Below are positions 1 to 64,000 of a stretch of 64,000 nucleotides of DNA, piece by piece. The notes below the pieces were generated by a model that made no database searches, was not told the origin of the DNA, and saw nothing but the letters and a program-made list of their open reading frames with translations. The position numbers were made by a program, and so were the translations under genes. This DNA comes from Callorhinchus milii. Taxonomy: Eukaryota. How positions within the stretch are numbered: the stretch's first letter is position 1; each line of letters opens with the position of its first letter. The DNA is taken from NCBI RefSeq assembly GCF_018977255.1, contig NW_024704742.1:40674001-40738000 (forward strand). The letters are read 5' to 3'.

Positions 1-1934
1 CGTGTAGCTCTTAATAGGAGCGCAAATAACAGAAAGACACAATCATTGTAAATAAAATTATGGCTTCAGTGATCACAAAAGCATAAGACATGAATAATAA
101 AGTTTAGTGCAATTAATTAATCAGATTGATACAGTGGCTGTGATTAGGAATCAACTTGTTAATGTGGTTCTATCAATGTTGATTGTAGAATATCTCTTCT
201 TAAGATCGGTTAGACTTGTCTTCTTCGTTCCCAAATTTAGAACTTTTTAGTCACGTTGCCAAGTCAGCAGTGAGACCTTCAACAGCTTGTTTTTGCCATT
301 CATTGTAGGGTTAAAAATATATCCATCAAGGTTGGTATTCTCCTTTTGTTCTTGGCAACCTTTATGTACTGATGTTACCATTGTCCTTGAGAGTCCATAG
401 AATCAGTTCTATTTCAGCAAAACAAGTCCATGAGTCTTCGCGATATCCTTTTTGGTCAACTTAAGACAAACCAGAATTCTGGGTTTGCGAAATGTCTAGT
501 CCCCACCTCGAGTGGGTGAAGCTGACAACACAGCCCATGATCACCATCAGCATCTTCACGATTCCCTTTTACTTCAGCCACCACATCATTCCTTTCAACT
601 AATATTAGCATCATTCCTTTCAACTAATAATTACAGCACATCATTATTAATAATAACATGATTAACAAATAGTATGGCCACAGAAATTTTAAATATTATT
701 TCAGTGGATGTTCTCTCTATCCTTTCCTTCTGGCTTTGAGCATTACTGAAATACTGGAATAGACAAAGTAAACGTTACATAAAATAAATCAGAACAATGA
801 CATTCTTAATACTATCACTTCTTCTTGAACTGTCACAGTGTTTACCCATCGACCCCATAACCGCACGCTCTACCAACGCATACAAAACCTGCTCGGTTGC
901 CAATGTAGACCCTATCCTCTGTGCAGGTATTGGCCGCTGTTGTAAAGTAGACGATTGATTGGGTTGTATTTGTCCACTCATCTCCCCCCCAAGTCGGTCG
1001 AGCTGAAATTGAATGTGAAGACCAGCTTTATGGGTGGGAGGATAAGCAAAGTATGTCGTCCTAGAAGAAGTTGCTGGAAGGAAATCGACCTCCATAGGGT
1101 GTAACGAGCCATTGTCAATATCTGTAGGAACCAAATCACAAAGTGAATTCTCCCGTTTCTTTAAACATTTTAGTTGGTTAATATGATTGCAGTAAAGTTG
1201 GGGACCATCATGTGAAGTGGGAATAGAAATTTGATCTATTTGTGCTACTGTCTCAAAATACTTGCACTACTAGCTTTACCAGGGATTCAATTGTAGCTTG
1301 GACATGATCATTGATTGTAAAAACAGTTTCACTTTATGTGGAAACCAAAGAGTTTTCTCTCTGATCATCAGCCTGTATTGATCAGCATGAAACAGTGAGT
1401 GTGCTCACAGTCAGTGGCTACAGTCAGTGATTTTTAAAGTTGCCGTGCTGTATAAATTTATTTTCTCTTTTTTTTCAATGAACCCATCCTCTCTCTCTCT
1501 CTCAACTTTTGTTAATCTCTTTATTTGAGAGATCAGCATTTTGAACTTTCTTGACACCTCACAAGTATCAAGGAGACTAAACTGTTTGAGGGCTTTCAGA
1601 TAAGCCAATACGTCATCTCCCTGTCTGGTCTGGAGGCATATCGTTGAGACACAAGGATCTATACGTTGCTCAGTCAGTTGTCTCATTGCTTTTAACTCCT
1701 TCTGTAATCTTTCAAATTTAGAAGTAACTATTTGTCCCAATCTTTCTTCCAAATTGTTCAATTTTACCAAAGGCCTTGAACGCTTTTAATATTGAATGCA
1801 CAGTCTTTCCCAAAAGGCCTCAAACCTTTTACAGCTGGCCTCGAACCACACAATTAGCGCAATTATTCAACAAAACAAATTTTAACCCTGCTGGCCTCGA
1901 ACCACACAACTTTCACAACGGCCTCGAACCTTTT

Positions 1935-2157
1935 ATAATAATAATAATAATAATAATTCTTGCATTTGATAAGAGCGCTTTTCATGTCTTCTAGGCGTCT
2001 CAAAGCGCTTCACAGAATATGCTATAAAGTAAATTGACTGTATATTTGTGGGCAAAACGCGGCAGTCAATTGCGCACAGCAGTGTCCCACAAACAGTCAT
2101 GGATTAGAAATGACCAATTTTATTATTTTTTGGTTTGGAGGGATTATTATTAGGTGT
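1935..2157 (-). mobile_element. 5'-truncated tRNA-derived SINE nested in the LTR element leader
   Basis: (AAT)n tail and body match the full copies at 6870-7181 and 31290-31612. Confidence 0.85.
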
Positions 2158-2474
2158 GTTATAAGTGAGAAAGACTTTGAAAACTAGAACAAATAAATTA
2201 GTCAAAACAGTTATTTCTTTGGTTCAAAATGTTACTAGAACAAACCATTGCAATACTGTAAAACATATATATATATTACCTTGGCTTTGTAAATTTGTCC
2301 ATAAGTGCCTTCACCTATTATTCCAATGATGTCAAATTTGTCCACACAACGTTTTGTCCACACAACCTTTTAACCACTTAATCCGGGTGGCCTCGAACCA
2401 CCACAATCCGTGCTTCCCGGGTTTGTTCGAATAACCTTTCTGGACTTACACATCTGTTTGTTCAGTTAGCAAGG

Positions 2475-2492
2475 ATCCTGCCGACTACGCCA
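2475..2492 (-). promoter_or_regulatory. Primer-binding site complementary to the tRNA-Ser 3' end
   Basis: Plus strand ATCCTGCCGACTACGCCA matches the recalled 3' 18 nt (incl. CCA) of vertebrate tRNA-Ser; lies 2 nt inside the LTR end. Confidence 0.85.
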
Positions 2493-2494
2493 AT

Positions 2495-2912
2495 TGTTGG
2501 GTACCTTCTACCATAATTGGATCCTCGCCATTAACCAATAAAGGTCTGAACACAGAGTTGTACAATCAAGACAATTTATTCAACAATGTAACAAAAGTCT
2601 TGCCCGAGTTCTTATTCTGTGGAGCTCAACTTTCCCATGTATTCATACCCAGCTAATTGGTGTACCCGTGATCTGCTTGTGATGGTACTTTTCCACTAAC
2701 CTATGTGCCCTGCTGAGACTACTTTTCCTCCTTATCTTGTTCCTTTGCTCACCCTCCCTTTTCTTCCTTAACCAATATGTTTTCATAACTTGCATTCCAG
2801 TGGTCTCTGGTCAGGTCACAGACAGCTGCATATAAGTCTGACTGCTGTCAACTCTTTTCTATACTAAAAAGTTGATTGTCTTGTGGATTATTTCCCCCCC
2901 CACAACCCTACA
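2495..2912 (-). repeat. 5' long terminal repeat (418 bp)
   Basis: Minus strand begins TGTAGGG and ends CCCAACA (TG...CA, imperfect terminal inverted repeat); minus-strand AATAAA at 2575-2580; abuts the PBS. Confidence 0.8.
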
Positions 2913-2969
2913 TGGAAATACCGAAGATTGGAAATCATTTTGGATGTCAGCAATGCTGTATTGTCTTAC

Positions 2970-3250
2970 CATAAGATCACAAGATCTCGGCTGTTGATTT
3001 AGATGAAGAGGGCCTTTTGGCCTCATTTGATCCTCATTGTCCTAGAATATTCACTCTAACATCTTCCCATCCCTGCATCAAACTGCTTTTAAATAAGTCC
3101 AGCATCCTGGCCTGAACCACCCTTCCTAGCCACCTGTTCCAGTTATTAATTACCACTGGGTAAAGAGAAACTTCCTGGTGTCTGTCTTGAAATTGCCTTA
3201 TGTAACTCTAAACATGTGTCATCCTGTTCTACTGTCTTGATGCAAAAATA
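2970..3250 (-). mobile_element. Old CR1 LINE 3' fragment
   Basis: Resembles the 3' end of the CR1 at 62317-62640 (CATAAG tail, 'gtaaagagaaacttcct'). Confidence 0.55.
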
Positions 3251-3849
3251 GAATAATCCAGTTATTATACAATTGTTGGAGGGATTATTATTAGGTGTGT
3301 TATAAGTGCGAAAGACTTTGAAAACTAGAACATAAGCATAAACTCAGACCTTGCGTTATAAGGATGGATTGTGTAAAATGGCTGCCAAAATGGGGTCGTG
3401 GATTCCTCAATGTCATTGCAAGCTTGTTACTTCTAAGAAATGCTGCTGGTGTCACTTCCTTTGTAAAAGGCTATCCATGACACTTCCTGTATATAGAGTG
3501 CATTGAAACTGTACAGAGTGGGAACACAGGATGCCAACACTACAAGTAGGTCTGTGTTAAACTAGGACACTTTATAATGGGTCTGTCCTGTGTAAAACCT
3601 TTGTTTTACATTTTTCCAGTGGGAAATATTTTGATGCGCTAATGTGCTGAGTCGCGGATCTCTACATGGTCACAGTTAGGATGATGGGAACAGTCCTTAA
3701 TCTTTCCCGTACAGAGAGAGAGAATGGCAGCAGTGGGGAGGGAAGAGTAAGTCAATCCAATATTCACAACAGTCGTAATTTTGGGGGCTTTTGTTTTGAG
3801 TTAAACTTGTGGTATGGGTGCACTATGTTTTATTGTACTTTTACCTTAG

Positions 3850-3942
3850 GACTATGAAAAGAAGTTGCGGGAGAGAGACATCATTGACACAAAGGACCAC
3901 CTAGATGCTCACAGAGTAAAGGTAGCAAAGTATCTACAGAAG
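3850..3942 (+). CDS. CC2D2A: CC2D2A exon ([10 protein letters not shown]...KYLQK)
   Basis: ttag|GAC...AAG|gtaat, 93 nt. Confidence 0.93.
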
Positions 3943-4439
3943 GTAATTTAACTTGTTAAACTACAAGCACACCTTCAGGCATTATTACAATTTAAACCCT
4001 TCCAAGCTCCAAATGAAAACCTGCCAGTTCAGTACTGGACACGTTGCAGTAACAATTTCAGCAGGAGCAGACCATCAGATTTGTTGTCTGTTTTACCTTC
4101 CTGGGAGCAATCGACATGTAGTTCTAGTGAGCGTTTCACCAAAAGCCAAGATCTGTTTCCTTGTCAACAGTTCAAGCACATTTTTTGTAAAATGTGTTGA
4201 CTTTGTGATTCTCCACACACAACCTTTCTGCAGTGCATGCTTGATGGTTAACATTTTCTTCCAATCAAGTAAGTTGTTATTTGTGCCACATTTCCCTGTG
4301 TTGAAATCCTTTTCTTGCTATTTTAAAATAAAAAGCTGTGCAACAGAATCCCAGAATCATGAGCTAAAATTCAGTTAGAAAAGCGAGAATATGATGAAAA
4401 TACAGATATCACAATTTCTACTTTTTCTTCCCCTCATAG

Positions 4440-4531
4440 GTTCGAGAGTCTGTTGTGAATAGATTCTTGGTGGCAAAGCGCAATTACATCCTGTCTGATT
4501 TAGTTGTAGAAGAAGAGGTTCCCAGCATAGG
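4440..4531 (+). CDS. CC2D2A: CC2D2A exon ([10 protein letters not shown]...EEEVPSIG)
   Basis: atag|GTT...AGG|gtaaa, 92 nt. Confidence 0.93.
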
Positions 4532-5134
4532 GTAAATATCATCTTGTGTATGTTTTTGCATTTACATTTTGACCCTCATATTTTAAATGCTTTATTTTAT
4601 GGTAAAATGGGTAGTAAATGTGCTAACGGCATTCATCCACACGCATGTATCTGCCGCATACTTTGCAGATGAGCATTGAGCATTTGGGGGAAGAATCCAT
4701 GTGTAAATAAATATTATCAACTTCCAGATAACTCATCACAACTTTGCACCGCATTGCCTTGTTGGACTTTGAATGTCATAGCTCATGAAATTCATGTCCT
4801 CTCATTGTGACTGACTAGTTCTTGGTTCTGTTTCTTACTCTGCTTTGGTGTGTTATGCTCACTGTTACACATCCCAGTTAGTAAAGGTCTCCAACAAACA
4901 TTTCTCTGCTTCAAAATCAATCCATGTCAATTTCTAAGGCTAAAAGTGTTCTTGTGTCAGATCAAAAGAATTGTGGAAACATGCCATCAAAATTAAGACT
5001 AAAAATTAAGAATTTGCACAATCTGAAAGTGTTAAGACAATCAACCTTAAAACTGAAACCAAGTTGAATATTGTCTCCCCTTCTCCAGTTTCCCTCTCTT
5101 TAAGCCCAGCCTTTCCCACCAACCCAGATAAGCA

Positions 5135-5330
5135 TTGGACCTCACCAGGCCAGGTTATGAACAGGAAAATCAACCAGGGTTCCACCTCTGATCGCAAAAT
5201 AAGAGAACCCAATATGGGTACCCGGGTGTGTGGATGTTGGAGAAGGACAGGATCAAGCTTAAGCTTTAATATCACTGACAGTCAAATAGTCGACCAACTC
5301 TACTGGTTTAGCGCATGAATGAAGGCCACT
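5135..5330 (+). mobile_element. Ancient SINE relic, LmeSINE1-like from memory; related pieces at about 30781-30860 (+) and 50655-50800 (-)
   Basis: Shared motif 'aaaatcaaccagggttccacctctgatcgc'; 'tgagttagctgatctcagc' in the 50.7 kb copy. Confidence 0.45.
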
Positions 5331-5988
5331 CTTGAAAAATTGCAGAACGTCACGTGATAGGAAAAATAATTTTTTGAAAGGGGGAGAAAATCAGTGAGCG
5401 GAGAAAAAAAATGTTTTCTGTATTTGTTTTGCTTTCATTGATTTCCTTTCATACGTTTTGGTTTCTTTATTTCCACTGCCTGTTCAGTTCTGGTGATCGA
5501 GGGTATGTTTTTTTTCCTGCTTATTTCCAATTGCTTTTCTAATGTTTTAAAAAAGTTTTTCAACTTTTCATGATATAAAAAAAGTTTTTTATTAATGACA
5601 TAAATATATTACTTCCTTCTCGCTGCTCTTGTTTTCAAGTTGATGTTCTTTCATGCATCTTACTGTTTGTTTTCTTGTTTTTTTGGATTTTTTTTTGCAG
5701 TTCTCATGGTTCAGGGTATGTTCCATTCTCTTTCTCTTCCTCTCTTATCTGTCTGGTTGTTTTTTTTATTAATCATTTCTGGCACCTTTCAACATAAACT
5801 TTTCTATGCAAGTATTTCATTTTACAAGCAGTAAATTTGTGTTTTTTGAATATTTTGGTTTCGGTTCATACAAGCAGATTTCGCCAAGTTAAATCTTTCA
5901 GAATTTGCTTTTGAATAACGGTGAACAGAGCTCATTCACTTTTTCATGCTAATTGCTTTCTGATCAACAATTGCTTTCTGATCAATAG

Positions 5989-6156
5989 GGTGTTGGGTAT
6001 CAACTTGTTCAGACTGACAGAACCAAAGAGACCTCTCAAACCACGAAGAAAAGAAAGGAAAAAAGTCACTGCCCAAAACCTTTCAGATGGAGACATTAAG
6101 CTTCTGGTCAACATTCTCCGAGCTTATGACTTACCTATACGTAAAACTACAGGAAG
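5989..6156 (+). CDS. CC2D2A: CC2D2A exon (VLGINLFRL...[29 protein letters not shown])
   Basis: atag|G...AAG|gtag, 168 nt. Confidence 0.95.
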
Positions 6157-6577
6157 GTAGGAACAACAGTAGTAACCTTGAGAGCTACTCTGTCCTATTC
6201 AGTTATCCATTTGTCTTTAAACATTTGTCTCTCTAAAGTGGCTTCTGTGCTAGTGAATGATACTACAGTTATATTACGCATTGAAAATAAAACTAAGAAT
6301 ATGTAATCCATATGTGGGATAAAAGAGGTAACCAGCAGCTGATGAAGCTCCACACATCAAACTGGTGGAAATGTTGTTCAGTGATGTGTGAGGAACAGTG
6401 CCTGCTGTGCCTGCTGTGGACAGGAGGATAGTGGCAATCAGAGTTTTCATTGTAAAGACGTGAAAGCTTCAATATGTATTGTTTGGTATTACATTGCTTG
6501 TGTTGATTGCTAGAGAAAATGAATGCCCCAGGTATACAGATTCATACATGTCATTTGTGTTTTTGCTTTCTATTCAG

Positions 6578-6683
6578 TAAACCTCCACTGGCCTCCAGAT
6601 CAGCGAGGTCTATTAATGAAAGCTTTGCAGCTTCTCAAGTACCTCAAAGTCCTACTCAAAGCCATGACTGGCCTGTTAACCAG
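6578..6683 (+). CDS. CC2D2A: CC2D2A exon (KPPLASRS...DWPVNQ)
   Basis: tcag|T...CAG|gtacg, 106 nt, phase-compatible. Confidence 0.9.
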
Positions 6684-6869
6684 GTACGAATAATCATGAG
6701 ATGTCCAGAATGCAAGGAGTGGGTGGGAAGAAATTCTCCATTGTCCTTTATTTTTATGCTCAAGGCTTGAAGGCAGAGTGAATGAGAGCAGATATACAAA
6801 TCAAATGCATAAGAGAAATTTGGTCAGATGTGAGGAAGAGTGAGGAGGAAGAATAAAGATGAACTTCTC

Positions 6870-7181
6870 ATAATAATAATCCTTGCATTTTTTATAGCGC
6901 TTTTCACGTCTTCTAGACGTCCCAAAGCGCTTCACAGAATATACTGTAAAGTGAATTGACTGTATATTTGTGGGCGAACGTGGCAGCCAATTGCGCACAG
7001 CAATGTCCCACAAACAGTCGTAGATTGAAAATGACCAATTTATTATTGGTTTTGGTTTTGGAGGGATTATTAGTAGGCGTGTGGAGTAAGGAAATTTGCC
7101 CAAGGTTTCGCCCTGCCTGGAATTGAACTCAGGTCTCTTGCTTGCAAAGCAAGTGCTCTAACCACTGAGCTACAGGACTCC
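6870..7181 (-). mobile_element. Full-length tRNA-Ala-derived SINE (short subfamily)
   Basis: tRNA-like head with A/B boxes, conserved body, L2-like tail ending (ATT)n. Confidence 0.9.
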
Positions 7182-8056
7182 ACAAATGGTCAGTGGAACA
7201 GATGCTTTATTCTCAGTGTTTAGTTTAAAAAGTTGTAATCCTGCTGGTCAGCAATCAAAAGCCATAATTTATGAGCCAAAGACAGATGGGTCACCCAACC
7301 TCACAGACTTTGGCATTGAGAACTAGGGAAAAGGAAGTCCACTCCTGGTGTATATATGGGTAAATCCAATTTGATATTTTAGAAATTTCCACTTTTAAAA
7401 CCTGTGCAGGCTCCAATATATTTAGTCATAAACTCCAATCCGTGGACAAAGATTTAGCTCAGAAGAGAGAAGTTGAACAGACCTCTTAGAAGCTGGGACT
7501 ATTCACACTTGAGAAGAGAATGCTTTGGGAGATTTTATTAAAAGTACTCAAGATCCTGAAGGATATTGATAAGCTGAACCCTAATACCATAGAATTCTGT
7601 AATAAGGCATCCCTTTATCAAGCGGATTTGCTTATAACGTCTGTGTCTTGTGGCGCTGTGGTTGGTTTCAGTATGTAGATCAATCAGCTTTCCTTATGCT
7701 ATCAATGGCTGATTTTCAGGTTGTTTGGTCACTTCTGATGTCACTTCTTGTACACAACCAGTGTCCTGTAATTTCCCTTGTTTGGAATGTTAACTGTTTA
7801 TTTCTATGCATTGGGTGCACAAAAAACTGACCCTTTGAGGAATTGAAGAAGACTCCTTCCTCAAATAGCAAGTTGTGTTACCACAGTCACATGCTGAATA
7901 TTGATGAATATGTATGAATATACAGTATATGATGTATGAATCTATATGGATGGTGAAAAACCTAAGGAGAAAGGAAGGTCTGCTGAAACCAACAATGAGG
8001 AAGACTGTTGTCAGTGATGGCCAATTTAACGTGTTATATTTTTCTTTTTGTTAAAG

Positions 8057-8166
8057 TTATCAGTGCGTCCTTTTGTGGAGGTGTCATTCCAACGTACAGT
8101 CTGTCAGACCGCAACGGCAGATGGTCCAAACCCTAATTGGAATGAAGAACTGGAACTCCCATTCAG
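8057..8166 (+). CDS. CC2D2A: CC2D2A exon, C2 domain ([14 protein letters not shown]...[11 protein letters not shown])
   Basis: aaag|TTA...CAG|gtag, 110 nt. Confidence 0.92.
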
Positions 8167-8669
8167 GTAGTGCTTTTTTTTTAACCTTGTAGTTTTTGGT
8201 CTTCTCTAAATAATATCTTTAAGTATTTAGTTTAAGATTAACAGGTTCTTTATATATTTATTTTTAAAAATGAATATTGTCCCAACCCTTGAACTTAATT
8301 TATTGTCCTGAAAACATTGAGTGTTGATCAAAAAAAGTGCACAGGACTACAGAGTGGAAAACTGTGACAATTACCATTATCCATAGGAAACCTCTGCATC
8401 ATGTACATCACTTTTACCAAAAACAACTCTTTTCGCATTACAGTAATTATTAAAATGGATTGATTTGATTTTTTTTAAAAAAAACTCTTTTTCTATTTTG
8501 CTTCTGGTTTGCTCAACTTCTCCCTTCCTCTGCCTGAAACTGCTGATTCTTTTGTCTGGATAACCGGGTGGTGACTGACACACGGAAACCCATGCTTAAA
8601 AATACCCAAACCAAAGTGCTGAGAGTTCCACAAACATATGTAGAAATTTCCATTTGTCTGTGATGTAGT

Positions 8670-9255
8670 GACCCTCATACACGCATTCATAATATCCAGG
8701 CTTGATTATGCAAACTCCCTGCTTGTCGGCCTCCCCAATTTCTCCCTCCATAGGCTGCAGATCATCCAGAACTCTGTAGCCTGTGTCCTCTCCCCCATTA
8801 GGCTCGTGATCCCATCACCTCAATACTCGCCCGACTCCGCTGACACAGAGGATACAGTTCAAGATCCTGGTCATCACCTTCAAAGCCCTCCTACGACCTC
8901 CTAACCCTCTTCTAACCTGCTCGCTCCCTCTGCTCAGCAGGCTCCGCCCTGCTTCACGTCCCCTGCCTCACATGCCCCACCATTGATGGGCAAGCCTTCT
9001 GCCATTCTGCCCCCACCCTCTGTAACTTCATCCTGCAGTCCCTCTGCCTCACCCCCTTCCTTGCTTCATTCAAGACCCGTTTCACGACTCTGCTCTTCGA
9101 CCGTGTCTTCGATCACCCTCCTTTCCCTCCCCCACCCACCGTGCCCTCCACCTTCCCCGATCCTGACCCCCAGCTCAGGTCCGAAACACTGATTGTCCAG
9201 CGCCTTGGGACGTCTTCCCAATGTGAAAGGCACTATAAAAATTTAATGTTGTTCT
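8670..9255 (+). mobile_element. L2 LINE 3' fragment
   Basis: [18 protein letters not shown] motif; tail 'cttgggacgtc...gtgaaaggcactata' plus (GTT)n. Confidence 0.85.
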
Positions 9256-10308
9256 GCTCCTCCAAGTCCTGCTGATGAGCCAGTTGGCTGGTCTGTCATC
9301 AGCCGAATCCTGCAATACCATTTGTCTCAGGAACTGGACTAGCAAGATGGGAGGATCAATTTGATTCCCGTATTCCATTGTCAGTCATGTTGCCTAAAGC
9401 CAGTTTACTCTATAATTGAGTCTAAATACCACCCAGCCTACCCAGAGGATAATTGCTATTTGGATGCTTTAGTTCCACATACACCAACAGCCTTCTAATT
9501 GCTGACATATGTGGTAACCTTTAATCTGGGAGCGTAAACTATTGTTTGCAGCCAATAGAATTATATTGCAAAACATCATTTTAAAATGGCAATCACCCAA
9601 AATGCATAAAAGTGGATTTATCTTTTGTGCGAAAAAGTAACTATGAAAAACAATCAGTAGAATGGTAATGTTCAAACAACGTCCAAGTGGAATAATATTG
9701 AGATCAACTGAAATAAATATACAGTATTCAATAGAAATACTGTAACGAAAAGGAAAAAATACCAAAGAATAGAATTGAAGAATCCAAATGCAAACAGTGA
9801 CATGCTTCATGGTCTCGTATCCTGATCATCGGTGGGCGTGCTTTCAGTTATTCTGCTCCTGCTCTCTGGAACTCCATCCCTTCAACTCACTCTATCCTCC
9901 CTACTTTTAAAGCCCGCCTTAAGACTTGCCTGTTTGACCACCCTTTTGGATGTCTTCCTTCTGCCCTCCTTTCCCCCCTCCCCCCACCAATCTTGGGTGC
10001 CCCACCAGCTGTGTAAAGCTCTTTGAGATGTTCTGCTGACATGAACAGCTCTCTGGATTCATAAATTGTATTGTAAATGTAGAGGAGAAGTGAAAATAAA
10101 TTAAAATGGAAAATATTAACTCCGACAGTTCTTTCCACATTACTGTTGGTGCCTGGAATTCTGCCTGGAAAAGTAACCTAACTGAGAATGACGTCTCCTT
10201 GAACCAATTCTTAAGTAATCTCATCAGCAGAATGCAGTGTTAATTCCCGTATTTTAGTGTATAAGAGTCCTGGAGTGGTGACTGCTTGTGTGTTTGCATT
10301 GAGTCTAG

Positions 10309-10405
10309 AGCTCCGAATGGTGATTACAGCACTGCAAGCCTGCAGTCTGTCACAGATGAAGTGTTCATCAACGTCTTCGATGAAGTTGTTTATGACATCT
10401 TAGAG
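10309..10405 (+). CDS. CC2D2A: CC2D2A exon ([14 protein letters not shown]...DILE)
   Basis: ctag|A...GAG|gtaaa, 97 nt. Confidence 0.93.
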
Positions 10406-10523
10406 GTAAATCTCACAATATTTTTGTGACTATTCAGCAAATGGCATCAATGGGCAAAAATAATTTTACAAATACTGGACACTCATTTATTAATCATTTT
10501 TTAAAAAAAAATCATATTTTTAG

Positions 10524-10622
10524 GATGAACGAGAAAGAGGGAGTGGTGTTCACACTCGTATTGAACAACACTGGTTGGGAGCTGTACAGATCCCATTTAC
10601 TACCATTTACTGCCAGGCTAGG
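10524..10622 (+). CDS. CC2D2A: CC2D2A exon ([19 protein letters not shown]...CQAR)
   Basis: ttag|GAT...AGG|gtaag, 99 nt. Confidence 0.94.
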
Positions 10623-11209
10623 GTAAGGATTGTTTTTTCTGTGTTTAACTGGTGAACACAATTTTGTGCAAGAGGGTATTTCTGAAATAGTAAAACGTTA
10701 ATTTGTAGTAGAAATAAGAACAACTTCCATTTGTTTCATGTAGGATAACATCATAAACATCTCATATTACATATGGCCCCAGTAGTTTAAGGTTAGTCTA
10801 TACAAAATGTATATAGGAAATTCAATTTAGGCTTCTCATAGACCCCTTTTTCAACTCAATGCATGCCATAGGCGATGAGCACCACTTGAACGTGAAGCTG
10901 TCAAAAGTAAAGATGGATAATTTCAGATATAAGATGGAGAGCACCTCCAGACAGGCTATTTGACTTTGACTCTGAGGGCAAGGCAAGAGCAGAGGACAAT
11001 CGAACAAATCTCAACGGGAACTACTTTGATTTAAAAGAAATAAACTGGTAGATAAATGTTGTTATAATTTGCCTTTAACATTGTGCATTATTCATCTTAC
11101 CAATTGGTTTTGTAACTGAGCTCAGTTCCTTATTAAGTTTGTCTTGAGTGGTGAGATAATGGCAATACATGTTAAGTAATGATAGGTATCATTGATCATT
11201 GCTTTACAG

Positions 11210-11386
11210 ATTGATGGCACCTTCAGGATTAACACACCGCCAGTACTGCTAGGATACAGCAAAGAGCGTCATCATGCCAGCGAGGGAGGGTGGGATGCAG
11301 TTCGAAGCCTTAGTGAAGGGTCTTATTTGTCCCTTTTCATCACTGTTGAACCTCAACTTGTACCTGGCGAATCTGTAAGAGAAAAG
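11210..11386 (+). CDS. CC2D2A: CC2D2A exon ([16 protein letters not shown]...PGESVREK)
   Basis: acag|ATT...AAG|gtaat, 177 nt. Confidence 0.95.
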
Positions 11387-11392
11387 GTAATG

Positions 11393-12347
11393 TTCCACAT
11401 GTATGCGGACGACATCCAACTCTACCTCTCTGCCTCCACCCTCAACTCCAGGACCACTGCTGTCCTGACAGACTATCTGTCAGACATCAAATCCTGGATG
11501 AGAGCAAACTTTCTACAGTTGAACGTCAACAAGAGACCGAGGCTGTCCTGATTGGCTCCCATCAGCGCTTCCTCACCTCAGGCATTGACAGCATCACCAT
11601 CCATGGTTGCACACTCCACCTTGCTAAGCCAGTCCAGAACCTTGGCATCTTGTTTGACCCTCAACTGTCATTTCTACCCCACATCTGTGCCATGACCTGC
11701 TCTGTCTTCCCCCACTACCGCAACATCGTCCAGCTCGGCCACTGTCTTACACCGCAGACCGCCAAAACCCTCATACACGCATTCATTACATCCAGACTCG
11801 ACTGTGCAAACTCCCCGCTTGTCGACCTCCCCAACTCTTCAATCCATAGGTTGCAGATCATCCAGAACTCTACAGCCTGTGTCCTCTCCTGCACCAGGCG
11901 ACTCTTATCACCCCCATCCTCGCCTGACTCCACTGGCTTCCCATCACACAGAGAAAATAGTTCAAGATCCTGGTCCTCACCTTCAAAGCCCTCCATGGCT
12001 TTGCTTCCCCTACCTCTGTGACCTCCTAACCCCCTACCAATCTCCCGCCCCCTCTGCTCAGCTTGCTTCACGGCCCCACCTCACCCGCCCATTGGCGGGC
12101 GGGCCGTCAGGCAATCTGCCCCCATCCTATGGAACTCCATTCCACAGTCCCTCCACCTCGTCCCTCCCTCGCCTCCTTCAAGACCCTCCTCTTCGCTTGT
12201 GCCTTTGGTCACCATCCTTCCCCGCCTGCACTCCACCCTTCCCAATCCCAACCCCAGCTTGGGTTCAAATCACTGATTGTCCAGCACCTTGGGACGTCCT
12301 CCTAACGTGAAAGGCACTATATAAATATAATTTTGTTGTTCTTGTTG
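11393..12347 (+). mobile_element. L2 LINE 3' fragment (RT C-terminus to tail)
   Basis: [33 protein letters not shown]2 tail. Confidence 0.9.
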
Positions 12348-12481
12348 TAATGTACCACCAAATGTTTCTATTAAGACAAAATTCCTGAATTTAACATGGT
12401 CAGTTCAAATTCCCTCTGTCACAATACTGTTCTTCCCACTCCAACTATACTGCAAATGATCTTGATGAGCTATTTATGGAG

Positions 12482-13145
12482 CGTTGACAGCATCACCATC
12501 CATGCACACTCCACCTTGCTAAGCCAGTCCGAAACTTTGGGGTCTTGTTTGACCCTCAACTATTCTTTCTACCCCACATCTGCGCCATGACCCGCTCTGC
12601 CTTCCCCCACCTCCACAATGTCGCCCGGCTCTGACACTGTCTCACACCGCAGGCTGCTGAAACTCTCATACACTCCTTCATTACATCAATTCTCGACTTT
12701 GCAAACTCACCGCTTGTCGGCCTCCCCAACTCCTCCCTCTACAGGCTGCAGATCATCCAGAACTCTACAGCCCGTGTCCTCTCCTGCACCATGCTCCGCA
12801 ACCCTATCACCCCCATCGTTGCCCAAATCCACTGACTTCCCATCACACAGAGGATTCAGACCAACTCCCCCACCACTCCGTTTGCTTTGCTAATTCATGC
12901 TTGCTCCACATTGTCCACTGCTCTGCCCCTCCATTAGTGGACAACCATTCAGCTACTTTGCCCCCCCACCCCCCTTTTTGGAATGCTCTCTAAATCCCTC
13001 ACTTTGCATCCTCCCTCTCTCTTTACAAAACCTCCCTCTTCCCTCCACTACCCACACTCATCCTACTCAGGCTTCCACTCCATCAATGTGAAGCATTTCA
13101 AGACATATCCCTACATGAAACATGCTATATAAGTGCAAGTTCTTT
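12482..13145 (+). mobile_element. Second L2 fragment
   Basis: Closely parallels 11583-11960. Confidence 0.8.
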
Positions 13146-13254
13146 GTTAAATTCTTATTCTCAGTCTTGTGTGTGGAGACAACAGTGTTTTCATGCAGGC
13201 TTGAGAATTAAACAGGGGCACCTTCACCTCAGGGAACTGCATGGCAGAATGAAT

Positions 13255-13436
13255 TTATAGAATCTTACAGCACAGAAGGAGACCATTTGGCCCAATGTGC
13301 CTGTGCCGGCTCTTTGAAAGATATGTCAACTAGTCCCATTCCCCCTCTCTTATCCCATAGCCTGCACATTTTTCCTTCTTAAGTACATATCGAATTCCCT
13401 TTTAAAAGCTTTATCGATTCTGCTTCCACCACCCTT
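13255..13436 (-). mobile_element. CR1 3' tail fragment
   Basis: 'atagaatcttacagcacagaaggagaccatttggccc' CR1-type terminus. Confidence 0.65.
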
Positions 13437-15741
13437 TGAAACAAACAAACAAAACAAAAAACTACATTTGTATAGCGCCTTTCACGTCGGGAGGAAGTCT
13501 CAAGGCGCTGAAAGGAGTTCATTCTCTGCAATTCTCTGACTCAAGGAAATGAAGGCGTTAGAGTGTTTGTGATGTACTTTGGCTACTGGTGAGTGAGGGT
13601 TAATGAGCTGAACTTTTCCTCAGATTGTAGGGATAGTTATGGCACTTGTTGCAGCCACTATGATGAATGGGATGCTGAGAGAGGAGCAGAGGAGAGAAAA
13701 AAATGGCACTGGAGTTTCGAAACAGCACAGCTAGGATTATGGATCAGTTTCCATTATTTCAGAGTAGGTGTCACGTAGAGATATTAAGAGTGCAAATTAT
13801 TTAGTAATGCTATGTAGGAAAGAATATAATGTTTATCTGATGCTAAGTGTCTGATCAAGATGTTAATAATTGATAACTATTCACTTATTAATAATAATAA
13901 TCCTTGCATCTGATATAGCACCTTATCTCAAAGCATTTCACTGCAAAGTCAATCGACTGTATATTTTGTGGGCGAAACACAGCATCCAATTGCACACAAA
14001 CAGTTGTGGATTGAGTGACACAAAATTTATTGGTGAAATATTACATTGTATTAGCTCACCTATAAGCTTCTCTGAACGTATCTGGGTTTGTATAGAGCAG
14101 AGCTGAAGTGCTAATGTTTCTTTTGGAAGTGTTTGTTTTGTGCTGTTTCCAATAACTAGAACTTTTAAGTGGAAGTGTCTTTATGATATGTCTTCGATCC
14201 AAATCACTTACCATTCCTGTTTGTTACACAATAATATTTGACATTTATATAATGTCACGAGAATGCTTCACATAACTCACTGGGAAATGAAGCTTTTATC
14301 AAAGCTATTTATTCATACGTGGAACATGCATCAAAAGCCATTTTTATACTAATATGGTTCAGTTAGTTCAAACTGAATTATAGTTAGTTACTTATTTAAA
14401 AAAATGCATAAAAGCAAGGTTATTAGACTGTTCCACGGAAATGTATGTCAATGCTGGGTGAAAATTGTTAATAGACTTGTTCATAACAAGAATAAGTTAT
14501 TTTCAAAGAGATTTCTAGCACAAAAGTTGATGTCAAACACACAGTAGAAAAATCCCTACTCCCCTGCTCTGTTCCAACTTGCCTTTTCATAGTTTCTAAG
14601 AAGAACAGTGAAAGGTGCAGTGTTTGCTCTGAAGCAAAATGGAAGAAACCACCCTGTCTCATCAATCACATTCACTCACTTACAATTAATTGCAATCAAC
14701 CAGGATAAGATGATGAAAAGGCTGCATTTCACAAAAGGCATAGCACTTTATTACAATGATTTAGAAACCATATGAAAAGAGAAGGCAAATAACTTTATAA
14801 AAAAACATCCCTGGAAATACACATGTAATTTTATTAGCCATGTATGGAAAACAATAACTCAAAATGTGGGTATTGGCTTCCCTTTTAGACAATTTCACAG
14901 TTTTAATTTGTGTTGTTCTGGATTTGCTCTTTATGCCTTTTTTTTCTTTTCCACATTTACTGCTGCTTTCTACAGATGATTGAGATGCTAAAAAAGGTAA
15001 AAATTTAACTCAAGGCTTTGTTTCAATTAAAACGAGTCGTATGTTCTAAGTTCATGAATTAACTTGGGGCCCTAAGGTTCTGAATTTCAATCCTAATGGA
15101 TCCACTCAGCTCCCCAGTGTTTTGAGATCAAAGAAAAACATTTCATTATTTTTAAAAAAATGTACCTTGGAGGGGAAGTTTTCTGTGGGGCTAAATTAGC
15201 TCTGAGGAGATGCAAAGACAGGCATGTTCCACAGCAATCCAAGTCACTGTAGATGTTTACCCACAAGGTATAGAGACACTCCATATTCCAGTGCATCCTG
15301 TGAAGGACTTTGAGATATCCTCCTGATGTGAAAGGAGTAAGGATTATTATTATTATTGACAACTAGTCCATCTGGTTAAAACATTGAAACTTGGGGATGT
15401 AGATGTGCCCTCATTAATGTGTGCCATGGCCTTAACAGGTTGAGCGGTGTTGAAAGGCAGGTATCATGCTGCATGTTTTATCAGAAATATCCTTTAATAT
15501 AAAAAGTAAAATAGATTTAAAGCAGAATTCAAAACAAATTCTGGTTGTTTTAGTTTAAAACGTGTTTAAAACGTGTCATATTCTGTACAGCTGATCTAAG
15601 TGTTCTGATGTGCCAACAAGATTTTTATATAAACCTTTTTTATATCCAATCTTAACGTATTGCAACAGATTTCAGCAAAACCTTTCTAATATTCTGATAA
15701 TTATGTTTATTTACTGTGCACTGCCATCATTTTGTCTTCAG

Positions 15742-15945
15742 TTTGAGACTCAAGAGGATGAAAAACTGCTCCAAGCAGCAGAGAAGTTCCAGAAGGAAAT
15801 GGAGCTTAAGTTCCCAAAGCGGCGATGCCTCACCTTTGTGACCGATCTCAGTGGCAAGATGGTTTTCATTACAAGGTTCATTGGGCCTCTCAGTCCACCC
15901 CAGGAGCTATTGGATGCTTTCCCAAATAACCCTGAGGCTTCAGCA
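15742..15945 (+). CDS. CC2D2A: CC2D2A exon ([11 protein letters not shown]...NNPEASA)
   Basis: tcag|TTT...GCA|gtgag, 204 nt. Confidence 0.95.
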
Positions 15946-16793
15946 GTGAGTAACTTTGTATTGGCAATTTAAAATTTAGAGATTTAAGGTGCATTGCTCC
16001 ATGCTTTTATCAATCAATTACAATGGAACCCCATTTAAGCAACCAATCATATTTGTTGGTGTGATGAATTGTAAGGCAGAATACAGTATTTTTTAGCCAA
16101 TAGACAATAAGTCTGCTTGCCATGTAACTCCAAAAAATCAACAGTGGGCTCTCATATGCATGTTGTGTAAACGCATGTGTACAGGTGACTTTAATTATGT
16201 AGTTACTCAATGTCAAAAATGATAGAAACATCTTTTAAAAGAAAGTCTCTTCTCTGACACTTGCCTGAGATGAGATCATTGTTTATGACCATCGCTCTGT
16301 TTAACTGAGATAAATTGGTGAATTTTTAAAAAAAAATTGTACGCTCTGCAAGGCAAAGCAATACATTGCAAAAGGAGAACCTCAGTGTTTTCAGCATTTT
16401 AATTGCATTTCAATTCATCATCTTCAAGACTCTGATTGAGTTATCAATCTTATGCACTTATGCTTTTTCCTCTATTCAGTTATGATCTGATTGTTCAGTT
16501 AAATTTTTTTTGTTTAGTTTAATATTGTTTCTCAATGTGGGCATATCTTGCCCTGCCCTCTGTCATGCCCACTCTTTGCCCATCTTCCAATTGCACATGA
16601 AAACTTTCCTCTTCAATAGTGCCTACAGTCACGTCCCCTTTCTCCCTGGTTCAGCATCAAACTACGCCATTATTCAGCGAAGCCGAGAGACTACAATGGG
16701 TGGGGTGAAGAATGGTATATAAATGTAAGTTGTTGATGTTGTACTAATAGATTTAACATTATTATTAACTATGTGTGTGTGTTTGTGCTTTAG

Positions 16794-16883
16794 GATCTGG
16801 TGGCTCGCTATGTTTCTCTGATTCCCTTCCTGCCTGACAGTGTGTCATTTGCTGGAATCTGTGACTTATGGTGTACTTCAGAT
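16794..16883 (+). CDS. CC2D2A: CC2D2A exon ([15 protein letters not shown]...CDLWCTSD)
   Basis: ttag|GAT...GAT|gtaag, 90 nt. Confidence 0.95.
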
Positions 16884-17118
16884 GTAAGTAATATCACCCA
16901 ATTCTATTGCTTCTTAGTACTTCAGATATAAGTAATATTGTTAGGTTATCTTATCAATTAATTTTCTTACTTTTCTTTATAATTCTTAATCTTTCTGATT
17001 TTACTATGTACATGGGTTCATGAATGTTCATGTTACAACCTCTTACATAGCAGAACTTTTGCAACATTTGTTAGATTCTCTGGGGATCGATAAACTTATT
17101 GAGATGGGGGAGAACATA

Positions 17119-17432
17119 GAGGATCCTGTAGCTCAGTGGTTAGAGCACTCGCCTTGCAAGCGAGACACTTGGGTTCAATTCCAGGCAGGGCAAAACCTTG
17201 GGCAAGTTTCCTTACTCCACACGTCTAATAGTAATCCCTCCAAAGCAAAACAATAATAAATTGGTCATTTTCAATCCACGACTGTTTATGGGACACTGCT
17301 GTGCCCAATCGGCTGCCGCGTTTCGCCCACAAATATACGATCAATTCACTTTACAGCATATTCTGTGAAGCGCTTAGAGACGTCAAGAAGACGTAAAAAG
17401 CGCTATATCAAATGCAAGGATTATTATTATTA
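17119..17432 (+). mobile_element. Full-length tRNA-derived SINE (short subfamily)
   Basis: Head 'cctgtagctcagtggttagagcactcgcc' through (ATT)n tail. Confidence 0.9.
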
Positions 17433-17559
17433 TAACATCCCATTCTCCATTGGTGAGTTTATAAGCTCACAAAGCCCAGTAAATGTACCACCACTCCCAT
17501 CTTCCTCAAAACACACACATAAAGTGGTAATATAGCAACACACATTGCTGTACAATAAT

Positions 17560-17920
17560 GACCCTTGCACTTAATATAGTGCCTTGAACCATCTCACAAC
17601 ATTACACAGAATTTTACTGTAAAGTGCACTGACCATGTGTTTATAGGTGAAACTGGCAGCCACTTTGTGCACAGCACTGTTCCACAACAGCCATGAAATG
17701 AATGAGCAATTTTATCTGGGGGATTGAAAACCAGGATACCAGGAGAAAATCACTTATTTTTCAAATAGTGCCATGGAATCTGATCAGCCTGACAGCATAG
17801 CTTCCCAGCACTGAACTGGAGTATCAGCCTAGGCTATAACAGTTCAGTCCCAATGTGGGGTATGAACCCACAACCTTCTGAAGAAGGCAATGGTGCTGCT
17901 AACTGAGCCAAGGAGACACC
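17560..17920 (-). mobile_element. Old DeuSINE-like (SacSINE1/AmnSINE-type) relic
   Basis: Reverse complement of 'tcagaaggttgtgggttc' head and 'gatcccatggcactatt' Deu-type core. Confidence 0.55.
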
Positions 17921-18385
17921 TATATATAGTTAAATTGGGTATTCAAATAAACTCTTAATGTGGTCTATTACCAATTTTGTGCGTTTGGAAAGAGTTAAAA
18001 ATGGAAGAGTGGTTGGGACAGGCAATCATCATAATAATAATAATCCTTGCATTTGATATAGCGCTTTTCACGTCTTCTAGACATTTCAAAGCGCTTAATC
18101 ATAGTCACCTCTGTACCTTTTTATAAGTACAACAATGTAACTTTTTCCATGTTTGGCCAAATAAGCGTGCCATATGTAGAAATGGGCTTTTAAAATGAAA
18201 TGGCTTTGTGATGGCTTTGTTTAGACTCTTCTGGTATCAGTTACGCTGGCTGAGATAATGGGACTGAAAAGATTAAAGCTGGCTTTATAGCACCAAGCTG
18301 CTGTCTGGTCACCTGTGTCTGGGGATACACTTTTAATGTGAGTTTGAAAGCAGTGGTGTACTTTTGATCTTTTCATTCAATCCAG

Positions 18386-18499
18386 CAATTCCTGGACTTG
18401 CTGGCAGGTGATGAAGAGGAACATGCAGTTCTGCTGTGTAACTATTTCCTAGCAATGGGGAAGAAAGCTTGGCTGGTGATAGGAACCGCCATTCCTGAG
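18386..18499 (+). CDS. CC2D2A: CC2D2A exon ([21 protein letters not shown]...AIPE)
   Basis: ccag|CAA...GAG|gtaag, 114 nt. Confidence 0.95.
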
Positions 18500-19545
18500 G
18501 TAAGAGGCTATTTCTTTTTTTCTCACAGCCTCTCCAAAGTTTCCACAGCCTTTGGTGCTGATTTATAATCCCGAAAGCTGTGAACCTGTATTAGTTTTTA
18601 TTTGCCTCTTTAATCTAATCAAACTGGACAGCAATCACTTTACTAAACAACTAGGGCTCTAAAGTTTTGAAACGGGAGGGGACCTTTGTAGTGTTACATA
18701 AAATGTTAAATGGAATTGAAAAACTAAACCTAGAACAATACTTTCTGATGCACCGAGACAGAAGAGGACACAGGTTTAGGGTTTCAAAGGGCAATTTAGA
18801 ACAGGAACCAGGAAGTACCTCTTTGCCCAGAAGATTGAAACAAGAGTACCCAATGGAGGGTTAAGACCAGGACAGTGCATCTAAAAAAAATACGTGGATG
18901 CTGGGACACGAGGATAATTCAGATTGGACATAATTAATGGCGTTAATATATATTAGATATGGAGAACTTGCCATCCCCCATTTCATGAAATGGTTTTACG
19001 CAAAATTCGGTTCCTGTTGTTGGCTGGCAGCAGTTTTGAGCCTGCTGCTGCACAGTCCTCAGCATTTCGGTTCTGGTTTGGGGAATATCAACTTAAATCA
19101 ACTTTAAAGTTGAGCATCATTCAGCTTGAGAGAGATCACAGTTAATCAGGATAATTGTCAATCACGGGCCATCCTAGTCACCTCATAGTCTTCCCCAGTA
19201 ATCAACAATAAAATATTTCCAATCAGCGTACAGCAATAAAATCAAAATTATGAATTTAGGCCTTGTGCACACAAGAGAGAAGATGAACAGATTTAATTAT
19301 TTACTCAGAGTGACGAGTGTATAATAGACTACCCAAGAACACTGGAAACAGATTGTATTAGCAAATTCAAGAGGGAAATTGTTAACTATGTAGCAACGAA
19401 GTTGATCTGTAATCTAGCCTTGGGATTCTGGTGTTCTTTGCTTTTCCAAAGTTCTTTCTTGGAAGTTTATAAACATTTCAGTTGCTGACTTTCACAAACT
19501 AGGAATTTCAGTATAAAAATGTACAGTACTCAAATTTCATTTCAG

Positions 19546-19680
19546 GGTCCAACAGCCTACGTGTTGACCTATGAACAGAATCAGTATGTGATTTGGAACT
19601 GCACCACTGGACAGTATTATGGACAGTTTGATGCCTTCTGTCCTCTGCAGAATGTCAGCTGCTTGATTAGTGCTGACAAT
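19546..19680 (+). CDS. CC2D2A: CC2D2A exon ([10 protein letters not shown]...CLISADN)
   Basis: tcag|GGT...AAT|gtgag, 135 nt. Confidence 0.95.
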
Positions 19681-20129
19681 GTGAGTTTTTCTCCAATTAA
19701 CTGTGATGAAATGTGACAAATGATGAAGTATTCATGTCATCTTTGCAGAATTTTGAAAGTTTGATGGATGATGAGTGGTGTGTGTGTGTTTGACGCTGTT
19801 AAAGCTAAATGTTACATTGGGCATACTTTAAATGCTGTAGCTCCTAAATGAAGGGACCATAAAATGTTTCCTATGTTTATGTTTAGTAAATTTAGTACAA
19901 GGTCTAGTTAATGAATCAATGTTTTATAGTTGCTGTAACTTGCTGCATTTTTGTGGGGGCAAACTTTCTACTGCTTATCCAACCTCCCTGACAGGACTTG
20001 AAGCTTTGTCTGGATCTGAGTGTGAAGAATCTCTGCTGCCAGTTTCCTCATACAAAAGTAATGTAATTCTAGGAATGTATCAGTTCACTGTATTTATTTG
20101 GGCTAATCCATATTTTAACTCTTTTCTAG

Positions 20130-20252
20130 ATCTGGTTCAACATACAGAAATATGACACAGTCATGAGAATAAATTTTGACATCAGCAAATCCAAACTTTG
20201 GAAGCCATTTTTCTCCCGAAGTTTCCCATTTCCAGGCTTGTCAACTATTCAG
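20130..20252 (+). CDS. CC2D2A: CC2D2A exon (IWFNIQKYD...PGLSTIQ)
   Basis: ctag|ATC...CAG|gtatg, 123 nt. Confidence 0.95.
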
Positions 20253-20696
20253 GTATGGTGTTAAGTACAGAGATTCAGTCTTGGCTAAGGCTCTCGTAAA
20301 TTCTCATAATATAGGTAAAATATTGTCTTAAGCACACAGTTGATCATATGTGTAAATAGGCACTTTTTTAAACAATTCCTTTACAAATTCACCACTTCTG
20401 ATATGAAGAAGTTAAATATTTAGCAACCTTTCAAAAGCAGAGACAGATAGCTGGGAGTCCAAGCCCTGTGTTGGGACATTGACCCCGCATCATCTATGTT
20501 GACATTCCAGTTCAGTGCAGGGGTGTTCGACCGTTGCCTCCACTCGACTGGCTCCGGCTTCTTGCCTGTTCCTCATTCCCTCTGTTCCACCATTGGCGGC
20601 CACACTTTCAGCCGCTACTGCCTGAAACTCTGGAGCACTCTCCCTCAATCCCTCCACCTTGCCTCCTCCTTCTCCATTTTCAAGAAGTGCTTGACT

Positions 20697-21008
20697 GGAG
20701 TCCTGTAGGTCAGTGGTTAGAGCACTCGCTTTGCAAGCGAGAGACCTGTGTTCAATTCCAGGCAGAGCGAAACCTTAGGCAAGTTTCCTTACTCCACACA
20801 GAGCCTAATAATGATCCCTCCAAAACAAAAAAAATAATAAATTGGTCATTTTCAATCTACGACTGTTTGTGGGACATTGCTGTGCGCAATTGGATGCCTT
20901 GTTCGCTCACAAAAATACAGTCAATTCACTTTACAGTATATTCTGTGAAGCGCTTTGAGACGTCTAGAAAAGCGCTATATCAGATGCAAGGATTATTATT
21001 ATTATTAT
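20697..21008 (+). mobile_element. Full-length SINE inserted in an L2 3' fragment (about 20505-20696 and 21009-21127)
   Basis: L2 3'UTR sequence resumes after the SINE tail. Confidence 0.85.
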
Positions 21009-21587
21009 AACTGCTTACGGTCACCTCCTACGCCCACCCCGACAAGGTGTCAAGCTCCGCCACTGTCAAGCATTCTGAGATGCTACCTTGTGTGAGGGGC
21101 ACTATATAAATGAAAGTTGTTGTTGTATTGTTAGAGGTGCCGTGCTTCAGATAAGATATTAAACCAAGTTCCTGTTCAGGTGGCTTTTAAAGATCTCATG
21201 TCACTGTTTGAAAAGAGACGGGTATTTATTTGGGAAATTATTGTCCTGTCTAACAATCCCCTAAATAAAATTAGTCATTCATTTCATGGCTGTTTGTGGA
21301 ACATTGGTGTGTGCAAATTGCCTGCCACGTCGATCAAAATGAAGACCTTAGGTTTTCAGTTTTAGAAATGCTCTTACATAATAATAGTGTTTAAAAAGTC
21401 CTCTCAGATGTGTGAAGTGTACTATATAAATGCAAGTTGTTGGGTTTTTGATGAGATAATTCACTGATGTCAACACAGAACACCTGTACTAATAGCAACT
21501 GTCTTTTTTTTAACTTAATTTGTATGTGCATTGCACACACCAACAAAATAACGTGTTCACATACCCACCTGTTTAATTCTTTCTCAG

Positions 21588-21646
21588 CCTGAAGAACTTA
21601 TTTATCAACGCACAGAGAAGGCAGCTGCAGCAGAACTTCAAGACAA
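21588..21646 (+). CDS. CC2D2A: CC2D2A exon (PEELIYQRTEKAAAAELQD)
   Basis: tcag|CCT...CAA|gtaat, 59 nt. Confidence 0.93.
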
Positions 21647-22238
21647 GTAATGCTGATCTACTTTAAATAAAATTTCCATGAGGGTTTTTATTGTTTTAAT
21701 GAAATACAAAGCAGCAAATTAGAGAATACAGAGTCGACTCCATTTTAAGAGATTGTATATCAAATAGCTTGTGAATAGCACGCAATGAGAGCATTTTTGG
21801 CTGCCCTGTTGAGACCTGATAGACCTGCTATTGAGCGTTCTGTCAGTTTGTTAATGAAATAGTACGAGAATCATCAGTTTAATGTCTCAAGTGATCTGAA
21901 CATAAAATACCATTTTGAAAAGTCAAATTATTGAAATGCAGAGCGCATGTCAGCTTTTCCATTACTTTTGTTCAACCGCAACTTCTCTTCAAAGGTTTCT
22001 ATCAGGTCCCCATCTGCAGGGGTTCAGCTCCGACACTGAGACAGGTACATCTCAAACATCATGAATGATAACCTTGTCATAGCGAAAGTTCAAAGATAAT
22101 ATCCTGTTTGATTTAAACAAATCGTTATGTGATGCCTATCATATGCGGATCACTAACAATAGGAATCTTTTTGTTCCATCTTTAAAATGGGAATGATTAA
22201 ATTTTAATAATTGGTATGAATCGTCCTGCCCTGTGTAG

Positions 22239-22416
22239 GATTGAAAAGATATTGAAAGAGAAGATTATGGAATGGAGACCAAGACATCCAACTCGCTGGA
22301 ACAGGTACTGCAGCTCTACCCTGCGGCAGTTCTTACCCACACTGGAGCTGAGCCAGGGGAGAGATGTGGGGGAAGAACACCGTGTGCAACTGCAGGCCCT
22401 GCTGGGAGATTACAGG
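22239..22416 (+). CDS. CC2D2A: CC2D2A exon ([16 protein letters not shown]...LGDYR)
   Basis: gtag|G...AGG|gtaat, 178 nt. Confidence 0.95.
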
Positions 22417-22941
22417 GTAATGTATCACTTTTAAACTGCAAACCAACAACACAACCTGAAACCACTTTAAATCCTGTATCTTTTTTTCCTTCACACTTTA
22501 TATTGCTATTCCGTTCCACCATTAGTGGCCGTGCTTTCAGCCCCGAAACTCTGGAACACTCTTCCTGCATTCCTCCATCTTGCCCCCTCCTTCCCTATCT
22601 TCAGGTCATGCCTGAAGACCTTCCTCTTGGACCATGCCTATGGTTATCTCTTGCCCCCACTAAGCTGTCAAGCGCTCTGGGACCCTATCCTGCATGAGGA
22701 GCGCTATATAAAGGCAAATCCCTGACCTGCAATGCCTTAGAATGTCCTTCCTGACGTGAACAAATCTCATTTGTTATTATTGGTGGTGGTATTTTACATA
22801 AAATTATTCTGTTCATTGACATTGTTGAGATGTTTTAATATTCTATCAAATAACAGTCTCTCTATTGGGAATCAGATTGTTAAATAATCCGTTTAGCCAT
22901 ATATTTTATATTTTGTACTTATGTCAAATTGTTTTCTGCAG

Positions 22942-23130
22942 ATTGCTGGGTTTCCTATCCACATGCCTTTCTCTGAACTGAGGCCCATCATCGAAGCTGT
23001 GCACAGCACAGGTGTCCACACGACTGAGGTTCCTCGTGTCGAGTTTGCACTGGCTGTGTACATCCATCCATACCCCAACAGTGTGCTGTCGGTTTGGATT
23101 TATGTGGCTTCCCTGGTCCGCAGCAGATAA
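22942..23130 (+). CDS. CC2D2A: CC2D2A last coding exon ([10 protein letters not shown]...[12 protein letters not shown])
   Basis: gcag|ATT...TAA; matches the conserved C-terminus. Confidence 0.96.
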
Positions 23131-23388
23131 GAGAAGCAAATGATCATTCCCTTACGGTCCTGATTTAATGGCACTTATATGGTGGCTTAGTATGTGGCGT
23201 TCACGGGGTTAGCAAGATTCAGAACCCTTGAATCCTGCTGGTAACTAGATGGGTATCCACATCACCCAAAAAATTACTATAGCATGGTTCCAGTCACATT
23301 GTTAGAGAGTTGTTTCCACGGATATCCAGTTCTTTCTGAATCCTGCTTGAAGACAGCATACTTTCAACCCTGAAGCCTTATCAAACAA

Positions 23389-23799
23389 AATAAACTCAGG
23401 CAGTGCTCTGAATTTATATCTCACCATAAATTTGATACGTCACTTAATCAGTGTTGTATATTTTCTTGAACATTTTTCATGGAATTATTTATTTTGCAGC
23501 AATTATTTTGCAATTTCTGTTATTTGCAATTGCTTGTTAAAGCCTTTCTATTTATTTTCATTTAGGTAGACCGTTGTATGATCATTCATCATGTAGTCTT
23601 TGTTTTACAGATGTAATTATTTTTATTTTGCATTTAATTAATTCTGAAATCATTTCTCGCAATGGAGCATAGTCCTTTCTCCCCACCTATCAGAAAGGGC
23701 ACCTGACATGAGATGGTGTGTTTCACAATGTATACATTGCAATATTATATTAAGACAATTATCCGTCATAGGGGTTGAAGTAGTATTTGCACAAATAAA
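23389..23799 (+). terminator. Candidate CC2D2A polyadenylation signals (AATAAA at 23389-23394 and 23794-23799)
   Basis: Hexamers in the AT-rich region after the stop; which is used cannot be told from sequence. Confidence 0.35.
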
Positions 23800-24170
23800 C
23801 AGGATAGTGTCTGGCATTCAGTAGCTAATGTAAGTGCAAATATACAGTAGTTATTTCACTTGAATTTGTTCAAAGGCTAGGTGTGGTTGAACATGACAGA
23901 AATGGGCTCATAATTGTGAGAATATATTTTCTAAAAACATACAAATTGAATCAGAATATTTTTGTAACCTTTAGTCAGTTGATCTACAAAGTAAAATGTA
24001 TGATGACAAGTACTATGATTTTTTTTCTCTAATCTACCTCTTAATGGTTTATAACAGTATACATACATCTGTCCTTCCTGGGGAATGGTCAGCAGGGTCT
24101 CTTTTGAGGTTCATTTGGCTCAGAGGTGCCAAACCGGTCAATGGAATATTTTCTTTTTTAAAAAAAGTCT

Positions 24171-24350
24171 AAATACTGCAGATGCTAGAAATCTGAAATA
24201 AAAATAAGTGGCTGGGAATACACAGCAGGTCAGGCAGCATCTACAGAGAGAGGAAAATAAGTTAACTTTTCAGGTCGATAAACTTTCAACAGAACAGTTC
24301 TGACAAAAGGTTATCAGCCTGAAACGTGCTGTTCTCTATTCCAGATCCTA
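24171..24350. mobile_element. Penelope-like element terminal relic with inverted, degenerate hammerhead-ribozyme cores
   Basis: Palindrome 24268-24324; CTGACAA..GAAAC on +, CTGTTGA..GAAA on -. Confidence 0.6.
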
Positions 24351-25974
24351 CGTATATAACATAAGAAATGTTAGACAAAAAAAGACCAAGGTCCGTCCAT
24401 CTAGTTCACCTTCCACCTTCCTGGCATGCACATATCCCCCAAACTACCTTTGTACTATATCCCATAATGTTATTTCCTAAAAAAAATCTAATTGTGTTTG
24501 AAAGAATCAATACTTCCTGCTTCAGCCATCTCCATAGGGAGCCTGTTCCCCAGGTTCACTATTCCCTCATTGAAATAGTGTTTGCGTAGATTTGTTTTGA
24601 ATTTACCCCCCTTCAATCATGAGTTAATTATGTCTGCAATACACCAAGGCACCAGTTAAAATGGTTCATTGGAATAACTTGGAAGAACAGGAACTATGGG
24701 TGCAGTGATCCTAATTTGACAAGCAGCTAGGAGCTTGCCAGTGTTGACAATGGGAAGCTGCACACTTTTAGTTGGTTGAACTCAATGTACTCTCTGGCAT
24801 CCCCAAGCCTTTACTCTTGCCAAACTACACCTTAAATAAATACATATTACTACTAATAGTACTAAATAGTGTGCGAGCAAATAAATCAAATCAAGTGAAT
24901 GGCTCATGGATGCATAATTTTATCAGGATTATAGTTATTTGTATTTCCTTGCATGTTTTTGTATTTTAAAAGCCCTGATTATGTGGTTGTTTATATGATA
25001 TAAATATTTGTACTTTTTTATCCTAGATGTCTTAAAATTAATGAGCTGTACTTATTAAATGTTTTAATTATCAATTCATTTGCAGTTGTTATTTTTTGTT
25101 GCACAGAATGATTACCGTGAAATGAATTTTAGATTTAAATAATCCTTGCATTTTATATAACAAGATTTACTATAATGTTTGTGATTGTGTATTCTGTAGG
25201 TAAAACAAAGCAGTCAATTTGCACATGGCAATGTTCCACAAAGAGTTATGAAATGAATGAACAATTCCTTTTGGGGGGATTTGCTGACTAGATACTGGAT
25301 GAAACTTTCTTCTATTTTGAATAGTGCCATGAGGTCTTCAACATCCATCTGAACAGACCGATGGGAACTTAGTTTAACATCTCATCCATAGAGTGGAAAA
25401 TGTAAAACATTTTTAATTGTTCATGCATAGAAAGTGTTTATTTAATGTAAATTGTCAGCGTGATCTTGCTGCTTGATGTAGTGAAATAATAACAAACATT
25501 CAGACACAGTAATAATATATATTAATATGATAGTATCACTGTCTATAATATGCCAGGAAAGTGATATGATTGCCTTATTACTGTAGGAAAGGGTACAGCA
25601 AAAAGCAACAAAACTGGAATGAAGCTTCCATGAGTTACTAGAAACTGAGATTATTGAGATTAAAAGACCTACTAAGATCTAACAAATTAGTGGAATTATA
25701 CACCCAACAGGCTTAATAGGATGAATGGTTTCCTCTTATTCCTGTTTTTCTTTGTTTCTAAGGTTCTTTGTTTCTAAGGTTCTTGATATAGTTTGTGAAG
25801 AAGGAAGCCAGGTTTGAATAGTCTGGGGCTATATGAAAATTCTGGAGTTTCTCTCTCCCTCTCTCACACACATTATACACTACACACATCGTATACACAG
25901 ACACAGAAATAATAGGCTAATTTGTAAAATAATAGTAAATAGTGAAGCCTGCAATGTATCTGAGGCCAGTCCTT

Positions 25975-26297
25975 CAGCACCCTCCCTATCTCTGTAACCT
26001 CCTCTCTCCCCAGAGCAGTACCTACTGCCTCCGCTCTACTGGTTCTGGCCTCCTCCGCGTCCCCCGAATCCTCCGTGCCTTCAGCCACTACGCCCTGAAA
26101 CTTTGGAACGCCCTCCCTCAACCCCTTCACCTCAACCCCTCGTTTCCCATCTTCAAGACACGCCTGAAGACCTTCTTTTTCGACCGCGCCTACGGTCACA
26201 GCCCTATCCCAGGCTCGACCTTGGGCTCCACCATAGTTAAGCGCTCTGAGACGCCACCCGGCATGGAGGGCATTATATACGTGCGAGTTGTTGTTGA
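25975..26297 (+). mobile_element. L2 3' end fragment
   Basis: PPYLCNLL...RAFSHYALKLWNALP...FKTRLKTFFF; (GTT)n tail. Confidence 0.85.
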
Positions 26298-27669
26298 CTT
26301 CACTCAGATACTAGGAGTCTACTTAGCTGCAATCCTGCTACATGGAAGTTAAACCCCAAGAGGGTTACTATTGGACACATCCGTAGCCTGCAAGGCTTGC
26401 TGTTTACTATTCATCCTTTTGTGAATCTTGCAAATGAAATCTTTGTATCAGCAGGTTCATCTGATATAATGGTGTTAATCTACAAAGTTGTACAATGAAA
26501 AGTGCCACCCAGAGCATTTTGGAGTTATGTGTTTGGACTTGCACAGAGCTTTGTGTATTTATAAACCCAACAACATTCCAATCACTTGGAAGTTTGTTAG
26601 TTTTTACTGAATACGCAAGATACTGAATGCAGAAGTCACAACTATTCAAAAACTATATTTTAACAATCGAGTGCAGATGGAGTGCAGGGTTTAATAGATT
26701 CATATTATGAAATAGGGATGTTTCCTTTGCATTTTGGAAAATAGACATAGACCAGGAGGTTGGATGATATAAGTTATTGCAATACTACTGAGGTCAATTC
26801 ATGCACTATTATACCTGAATTCAAATAACTGTTGTATTTATCTACACAGCGTCTTGCGTGTCTCATTCTATAAATAAGTCCTACAGACATGAGTCCTTTA
26901 CAGTTTCCTCTCGGTGTTTGGTGAATGCACACAATGCTTGATGTGTTTCTGTAGGAACAAACACTGCTTTCAAGTGAACAATAATTAGTTCAATGGGGAG
27001 CTACATTGTGGATTCATCAAACAGTTACCAAATATTGAATCGTGAAATGTGTTTGATGAAACGCATTTCATGTCAGGGAGACATCTCAAAGCATTTCACA
27101 ACATTCACAGTACTGTGTACACAGGTGAAGATGAGGTAACTGCATCTGGTGGGCTGATTCTGGAGAAAGCATGAGTTGTACCTTGTCCAATTGATGATTA
27201 ATTTTGTTTGAGCCTTGAAATTCAATGGCTTGCAGTGCTCTAGTATTTCAAGATATAACATTCACATGCCATCAGCAACCAAGTAGCCAAAAATACGAGT
27301 CGTAGCATTATGACGTTTTGGCCACAAAATACAATTCACTTTACAGTATATTCTATGAAGCGCTTTGAGACGTCTCGAAGATGTGATAAGGCGCTATATC
27401 AAATGCAAGGATTATTATTATAGCAAACTGCTTCAAAACTCAAGTAATTTGCTCATCTGGACTCTTTTTCTGCAGAGTTTATGCCTGGAGCAGTCAACAG
27501 CATATTGTTTGTTCAATTTAACTCTATTCATTTAGCAAGGTGGGAATGTAAAGAATTATAGCAACAAACTGCCTAATTCATCTGTTTTGCAGGGTTACTG
27601 CACATGGCCTCAGGAAAGTCCCTTTCATATACACATTACCTGAGATAAACAAGTTACATTTATTAATCC

Positions 27670-28295
27670 TGCTTGGCTCCCATCAGCGCCTCTACATCTC
27701 AGGCACTGACAGTATCACCATCCATCGATGTACTCGCCACCTCACTGAGCCAGTACAGAACCTTAGCCTTGTTAGACCCTCAACTATCCTTTATACCATG
27801 AGCAGTTCTGACATCCCCCACCTCCACAATATCGCCCGGCACCACCATTGCCTTTCCCCTCAGGCCTCAGAGACCCTCATCCACGCATTCATCACATCCA
27901 GGGTCAATGACGCTATCTCCCTGCTTGTCGACCTTCCCGATTATTCCCTCCACAAGCTGCAGGTGATTCAGAACTCTGCAGCTCGTGTTTTCTCCTGCAC
28001 CAGGCTCCCCCGCCCTCGACCGGCTCCACTCCCTCCGCTCCACGGGCTCCGATCTGCTCCATGCCCAGGCCCGCCCGGGTCTTCAACCTTTCTGCCCCCA
28101 TACTTTGGAACTCCATCTCACAGTCCTTGACCTCGTCCCCTCCCTCGTCTCCTTCAAAGCTTGTCTCAAGACACGACTCTTTGACCACGCCTTCGGTCAC
28201 CCTCCTACCCCTACCCTCCCTGCCCTCCACCCCGCCTGATCCAAACCCCCATGAAAAGTGCTATACAAATGTAATTTGTTGTTTTTTTTGTTGTT
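27670..28295 (+). mobile_element. L2 3' fragment
   Basis: ETLIHAFITSR, LQVIQNSAARV; tail. Confidence 0.85.
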
Positions 28296-29719
28296 ATGAA
28301 TGGAAACACTTGATTTAAATACTTTTTCTGTGTTTTCAATAGAGTTAACTACTCTGGTACCAATGTCACACCATGATTCCTGGGTGCGATGGTACCACAA
28401 AAGTGGTATAATGTTTACTCTGGGCGTTTGTGAGATCACCTTTCAAGTGTTTTCTCACATCAATCTAGCTTTGGCTGGCAGGAGATGGTGAGACCAGTGT
28501 CATGTGATGTTGCCCATGAACAAGAAAGCTGTAAACATAAACACAGCAGATATGGTCACTTAATAATCATCTGATTCTGATTGTCCATCTGATTCAGAAC
28601 TCCAGTGCTCATATCCTCACCTCACCCATGGCTCCCTATTGCAGAACAAATCAATTTCAAGATCCTCACACCCACCTTCAATCACTTCATGCCATTGAAC
28701 CTCTCTAACTTGATCACACTCACTTCTCTGCCTATCCCCTTCACTCAGGCCGTCTGCATGTCCTCCGATCCCTCCGTTCCACCATCAGCGACTGTTCCTT
28801 CAGTGACTACTCCCTGAACCTCTGGAAGTCCCAGCCTCAATGTCTCTGCCTTGCTCACTCTTTACTCATCTTCAAATCATACTAAAGAATTTCCTTTTTG
28901 ACCGTGCCTATGGTAACCTCCCCTTTCTCTCTGACTCGGGGTAAACCTTATCATTATTGAACATTCCAAGACTCTACCCCATGTGAAGGGTGCCAAATAA
29001 ATTTTGTTGCCATTTGTTGTTGCTATCCACGGTTTACTAAAGCATCAGTCGCTACCTTCAGGAGAGAAGAGTTTTTTTAAAAAAGAGTAGATGCAGTGCT
29101 GAGGTCGCTCAGGGAAAAAAACTACAGTGGTTGGAGTCAAACCTTGAACACAGAAAGATGATTGTGGTTGTTAGGGGACCATCATCACTGCTGCAGAAGT
29201 TCCACAGGCCACCTCCCTCTGCCTTTAATGGCACAACCATCACAGAGGTTCTCCATTATCAACATCCTGGAAATCACCAAGATGCCTGGCAGCTACATCA
29301 GCACTGAGCTATAAGAGCGGGGCAGAGGTTAGCTACTCTGTGTCACCTCAGAGTCAGTTCAGCTCTCCTCAGCCATACAAATCACTTCATACCTTGATGC
29401 TTACACCCCACTCCTCTACACACCCCTTTGCTCAGCTGGCTCTGGCCACCTGCACGTCCCTCATCCCCTGCGGTCCACCACTGATAGGCATGCTTTCAGC
29501 CACTACGCCTGGGAACTATAGAACTCTCTGCCTCAATTCTTTAAAGAAAAAGCTCATCACCACTTCTCTCAAGGCAACTAAGGATGGGCGATTAAACCTG
29601 ATGCATCCTGAGATGCGTTTTTTTAAAAAAAATGTTAGAATTGATAAACTTATGAATTATTGGAATTTATGGAGACTAGACTTTTAGCATTTCTTGTTTC
29701 ATTGAGATGGTCAGATTCT

Positions 29720-29930
29720 TTCCTGATAATGCTGACTTCCTGTTGTTATTATCCTGTCATTGGTTCTCATCCCTATGAGTGACACAAAGATCCTCTTATC
29801 ACACATGGAAATGTATGACTCATGCACTTTGGTGTGTGATTGGAGAACATAAAGTATGTTCACAGATTGTCACTCAAAGTGGAGCCTGTCAAGAGTATAA
29901 AAGGCAGAGTATTTTGGATTGGGTGTATCC
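29720..29930 (+). promoter_or_regulatory. Candidate promoter of the ADP-ribosyl cyclase gene
   Basis: TATAAAA 29896-29902, ATTGG (reverse CCAAT) 29839-29843, AP-1 TGACTCA 29816-29822, ETS ACTTCCTG 29735-29742, GATA sites; good Kozak gcagcATGG at 29988. Confidence 0.6.
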
Positions 29931-29987
29931 TTCAGCACTGTAGTGTTAACACAGCCAGTGTCAAACTGTAGGAATAGAAGCTGCAGC

Positions 29988-30024
29988 ATGGAAATGCTTC
30001 CTCTAAACAGTCACCTGTCTTCAG
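29988..30024 (+). CDS. Cyclase candidate exon 1 (MEMLPLNSHLSS)
   Basis: Kozak ATG downstream of TATA; CAG|gtaaag donor, phase 1 matches the next exon. Confidence 0.62.
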
Positions 30025-31289
30025 GTAAAGATGATTCAAAATCACCAGAAGTTAAAGAAATTCTTTGCAATGAGTTGCAAAATCCTCGGACTGTCCAGCA
30101 TCCTGGGATGCCTTTTCGACGTAAATGCTGCTATGCAAGTGTAATTTGTTGTTGTTGTTGTTGTTGTTGTAAGTTGGCTTTTATTCCAATTCTATTCTCC
30201 TACTGATGTGTAAAGAATTTTCCTATAGATCACTCTGTGATGTCTAGAGTTGTTGTTGAAAGTGTGTTACTTGCTCTCCTATTCCTGTTCTAGATTTTGT
30301 GTATAATCCTTGCATTTGATATAGTACCTTGTCACACAGTGAAAATGTCTCAAAATACTTCACACAATGTTTTTATTGTGAAGTGTATTGACTGTATTTG
30401 TAAGAGAATGCAGCAAATAATTTCTGCACAGCAATGCCCCACAAATAACCAGGAAAGTCAATGCTTAATTTTATCTGAAGGATTGTTGCCCAGAACACTG
30501 GGACAACTGCCTTCTCTATGCAGATAGTGCCATCGGTATCTTATCATTTATCTGAACCTGCGTTTAAATTCATAACTGCTCCAACAATAGAGTGTTTGGG
30601 AGTGTCATTACACAGGAATTTCAGTTTACACAATGACTTCAAAGTCCTCTTGTTGGATGTCAACCCATAATCTTCTGACTCAGAGAGTGCTATTAGTTGA
30701 ACCCAGTTGACATAAATGTGGATTTTAAACATACAGTGCTTCAGTATATGACTCAATAGATTTATCCGTGCAGCCTGATCGGTTAGTGCTGCAATTGGCT
30801 TAGTGTGCCTGAGTTAAGAAAAAGAAAATCGGACAGGATTCTTATTCCTGATTGCTGTAATACAAGAACCCACGTGGTTATTCTTTGACCTCTCCCCCAA
30901 CTCCCACCTTGTCGATTCCAAACCTTTCCTGTGTCAGTTTTCTCTTTCGTTTTAAAGTTACAGAAATGTAATCTATTTTTTTTCTTGTGTACCATATGTA
31001 TTCTAGACATTCCCTGCATCTGATATAATCTCCAAACACTTCACCGTGACAGCTATTCACAACACAAGCACAGCTATCCACAACACAACTTGGCAAGATA
31101 TGTAGATACACTTTAGGGTGTGAAATATCAACCACTCTAAACATCATGGCGCCAAGTCATTAGATTTGTCTTGTGAAGAAGAAGTGCGAGGACCAGGTAA
31201 CCCACAAAATATAGTATGTCTCAGAGTTTCTACTATAAGGTTTCACTAAATTTGCTCAAGGAATGTAAGCTCAGGACTTTAGGAGCTAC

Positions 31290-31612
31290 GGAGTCCTGTA
31301 GCTCAGTGGTTAGAGCACTCGCTTTGCAAGCGAGAGACCTGCGTTCAATTCCAGGCAGGTCAGGGCGAAACCGTGGGCAAGTTTCCTTTCTCCACACGCC
31401 TAATAATAATCCCTCCAAAACCCCAAACAATAATAAATTGGTCATTTTCAATTTACAACTGTCTGTGGGACATTGCTGTGCGCAATTGGCTGCCGCATTC
31501 GCCCACAAATATACAGTCAATTCACTTTACAGTGTGTTCTGTGAAGCGCTTTGGGACGTCCTCCCAACGTGAAAAGCACTATATCAAATGCAAGGATTAT
31601 TATTATTATTAT
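31290..31612 (+). mobile_element. Full-length SINE (short subfamily, L2-type tail variant)
   Basis: Complete head, body and tail. Confidence 0.9.
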
Positions 31613-32282
31613 TTTGTGTCCTATGCTGTATAATGCTGTTTGGAGAATTGTAATTGCTGTTCGTTTCCATTGCTGGTACCTTGGAAGTAAACGCAATTAC
31701 TTTTAAAGAGCATATATGAGCTATGGAAAACATACTAATATTTCACCCACAAATATACACTTTACAGCTTATTCAGTGAAGCGCTTTGAGACGTCTAGAA
31801 GACGTGAAAAGCGCTATATCAAATGCAAGGATTATTATTATTATATCAAATGTAAGGATTATTATTGAGATTATTATTAAATAATTATTATTAATATTAA
31901 TAGTGGCGAGCATCTGTTCAGTTGTCTGTCTGTGCAGAACTTAGGCTTTGCATGAGGTCTCCAAATCCCTCTACAATGTTTCCTGCAAATAATCTTCCAT
32001 TGATATGTTCACCTACAAATGCACTATATTTCAGTATATTTCACAGTAAAAGCTTGTGACATATTTTGAATTATCTTGGCATAAGGCGCTATATCAAATA
32101 CAAGAATTGTTATTATTATCAACTGTTTACATGTGCTGACATTAAGAGCTTTAGTTGTCATGTTAGTCAGTACACTGATTTCTTCCAGGGCTATTACTCT
32201 ATCTCTGCACCTGATGCATATCATTTCATAGGAGTAAGCCTTCTTATTCATAGCCTGAATTTATTTTCCATGAAAATTAAAG

Positions 32283-33235
32283 CAACAACAAGATTACATT
32301 TGTATAGCGCCATCCCAAGGCGCTGGACAGCATACAGCATTTCAGACCCAAGCTGGGGTCAGGGAGAGAGAAAGGAGTGGGGGGGAGGGGGGTGACCAAT
32401 GGCATGGTCAAAAAAGAGGGTCTTGAGGTGGGACTTGAAAGAAGCTAAGGAGGGGGCGGAGTGATTGGGGAAGGGAATTCCAGAGGTTGGGGGCAGAGTG
32501 GCTCCACCAATGATGGGGAGGGTGGGTCGGGGGGTGTGGAGCAGACCGGAGCCGGCTGAGCGGAGGGAGTGAGCAGGTTAGGAGGTCGCAGAGGTAGGGT
32601 GGGGTGAGGTCATGGAGGGCTTTGTAGGTGAGGACCAGAATCTTGAACTGGATGCTCTGAAGGATAGGGAGCCAATGGAGTCGGGCGAGAATTGGGGAGA
32701 TGGGGTCATGGAGTTTGGTGCGGGAGAGGACACGGGTTGCAAAGTTCTGGATTATCTGCAGCCTGTGGAGGGAGGAGCTGGGAAGGCCGACAAGCAGTGA
32801 GTTTGCATAGTCAAGTCTGGAGGTGATGGAGTTTCAGAGCCTGAGGTGCAGAGGCGCTGGCGTGAGCCAATCAGGAGGCCTCAGTCTTGTTCACATTCAA
32901 CTGTAGGAATTTTGCCTTATCCAGGACTTGATGTCCGACAGGCAGTCTGTCAGGAGTTGAGGGTGGAGGCAGAAAGATAGAGTTGGGTGTTATCCGCATA
33001 CATATATGGAAGTTGACCCCATGTCTGTGGATGATGTCACCAAGGGGGAGCATGTAGATATTAAAGAGGAGAGGGCCAAGGTCAGAGCCCTGGGAGACGC
33101 CAGACATGACAGTGCGGGGGCTGGGGGAGAAACCGTTAGAGGCAACAAAGTGGAGACGGTGAGAGAGATAGGATTTGATCCATGCAAGGGCAGGTCTGCG
33201 AAGGTTAAGTAAAGAGGAGAGGCGGTGCATGAGGA
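32283..33235 (-). mobile_element. L2 LINE fragment
   Basis: GVSQGSDLGPLLFNIYMLPLGDII; tail at 32283. Confidence 0.88.
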
Positions 33236-33306
33236 TGGGCGCATTTATAGCTCACAAGGAAAACAAATACAGAGCAATTTAACATAAAAAACATTTCTTT
33301 TGTTAG

Positions 33307-33460
33307 GTGTGCTGCTCCTTGTAGTCATACTCTTAAACTACACAGGTAGATACGACGGATCCAACATTGCTTGGACAGGAAGAGGAACAACTGCAAACTT
33401 AGAAGAAATCGTGATCGGGAGATGCAACGACTACATTGGATTAAAAAATCCGGCAGCAGG
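33307..33460 (+). CDS. Cyclase exon 2 (GVLLLVVILLNYTG...WTGRGTTANLEEIVIGRCNDYIGLKNPAA)
   Basis: ttag|GT...AGG|gtaaa; homologous to the CD38 WSGPGTT...RC segment. Confidence 0.9.
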
Positions 33461-33477
33461 GTAAATCAGTCTGTAGA

Positions 33478-33740
33478 TAATAATAATAATAATGTCTCAA
33501 AGTACTTCACGGGATATACTGTAAAGTCTGGTGACTGTGTATTTTATGGGCACATATGACAGCCAATTGTGCACAGCAGTGTCCCACAAACAGTGGTGGA
33601 TTGAGTGACCAATTTGGAGGGATTATTACCTCCAGAAAGCGATCTGCCTATCGACTAACAAGTGGGTTCCTACTTACTGCTGGGTAAACAGAGACTTGTG
33701 TAAGTTTAAGGAAACTTGCTTATGGTTTTGCCCTGCCTCA
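33478..33740 (-). mobile_element. SINE, long subfamily, partial
   Basis: Contains the 'gcagtaagtaggaaccc' insert block. Confidence 0.75.
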
Positions 33741-34021
33741 TCAGCAATGGCATGGTAAAGGATAACTTGGTATCTTTTTTCATTGGAAACTGATCAAGGA
33801 TTCATTACTGACCTGGATTGGAAGACCTATCGTAATATATTGAAATCTGCAGATTATACCAAGGTGGGGGGGAACTTTGGAATTAGAGGAGACAGAAAAG
33901 TTTTTTCAAAGAGATTTTCATAAGGTATGGAGATGCGCTGATAACTGGCAAATACATGTTTAATACAGTTAATTGCAAGGCAGCAATTAGGAAGTAAGAA
34001 TAGTTTCCCGATTATGTTACG

Positions 34022-34413
34022 TGGAGTCATGTAGGGTGTTGGTTAGAGCACTCACCTTGCAAGTGAGAGAATCCAGGTTTGAGGCGCTCTGGGACGCTAC
34101 CCTGCGTGAGGGGCACTACATAAATGCAAGTTGTTGTTGTTGATTCCTAGGCAGGGCGAAGCCATAGGCAACTTTCCTAACACCACGCCCCTGTTTACCT
34201 AGCAGTAAGTAGAAATCTGGTTGCTAGTCAATTGGCATAATAATAATTTGGTCACTCAATCCACGACTGTTTGTGGAACACTGCTGCCTGCAATCGGTTG
34301 CCGTGTTTTGCCCACAAAATATACAGTCAATTCACCTTACAGAATATTCTGTGAGGTGCTTTGAGACATCCCAACAACATGATAAGGCAAGATATCAAAT
34401 GCAAGGATTATTA
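34022..34413 (+). mobile_element. SINE (long subfamily) interrupted by an L2 tail at about 34080-34141
   Basis: tRNA head split within the B-box region by a 'gcgctctgggacgct...gttgttg' tail. Confidence 0.75.
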
Positions 34414-34594
34414 TTCATTTGTCCTGTGTTTACTGCCCACTCTGTTTTTTGTTCATCCACTTCAGCTTTCATTCATGGTAAGGTGGTACACCACCCCTGC
34501 CACAATAGGAAACATGTCTACTCCATGGATGGGATGGAATTTGCCGAGGGGAAAAGGGAAAATGTTCATCATTCACCATGTCAAAACAGAATGA

Positions 34595-35500
34595 GGCAGC
34601 AATAAAAAAGGCAAACAGGATGTTGGAATATATTGTCAAATCCCGTAAAATCCTCCTCAGTCTGTACAGTTCTGGTACAAATTGCTCTGAGAATACATCA
34701 TATATTCTGGTCACCACGATATAAGGGGATTGCCCAGGCTCTAGAGTGGGTGTAGAGGAGCGCAATTAGGATGATCCCCAGTGCTACAAGCATGAGCTGT
34801 AAGCAATGATTAAAGAAGATGAGTCTCTTAGGGTTAGGTTGAAAAGCGATGTCTCAGAGGACAACAACAACAACTACTGCTTGCATTTATGTAGCATCCC
34901 AGAGGGTTTGACAGTGGCGAAACACGACTCCGGACCTTTATAGAGGTGTATAAGATTTTAAATGGGATGTGGAGTTCTGTAGGTCAGTAGTTAGAGCACT
35001 CGCCTCGCAAGTGAGAGACCTGTATTCGATTCCCAGAAGGGCAAAATGTTGGGCAAGTTTCCTTACTCCACATGTCTCTGTTTATCTAGCAATAAGTAGG
35101 AACCTGGTTGTTAGTCAATTGGCAAATCGCTTTTCCAAGGATAATAATTCCTTCAAAAAAAATAATAAATTGGTCACTCCAATCCATGACTGTTTGTGGG
35201 CCACTGCTGTGTGCAAAATTGGCTGCCTCATTTTGCCCACAAAATATACAGTCAATTCACTTTATAGTATATTCTGTAAAGTGCTTTGAGAGCGTAAACT
35301 CAGAACAATATTTTCAGGTGCATTAAGACAGCAGAACTGGAGGACACAGAGTTTAATTGCAAAAAACTATTTAAGGGTGGGTACGAGGAAGTATTTATTT
35401 ACCCAGAGGGATATTAATAACTGGAAGAGGTGATTAAGAAGTCGGTTTGAGGCTAGGACAATGGCTTCATTTTTTTAAAGCAAGTGTGGTGTTGTGATGG
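34595..35500 (+). mobile_element. Old CR1 fragment with a nested long-type SINE (34971-35291)
   Basis: KANRMLEYI-like CR1 sequence that resumes after the SINE. Confidence 0.65.
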
Positions 35501-35686
35501 GAGATCAGTAGAGTGAGTATTCTGGAGAGATGAGATAAAATGCCTCTCTTGTGGTTTTTTGAATAGGGTAAAAATAATGAGTCACCATGCTCTAGTATTT
35601 CAGTATGATACTATCGTATGTTGAAAATTATGCATGATTATAATAAAATTGACTAACCGAGTATTTGGTGTTTCACTGTGTTTTAG

Positions 35687-35816
35687 GAAGAAGAATTGTA
35701 CACTGCTGTGGCAAACCTTGAAGAGTGTGTTTGCTTCCAAAGACCCCTGTAAAATTACACAAGACGACTACAAACCATTTCTGACCATGGCTGAACATGA
35801 TATCCCATCCGGCAAG
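35687..35816 (+). CDS. Cyclase exon 3 (KKNCTLLWQTLKSVFASKDPCKITQDDYKPF...IPSGK)
   Basis: ttag|G...AAG|gtta, 130 nt. Confidence 0.93.
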
Positions 35817-36133
35817 GTTAGCGTTGAGTTGTTTCACAAATCATTTGATAAAATATTCAAACAATATCGTATCCCTTTATGTTACTATATTTTATGCAAT
35901 AGTTCAATGATAAAAGGCTGATGGTGAAATGTGTCACGAATGTGCACAGGACCTATACAGTAATTGTGAATCCATAAAGTGTAAAATAAATTCTAAGAAC
36001 TATTAACCGAACTGAAAAATTAATATGACTATGGAATTTCCCATTTCGGGGGCTCTTTATTAATAACAAATTTTAGTACTGGATTGTTAATGAGTACAAG
36101 ACTATTTCAGTCTTTTAATTGATTAATTCCCAG

Positions 36134-36269
36134 AGCATATTTTGGAGTCAGACAGGAGAACTCACTCGTCAGTATGCTGATATTGTCAAGAATGTTATGC
36201 CTCTGGAGTCGACCCTGACAGGTTATATGCTGAATGGTTTGAATTGGTGTGGGCAGCGCTCTAGTTCAG
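36134..36269 (+). CDS. Cyclase exon 4 (SIFWSQ...PLESTLTGYMLNGLNWCGQRSSS)
   Basis: ccag|AGC...CAG|gtaag, 136 nt; TLEDTL-type signature. Confidence 0.94.
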
Positions 36270-36593
36270 GTAAGCCAGTCACATTTTACATTCAAAACTG
36301 CCAAATCATAGGAACATAGGAACAGGATTAGGCCATTCAGCCCCTTGAGCCTGTTCCACCATTCTATTAGATCATGGCTGATCTGTACCTCAACTCCATT
36401 TACCCGCATAAATGCTATTTAATTGTAATTGAATAATCCCATATACTTTCAGAAGCAATGGACTAATTGTCAGAAGAGTTTGTAACAGTTTAAATGGTCA
36501 TGGTTACATTTTAAATGTCATTTTAAATGATATTCCTTGCATTTGAAATAACACCTTTCAAAAAAGGCATTTCCAAACGCTTCATACAATATA

Positions 36594-36700
36594 CAGGGTG
36601 ACCAAAAAGTCATGATACCATTATAATGCCTAATAATCCTTTAAGAAATAAAAAGAAAGATAATAGGGCGGCTGAAAAATAAGACGTTTTGGTCACCCTG
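36594..36700. mobile_element. 107-bp Tc1/mariner-type MITE
   Basis: Perfect 14-bp TIRs CAGGGTGACCAAAA / TTTTGGTCACCCTG, TA on both flanks. Confidence 0.85.
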
Positions 36701-36849
36701 TACTTGAAGTGGCAGCCAATTTGTGTGCTGTGATGTTCTAGAAACAGCCCTAAAGTAAATGACCAGTTTCATTTTATCAGACAACTGTACATCTCACTGT
36801 GGATCGAAAACCGACTTTATCACCCATTTAATATTGCCTTCTGGGTCAG

Positions 36850-37675
36850 CCTAAGTTCAGTTGAGAGCATTCTTGTTTCTGAGTCAGAAGGTTGTGGGTT
36901 CAATCCCCAATGCCATGTTGGGGTTATGCTGCGTTGATGGAGGTGCTGTACTTTGACTGATGTTCAACTGAGGTCCCATCTGCCTATTCATGTGAACTTT
37001 AAAGATCCCATGGCATGATTGAAAAGAGAGGGGAGTTTCTACCACTCTCCTGGCCAACAATCCCCCTAAATAAAATTGGTCATTCACTTCATCGCTATTT
37101 GGAAGACACTGCTGTGCACAAATAGACTGTTGCATTCACCTACAAAATACACAGTCATTACGTTTAGAATATTGATTTGTTCCAGAAGGATCATGAAAGA
37201 GCAACGATGATGATTCTGGGATGTAAGGTTTTAGGTTATGAGGAGAAGCTCAAACAGTTGTATTTGTTTCACTGCAGAAAAAGAGATTAAATGTCCTATA
37301 AAATGCTGGCAGGTATATACAATAAATATATTCAGCAGGAGCAGAATGGTACCGCTTGGATTATTTATTATTTATTTTTATTTATTTATTATTTATTCAT
37401 CCGGATCTGTACCTGTCCTTATTTCTTCAATAGCTCAGCTCTGGTAGAATTCTCTACTCTGTGTCAGAAGATTGTAGGTTCAAGTTCCGCGTTGGGACTT
37501 TGAGCTTTAGTGCAGCTGGAAACCCTAGTGCAGTGCTAGTGGAGTGCTGCATTGTTGGATTCCAACCCTCGGATAAACCGAGGTCCCAGACGTCTGCCTG
37601 TACAGAGGGACATTAAAAATCCCATGACATTATTCAAATAGAGAAGAACGTTACTCCCAGCCTTCTGGCCAATGA
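36850..37675 (+). mobile_element. Two old DeuSINE-like relics (about 36850-37170 and 37430-37675)
   Basis: 'gtcagaaggttgtgggttca' head; 'tgctgc..tgttgga...gaggtccc...gatcccatggca...ctggccaa' core. Confidence 0.65.
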
Positions 37676-37728
37676 TGTTTTGCTTAATAAGGACTGTTTT
37701 CAAACCTTGAAATATTTATTCATTACAG

Positions 37729-37811
37729 AACTGAATTATGAAGTTTGCCCAGCATGGAATGAATGTGAAGAAAATGCTGCAAAATCCTTTTGGAGATCAG
37801 CGTCGGTAGTT
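37729..37811 (+). CDS. Cyclase exon 5 (LNYEVCPAWNECEENAAKSFWRSASVV)
   Basis: acag|AA...GTT|gtaag, 83 nt. Confidence 0.93.
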
Positions 37812-37909
37812 GTAAGTGTGTGTTTATCTGAAAGAAATGCAGCTAGACACTACTTCTTGTAGTACTGTTGTTCCAATACACTGTTGTAATTGCATTATGT
37901 AATTCTCAG

Positions 37910-37986
37910 TATGCAAAAAAAGCCAGTGGAGAGGTAAAGGTGGTACTGAATGGATCTTCGCAAACAAGAGCTTTCAGAACTGAAAG
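37910..37986 (+). CDS. Cyclase exon 6 (YAKKASGEVKVVLNGSSQTRAFRTE)
   Basis: tcag|TAT...AAG|gtaaa, 77 nt. Confidence 0.93.
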
Positions 37987-38029
37987 GTAAAAACACATAA
38001 CAAATAAGGCCATAATCCAACCATTTCCT

Positions 38030-39285
38030 CAAGTCCCCCTCCTCCCGCATTCCCCTCCCCTCCAACATCTCTTACCACGGTTGGAAAATACTTCTCTCCC
38101 AAATCCCTTACAAAAGTCCTTTCATCCTCCCTCTGATTTTCTACCTGCAGTGTTCCCGATGCAGCCATCAAGCTGCTAAATGATCAACTTTCTTCGTCTT
38201 TCAATTGCCATTCCCCCCCTGAAGTCCACGACAAGTCTCCCACCCACCTACTCCTACTGGTATAATAGTCACCTGCACACCCTTAAATTCAAAACCTGGT
38301 CACTCGATCACAGATGGTACAAAACCAGCCTCACGTTTCCTCACTTTCCTCAATTATCTCCTTTTTCTTTCCAAGGTGCTGGAGCGTGTTGTTACTTCCT
38401 AGCTTTGCTCATTCCTTTCCCGCCACTCCCTCTACAAACATGTCCAATTGAGTTTCCGTGTTTCCCAGAGCACAGAAACAAATTACATTGTGTCCACCTC
38501 CTTCTGACCAGGCCTTCCTCTGTCTCCTCATCCTCCTTGACCTCTCTGCGTCTATGACACTGTCGACCATTCTTTCTTTGTCCGCCTCCTCACCTCTCAG
38601 CTCAATCATCACGGTCCTGTCAGTGCCTGGTTCAAATCTTACCCGTCATCTCCACTTCGTATCCACAAACAGCTTCTCCTCCAAACCTCGCACCATCTTG
38701 TGCAACATTCCTCAGGGCTCTGTCCTTGGTCCTTCAATATCTACATGTTCCCCCCCTTGCTGACATCATCCGCAGACAGAGGGTCAACTTCCACATGTAT
38801 GTGGATGACACCCAGCTCTATCTCTCTGGCTCCACCCTCGATTCCAGGTCAACTGCTGTCCTGACAGAATGTCTGTCAGCCATCAAGTCCTGGATGAGAG
38901 CTAACTTTCTTCAGTTGAATGTCAACAAGACCGAGGCCTTCCTGATTGGCTCACGCCAGTGCCTCCACACCTCGGGTGCTGACAGCATCACCATCCATGG
39001 ATGAACACTCCACCTCATTGACCTTCAACTGTCCTTTCTCCCCCACATCCGTGCCATGACCCATTCTGTCTTCCCCCATCTCCTCAACATCTCCCGGATC
39101 TCCAACTGCATCTCCCCTCAGGCCGCTGAGACCCTTGAGGCTCGATTAAGCTAACTCCCTGATGTTGGTCTTCCAAACTCTTCCCTCCACAAACTGTAGA
39201 TCATTTAGCACTCTGCAGCTCATGTCCTATCCCAAGCTCCGTGACCCTATCACCTCATCCTCGCCCAGCTCCATTGGCATCCCAT
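38030..39285 (+). mobile_element. L2 LINE fragment (RT region)
   Basis: [38 protein letters not shown]. Confidence 0.88.
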
Positions 39286-40001
39286 AGTTTTCCTGATTTA
39301 AGGAACCGGTCAGAGGGCTCCATTCATTTGGTTGAATATTAGGAAAAAACAATTGATTACCAGGAAGGCAGTTAAGGCCAGGCCACTAGACTATGGAAGG
39401 ATGGTAGGATGGGAATTCTGGGTGGCTGAGATCAAATGGGCTGAAGGGCCTTCTTCACCTGATAGGTTAGTTCCCAGGTTTGCCAGTTTGCTGTTGATCT
39501 AATCAAGAAAAGAGGGAGTTTCATCTCTGAGTTCTGGAAGATTATTAACAACTGTTGACATTTCCTCACTGGAAGAATTAGTGTAGAGTTTAGAAGAAAC
39601 TTTCTTGTCCAGAGAGTTGGTAGAACAATTGAAATCTTTCACTCAAAAGATTGCTTTTAAAAGAGCCAACACAGACTCGATGGGCCGAATAGTCTTCTTC
39701 TGTCCTGTAAATTTCTATGGTTCTAACATGGATAGCTTTGCCACAAGAGGATGCTGTGGCTGACACCATAACATATAAAAGGGAATGGATAAATAATTGA
39801 AGAGGAACATAATCAAAGTGCATAGGAAAGAGCAAGGAATATGTTATAGGAAATGAAATGCCAGGTGATTATGAGACAAGTGACTGATAATATCCTTCCA
39901 AACTAATCTAAAGACACTACCCTTGATCATTGTGTATTATGGGTGTTTATCAATTCATTGCACCTTACTGCTATTGATTATTTGTTGCTTTCTGTCACTA
40001 G

Positions 40002-40094
40002 CATTTTTGGTAGCATTGAACTTGGAAATCTAGACACCAATCGGATTTCTTCAATCCAACTCTGGATCATGGATAACCTTTCCGGGTCTGATAA
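40002..40094 (+). CDS. Cyclase exon 7 (IFGSIELGNLDTNRISSIQLWIMDNLSGSD), catalytic Glu
   Basis: ctag|C...TAA|gtaag (phase 2), 93 nt; FGSIE corresponds to CD38 FGSVE226. Confidence 0.93.
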
Positions 40095-40349
40095 GTAAGG
40101 TTTTGCACTTTTATTACATAATGTGGGATAACACGCAGAGCAACAATACTTTGTATCGTCATTGGAAAATATTTCCAAGCAAAGCACAGGCAACTGAACC
40201 TGCTGGTGTTCCATCCAACTGTGCTGTGGAGTGTTCGATGTAGGTTTGCAGATCCAATTTGCCACATAGAAAGTTACTAAGTGTAGCTATTATAGAATGA
40301 TACTAGAAGATAACTTACAGGAAAGAAGGGCACAAAAAATCAAGGCAGA

Positions 40350-41102
40350 GTCACCTTGAACTCCTTTCGCACACTCCTAACGGACGTTCACAAAGATGTC
40401 TTCATAAGAAGTTGTAAGAAAACAAGGTTTGTCTCAAGACCTTTTTGGCCATGCCTACGGACATCTTCCTATCTCCACCCCACCCTGCCCCCATCCCTCT
40501 TGAATCCAAACCCCAGCTGGGGTGCAAACCCTTCCCTGTGCAATGCCTTGGGACGTCCTCCCTATATGAAAGGTGCTTTTTAAATGCAATTTGTTGTTTT
40601 TGTTGTTTTACCAGTGACCTGGCCAATAATTCCGCAAATAAGCCTCAAGAAATGACTTGATTATATCTAGAACTAAAATTACATTATATTTGGTGGAAAA
40701 GTAACAGTGCAACCAACTCAAATGAGATTTTTTAACATAAAATGCATGTCGCATGTGTTCCATAAATACCTGACTGTCAGCTCCCTCCGCTCAGTGGCCT
40801 CTGGTCTATCCCATGCCCCTGCCCTGCCTGCTCCATCATCAGTGGTTGGGCCTTCAGCCTCTCTGATCCTACCCTTTGAAATTCCATCCCACAGAGCCTC
40901 GTCCACTCCCCTTGCCTCCTTCAAGGTCCGTCTCAAGATCCTCCTCTTTGGTCACCCTCCTACCCCTACCCTCCCTGCCCTCCACCCCTCCTGATCCCAA
41001 TCCCCAGCTCAGGTCCAAATCCTTGACTGTCCAGCGCCTTAGAACATTATCCTGAAGTGAAAGGAGCTATACAAATGTAATTTGTTGTTGTTGTTGTTGT
41101 TG
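40350..41102 (+). mobile_element. Two L2 3' tail fragments (about 40350-40606 and 40770-41102)
   Basis: L2 3'UTR plus (GTT)n tails. Confidence 0.75.
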
Positions 41103-41387
41103 GTCATTTCACTTCATGGCTGTTTGTGACAATGCTGTGCGCAAAATTGGCTGCCGTATTTGCCCACAAATCACATCTTCACTCCACTTTACAATATATC
41201 CTGTGAAATGCTTTGGGTCCTCCTGACAGGAAAGGTTTATACCAAATGCAGGACATCCTCCTGACATGAAAGTTGTTGTAATGTCAACTGCAAGGATTAT
41301 TTTGATTACTATCAAAGCTGCAAGGGCACAATATTTGCCATTTAAATATAAGCTATGCTGTTTGGTTTAGTTTGATGATTATAATAT

Positions 41388-41670
41388 AATAATAATCCTT
41401 GAATTTGATATAGCACCTTATCACATCTTCGAGATATCTCAAAGAGCTTCGCAGAAATACACTGTAAAGTGTAGTGACTGTATGTTTTGTGGATGAAACG
41501 CAGCAGCCAATTGCGCATAGAAGTGTCCCACAACCAGTCGTGGGTTGAGTGACCTCATCATTATTATTATTGTTTTGGAGGCATAATTATCCCTGAAAAA
41601 GCAACGTGCCAATTGACTAACAAGCAGATTCATACTTACTGCTAGCTAAACATGTGTGTGGAGTAAGGAA
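41388..41670 (-). mobile_element. SINE, long subfamily, 5'-truncated
   Basis: Tail and body match the family. Confidence 0.8.
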
Positions 41671-41741
41671 TGAATGATTATAGTCGGTTCTTAGCAACAA
41701 CACAGAACACGGAAATCACCATTTCACTTTTGCTTTTGCAG

Positions 41742-41828
41742 GGAATCCTGCGGTGTTGGGAGTATTGCACAATTAGAAATCGCTTTGAAACACAAGGGTT
41801 TCAAATTCTCCTGCATTGATAATTACAG
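41742..41828 (+). CDS. Cyclase exon 8 (ESCGVGSIAQLEIALKHKGFKFSCIDNY)
   Basis: gcag|G...CAG|gtgta, 87 nt. Confidence 0.92.
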
Positions 41829-42682
41829 GTGTAGTATCTCACTAGATTAACACACAAGTCTTTGAAATACTGGATGTATCTAATTTTGGTGGAATTCTAT
41901 CTCAATAACATTTATAGTAAATTTTCCATGACTTCAGTATTTTCAGAAGTGGTGTTTGCAAAGAGGAATTGGATACTTGGGGTACTGCGGACCTGCCTGG
42001 CTCAGATAATTCAGACTATCCAAACCACTGCAGAGGGTTGATTCCATTCTGACACCTGTTCCCAAGCATATGAGCTTGGAGCCGTTTCAGCTCCAAGGAG
42101 GCCTCAATTATATATTTACCTCCCCCCACTCCCCCCCACCCCAGGAGGATGGGTCTCTCAACACGTTTGAAGAAATTCCTTTGATTACAAGAGAGGTTTG
42201 GATGAAGAAGTTCCTTTGTCCAATTGATCTTGTTCTTCCAGAATACAAACCCAAACACCTTCCCATTTCAGCATCAAGCTGTTCCTCAAACAAGTCCAAT
42301 GTCCTGGGCTCAACACCCTTCGTGGTAACCTTTCTGTTTGTTAATTAAGTTGATAGGATTGTTACTTTAGACTTGAAATCTGTTATTATTCTGACTAATA
42401 GGGGTGATGATTTTCATGAAGTTGGTAGGGTTGCCTTTGACTGTGGCATTTCCACCAATGAAAATTCTGACAATCTGAAAATTAGCACCAATAATAATTA
42501 TTTGGTTAACCAGATTCCTTTCTATTGGGCCTGAATTCACCAGATGTACCTTCCCTGACCAAACATTGGAGGATTCTTGTCTGATGTTAAAGCAGCAAAA
42601 TATTTAAAATAGCTGTGGTGGAAAACTGTATATTGTTCAATATTGCTCAAGAAAAACTAAAAAAATCTCTTTTGAATGATAG

Positions 42683-42752
42683 GCCTGTCCAACTCATCCA
42701 ATGTATTTGGATGCCTGAACACAAATCCTGCAATATCTGCCCAAAGAACTGA
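42683..42752 (+). CDS. Cyclase exon 9 (PVQLIQCIWMPEHKSCNICPKN*)
   Basis: atag|G...TGA; conserved QC...P...SC pair. Confidence 0.9.
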
Positions 42753-43051
42753 CATCCACGGAGAATACTTTTCTCTGCCATTCCAATTCTACGGTCAAAA
42801 ATACAAGAGAAAGCTAGAAAGATAGCGATCCATCCAATTGTGATTCGTCTGCATTGTATAACCTGAAAATTAGAGTGTAATTCTGAGAGTATTATTTCCT
42901 ATACACTTCTGGGGGAAAAAAGCAAAGCTACAAGGTAAGAATGATCATCTGACAGGGAAATAATCCAGAGAAGGATTGTGTTGCATTGAGGTTTGCACGT
43001 AGGGGTGAAAATCGGTGAAATATTTACATGTGTCCATTTGTACTTCCAGCT

Positions 43052-43057
43052 AATAAA
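43052..43057 (+). terminator. Candidate poly(A) signal of the cyclase gene
   Basis: AATAAA 300 nt after the stop, followed by T-rich sequence. Confidence 0.5.
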
Positions 43058-44881
43058 CTTGTATTTTCAGTTAAATTATCCTCCATGTTCTCACTTATTT
43101 TTAAGGTTTTAGCTATTTGAAATGGGTCCTAATTGAATCAGTTCTCAAACAGCCTGAAACTTAGATGTAGTATTAAAAAGGGAGTCGCATTTTCCAAGAA
43201 CAACTTTGTGACAAATCAGCTACTAACTATTCTTGCATGTCCAAATGAGTTAAGCAGCATCACAGTTCAATGATCTAGAAAAGAACAGAATAGAGTAGAT
43301 CTAATTCCTCAACGTCAGCAACATACATTTTTGCTTTTGGAAAATGTTCAGTGATCAACTGACTGTTACACACCTTTGTGCCATTGCATACTTTCTGAGT
43401 ATGAATGGGTAGATGTTGAGAAATGTTAAATACTAGTTTAGTTACCTGTACACCAAGGTAGATAATTATTTTTTAAAAATACCAAAATGACCAAAGGCTT
43501 GCCGAAGGGTAAATTAATTGATCTTATTCTCCAAGACTATTTTCTGCTGCAAAGCAATGCCTTTCATGAATGCAGCAATGATTTGCTCAGTTTCAAACAG
43601 GATTTTTAGATTTTTCAACCTGTAATGACTGGTTTAGCAGTTCCTTTTTGTTGGCCACGTGAGCTGCCAAATGGGCCCCAATTGCACACTTGATCAACAG
43701 ATGTACTATAACAATTTTGTAGGATTATTACAGTTCCAAAGCACCTCCAGCTATTTAGATTTAGAAATAATTCCATATTTTAGTTATTCAATTGTTGCAT
43801 TTCCAGAAACCACCAGTCCCACTTATTTCATTTTTGAAGCACCTTACCCTGGAGTATTTCTGCACTGCTGAAGAATGCATAATAATGTTCCGTTAAATAA
43901 TTTTTAATAATCCTAACATTTAATATAGCTCCTTTCACATCAAGAGGATATCTCAAAGCCTCACAGGATTTACTGTAAAGTGTAATAACAAACTATATAA
44001 GCAGATAAGATTTATTACTCTTCCTGGTAACCAATCTCAGTTGTTAACTCCCCTTTCTGTAAATGAATACCTATAAATATACAGTCAATTCACTTTACAG
44101 CATATTCTGTGAAGCGCTTTGAGATGTCAAGAAGACGTGAAAAAGCGCTATATCAAATGCAAGGATTATTATTATTATTATTATGTGGGTTCAAGTCTCA
44201 CATCAGAACTTGGAGTTCACGTAATCTAAAATAGACACACCAATGCAGTGCTGCACTGTTCAAGGTGCCGCATTTCGCCTTGAGGCATCCTCCCAATGTG
44301 AAAAGTGCTGTACAAAGATTATTATTATTAGGGTAGTATTGCAAAGTTCTTCACAGAATTTAGTGCAAAGTATGTTTATTCAGACTGTGTATTCTGCAGA
44401 CAAACGTGGCAGACAATTTGCACACAGCAATGTCCCACAAACAGCCATGAAGTGAATGACCACTTTTATTTGGTGGATTTGTAAATGCAGTAACATGCAA
44501 TTTATTGTTGTTGATTGTTGGCCAGAACACCAAGACAAACACCCTTCTCTTTTTGAATTAGTGTCATGGGAAAAAACATCCACCCGAACCGGCAGAGCTA
44601 GCTGAACTAGTTTTAATGTCAGTTTTCTACAGGTTTTATAAAGTTGTTGAATTAGGACAATCAAACCAAATTAAGTGTTTTCTGCGAAAGTGCCTTACCC
44701 CCTCCCTCCATGTAGGAATATTCTTTGTGCTATTTTAATTCAGATATTTAAGAGAAGGATGTTCAAAAATTAATTAAACAAAACAAATGTTGCCAAAGCA
44801 GCAACAAGGTGCCACCATTAGAGGGCACCAGACACTTTCTTCATAGTTAAAAGGAAATGAAGTGGCTGCTCTATAGGAACT

Positions 44882-45196
44882 ATAATAATAATCCTTGCAT
44901 TTGATATAGCGCTTTTCACATCGGGAGGACGTCCCAAAGCGCTTCACAGAACACACTGTAAAGTGAATTGACTGTTTATTTGTGGGCGAACGCGGCAGCT
45001 AATTGCGCACAGCAATGTCCCACAAACAGTCGTGGATTGAAAATGACCAATTTATCATTGTTTTGTTTTGGAGGGATTATTATTAGGCTCTGTGTGGAGG
45101 AAGGAAACTTGCCCAAGGTTTCGCCCTCTGCCTGGAATTGAACTCAGGTCTCTCACTTGCAAAGCGAGTGCTCTAACCACTGAGCTACAGGACTCC
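44882..45196 (-). mobile_element. Full-length SINE (short subfamily, L2-type tail variant)
   Basis: Close reverse complement of 31290-31612. Confidence 0.9.
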
Positions 45197-45504
45197 ATAC
45201 CGTGGGAAATGTGGGAACATTGTAAACATTGTAAACATGTCGATTGTAGGGTCTCAGTGGGGACAGTATTTCAGAGAGAATGAAATGGGTAAGGAAGGAA
45301 AGATGATGCAAACAATTTCAGGATTGTACAGAAAGGGATCAGAAATGGGATATGTAGAAATCTTGCTTTCCTTCAAATACACCCTTCCTCTGCTTCATTT
45401 CATGTATACAGGGATCAGAAAGCTAGAGTTTAAACAGGTGTGGGTTTTCAAAGGAATGCCATTGGACAGATGATTCCTATAGCTTATAACTATATATAGC
45501 AACT

Positions 45505-46390
45505 ATAGTTAAAGCACTCACTTCACAAACGAGACGACCTGGGATCGATTCCCAGCAGGGCAAAATATCTGGCAAGTTTCCTTACTTCACACGCCTCTGC
45601 TTACCTACCAGTAGGTAAGAACCCAGTTGTTAGTCAATTGGCAGATCACTTTTCCTGGGTAATAGTTCCTTAAAAAAAGAATAATTTGGTCACTCAATCG
45701 TGGAGTCCTGTAGCTTAGTGATTAGAGCACTCTCCTCGCAAGCGAGAGACCTGGGTTTGATTATCGGCAGGGCGAAACGTTGGGCAAGTCTCCTTACTCC
45801 ACACGCCTCTGTTAATCGAGCAGTAAGTAGGAGCCCAGTTGTTAGTCGATTGGCGGATCGCTTTTCCAGCAGGGTAATAATTCCTTCAAAAAAAAATAAT
45901 AATAATGATTTGGTCACTCAATCCACAAATTTTGTGGGACACTGCTGTCCGCAATTGGCTGCCGCATTTCGCCTACAAAATATACAGTCAATTCAGTTTA
46001 AAGTCTATTCTGTGGAGCACTTTGAGACATCTCGAAAACGTGATAAGGCATTATATCAAATGCAAGGATTATTATTATTATTATCGATTCCCAGGCAGGA
46101 CGAAACCTTAGGGAAGTTTCCTTATTCCACACGCCTCTGTTTGCCTAGCAGTAAGTAGGAACCCAGTTTTTAGTTGATTGGCCAATCGCTTTCTGGGGGT
46201 AATAATCCCTTCAAAAAGCACAAATAAAATAAAAATCACTCAAAGCTCAACTGTTTGTGGGACAGTTCTGTGCACAATGGCTGCCGCTTTTCGCTCACAA
46301 AATATACAGTTAATTCACTTTACAGTATATTCTGTGAAGCACTTTGAGACGTCTCAACAATGTGATAAGGCGCTATATCAAATGCAAGGA
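45505..46390 (+). mobile_element. Three head-to-tail long-subfamily SINE units
   Basis: Units about 45505-45700 (no 3' half), 45702-46083 (full), 46084-46390 (5'-truncated). Confidence 0.85.
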
Positions 46391-46649
46391 AACAAGAAAA
46401 CAAATAGCGAGCAAGGCACCAGTGGGAAAACATCTCTTTTTTTCCAAGTTTTGACAGTTTGGGATTTGTGTTTACAGAATTCAAAGTGAATCGTGTATTT
46501 TAGCCCCCGATGTTGACAGTTTCCAGAAAGGTTTGTGATTGCAAGGGAATGGAGGCATGTGAAAGAGCAACAAGGTTCAGGAAATTAGATCAACTCAAGA
46601 GACCTTAATGGTCTTTCTGTGTTCCCATGCAATTTGCTTTATCAAGAGC

Positions 46650-46668
46650 AGTCACTAGATGGCACCCT
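46650..46668 (+). promoter_or_regulatory. CTCF-like motif; a second, same-orientation site at 44814-44830
   Basis: AGTCACTAGATGGCACCCT and ACCATTAGAGGGCACCA versus consensus CCAC(T/C)AG(A/G)(T/G)GGC(A/G)C. Confidence 0.5.
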
Positions 46669-47519
46669 TACCTACATAAAAGTTAGAATGGTACAGTTGC
46701 AATGCTATTGCTATTACAAACTACCTTCCTTGGGGGGAGGTAAGTGGGGTCTCCTTGGAGCTGAACTGGCTCTAAGGTGATAAGCCTGGCAACAGAATGT
46801 CGGAATCGAGCCAGCGCTCTGTGGCAGTCTCGATAGTCCCAGCTCCCGAGCCAAGCGGGTCTGCAGTATTCCTGGGCACTCCTGGTGACAACACGGCCAG
46901 CCTGGTTCATTGGCAGGACCTGGAAGGGCAGGCCAGTCACTGGGGGCAAGGAGTCATCCCACTCAGCTCCTGTTAACCCTGCAAGGCAAAGCCAGAAGCG
47001 TGTGGAGTAAGGAAACTTGCCTAAGGTTTCGCCTCATCCAGGTCCTCTCGCTTGCGAGGAGAGTGTACTAATCACTACGCTATGGGACTGATATCTCTGG
47101 TATAGGTTTACATTGAGGCTAATTGAAGAGCAGACTTCTTGTTTTTATCCTGTTGTAAAATGCCATGGTCACTGACCTTTGTTTTATAAACATTGTATCT
47201 TCACGTAACCATATTCAGTGAGCTGTAGATATTTGGCAGATTGCAATTGCAAAATCTTTTTTCATTTTGCTAGAATGTAATAAAATCATACTTATAATAA
47301 TTTAAGAACTTCTTTATCTTGGAAACCTTGTCCTTTGAAGTTTGTGACAAATGATGGTGGGAATCTGCTGTGGGGGGTTTGAAATTCTCTTAACAGTAAA
47401 ATATTTCGGATTCCGTTTAAGATATGGTCTACTCACCAGAAAATATTTGATAGTAGATTATCAGCCTGGCTCAGTTCGTAGTATTCTCACCTCTTGTTCA
47501 GAAGGTTGTTCTATATTGT

Positions 47520-47852
47520 TCCCTCTATCTCTCTGACCTCCTCTCTCCTCAAAACAGTACCCGTTACCTTCGTTCCTCCGGGTCTGACCTCCTCCTCGTC
47601 CCCCGAGTCCTCCGCGGCCGTGCCTTCAGCCACTATGCCCTAAGGTTCTGGAACTCCCTTCCTCACCCCCTTCGTCTCGCTCCCTCCCTTCCTATTTTCA
47701 GGTCTCTGCTGAAGACCTTTCTTTTCGACCACGCCTTTGGTCACCTTCCTCCCCCTCCCCTTGGCTCGGCCCCAGGATCTGTTACTGTGAAGCGCTCTGA
47801 AACGCCGTCCAGCGTGGAGGGCGCTTTATAAATCCAAGTTGTTGTTGTTGTT
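47520..47852 (+). mobile_element. L2 3' fragment inserted in a DeuSINE-like relic (about 47460-48170)
   Basis: SINE head at 47465-47510 resumes at about 47853. Confidence 0.75.
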
Positions 47853-50814
47853 GGCTCAAGCCCCATATCATGATCTCAGTGTAGGCTGAAACAGCATTTC
47901 TGGTTGTCAGAGGTGCCATCCTTCTACTGAGACATTCAATTGAGATACTGTCTGCCTGTTCAGATGGATGTTAAAATAAGTTTTTAGTGGCCAACAATCC
48001 ACCCGGATGGTCATTCACTTCGTGGCTGTTTGAGGAACATTGCTATGTGCAAATTGGCTGCCACATTTTCCTACAAATACACGGTCAGTATATCAGTATA
48101 CCTTACAGAAACTTTATGAAGCAATTTGAAATGTTCTCGACGTATAAGGCACTTTATGAAATGCAAGGAATATTGTTCTTATTATTTTAGTTTATTAGAG
48201 TAAATATTCTCACAAAATCCTACCTTCCTGCTGTTTATTACTCTCCTACAGGATTGAGAATTTCACCAATAATCAAAGTTGCTTCAGGTTCTCAACAGTT
48301 ATATAATGCATTGTTCATACTACTTTGTCAGGAAATAGCGATTAGGACAGATGGCTTCATTCGAGCAACAAACACCAACACCAATGCAATGGGTTGAATA
48401 ACCTCCTGGTGTGTCATAGTTCTAGAAACAAAATGTGTGCCACAGTTGTCCAAAGAACAACTTGACAATAATTACTGCAAAGTCTTTGAGATATTTTATA
48501 ATAAAAGCACTAAAAATAGCAAGCTATTTTTCATTTCATTGTAGCTGCATATTTAAGGATACAACCCAAACCACAAGAATCTGTTTCCTTCTCTGAGTTC
48601 AGTTATACTGTTAGCCATGTTCGCCTACAAAATATAGTTGCTCCACTTTACAGTAAATACTGTGAAGTGCTTTGCAAGACACCCTTCCAATATGAAAGGT
48701 GCTAAATCCAATCCAAGGATAATTATTATTAATATTGTTCTGTCATCTCCCTGTCTCTCCGACCTCCTCACTTCCCAAACCACCACCCGGCGCCTCCACT
48801 CGACTGGCACCGGCTCCTGCTCGTCCCTCGCACCCTCTGCCCCACCATCGGAGGTTGTGCTTTCAGTCACTACGCCCCAAAAGGTGTCCATTCAATCCCA
48901 CTGTCCTGTCTTATCCCCATACCTTTTCAAATGCTTCAAATACATTACAAATTATTGTGAGCATTTTACTATATTGTTTCATTTTGTGTTTTACTGTGCA
49001 TTTCAATCATTTTCTTTCTATTTATAATGATAATTCTTGAGTTAAAGCCTTATCACATTGTTGAAAAGTCTCAAAGAGTTTCACAAGATTTACTGTAAAG
49101 TGTTGTGACTGTGTATTTTGTCAGCGAGCATAGCAGCCAATTTGCATATGGCAACATCCCACAAACAGTCATGAAGTGAATTACTTTTTTTAATTTGTGT
49201 TAAATCTGCATGCACTTTGCTTGCAAAAGATTTATGGAAACTTTCTATAGAGAAAGAATGTAATGTTTTTATTGGAGCTAAGAGAGGTTAGAAAGATTCC
49301 TGAGTACATCTCCCACCTGTGTTGAGTTATCTGACATCAGTTGGGAGTGGCAGTAAGGGCACGAAAATTTGGGCCTCAATGGCCCTGGGCTGGAGAATCA
49401 GCCATGGCTCATGCAGTGACCTTTGCTGAAAAGCAACATGTAGGACAGGATTGGGCTTGCAGAGATGCCTGTTCTTGCTTTGTCAATGTTCATTTTCAGG
49501 ACACTTGGGCAATGCAGTACTGGAGAGCAGCCAATAATGCCCACGGTCCCACCAAATGCCATGAGTCATCAGAGAGGTGAGGATCTGATTTTAATAAAGG
49601 TTTACTGTATGTGTTTAAAATGTTAAAATATATAATTTATCTTACACACGAACACATCTGTTCAATGTTTGTTGCTGTAAGCAAATGCAATTATGATGTG
49701 AAGGGGAATAATTTACACGAGCTTCTAGGTTTTATTCTACCAATGTTTCTCCTCCAGAATGTGGATGAATTCTACCTGACTGTCTTGCTCAACTCGGGCA
49801 CCTGTGGGGATGATATAAACAGGGTTGAGTACTTTCTCACAGAGGAGTCACAGTTCATTCTAATTTCGAAACTGTTATAATTATGAAGGCTGAATCAGTT
49901 GATGATACTCCACTGGATATTAATTAAAAGACACTACCAAAATTCACAGATGGTAGATTTTACATTGTGTCTCTCACCCAAGAGTTGGAATGAAAAAGAA
50001 GAACCATGACAGGAAGAGGTAAAGGTATTTTGGTTTGATATTAATTGCTACACTTTGAAAGGTCTGGAGTCTCTCACAGTTCCAAGAGCCAACTCACCAA
50101 GCAGTCCTCCTACCTTGTCCTTTCTACTCTCCCTTGTTTTGAGAACTTTCCCTTTCAGACCCCTCTCCACACCTCATAATTCCACGGCAATATGTTGGTA
50201 TCTTGTGGTTATAATTCTCATGTGAGCCTCCACAGTGAAGATACTGTACTGACCTCACCCGATGTTACAACAATTCTTGCCTTTGATATAGCACCTTGTC
50301 ACATTATTGCGACAACACCTCCATAACCATACATGGTGGAAGAGGAAGGTCTTCAGGCCTGAAGATGGAGAAGCAGATCAAGGAAGAGTGTTCCAGAAAT
50401 TTGGGGCATAGTTGCTGAAAGAACAGAGGCAGAGGCAATCGGTAGTGGATTGGGAAGTAAGCAGGTTGGGTAGGTAGGGAGGTGTCAGGGGATGCTGGGA
50501 TTTGAAGACAATTACTGTAAAGTGTAATGACAATTACTGTAAAGTGAAAGCGGCAGACAATTTGCGCACAACAATGTCTCATAAACAGTGATTAAGTGAA
50601 TAATTATTTTTATCTGAGGATTGTTGGCCAGGATCACACACATTCACTTTGCAGCCAGGAGTGGAACCCAGACTGAAATTCCTTTTCCATCACAATCTAA
50701 TTGTGGCACTCTAACTACTGCCTCAGCTGAGATCAGCTAACTCAACATACACCAGGATTCAAAGCTGTGACGTTTTTGTCTGTATGACCTTGTGCTGAAC
50801 TGCGGTGGCAATAC

Positions 50815-51410
50815 AATATAATTTATATAGCATCTTTCATGGGAGGACATCTCAAAACATTTAACACTGTTGACTAAATATCCAAGCTGGGAGTGGAAGC
50901 CTAAGGGAGTAGCGAAGGGAAAGATGATCGAAAAGTTTGGTCAAAGAGGTATGTCTTGAAACGGCCTTTGAATGAGGTGAGGGAGTGACCAAATAGGAGG
51001 GACTCTGGAATGGAGTGAGCAGGGACAGAATATTTGAAAGACCAACCACTGAAGGTGGGGGGATAGGGTTGAGCACATGAAGCAGGTTGGTGTTTGCCGA
51101 GCAAAGAGAGCAGCCAGGTCAATATGTTTAAGGAGGTCGCAGAAGTATATGATGGATTGGGATCATGGAGGGATTTGAAGGTGAGAACAAGTATCTTGTA
51201 TTCGATCTACTGGGGAATGGTGAGCCAATGAAGCTGAGCAAAGGTGAGTTCACAAGAGTATGGTGGGAGAGAGACATGGGCCTCAGAGATCTGGATGGTC
51301 TGCAACTTGTGTAAGGAAGAGCTGAGGAGTCTGGCGAGCACAATATTCATGTAGTCAAGCCTGAATGGAATGAGAATGTGAATGAGGGTCTAGGCAGTCT
51401 GGGGAGAGGC
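50815..51410 (-). mobile_element. L2 3' fragment
   Basis: SFKGRFKTYLFDQTF; L2 tail. Confidence 0.75.
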
Positions 51411-53659
51411 CGTGAAGGTGCAGTGCCTTTACTCAGTCAATAAATTCATTATTTTAATGTAACAAATCAAATGTTAGTGTAAAAAAAGAAAGTTGTTTAA
51501 AAATAATAATTATAGAAACAATATTTTTATATTATTTTGGTAAACATTCCTGACTTCTTTGCATTGGAGTCTAGAACATAGAGATTTCAAATCAGATTTT
51601 GTTATTAGGACTGAGTTGCAACTGTGGATTTCTCCAGGGAACTCGGTTTGTTGCACAGATGTCCACTTTGAAAATAGATTCTGTGAAGTTCCCACAAGTT
51701 TACATGATGTAAACCTATAGTTTCTTTGTGGAACATTGCTGTATGCAAATTGACTGCTGTATTTGTTCACAAAATACACTTTATAGTACATAGCTTAATA
51801 GAAACACTACTTTATAGTACATCCTGTGAAGCGTTTTGAGATAGTTTCATGCTGTGATAATGTGTGATAATTTCATGCTGTGATCAAACGCAAGGATTAT
51901 TTTTGTTATATTATTGTGTACTTCAAGTTACTGGAAGAAATGTCCAGTTGCAATTCAGCGTCCTTAATAAGAATCCATGTTTGAAATCTCCCATTGTAAG
52001 CAGAGCATGATGGTAACATCCTTCACAATGCTGCAACTAATATTTTAATTGGCATGTAGAATGCATAGGAACACTCTGAGACTGAACCGTCTGTATTGTA
52101 TCAGGCTTTTTATGAATGAATAACCTTTCATCTCTTACAAGAATGTTTCTTGAAGGACAGTTGGTTTCAGTAGACCATTAACAAAAGGTTTTGGGAAACC
52201 TTCCAAGAATGTAAATGAAATGAAATCACACCATAAGGCGAGACATGTAGCCTCATGACTGTAGCCAATCATACGTTAACAAGAGGCTTTGAAGAATAAT
52301 TACCAGCTTGAGGGCTGGAATCCACCATTTCAAAATAAAACTCAGGGACTTTTGAGTTGGATTTTCTAACCAACTGTAAGTAACTTCTCCAAAATGATTT
52401 TGTTTCTGTCATGTTTAGGGAAATACCTTTGCCACACACCATGTATTAATGTTTAATTAGGTGCATTAATATGTATTGTTCAAACAATTGATGATTAGAG
52501 GAAAGAGAAGCTCAGATTGCCTGTAGTTAGAATTAAACAGACTGAATGTTACAACAGCAACAACAACTTGGATTTATACAGCGCCCTTCACACAGGGTAG
52601 TGCTCGAAGCAATGATTACAAGGGGATTCTGAGCAATAGCAGCACCATCCTTGCTGACGACCTTAAATGTTAATCTTTCAAATGTAAAGATTAAAACTAA
52701 ACATTTGTGGGCATAAATTCTAGTTGGAGTTACACATAGCACCTTTGACGATAAGGGTGAAATCCCATTATCAGTCGACGTTGCTTAAGGTGCTATTTAT
52801 AACATCCACAGAAATTTAGTCCATTGGAAACAATTAACACATTTAGAATTAATGTTTGGTAGTACAGTTAACTTCTTTTTCACCTATCTCACTGGTCACT
52901 AATATTATTGAAATTTGCTTCAAAAGGATGATTATTACATTTACCTCATTTGTACAGCAGTGACACACATTTAAGTTAAGGTCTTTTTTCTGCTGCACTG
53001 GATCCCTTTTGCAAATACACTGTGGAGGAAGGGGATAAAGACCAATAATTCCTTAGCCTTGGAAGCTCTACGGAAAGTCTTTTTTGTGCTGGGCTAACCA
53101 GTTTTGTATATTTCAGCCCACGCACTACGACGCTGAAAACAAGCAATATTGGAGTGATCTTAGAAACTGTAAAGTGGGACCAGGCTGTTCGACCTATCAA
53201 GTGCTAAAGGTACTCAAGTACCAGGATGGCTTTATTACTGTATTATTACTTGTAACCAACTAAAATAGGATAACACAATTGATCATTTTTAATATCTATA
53301 CCACCATTGGCCTGGTTGAGATTAACTAGTTGGTCAAAAATGCAGCAGTGCAGCCTAAGATTGTGCTGGCACACCGTAACCTTAGGGAATCGGGTTTGGC
53401 ACTCCCACAGGGAGCTCACATAGGAGGGCAATGCCCACAGGTCAGTTTGACATACATTAGGCCACCAGCAAAATCCAATATTTACACAGGGAAATCCAAG
53501 CTGTGAATAACGCATTTTGATTCCAAATTATTTTAAAAATAAAATATTTGTCTGCAGCTTTTCAAGGGTTACATCAGCATCCAAACGCCACCATAGCTAT
53601 TTCCCCTTGAATTCACTGTCTTACCGCTTCTCTACTGATGATAGCAAATCAGGCAGGGG

Positions 53660-54145
53660 GTCAAACAATGCAATCTAATTTTATTCAGTTGAATATAGAC
53701 AAGACTGAGACTGTCCTGCCTGGGTCCCTGTTGCGCTTTCTCACCTTAGAGCTGACCGCATTGACCTGCATGGATGGCCACTCATCTCAATCAGCTGGTG
53801 TCGAAACTCTGTGTCTTTTTCGACCCCCAACTGTCCTTCAAGCCTCCATCCGAGCACTTAATCGGTTGCCCTCACCTCACCTCTGCAACATTGCTTGCTG
53901 CTGCCACTACCTCTTCACTTGGGTTGCTGAGACCCTCATCGTGCCTTCATCACGTCCAGGCTCAATTATCCCAACGTCCTGCTCTCCAGGTTGCCCAGCA
54001 CATTACTGTAGAAGCTGCAGACTATCCAGAACTCTCTCCTACAGCAGTAATTTTTGTTTTGGTCAGCTAGGTGTCTGCGCCTTGGAACGTCCTCCTGACG
54101 TGAAAGGCGCTTTATAAATGGAATCTTGTTGTTGACGTTGTTGTT
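53660..54145 (+). mobile_element. L2 fragment
   Basis: NFIQLNIDKTE, FDPQLSF; tail. Confidence 0.75.
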
Positions 54146-54413
54146 GACACATATGGAAATCTCTCAGCATGTTTACAATTAATTTAGACACATTGACATA
54201 TCTCAATCAGACTGAGAGTTCCACATATAAAGGAGATGGATAAAGTAGGGACACATCCTACTTAACTATTGGCACAGATTGGCAAAAGCCAGAGTTTGGT
54301 GACTCCAGAGTGTGCCTTGGGGTATTGCTAGAGTTTAACCCAGGTGAGTCAGCAGGATTGCAGGATCAGTCCTCTTTTAGACAGATGAATCTTTGGCTTG
54401 ATTGACAGATCAA

Positions 54414-54780
54414 AGTCCTGTAGCTCAGTGGTTGGAGCACTCGCCTCACAAGTGAGAGACATGGGTTCGATTTCTACGCAGGGCAAAATGTTGGGCAAGT
54501 TTCCTTACTCCACACGCCTCTGTTTACCTAGCAGGAAGTAGGAACCCGGTTGTTAGTCGATTGGTGAATCGCTTTTCCAGGAGTGATAATTTCTTTAAAA
54601 AAAATTGGTCACTCAATCCACGACTGTTTGTGGCAATTTGCTGCTGTGTTTTGCCCACAAAATACACAGTTCCCATGGGTTAATTCATACACAGTCAATT
54701 CACTTTACAGTATATTCTGTGAAGCGCTTTGAGACATTTCGAAGACGTGATAAGGCCCTATATCCAATGCAAAGATCATT
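54414..54780 (+). mobile_element. Full-length SINE, long subfamily
   Basis: Complete head, body and tail. Confidence 0.88.
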
Positions 54781-55119
54781 ATAAATGGCCAGTCAGAGGT
54801 GAGGATGCCATGACGAGCAGTCTGCTGGACTGTAAGTGAACGGCGTCAACAATAAATTGGGAATTTCCCGCATTAACCTTGAGAGAGGTGGGTATCCGTG
54901 AAATTTTTTCCACCCGTGACAAATCTGTAACCCTAACTTGGTGTAATTGCAATACAAAACAATTTATATTTACTTTGTATGTTGGGAAGATGTCTCAAGG
55001 CACTTCACACAATTAGCTGAAATTCTGGCAACTTTATACAAATTAATTTAGAATAATCAACATTACATTTGATATGGCACCTTTCACTGTAAAGTATTGT
55101 GACTGTTTATTTAGTTTCT

Positions 55120-55481
55120 AATAATAATCCTTCCATTTAATATAGCATCTTATCTCATCTTCGAGATGTCTCAAAGCGCTTCACAGAATATACTGTAAAG
55201 TGAATGGACTGTATATTTTGTGGGCGAAACGTGGCAGCCAATTGCGCACAGCAGTGTCCCGCAAACAGTCGTGGAACGAATGACCAATTTATTATTTTTT
55301 TTAAGGAATTATTACCCCTGGAAAAGCGATCTACCGATCAACTAACAACTGGGTTCCTACTTACTGCTAAACAGAGATGTGTGGACTAAGGAAACATGCC
55401 CAACGTTTCGTCCTGCTGGAAATCAAATCCAGGTCTCTTGCTTGCGAGGTGAGTGCTCTAACCACTGAGCAACAGGACTCC
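55120..55481 (-). mobile_element. Full-length SINE, long subfamily
   Basis: Complete; inverted relative to 54414-54780. Confidence 0.88.
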
Positions 55482-56250
55482 AAATGCAGCAGCTAATTTG
55501 CACACAGCAATGTCCCGCAAGCAGCTTTGAGTTTTATTTGAAAAACAGTTTGACTCTGTATTGGGGCAATGGTAGAGCGGGTATTTTGAAAGGATGAGAT
55601 CAAATGAGCCAAATGATTTTCTTCATCTGAACATTTCTTGAGATCTTGTTACCTGTGACAGATATCCAATTGAATGAATTGAATAGTGCTCACACTAACC
55701 TACTTGAAAAAATAGGTTTCACCTGAAAACCTTTGAAGTGCTGGACACCTAAATCGATTTATTTTACTCAAGGAATATAACAAGATCAGTGATATTGGGG
55801 TTGAAAAACAGTATGATGCAATGGGATTAATTTACAACAACTCAGTGTTACTGAATTTTTCCATTTGTCCATAACATTAGTTACCAGCAATAGATCACTA
55901 CCAACTCACAGCAACAGTAATTTAGTTTGGGCTCTTTTTTATTTGGTCAGCCGGGTGTCTGATAAAACCCATCACCATGCTTATGAATATCCAAACCAAG
56001 CTGAGAATTCCACGCATCCCACATACACGTGGAAATTCCAGAGATAAATTGTTGGAATGTAACATGCACTCTTTCCCTGGAGGGATGCATCCTGCTTACC
56101 TAATTCCGCAAAGTATTAGCCGTGGGTGGGCAAGAGCCAAGGCTCGGGCACCCCCGTTGCAGTCTAACCAGCGAGAACAGCATTTGGCTCTTCAGAACAG
56201 GGATTCTGCAAGTCATCCGTAACATACCAAGGGGTAACAGCAAGTCCATA

Positions 56251-56299
56251 TTAGGGACACTAAGTTGTTGTTAGGGACACTAAGTCTCTGTTAGGGACA
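56251..56299. repeat. 20-bp tandem repeat (about 2.5 units, ttagggacactaagt.....)
   Basis: Read directly; a separate perfect 20-bp duplication lies at about 60079-60118. Confidence 0.8.
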
Positions 56300-56937
56300 T
56301 TACAACAGCAAAGAGAACACCACCAACAACTTACATTTACACAGGGCCCATCACACAGAGTAATATCTTGGAGTGCTTAACAATGGCATAATTTGATGAA
56401 GGGGGAGGGGGTGACCAAAGACATGGTCGAAGAATAAGGTCTTCAGGAGCGATTGGAAAACAGGCAACAGGCAGGCACTTTCACAGGATTAGAGCAGATT
56501 GACTGAAGGCATGATGGCCAATGGTGAAGTAGAGGGGTTGAGAGATGTGCAAAAGGCCCAAGCCAGTTAAGTGAAGGGGGAGATGACTTAATGTACCAAA
56601 GTTGTTGTTAGTGAATGTATCTGTAAGTTTCTCCGATTTAGAACCACTGCCTTCAATTTGTTTTTCACAATTTGCTTGTGTTGCACATGAATTGTTCCAA
56701 AACCAAGAATGATGAAAGTTTATTAACATGTATTTACTCATATGAGTGAAAGCAACATTCAATGACCTAATTCTTACTGGTGATAATTATCACACCCTCA
56801 GACATTCTGTTCCTGGTGGGTGACTGGTAACAGATGCCTAACAAAACTGATGTTGCATTCCCCATCCCTAACTTTGCAAATCACAAAATCCTGAAAGAGT
56901 TTGGATGAAGAAGGCTCTTCGGCCATCTGATCTCATT

Positions 56938-58510
56938 CAACAACAACAACTTCCACTTATATAGCCCCCCCTCCCCGCAGGGCAGAGTCTCCGAGCACTT
57001 AACAGTGGAGGAGCCAGACTCCAAGCCGGGGGAAGGAGAGAGGTGGCCGTAAGCACGGTCGAAGAGGAAAGTTTTCAGGTGGGACTTGAAATTTATTTAG
57101 GGATTTAGGGGAGAGAGGGGGCAAGGTGGAGAGATTGAGGGAGAGTGTTCCAGAGTTTTGGAGCATAGTGGCTGACGAGCACTATGGTGGAGTTGGGAGT
57201 GAGGAGGTCGGAGAGGTAAGGATGTGCCAGGGAATGAATGGATTTGAACATGAGTGTGCGGATCTTGAAGTCGATCCGTTCTGTGATGGGAAGCCAGTGA
57301 GCCTGGCCATAATTGGTGTATGGAGTTTGGTCCGGGTCAGTATGTGGGCAGCAGAGTTTTGAATGAGCTGGATCTTGTGAATGGTGGAGCTGAGGAGACC
57401 AGCGAGGAGTGCGTTGGAGTAATCCAAGTGGGAGGTGACAAACCCATGCAAAAGAGTTTCAGCCTCATTGGGGTAAGGTACGGTCGGAGGCAGGCAATGT
57501 GGCATAGATAGAAGAAGGCGATCCTGGTCAGGGATGTGGAGGCGGAAGGACAGGTGGGGGTCGACCTGGATGCCTAGATTGTGAGTCTGAGGGGAGAGCC
57601 CAGGGAGGTTGAGGAGTTTAGATCCACAGGAGTGAAGACATTGACGGGAGCCAAGGAGAATGGCTTCCATCTTGTCCAATTGCAGCTGCAGGAAGTTTAC
57701 ATTCATCCATTTCTGCCAGACAAGCTGATAGAACATCGGTGGACCTGGAGTTGGTACTGGAGGAGACAAAGTAGATTTGTGTGTCATCCGCATACATATG
57801 AAAGTTTACCCCGTGTCTGCGGATGACATTGCCCAGAGGGAGCATATAGATAACGAAAAAAAGAGGGCCAAAGATGGAGCCCTGGGGTACCCCACAGGTG
57901 ACCGGGTGGGGCAGTAGGAGAAACCATTTGCTGAGATGAAATGGAGGCGGTTGATTAAGTAGGACCGAATCATGCGAGTGGCATCCCACTAAGGTGGATT
58001 AGGGAGGAGAGGCGGTGGTGGAGGATGGCGTGGTCGACTGTGTGACACGTGGCAGAGAGATTCAGGAGGACGAGGAGGCAAAGGGAGCCCTGGTCACAGA
58101 TAGAGAAAATGTTGTTTGTGACTTTGACAAGCGCTGTCTCTGTGCTGTGGGAGGGAGAAAATCAGACTGCAGGGCCTCAAGGAGGGAGTGGAGGGAGAGG
58201 TGTGACCGAAGTTGACCTACAACAATGCATTCCAGGACTTTATCCGGGTCCTGACCCAACTGTCCGGCACCTTGGGACGTCCTCCTGACGTGAAAGGCGC
58301 TCTATAAATGAAATCTCTGGTTGGGATGGAAGGGGATATGGGGGTGCTGAGTACGATGCAGCCAAGCGGATGTTTTCAATTTTTGAGATAAAGAAGTCTA
58401 GGACGCTTTTCGCACTTGACGTTTGACGTGAGGATGGAGGGGGTTTGGGGGGGGGGCACGAAGAAGGTGATGGACGGTGGAAAACAGCGTCTTTGGATTG
58501 TTGCTTGCCT
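56938..58510 (-). mobile_element. L2 LINE fragment (RT domain to tail) with a + strand L2 tail nested at about 58240-58315
   Basis: GVPQGSIFGP, FHMYADDTQIY, LDYSNALL, QNSAAHIL; NNPKTLFSTV near 58480-58505. Confidence 0.88.
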
Positions 58511-60789
58511 CCAGGACATGACATTCTTGCAGCATACCCAACCTTCAGGCCTCCATTCATAGACTCAAGCTGTTTTTTTGTAACAAATCGAGCGTCCTGC
58601 TGCCACAAATGCTTGGCACAAAGTACTTTGCAGCAGCCTCTCAGCTGGCCCACAGGGCTTTTGAACATTCTGCCATGCAAATTTTAGTGTTTTAAGTGCC
58701 TGCTTGCAACACGCAGTTAATCCTAGCATTTACAATAACTCAGTAAGAGTTTGGCCTGTATTCCACACACGTGGGACTGAATAAGGACAACAAAGTCTGT
58801 GGAACCACAGTGGAAGGTTTCAGGCCAAACCATTGTTTAGTCCCAATCCTTTTAATAGTTACAGACAGATTTGGATGAGAATTATTGCCAGTCTTATATT
58901 CATTTTTTGCCCCATTCTGTACAACTATCTCCAAAATTTCAGCACCATGCTTCTGTTTTTAGTCAGCTCAGTGTCTGACACATGCGGAAACCCATCACCA
59001 TGTTTAAGAGTATCCAAACCGAGCTGACGTTTCCACATATGTTTGCCACATGAAAATTTCATTGTATGTGAAATGGAATGATGCCCACTCACTGGAGGGC
59101 GAACCCTGCTGATCAAATTCCAGAGAGTATTAGGCACAGGTTGGCAAAAGCCACTGAGGACCCAGTGTGTGTGACGTTTAACCGGATAAACTTGCAGAAT
59201 TTGTCATTATGAGCGTTGTCCAGCAAGCTTCCCACTGCTTGTCCAGCTCGGACCATCCTACCCATGAGAACTTTAACTTGTAGGGTAAACAGGAGTAGTG
59301 TGGGAAGAATCCCTGCTCCAGTGCTTGGCCATCCATTCCTGGGGGTTGTGGCTCAAAGTTACAATGAAAAATCCAAAAAAGGCAACTCACTCTGATTAGA
59401 AAAACAAAAGCTCAAGGAGGACATAGCTGAGATCCGTAAGCATTTGGTGAGCTGGATAGCACGGTAAGCACGCTATTCTTACTTAGCGTGTGCGGACAGA
59501 ACTACAGAACATAGCTTTAAAATTAGAAAAGCTTAAAGTGGAACGAGAGATTAGAACAAAATTTACCCGCGGCGCAGTCGATACATAGAAAAGACGTCCA
59601 ACAAAACTGGCTGATGCTGCATTACCTCCCTGCAGGGACATGGAAACATTGAAATAGGTGTATCGAGACACACCCCTTCTACATTTCCTGGGGACCACCT
59701 AAATACAGTGCTGCTAACTGTCTCTCACCTTACCACTCAGCTACAGGAAGCATATGCCCAGTATTGGTTGATAAAGATTAACAAGGGGTTTTGTCAACAA
59801 GATCCCTATGTGCTATACGAAGATACAAATCCTAAAAGCGTTTTATCCATATAAAAAAACACAACATTTGAAACTCTGCTACTTTATTTTTAAAATCCTG
59901 GCTCTTTGCCCCAATAGAGGCTTATATTGAAGCAACACCAACCCTCAAGCTAACTTTTGGAGTTTAATAAGCTCCATGTTTGCTTTGTGATATAACGCTC
60001 AATGATGTCTGTGAAAATTTAGCCTGCAACTTTAATGCAATTCATGTGGATAAGCGCAAATAGACTCAAGGCAACTTAGAAGCAATGTGGTACATTTGGA
60101 AGCAATGTGGTACATTTGGGAGGTCTCTCACTTGTGAGGCGAGTGCTCTAACCACTGAGCTATAGGACTCCATACTGTGGGAAATGTTCGAAATCCGTCG
60201 AACACACAGTGTTTGACAGTGCATACGACAGTGTTTAGATTGCAGTTATAGTACAGATAAGTAATGAACAGAATAGACTTTGTAATGGTGAGAACAGGGT
60301 TAGAAGCAGTAAATGTGAACACAAATCAATATGATTCAACTGATACTATAATATGCTGGGGATGTACAGCATTATTGGAGACGTAGTTCTTCAGATGAGA
60401 TGTTGAACCAACATGCCATCTGCCTGTTCTGATGAACGTTAATGATTCCATAGCATTATTCAGAAAGAGAAATTAGTTTCTTTTTTCTTAATAAAGTGTT
60501 GATTGATATTAATGATTACACCACAATTCTTACACATGCTTTTATATTAAAATCGCATTAAATGAAAGAATGGGTTTGATTCCTGGTAAAGTGCCACATG
60601 AGAATATGTATAGTCTGGCTTCAATCCATCACACAATCTCATGCCAACACCAGAGTATTCCAATATCCACTGGGTGGGTCCACATGCATGTTTGGGTGCA
60701 ATTTCCAGATGTATCTTTGAATGCAATTGTATGTTTGAATTACTATTTTTTTTTTGCCTTGCAGGATTCATGTCTTGTTTTGACGGGTA

Positions 60790-61330
60790 TTTTCAGAGAT
60801 TCAATGGTGCTGCCAAAGAATTGGAACAGAAAGAAGTTAATATCAACATACAAAAAGAGGCAAAAAGATAATCCAGGGACCTCAGGCCAGCGAGGCTGAC
60901 ATCAACAACAACGCTTCAAGTAGGATAACATCTGAGAGCACTGTCTGCTGTAGGAGAAAATATTGGATGGTGTCCTGAGAGAGGAAAGAAGCAGAGATTA
61001 ATATAAAATTATAAGGGGGAGCAAGCCTGACTCTCTTTATGTGAAGCAAGTCCCATTTTACAAAGTTATTAAGGTTCTTTGAAGAGAAGATGGAACTTGT
61101 GGACAAGAGGAATTCAGGAAACAATCTTGATTTTTTTTTAGCAAAGCCTTTGACACGGGGACCACAAAGTTGGATAGATCAGAATAGAGGTAGAGCTTCA
61201 GATATGGTTGGCAAATCAGTTGAATCGTAGGAATCCATGGTTAGCTGGATATGGAGTTATTTGAGCATGGAATTAGATATCTAGCGGGGTTCCTCGGGGA
61301 TATCTGCTGAGGTTGATGCTCCTTATTGTA
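60790..61330 (+). mobile_element. Highly degraded CR1 RT fragment
   Basis: Remnants of KK..KDNPG, FSKAFDT and GVPRG motifs in the expected order. Confidence 0.55.
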
Positions 61331-62316
61331 CAGAAATGCAAATGGCTATTAAAATCACATTTTGACATTTACTGAGAACTCAAGAAAGCAATAAACAATA
61401 CGTAGCAGGCTGACCTGATATAGATACTAGGGCAACATGCCAAAAAGATGTGAAACTCACCGTGTGGTTGACTTGTACAAAAATCTTTGGGCCATGAAAC
61501 ACAATTAGGCACAGATACTAAGAAAAGATAGAGTACTTCTGTATAAAATATTAAAAAAACAGAAATGTAAAAAAAATTCCAGAAAGGCATGAACCACAAA
61601 CCTTTCAATCCCAGGGAATATACTGCCAGAGGCAGTGTTTCAGATGCAGTCTGTGCAGACTCAGATGATCTCAGTTGAATAGCAGTAAACATGATTCAAC
61701 TGCACTCAGTAAAGTGCATTCACAAGCCAGACAATCCAGGGTTCTTCCTGGTACAGATAACACCAATACCGAGAAACATTCTGAAAGATGAAAGAAGATA
61801 ACTTTCATCAGCATAAGTCATTATTACTGGAATATCAGAATCTGACATTACTCCAGAGTAAATTTATGCAATCACAGGATATCAGGAACTGAAATGGAAT
61901 TTCTCAAACTCACTCCTCACTCACTCATTATTACCTGTGATGGTGCTATCTACAACGATCCCAATTTTAGGAATTATACACTTGCTTTCAAATACGTCCA
62001 GGAATTGTTTTCTGCTTCTGTTGGAGGCAAGCACACCGTCTGGGTGATCCTTATGAGATCGAGAACTACCGAGGAATCTCACTGATGCAGTTACTCTCAA
62101 TGAGGGGCTTTGGGGAATGACTATCAGGTGAGTATATCAGGTGAGTTGGAGACCCACAGTTTGATCAGAAAGGAATAAAGTGGATTATATTCAGGTGAGG
62201 TGTGTGTGGGGGGCAAGTTGTGGCTTTGTATGAGATTTCAAAGAATTGTCAGGCACAGGGAAATCTACAACAACAACTTGCATTTATATAGCGCCTCTCA
62301 CACAGGGTAGCGCTTA

Positions 62317-64000
62317 AACATAAGAATATAAGAATTAGGAGAAGGAGTAGGCCATTCGGCCCCTCGAGCATGCCCCGCCATTCAATAAGATCATGGCTGA
62401 TCTTCTGACCTAACTTTAATTACCTGCCCTATCTCCATATCCCCTAATCCCTCTATTTTTAAAAAATCTGTCAGTCTCAGCCTTGAAAATGTTCAAGGAC
62501 TGAGCATCTATAGCCTTCTTGGGTAGTAAATTCCATAAATTCACTGCCCTCTGAGTGAAGAAATGTTTCCTCAACTCTGTTCTAAAAGACTGACCCTTAA
62601 TTTTAAGACTGTGACCCCTGGTTATAGATTCTCCTACCAGGGGAAACAAACCCTCAGTGTCTACTTTATCAGCCCTTTAAGAATCTTACATGTTTCAATA
62701 AGATCTCCCCTAATTCTTCTGTACTCTAGAGAATACAGCCCTAGTTTATTCAGCCTATCCTCATAGGTCAGTCCCCTCATCCCAGGAACTAACCGAGTGA
62801 ATCTACGCTGCACCCCCTCTAAGGCAAGTCTGTCCTTTCTTAAATAAGGAGACCAAAACTGCACATAATACTCCAGGTGCAGTCTCACCAAAGCCCTATA
62901 CAGTTGCAGCAAGACTTCCCTACTCTTGTACTCTAAACCTTTTGCAATGAACGCTAACAATACGTTCGCCTTTTTAGTTGCTTGCTGCACCTGCAAACCA
63001 ACTTTTTGAGACTGATGTACAAGAACACCCAAATCCTTCTGAACACTAACACTATCTAATCTCTCCCCCTCTAGAAAATAATCTGTTTTTCTATTTTTTC
63101 TACCTAGGTGAATAACTTCACACTTCCCCACATTAAGTTCCATCTGCCACCTACTTGCTTACTCCCCTGGCCTATCTATATCCCGTTGCAATCTTTTTGC
63201 ATCATCCTTAGAGCTTATTCTCTCACCTAGTTTGGTGTCATCCGCGAATTTAGATACTTTACATTCAACGTCCTCATCTAGATCATAGATGTAAATTGTA
63301 AATAGCTGAGGCCCCAGCACTGATCCTTGTGGCACTCCACTAATCACATTCTGCCAATTTGAGAATGACCCATTTATCCCTACTCTCTGTTTTCTACCCG
63401 TTAGCCACTCTTCAATCCATGCTAATATGTTCCCATTAATCCCGTGGACCTTAACCTTGTACAATAGCCTTTTGTGTGGCACTTTGTCAAATGCCTTCTT
63501 AAAATCTAAATATACTACATCTACTGGCTTCCCCCTATCTAACCTGCTAGATACATCTTCAAAAAACTCTAAAAGATTAGTTAAGCATGACTTCCCTTTG
63601 GTAAAGCCATGTTGACTCTGCCTAATCCTGTTATGGTCTTCCAGGAATCCCATAGCGACATCCTTAATTAAGGACTCAAGAATTTTCCCTACCACTGATG
63701 TCAGACTAACTGATCTATAATTCCCCATCTTTTCTCTCCCACCCTTCTTGAATAGTGGTGTTACGTTTGCAATCTTCCACTCAATGGGAACCGTTTCAGA
63801 ATCCAGAGAATTTTGGAAGACCAAAGACAAGCCATCCACTATCTCAGTAGCCACCTCTTTTAAAACCCTAGGATGTAGGCCATCAGGTCCAGGAGATTTA
63901 TTAGTTTTAAGACCTGACAATTTATCTAAAACCATTTCTTTGCTAATATTAATTTACCCAAGTTGCTCGCTAACAGTATCTTCTTGGTTCCCTCTATTCT
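62317..64000 (-). mobile_element. Relatively young CR1 LINE, 3' part of ORF2 (reverse transcriptase), inactivated; continues past the right edge
   Basis: DFKKAFDKVPH, GVPQGSVLGP, FADD; in-frame stop at 63159-63161, 1-bp frameshift near 62670; TTCTTAT-type tail. Confidence 0.95.

Follow-up and report, generated by a model that had tools for sequence, protein, structure and literature searches.

Vertebrates are described as having two ADP-ribosyl cyclases, CD38 and BST1, both of which are fixed at the cell surface. A gene of this family lies in a 64,000-nucleotide stretch of the genome of the chimaera Callorhinchus milii (elephant shark), hereafter the window, and the initial annotation of the locus read its product as secreted, with neither a transmembrane anchor nor a GPI tail. 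Does this gene encode an enzyme that is released rather than held at the membrane? We find that the anchorless layout is real and conserved in the shark lineage, and that the enzyme is probably released from cells, secretion being predicted from the sequence.

The gene is intact, as had been claimed. Rebuilt from the window coordinates (Table 1), its nine exons encode 288 amino acids and a stop in a coding sequence of 867 nt that has no internal stop, and all eight introns are GT–AG. The Callorhinchus RefSeq model P0001, which shares exons 1–8 with the window gene, is identical to the window protein over its first 265 residues except one and scores 284.9 bits against Pfam PF02267 (cut-off 25), so the cyclase gene is not a product of chance. 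RefSeq XP_007887195.1 (‘ADP-ribosyl cyclase 2-like isoform X1’, Callorhinchus) is the same gene, with exons 1–8 shared and one residue apart, but it differs from our model in ending on the alternative last exon at 41938; its annotation does not mention topology, and the orthology implied by its BST1-like label is not upheld. The exons modelled in the initial annotation stand, although it had overlooked this annotated last exon as well as what is probably an alternative donor, at 31197. The window contains no sign of a second cyclase: tblastn placed 0 of 178 matches outside the gene, 12 BST1-side queries placed 5 of 92 there (all with E of at least 0.17), and a BST1-side HMM run over 2866 frames found nothing outside it below E 2. 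The elephant shark is reported to have only this one family gene (PMC8669677), the single source for its being single-copy in the species. One upstream exon, taken as the query against the Atlas and the PDB, gave no matches.

Table 1. Features of the cyclase locus, in window coordinates.
Feature	Position	Strand	Remarks
TATA box	29896..29902	+	92 nt 5' of first ATG; sole TATA[AT]A[AT] match in 29000-33400
Exon 1, coding (12 codons + 1 nt)	29988..30024	+	Signal peptide n-region (predicted); RefSeq, shark likeness, exon ranking
Intron-1 stretch in one spliced contig	30306..31196	+	Ends at probable alternative donor GT 31197
Exon 2	33307..33460	+	9-residue hydrophobic core, c-region, cyclase domain start, Cys52
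Exon 3	35687..35816	+	Cys68, Cys85; CD38 C119 position without Cys
Exon 4	36134..36269	+	Trp111, Glu132 (CD38 Glu146 equivalent), Cys146
Exon 5	37729..37811	+	Cys159, Cys165, Trp174, Ser178
Exon 6	37910..37986	+	Joint 37811>37910, depth 363 in run X1
Exon 7	40002..40094	+	Catalytic Glu212 (CD38 Glu226 equivalent), Ile207 at cyclisation position
Exon 8	41742..41828	+	Cys240, Cys261; run X1 joints at depth 456 and 357
Alternative last exon, RefSeq isoform X1	41938..42052	+	38 residues, non-hydrophobic; Cys273-Cys282 pair lost
Exon 9, coding part	42683..42752	+	Cys273, Cys282, extra Cys285 (CxxC), stop; joint in runs X1, X3, X4
3' UTR	42753..43057	+	AATAAA at 43052; contigs run unspliced past stop

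Spliced contigs were taken from runs X1–X4, none of which is recorded as RNA; because spliced GT–AG joints are present, these runs must hold some mRNA. The contigs show the E5–E6, E7–E8 and E8–E9 joints and bridge E2–E3 and E3–E4. The stop-containing exon 9 is spliced in three of the four runs and then continues into the UTR, with contigs at 42681–43050 (run X1) and 42722–43006 (run X2) passing the stop unspliced. The spliced contigs favour this last exon, and the alternative exon's own joint is absent among the joints listed from them. The correctness of exon 1, on which the secreted reading had been made to depend, finds support. In its favour are the RefSeq model, the TATA box at 29896, a favourable Kozak context, the resemblance of its N-terminus to shark N-termini in sequence comparison (where the shark start Met falls on its second ATG, at 29994), and first and second place among 27 candidate first exons, a ranking blunted by 5 of 14 reference peptides being mis-picked at an internal Met. 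On the other side, the E1–E2 joint is absent among the 15 joints listed (a further 1499 lie outside this listing), and the one long 5' contig displayed for run X1 fits an upstream donor that lacks an ATG. The length of this contig (run X1 record 2; 1338 nt, depth 175) equals exactly that of the intron-1 stretch plus E2, E3, E4 and 27 nt of E5, arithmetic that makes an alternative donor at 31197 probable; the stretch holds no in-frame ATG and its frame is open only from 31124. No acceptable alternative first exon that would supply a transmembrane helix was found among the 27 candidates. The one candidate at anchor-level hydropathy, a poly-Cys peptide encoded by a microsatellite and paired with a weak donor, was rejected.

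For the protein ends, we compared 15 elasmobranch (shark and ray) orthologs from the cartilaginous-fish lineage of the window gene, here labelled c1. The hydrophobic core is indeed only about nine residues long: the best 9-residue window (residues 14–22) has a KD of 4.0 and the best 19-residue N-terminal window a KD of just 1.92, with an uncharged span of 13. Named CD38 N-termini reach 2.96–3.69 over 19 residues in 26 of 26 cases, with uncharged spans of 20–27, and the N-terminus of the window protein therefore lies below the type II anchor level (KD at least 2.96), in keeping with the claim that there is no transmembrane anchor. The corresponding values are 0.15–2.38 for 88 BST1-side entries and 0.89–2.14 for the 15 c1 orthologs, and the window protein thus falls within the range of BST1 signal peptides. 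These anchor and tail thresholds are plain hydropathy (KD), and P0176, P0286 and P0231 were excluded from the survey as partial or chimeric. A small-residue site at −3/−1 is present in all 15 c1 orthologs (with the core mis-picked in one), many of which read xLA before the mature start. The window protein lacks three residues where the sharks carry this site and has no canonical −3/−1 signal-peptidase site 2–13 residues after the core. Non-canonical cleavage after Thr25, Gly26, Gly30 or Ala34 is possible, and the Ala34 candidate is a single residue away from where the solved BST1 chain begins. The AlphaFold model of P0001 (mean pLDDT 57.5, and below 50 for residues 1–42) is uninformative on the N-terminus.

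The C-terminus agrees with the claimed absence of a GPI tail. The C-terminal 12-residue KD is 0.57 in the window protein, and values of at least 1.7 are found in 64 of 88 BST1-side entries and in none of the 15 c1 orthologs. A tail is also absent from 24 of the 88 BST1-side entries, which indicates that database models can drop the GPI exon. At the genomic level, 58 pyrimidine-rich acceptors lie 3' of exon 8 and none of them opens a terminal exon with a GPI-like tail; there is no GT in exon 9 beyond the Cys282 codon. The anchorless layout, with a short core and no GPI-like tail, is common to 15/15 elasmobranch orthologs.

We consider it fairly likely that the window gene is the c1 ADP-ribosyl cyclase of cartilaginous fishes and encodes a soluble, released glycoprotein of the secretory pathway that mainly hydrolyses NAD+. 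The signal peptide would bring the chain into the ER and then be removed, five disulfides would form, and the sequons at 67, 194 and 231 would be glycosylated. Without an anchor, the enzyme would be freed into the extracellular fluid, where Glu212 would cut NAD+ (and NADP+), giving ADP-ribose and nicotinamide as the main products besides some cADPR, clearing extracellular NAD+ and feeding the ADP-ribose/adenosine route, the job of membrane CD38 in tetrapods. The spare Cys285 may link two chains.

If the short core stayed uncleaved in the chimaera, it would instead form a minimal type II signal-anchor and leave the enzyme membrane-bound like CD38. The missing canonical site lends this reading some weight, as do residues 4–22, in which one His is the only charged residue, and the CD38-like features elsewhere (FWS, Glu146, C-terminal CxxC). 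We nevertheless judge it unlikely, as a KD of 1.92 is far under all 26 named CD38 anchors, no basic cluster precedes the core, the orthologs have clear cleavage sites, and the non-canonical sites could serve in the chimaera. That the modelled mRNA is minor, with the main transcript using donor 31197 unproductively, carrying a small cassette exon or yielding an N-truncated protein, seems very improbable. What speaks for it is the contig whose length matches exactly an unbroken passage from intron 1 into exons 2–5, but its depth of 175 is a contig mean, compared with 357–456 at the downstream joints; a short first exon can be pruned by assemblers, exon 1 is annotated and conserved in sharks, and the five possible in-frame cassettes add acidic residues and no anchor.

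The protein might also be soluble yet unreleased, kept in the ER or in granules or tethered to the surface through Cys285. There is a precedent in sea-urchin SpARC1, a soluble, glycosylated, ER-luminal cyclase with a predicted signal peptide that is not secreted from oocytes and whose hydrophobic C-terminus has been proposed as a retention signal (PMC1949048), and the window protein has an odd number of cysteines (11, with Cys285 the extra one). It would resemble SpARC1 in its predicted signal peptide and soluble state in the secretory pathway, but its ending is neither hydrophobic nor KDEL-type, and the CxxC cysteine is kept in 0/15 elasmobranch orthologs; retention is accordingly an improbable outcome.

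Glu212, Trp111 and Trp174 are invariant in 12 of 12 aligned rows, and we take the latter two to be the substrate-positioning tryptophans. The ten conserved cysteines (Cys 52, 68, 85, 146, 159, 165, 240, 261, 273 and 282) are present and, with pairing by homology, would form five disulfides. The extra C119–C201 disulfide is absent from the window protein and from 15/15 c1 orthologs; among CD38-side rows, 24 of 30 from non-mammals and all 5 from mammals have a Cys at the C119 position (P0176 and P0286 were excluded from the Glu146, C119 and CxxC counts). The Glu146 equivalent is Glu132, in a TLEDTL motif that opens with Pro instead of Thr, and Glu is likewise the most frequent residue here in the outgroup (25/39). 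The cyclisation position holds Ile207 and not the Aplysia-type Phe, which is found in 71 of 86 tetrapod BST1 entries. Having Ile rather than Phe at this position, together with Glu146, is linked to hydrolysis, and presence of the C119–C201 disulfide is tied to low cyclase activity (PMC6368836). The residues of the active site suggest an enzyme that chiefly hydrolyses NAD instead of making cADPR, so the earlier description of the enzyme as cADPR-producing finds little backing, and the product mix is uncertain because the C119–C201 disulfide is absent.

The phylogeny with CD38 and BST1 places the window gene outside the BST1 clade (support 100/99). This clade contains a second elasmobranch paralog (P0185/P0186), and the window gene is therefore not a BST1 ortholog, a result that is new here. 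The unconstrained tree groups c1 weakly with BST1 (86/78), and a constraint joining c1 to the CD38 side is not rejected (AU p = 0.228). The reduced tree left out 16 of 53 rows, including P0171, which had been mis-trimmed to 31 residues. Signal-peptide-like forms also occur in lungfish and teleosts (P0033, P0025, P0040).

The window protein shares features with several family members. It is like BST1/CD157 in its best PDB match (1isf, 214 bits), its signal-peptide-like N-terminus, the absent C119–C201 pair, a Pro at the alignment column preceding the Glu146 motif and a locus adjoining a CC2D2A-like gene, but it has no GPI tail or GPI exon, lies outside the BST1 clade, retains the Glu146 equivalent and FWS, and has Ile where tetrapod BST1 mostly has Phe. 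It is like CD38 in stopping just past the last cysteine pair, in its FWS, Glu146 and Glu226 equivalents and in the C-terminal CxxC, which non-mammalian CD38-side rows share in 22 of the 25 that could be parsed (a second parser counts it in 15 of the 17 named rows it parsed); exons 3–9 resemble the last seven CD38 exons. It differs from CD38 in lacking the type II anchor and the C119–C201 disulfide and in having nine exons as opposed to eight (PMC6368836), with the extra intron inside the predicted signal peptide. Aplysia ADP-ribosyl cyclase, which is soluble (PMC6368836, PMC6788384), belongs to the same family (166 bits) and also lacks the extra disulfide, but carries the cyclisation-favouring Phe, and the window gene is of the vertebrate lineage. 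Snake-venom NAD glycohydrolases are likewise soluble vertebrate CD38-family NADases with Ile at the cyclisation position, and some have a spare C-terminal Cys; these venom CD38s lack a signal peptide and have a 25-residue hydrophobic segment (PMC6368836), whereas here anchorlessness is encoded in the gene. Of the proposed third, soluble vertebrate configuration, the anchorless layout holds in all 15 elasmobranch orthologs, while solubility in a vertebrate member has this venom precedent. We found no published description of a signal-peptide-only shark lineage.

A lineage that has kept a signal peptide and no anchor in chimaeras as well as in sharks and rays would give the family a third layout, one encoded in the gene. 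The surprise is limited by the ordinary enzyme chemistry and by the gene having already been annotated. Its ‘BST1-like’ label is now corrected. The layout bears on the timing and route of the origin of the CD38 anchor and on the old puzzle of an outward-facing enzyme whose products act inside cells. More speculatively, and we regard this as doubtful, c1 would be the counterpart of CD38 in its secreted state, cartilaginous fishes would have no membrane-anchored enzyme of the family, and the type II anchor would have arisen later, in bony vertebrates, through lengthening of the signal peptide and loss of its cleavage. If so, P0033, P0025 and P0040 would be leftovers of the secreted state, and the elephant shark, a jawed vertebrate reported to have this gene alone, would have its entire CD38/BST1 activity in a free extracellular enzyme, providing a natural test of the need for the receptor role and membrane position of CD38.

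The cyclase gene could be rebuilt from the window coordinates as nine exons within 29988-42752, with every intron GT–AG and with 288 codons plus a stop, in agreement with the initial annotation of an intact cyclase. With exon 4 as query, it matched P0001 (RefSeq XP_007887195.1, 'ADP-ribosyl cyclase 2-like isoform X1', Callorhinchus) at 98%; the two share the N-terminus and exons 1–8 and differ in the last exon. P0001 scores 285 bits against PF02267 (Pfam). The gene is real, intact and already annotated. Codon 140 in exon 4 is Leu in the window and Met in P0001, an allele or assembly difference. The translation has 11 cysteines, sequons at 23, 67, 194 and 231, and residues 14–22 as its only strongly hydrophobic segment.

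The CEP76-like exons upstream, on the same strand as the cyclase gene, are probably the 3' end of CC2D2A, which would stop ∼6.8 kb short of the TATA box of the cyclase. An apparent further exon of that gene, at about 15685-15960, has no database match. The 64-kb window holds no second cyclase, and downstream of the gene 2 of 95 frames exceed the Pfam cut-off, both reverse-transcriptase pieces. Very high-copy SINE-like repeats swamp the read depth. CD38 is described as located near CC2D2A and PROM1 (PMC6368836).

Features flanking or overlapping the cyclase gene
Feature	Position	Strand	Basis or remark
CEP76 peptidase-like and CEP76_C exons	18368-23127	+	domain match in 3 of 72 frames
Alternative last exon of RefSeq isoform X1 (P0001)	41938-42052		mapping of P0001; non-hydrophobic
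LINE reverse-transcriptase fragments	57621-57998, 62664-63953	-	many copies in introns

The best 19-residue hydropathy (KD) ahead of the cyclase domain is 1.92 in the window protein, 0.89–2.14 in shark and ray orthologs (n = 15) and 0.15–2.38 in BST1-side entries (n = 88), as against 2.96–3.69 in 26 named CD38s, which upholds the claim that a TM anchor is missing. A hydrophobic tail (KD of at least 1.7) is found in 64 of the 88 BST1-side entries and in none of the 15 orthologs, and the window protein reaches 0.57. The protein therefore looks BST1-like in front, below the CD38 anchor range, and CD38-like behind, without the hydrophobic tail of BST1. A signal-peptide-only appearance is shared by lungfish P0033, dragonet P0025 and P0040, with lungfish P0032 borderline at 2.73; these CD38-side lungfish and teleost proteins have no tail, and three of the four carry CD38-type extra cysteines.

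Contigs from four runs (X1–X4, RNA origin presumed) were mapped on 26500-46400; they do not prove a transcript end, and rare forms are still possible. GT–AG joints link exons 5 and 6 (depth 363), 7 and 8 (456) and 8 and 9 (357 in X1, and also present in X3 and X4), and the unspliced last intron has a depth of 8.8. Contigs reaching 43050 (X1) and 43006 (X2) read through the stop codon unspliced, their ends adjoining an AATAAA at 43052. The absence of a GPI tail claimed initially is also borne out by exon 9, which has no GT 3' of the last conserved cysteine, and by the 58 good acceptors further 3', none of which gives a GPI-like tail. The alternative RefSeq last exon, not hydrophobic either, takes the place of the final disulfide pair; no joint into it is among the contig joints listed.

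The chondrichthyan genes were termed BST1-like in PMC8669677, which describes two tandem genes in catshark and skate and one in elephant shark; 'GPI' and 'signal peptide' do not occur in its running text. In trees of 53 and 37 rows, a second elasmobranch paralog that we identified (P0185, P0186) groups within the BST1 clade (100/99), and the window gene branches with its own orthologs in a clade apart (100/99). The window gene is therefore not a BST1 ortholog. The lineage groups weakly with BST1 (86/78), and grouping with the CD38 side is not rejected (AU p = 0.228). The protein resembles CD38 in FWS, Glu146 (CD38 numbering) and the C-terminal CxxC, and BST1 in the Pro ahead of the Glu motif and the lack of C119; a number of these states are likely to be ancestral. 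Among CD38-side rows from non-mammals, 22 of the 25 that could be parsed have the CxxC (from 30, 7 of them unnamed and assigned by tree or likeness), as against 1 of 84 tetrapod BST1 and 0 of 15 elasmobranch orthologs. Both P0185 and P0186 end without a GPI tail, an exon that gene models can omit. Like sterlet P0238, also a BST1-clade model, they end soon after the CxC motif, by real loss or a missed exon; eel and tarpon proteins do have the tail. A duck BST1–CD38 read-through model (P0011), a two-domain cyclase with N-terminal anchor and hydrophobic tail (P0028) and a model from the epaulette shark whose tail is a long Pro/Gly repeat (P0008) are probably annotation artefacts.

The topology depends on exon 1 being correct, a condition set in the initial annotation. 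A TATA box at 29896, a good Kozak context (A at −3, G at +4), inclusion in P0001, likeness to shark N-termini (second Met invariant) and ranks 1 and 2 among 27 candidate first exons in 23150-33290, by a modest margin, argue for it. Against it, the exon 1–exon 2 joint is not among the 15 contig joints listed, with 1499 more outside that listing. One 1338-nt X1 contig matches 30306-31194 and then departs from the genome. Its length is exactly that of 30306-31196 plus exons 2–4 and 27 nt of exon 5, and a second donor at 31197 is therefore probable. This contig is abundant and could indicate a main transcript other than the modelled one, which we consider very unlikely given the RefSeq exon and the shark likeness. 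The 30306-31196 piece has no in-frame ATG, and its five possible in-frame cassettes would all add acidic residues; it cannot provide an anchor, though part of the mRNA may be unproductive. A possible 33-nt in-frame cassette with a weak acceptor (31164-31196) lies at the site of a 12-residue insertion in many shark and ray models.

Signal peptidase favors small residues at −3/−1. The elasmobranch proteins carry them (the hydrophobic core was wrongly picked in one), but no such site was found in the chimaera protein, where three residues are missing at that place. It is here that the case for secretion is weakest, and a short anchor left uncleaved would account for the missing site; with a KD under the range of the named CD38s, we regard that as unlikely. 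Retention in the lumen, or tethering, appears less likely still.

The window protein retains Glu212, Glu132, Trp111, Trp174, Ser178 and ten conserved cysteines. According to PMC6368836, hydrolysis is favored by Glu146 and by Ile instead of Phe at the cyclization position, and cyclase activity by absence of the C119–C201 pair. Two of the three markers point to an NADase, and the missing pair favors the cADPR producer proposed initially.

Soluble precedents are the Aplysia cyclase (PMC6788384, PMC6368836), SpARC1, soluble but not secreted (PMC1949048), and snake-venom CD38s (PMC6368836). The available text of PMC9033130 adds nothing on fish, and as far as searched the anchorless layout of this lineage is unremarked, although it may be treated in a review from 2014 on how the cyclases evolved (PubMed 24896331). 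This layout is conserved across cartilaginous fishes. Our preferred reading, which we hold to be probable, is that the protein would enter the ER, lose its signal peptide, be glycosylated and leave the cell; two chains might dimerize via Cys285, an idea also raised for the spare cysteine of the pit-viper and chicken enzymes (PMC6368836). The released enzyme would break extracellular NAD+ down to ADP-ribose.
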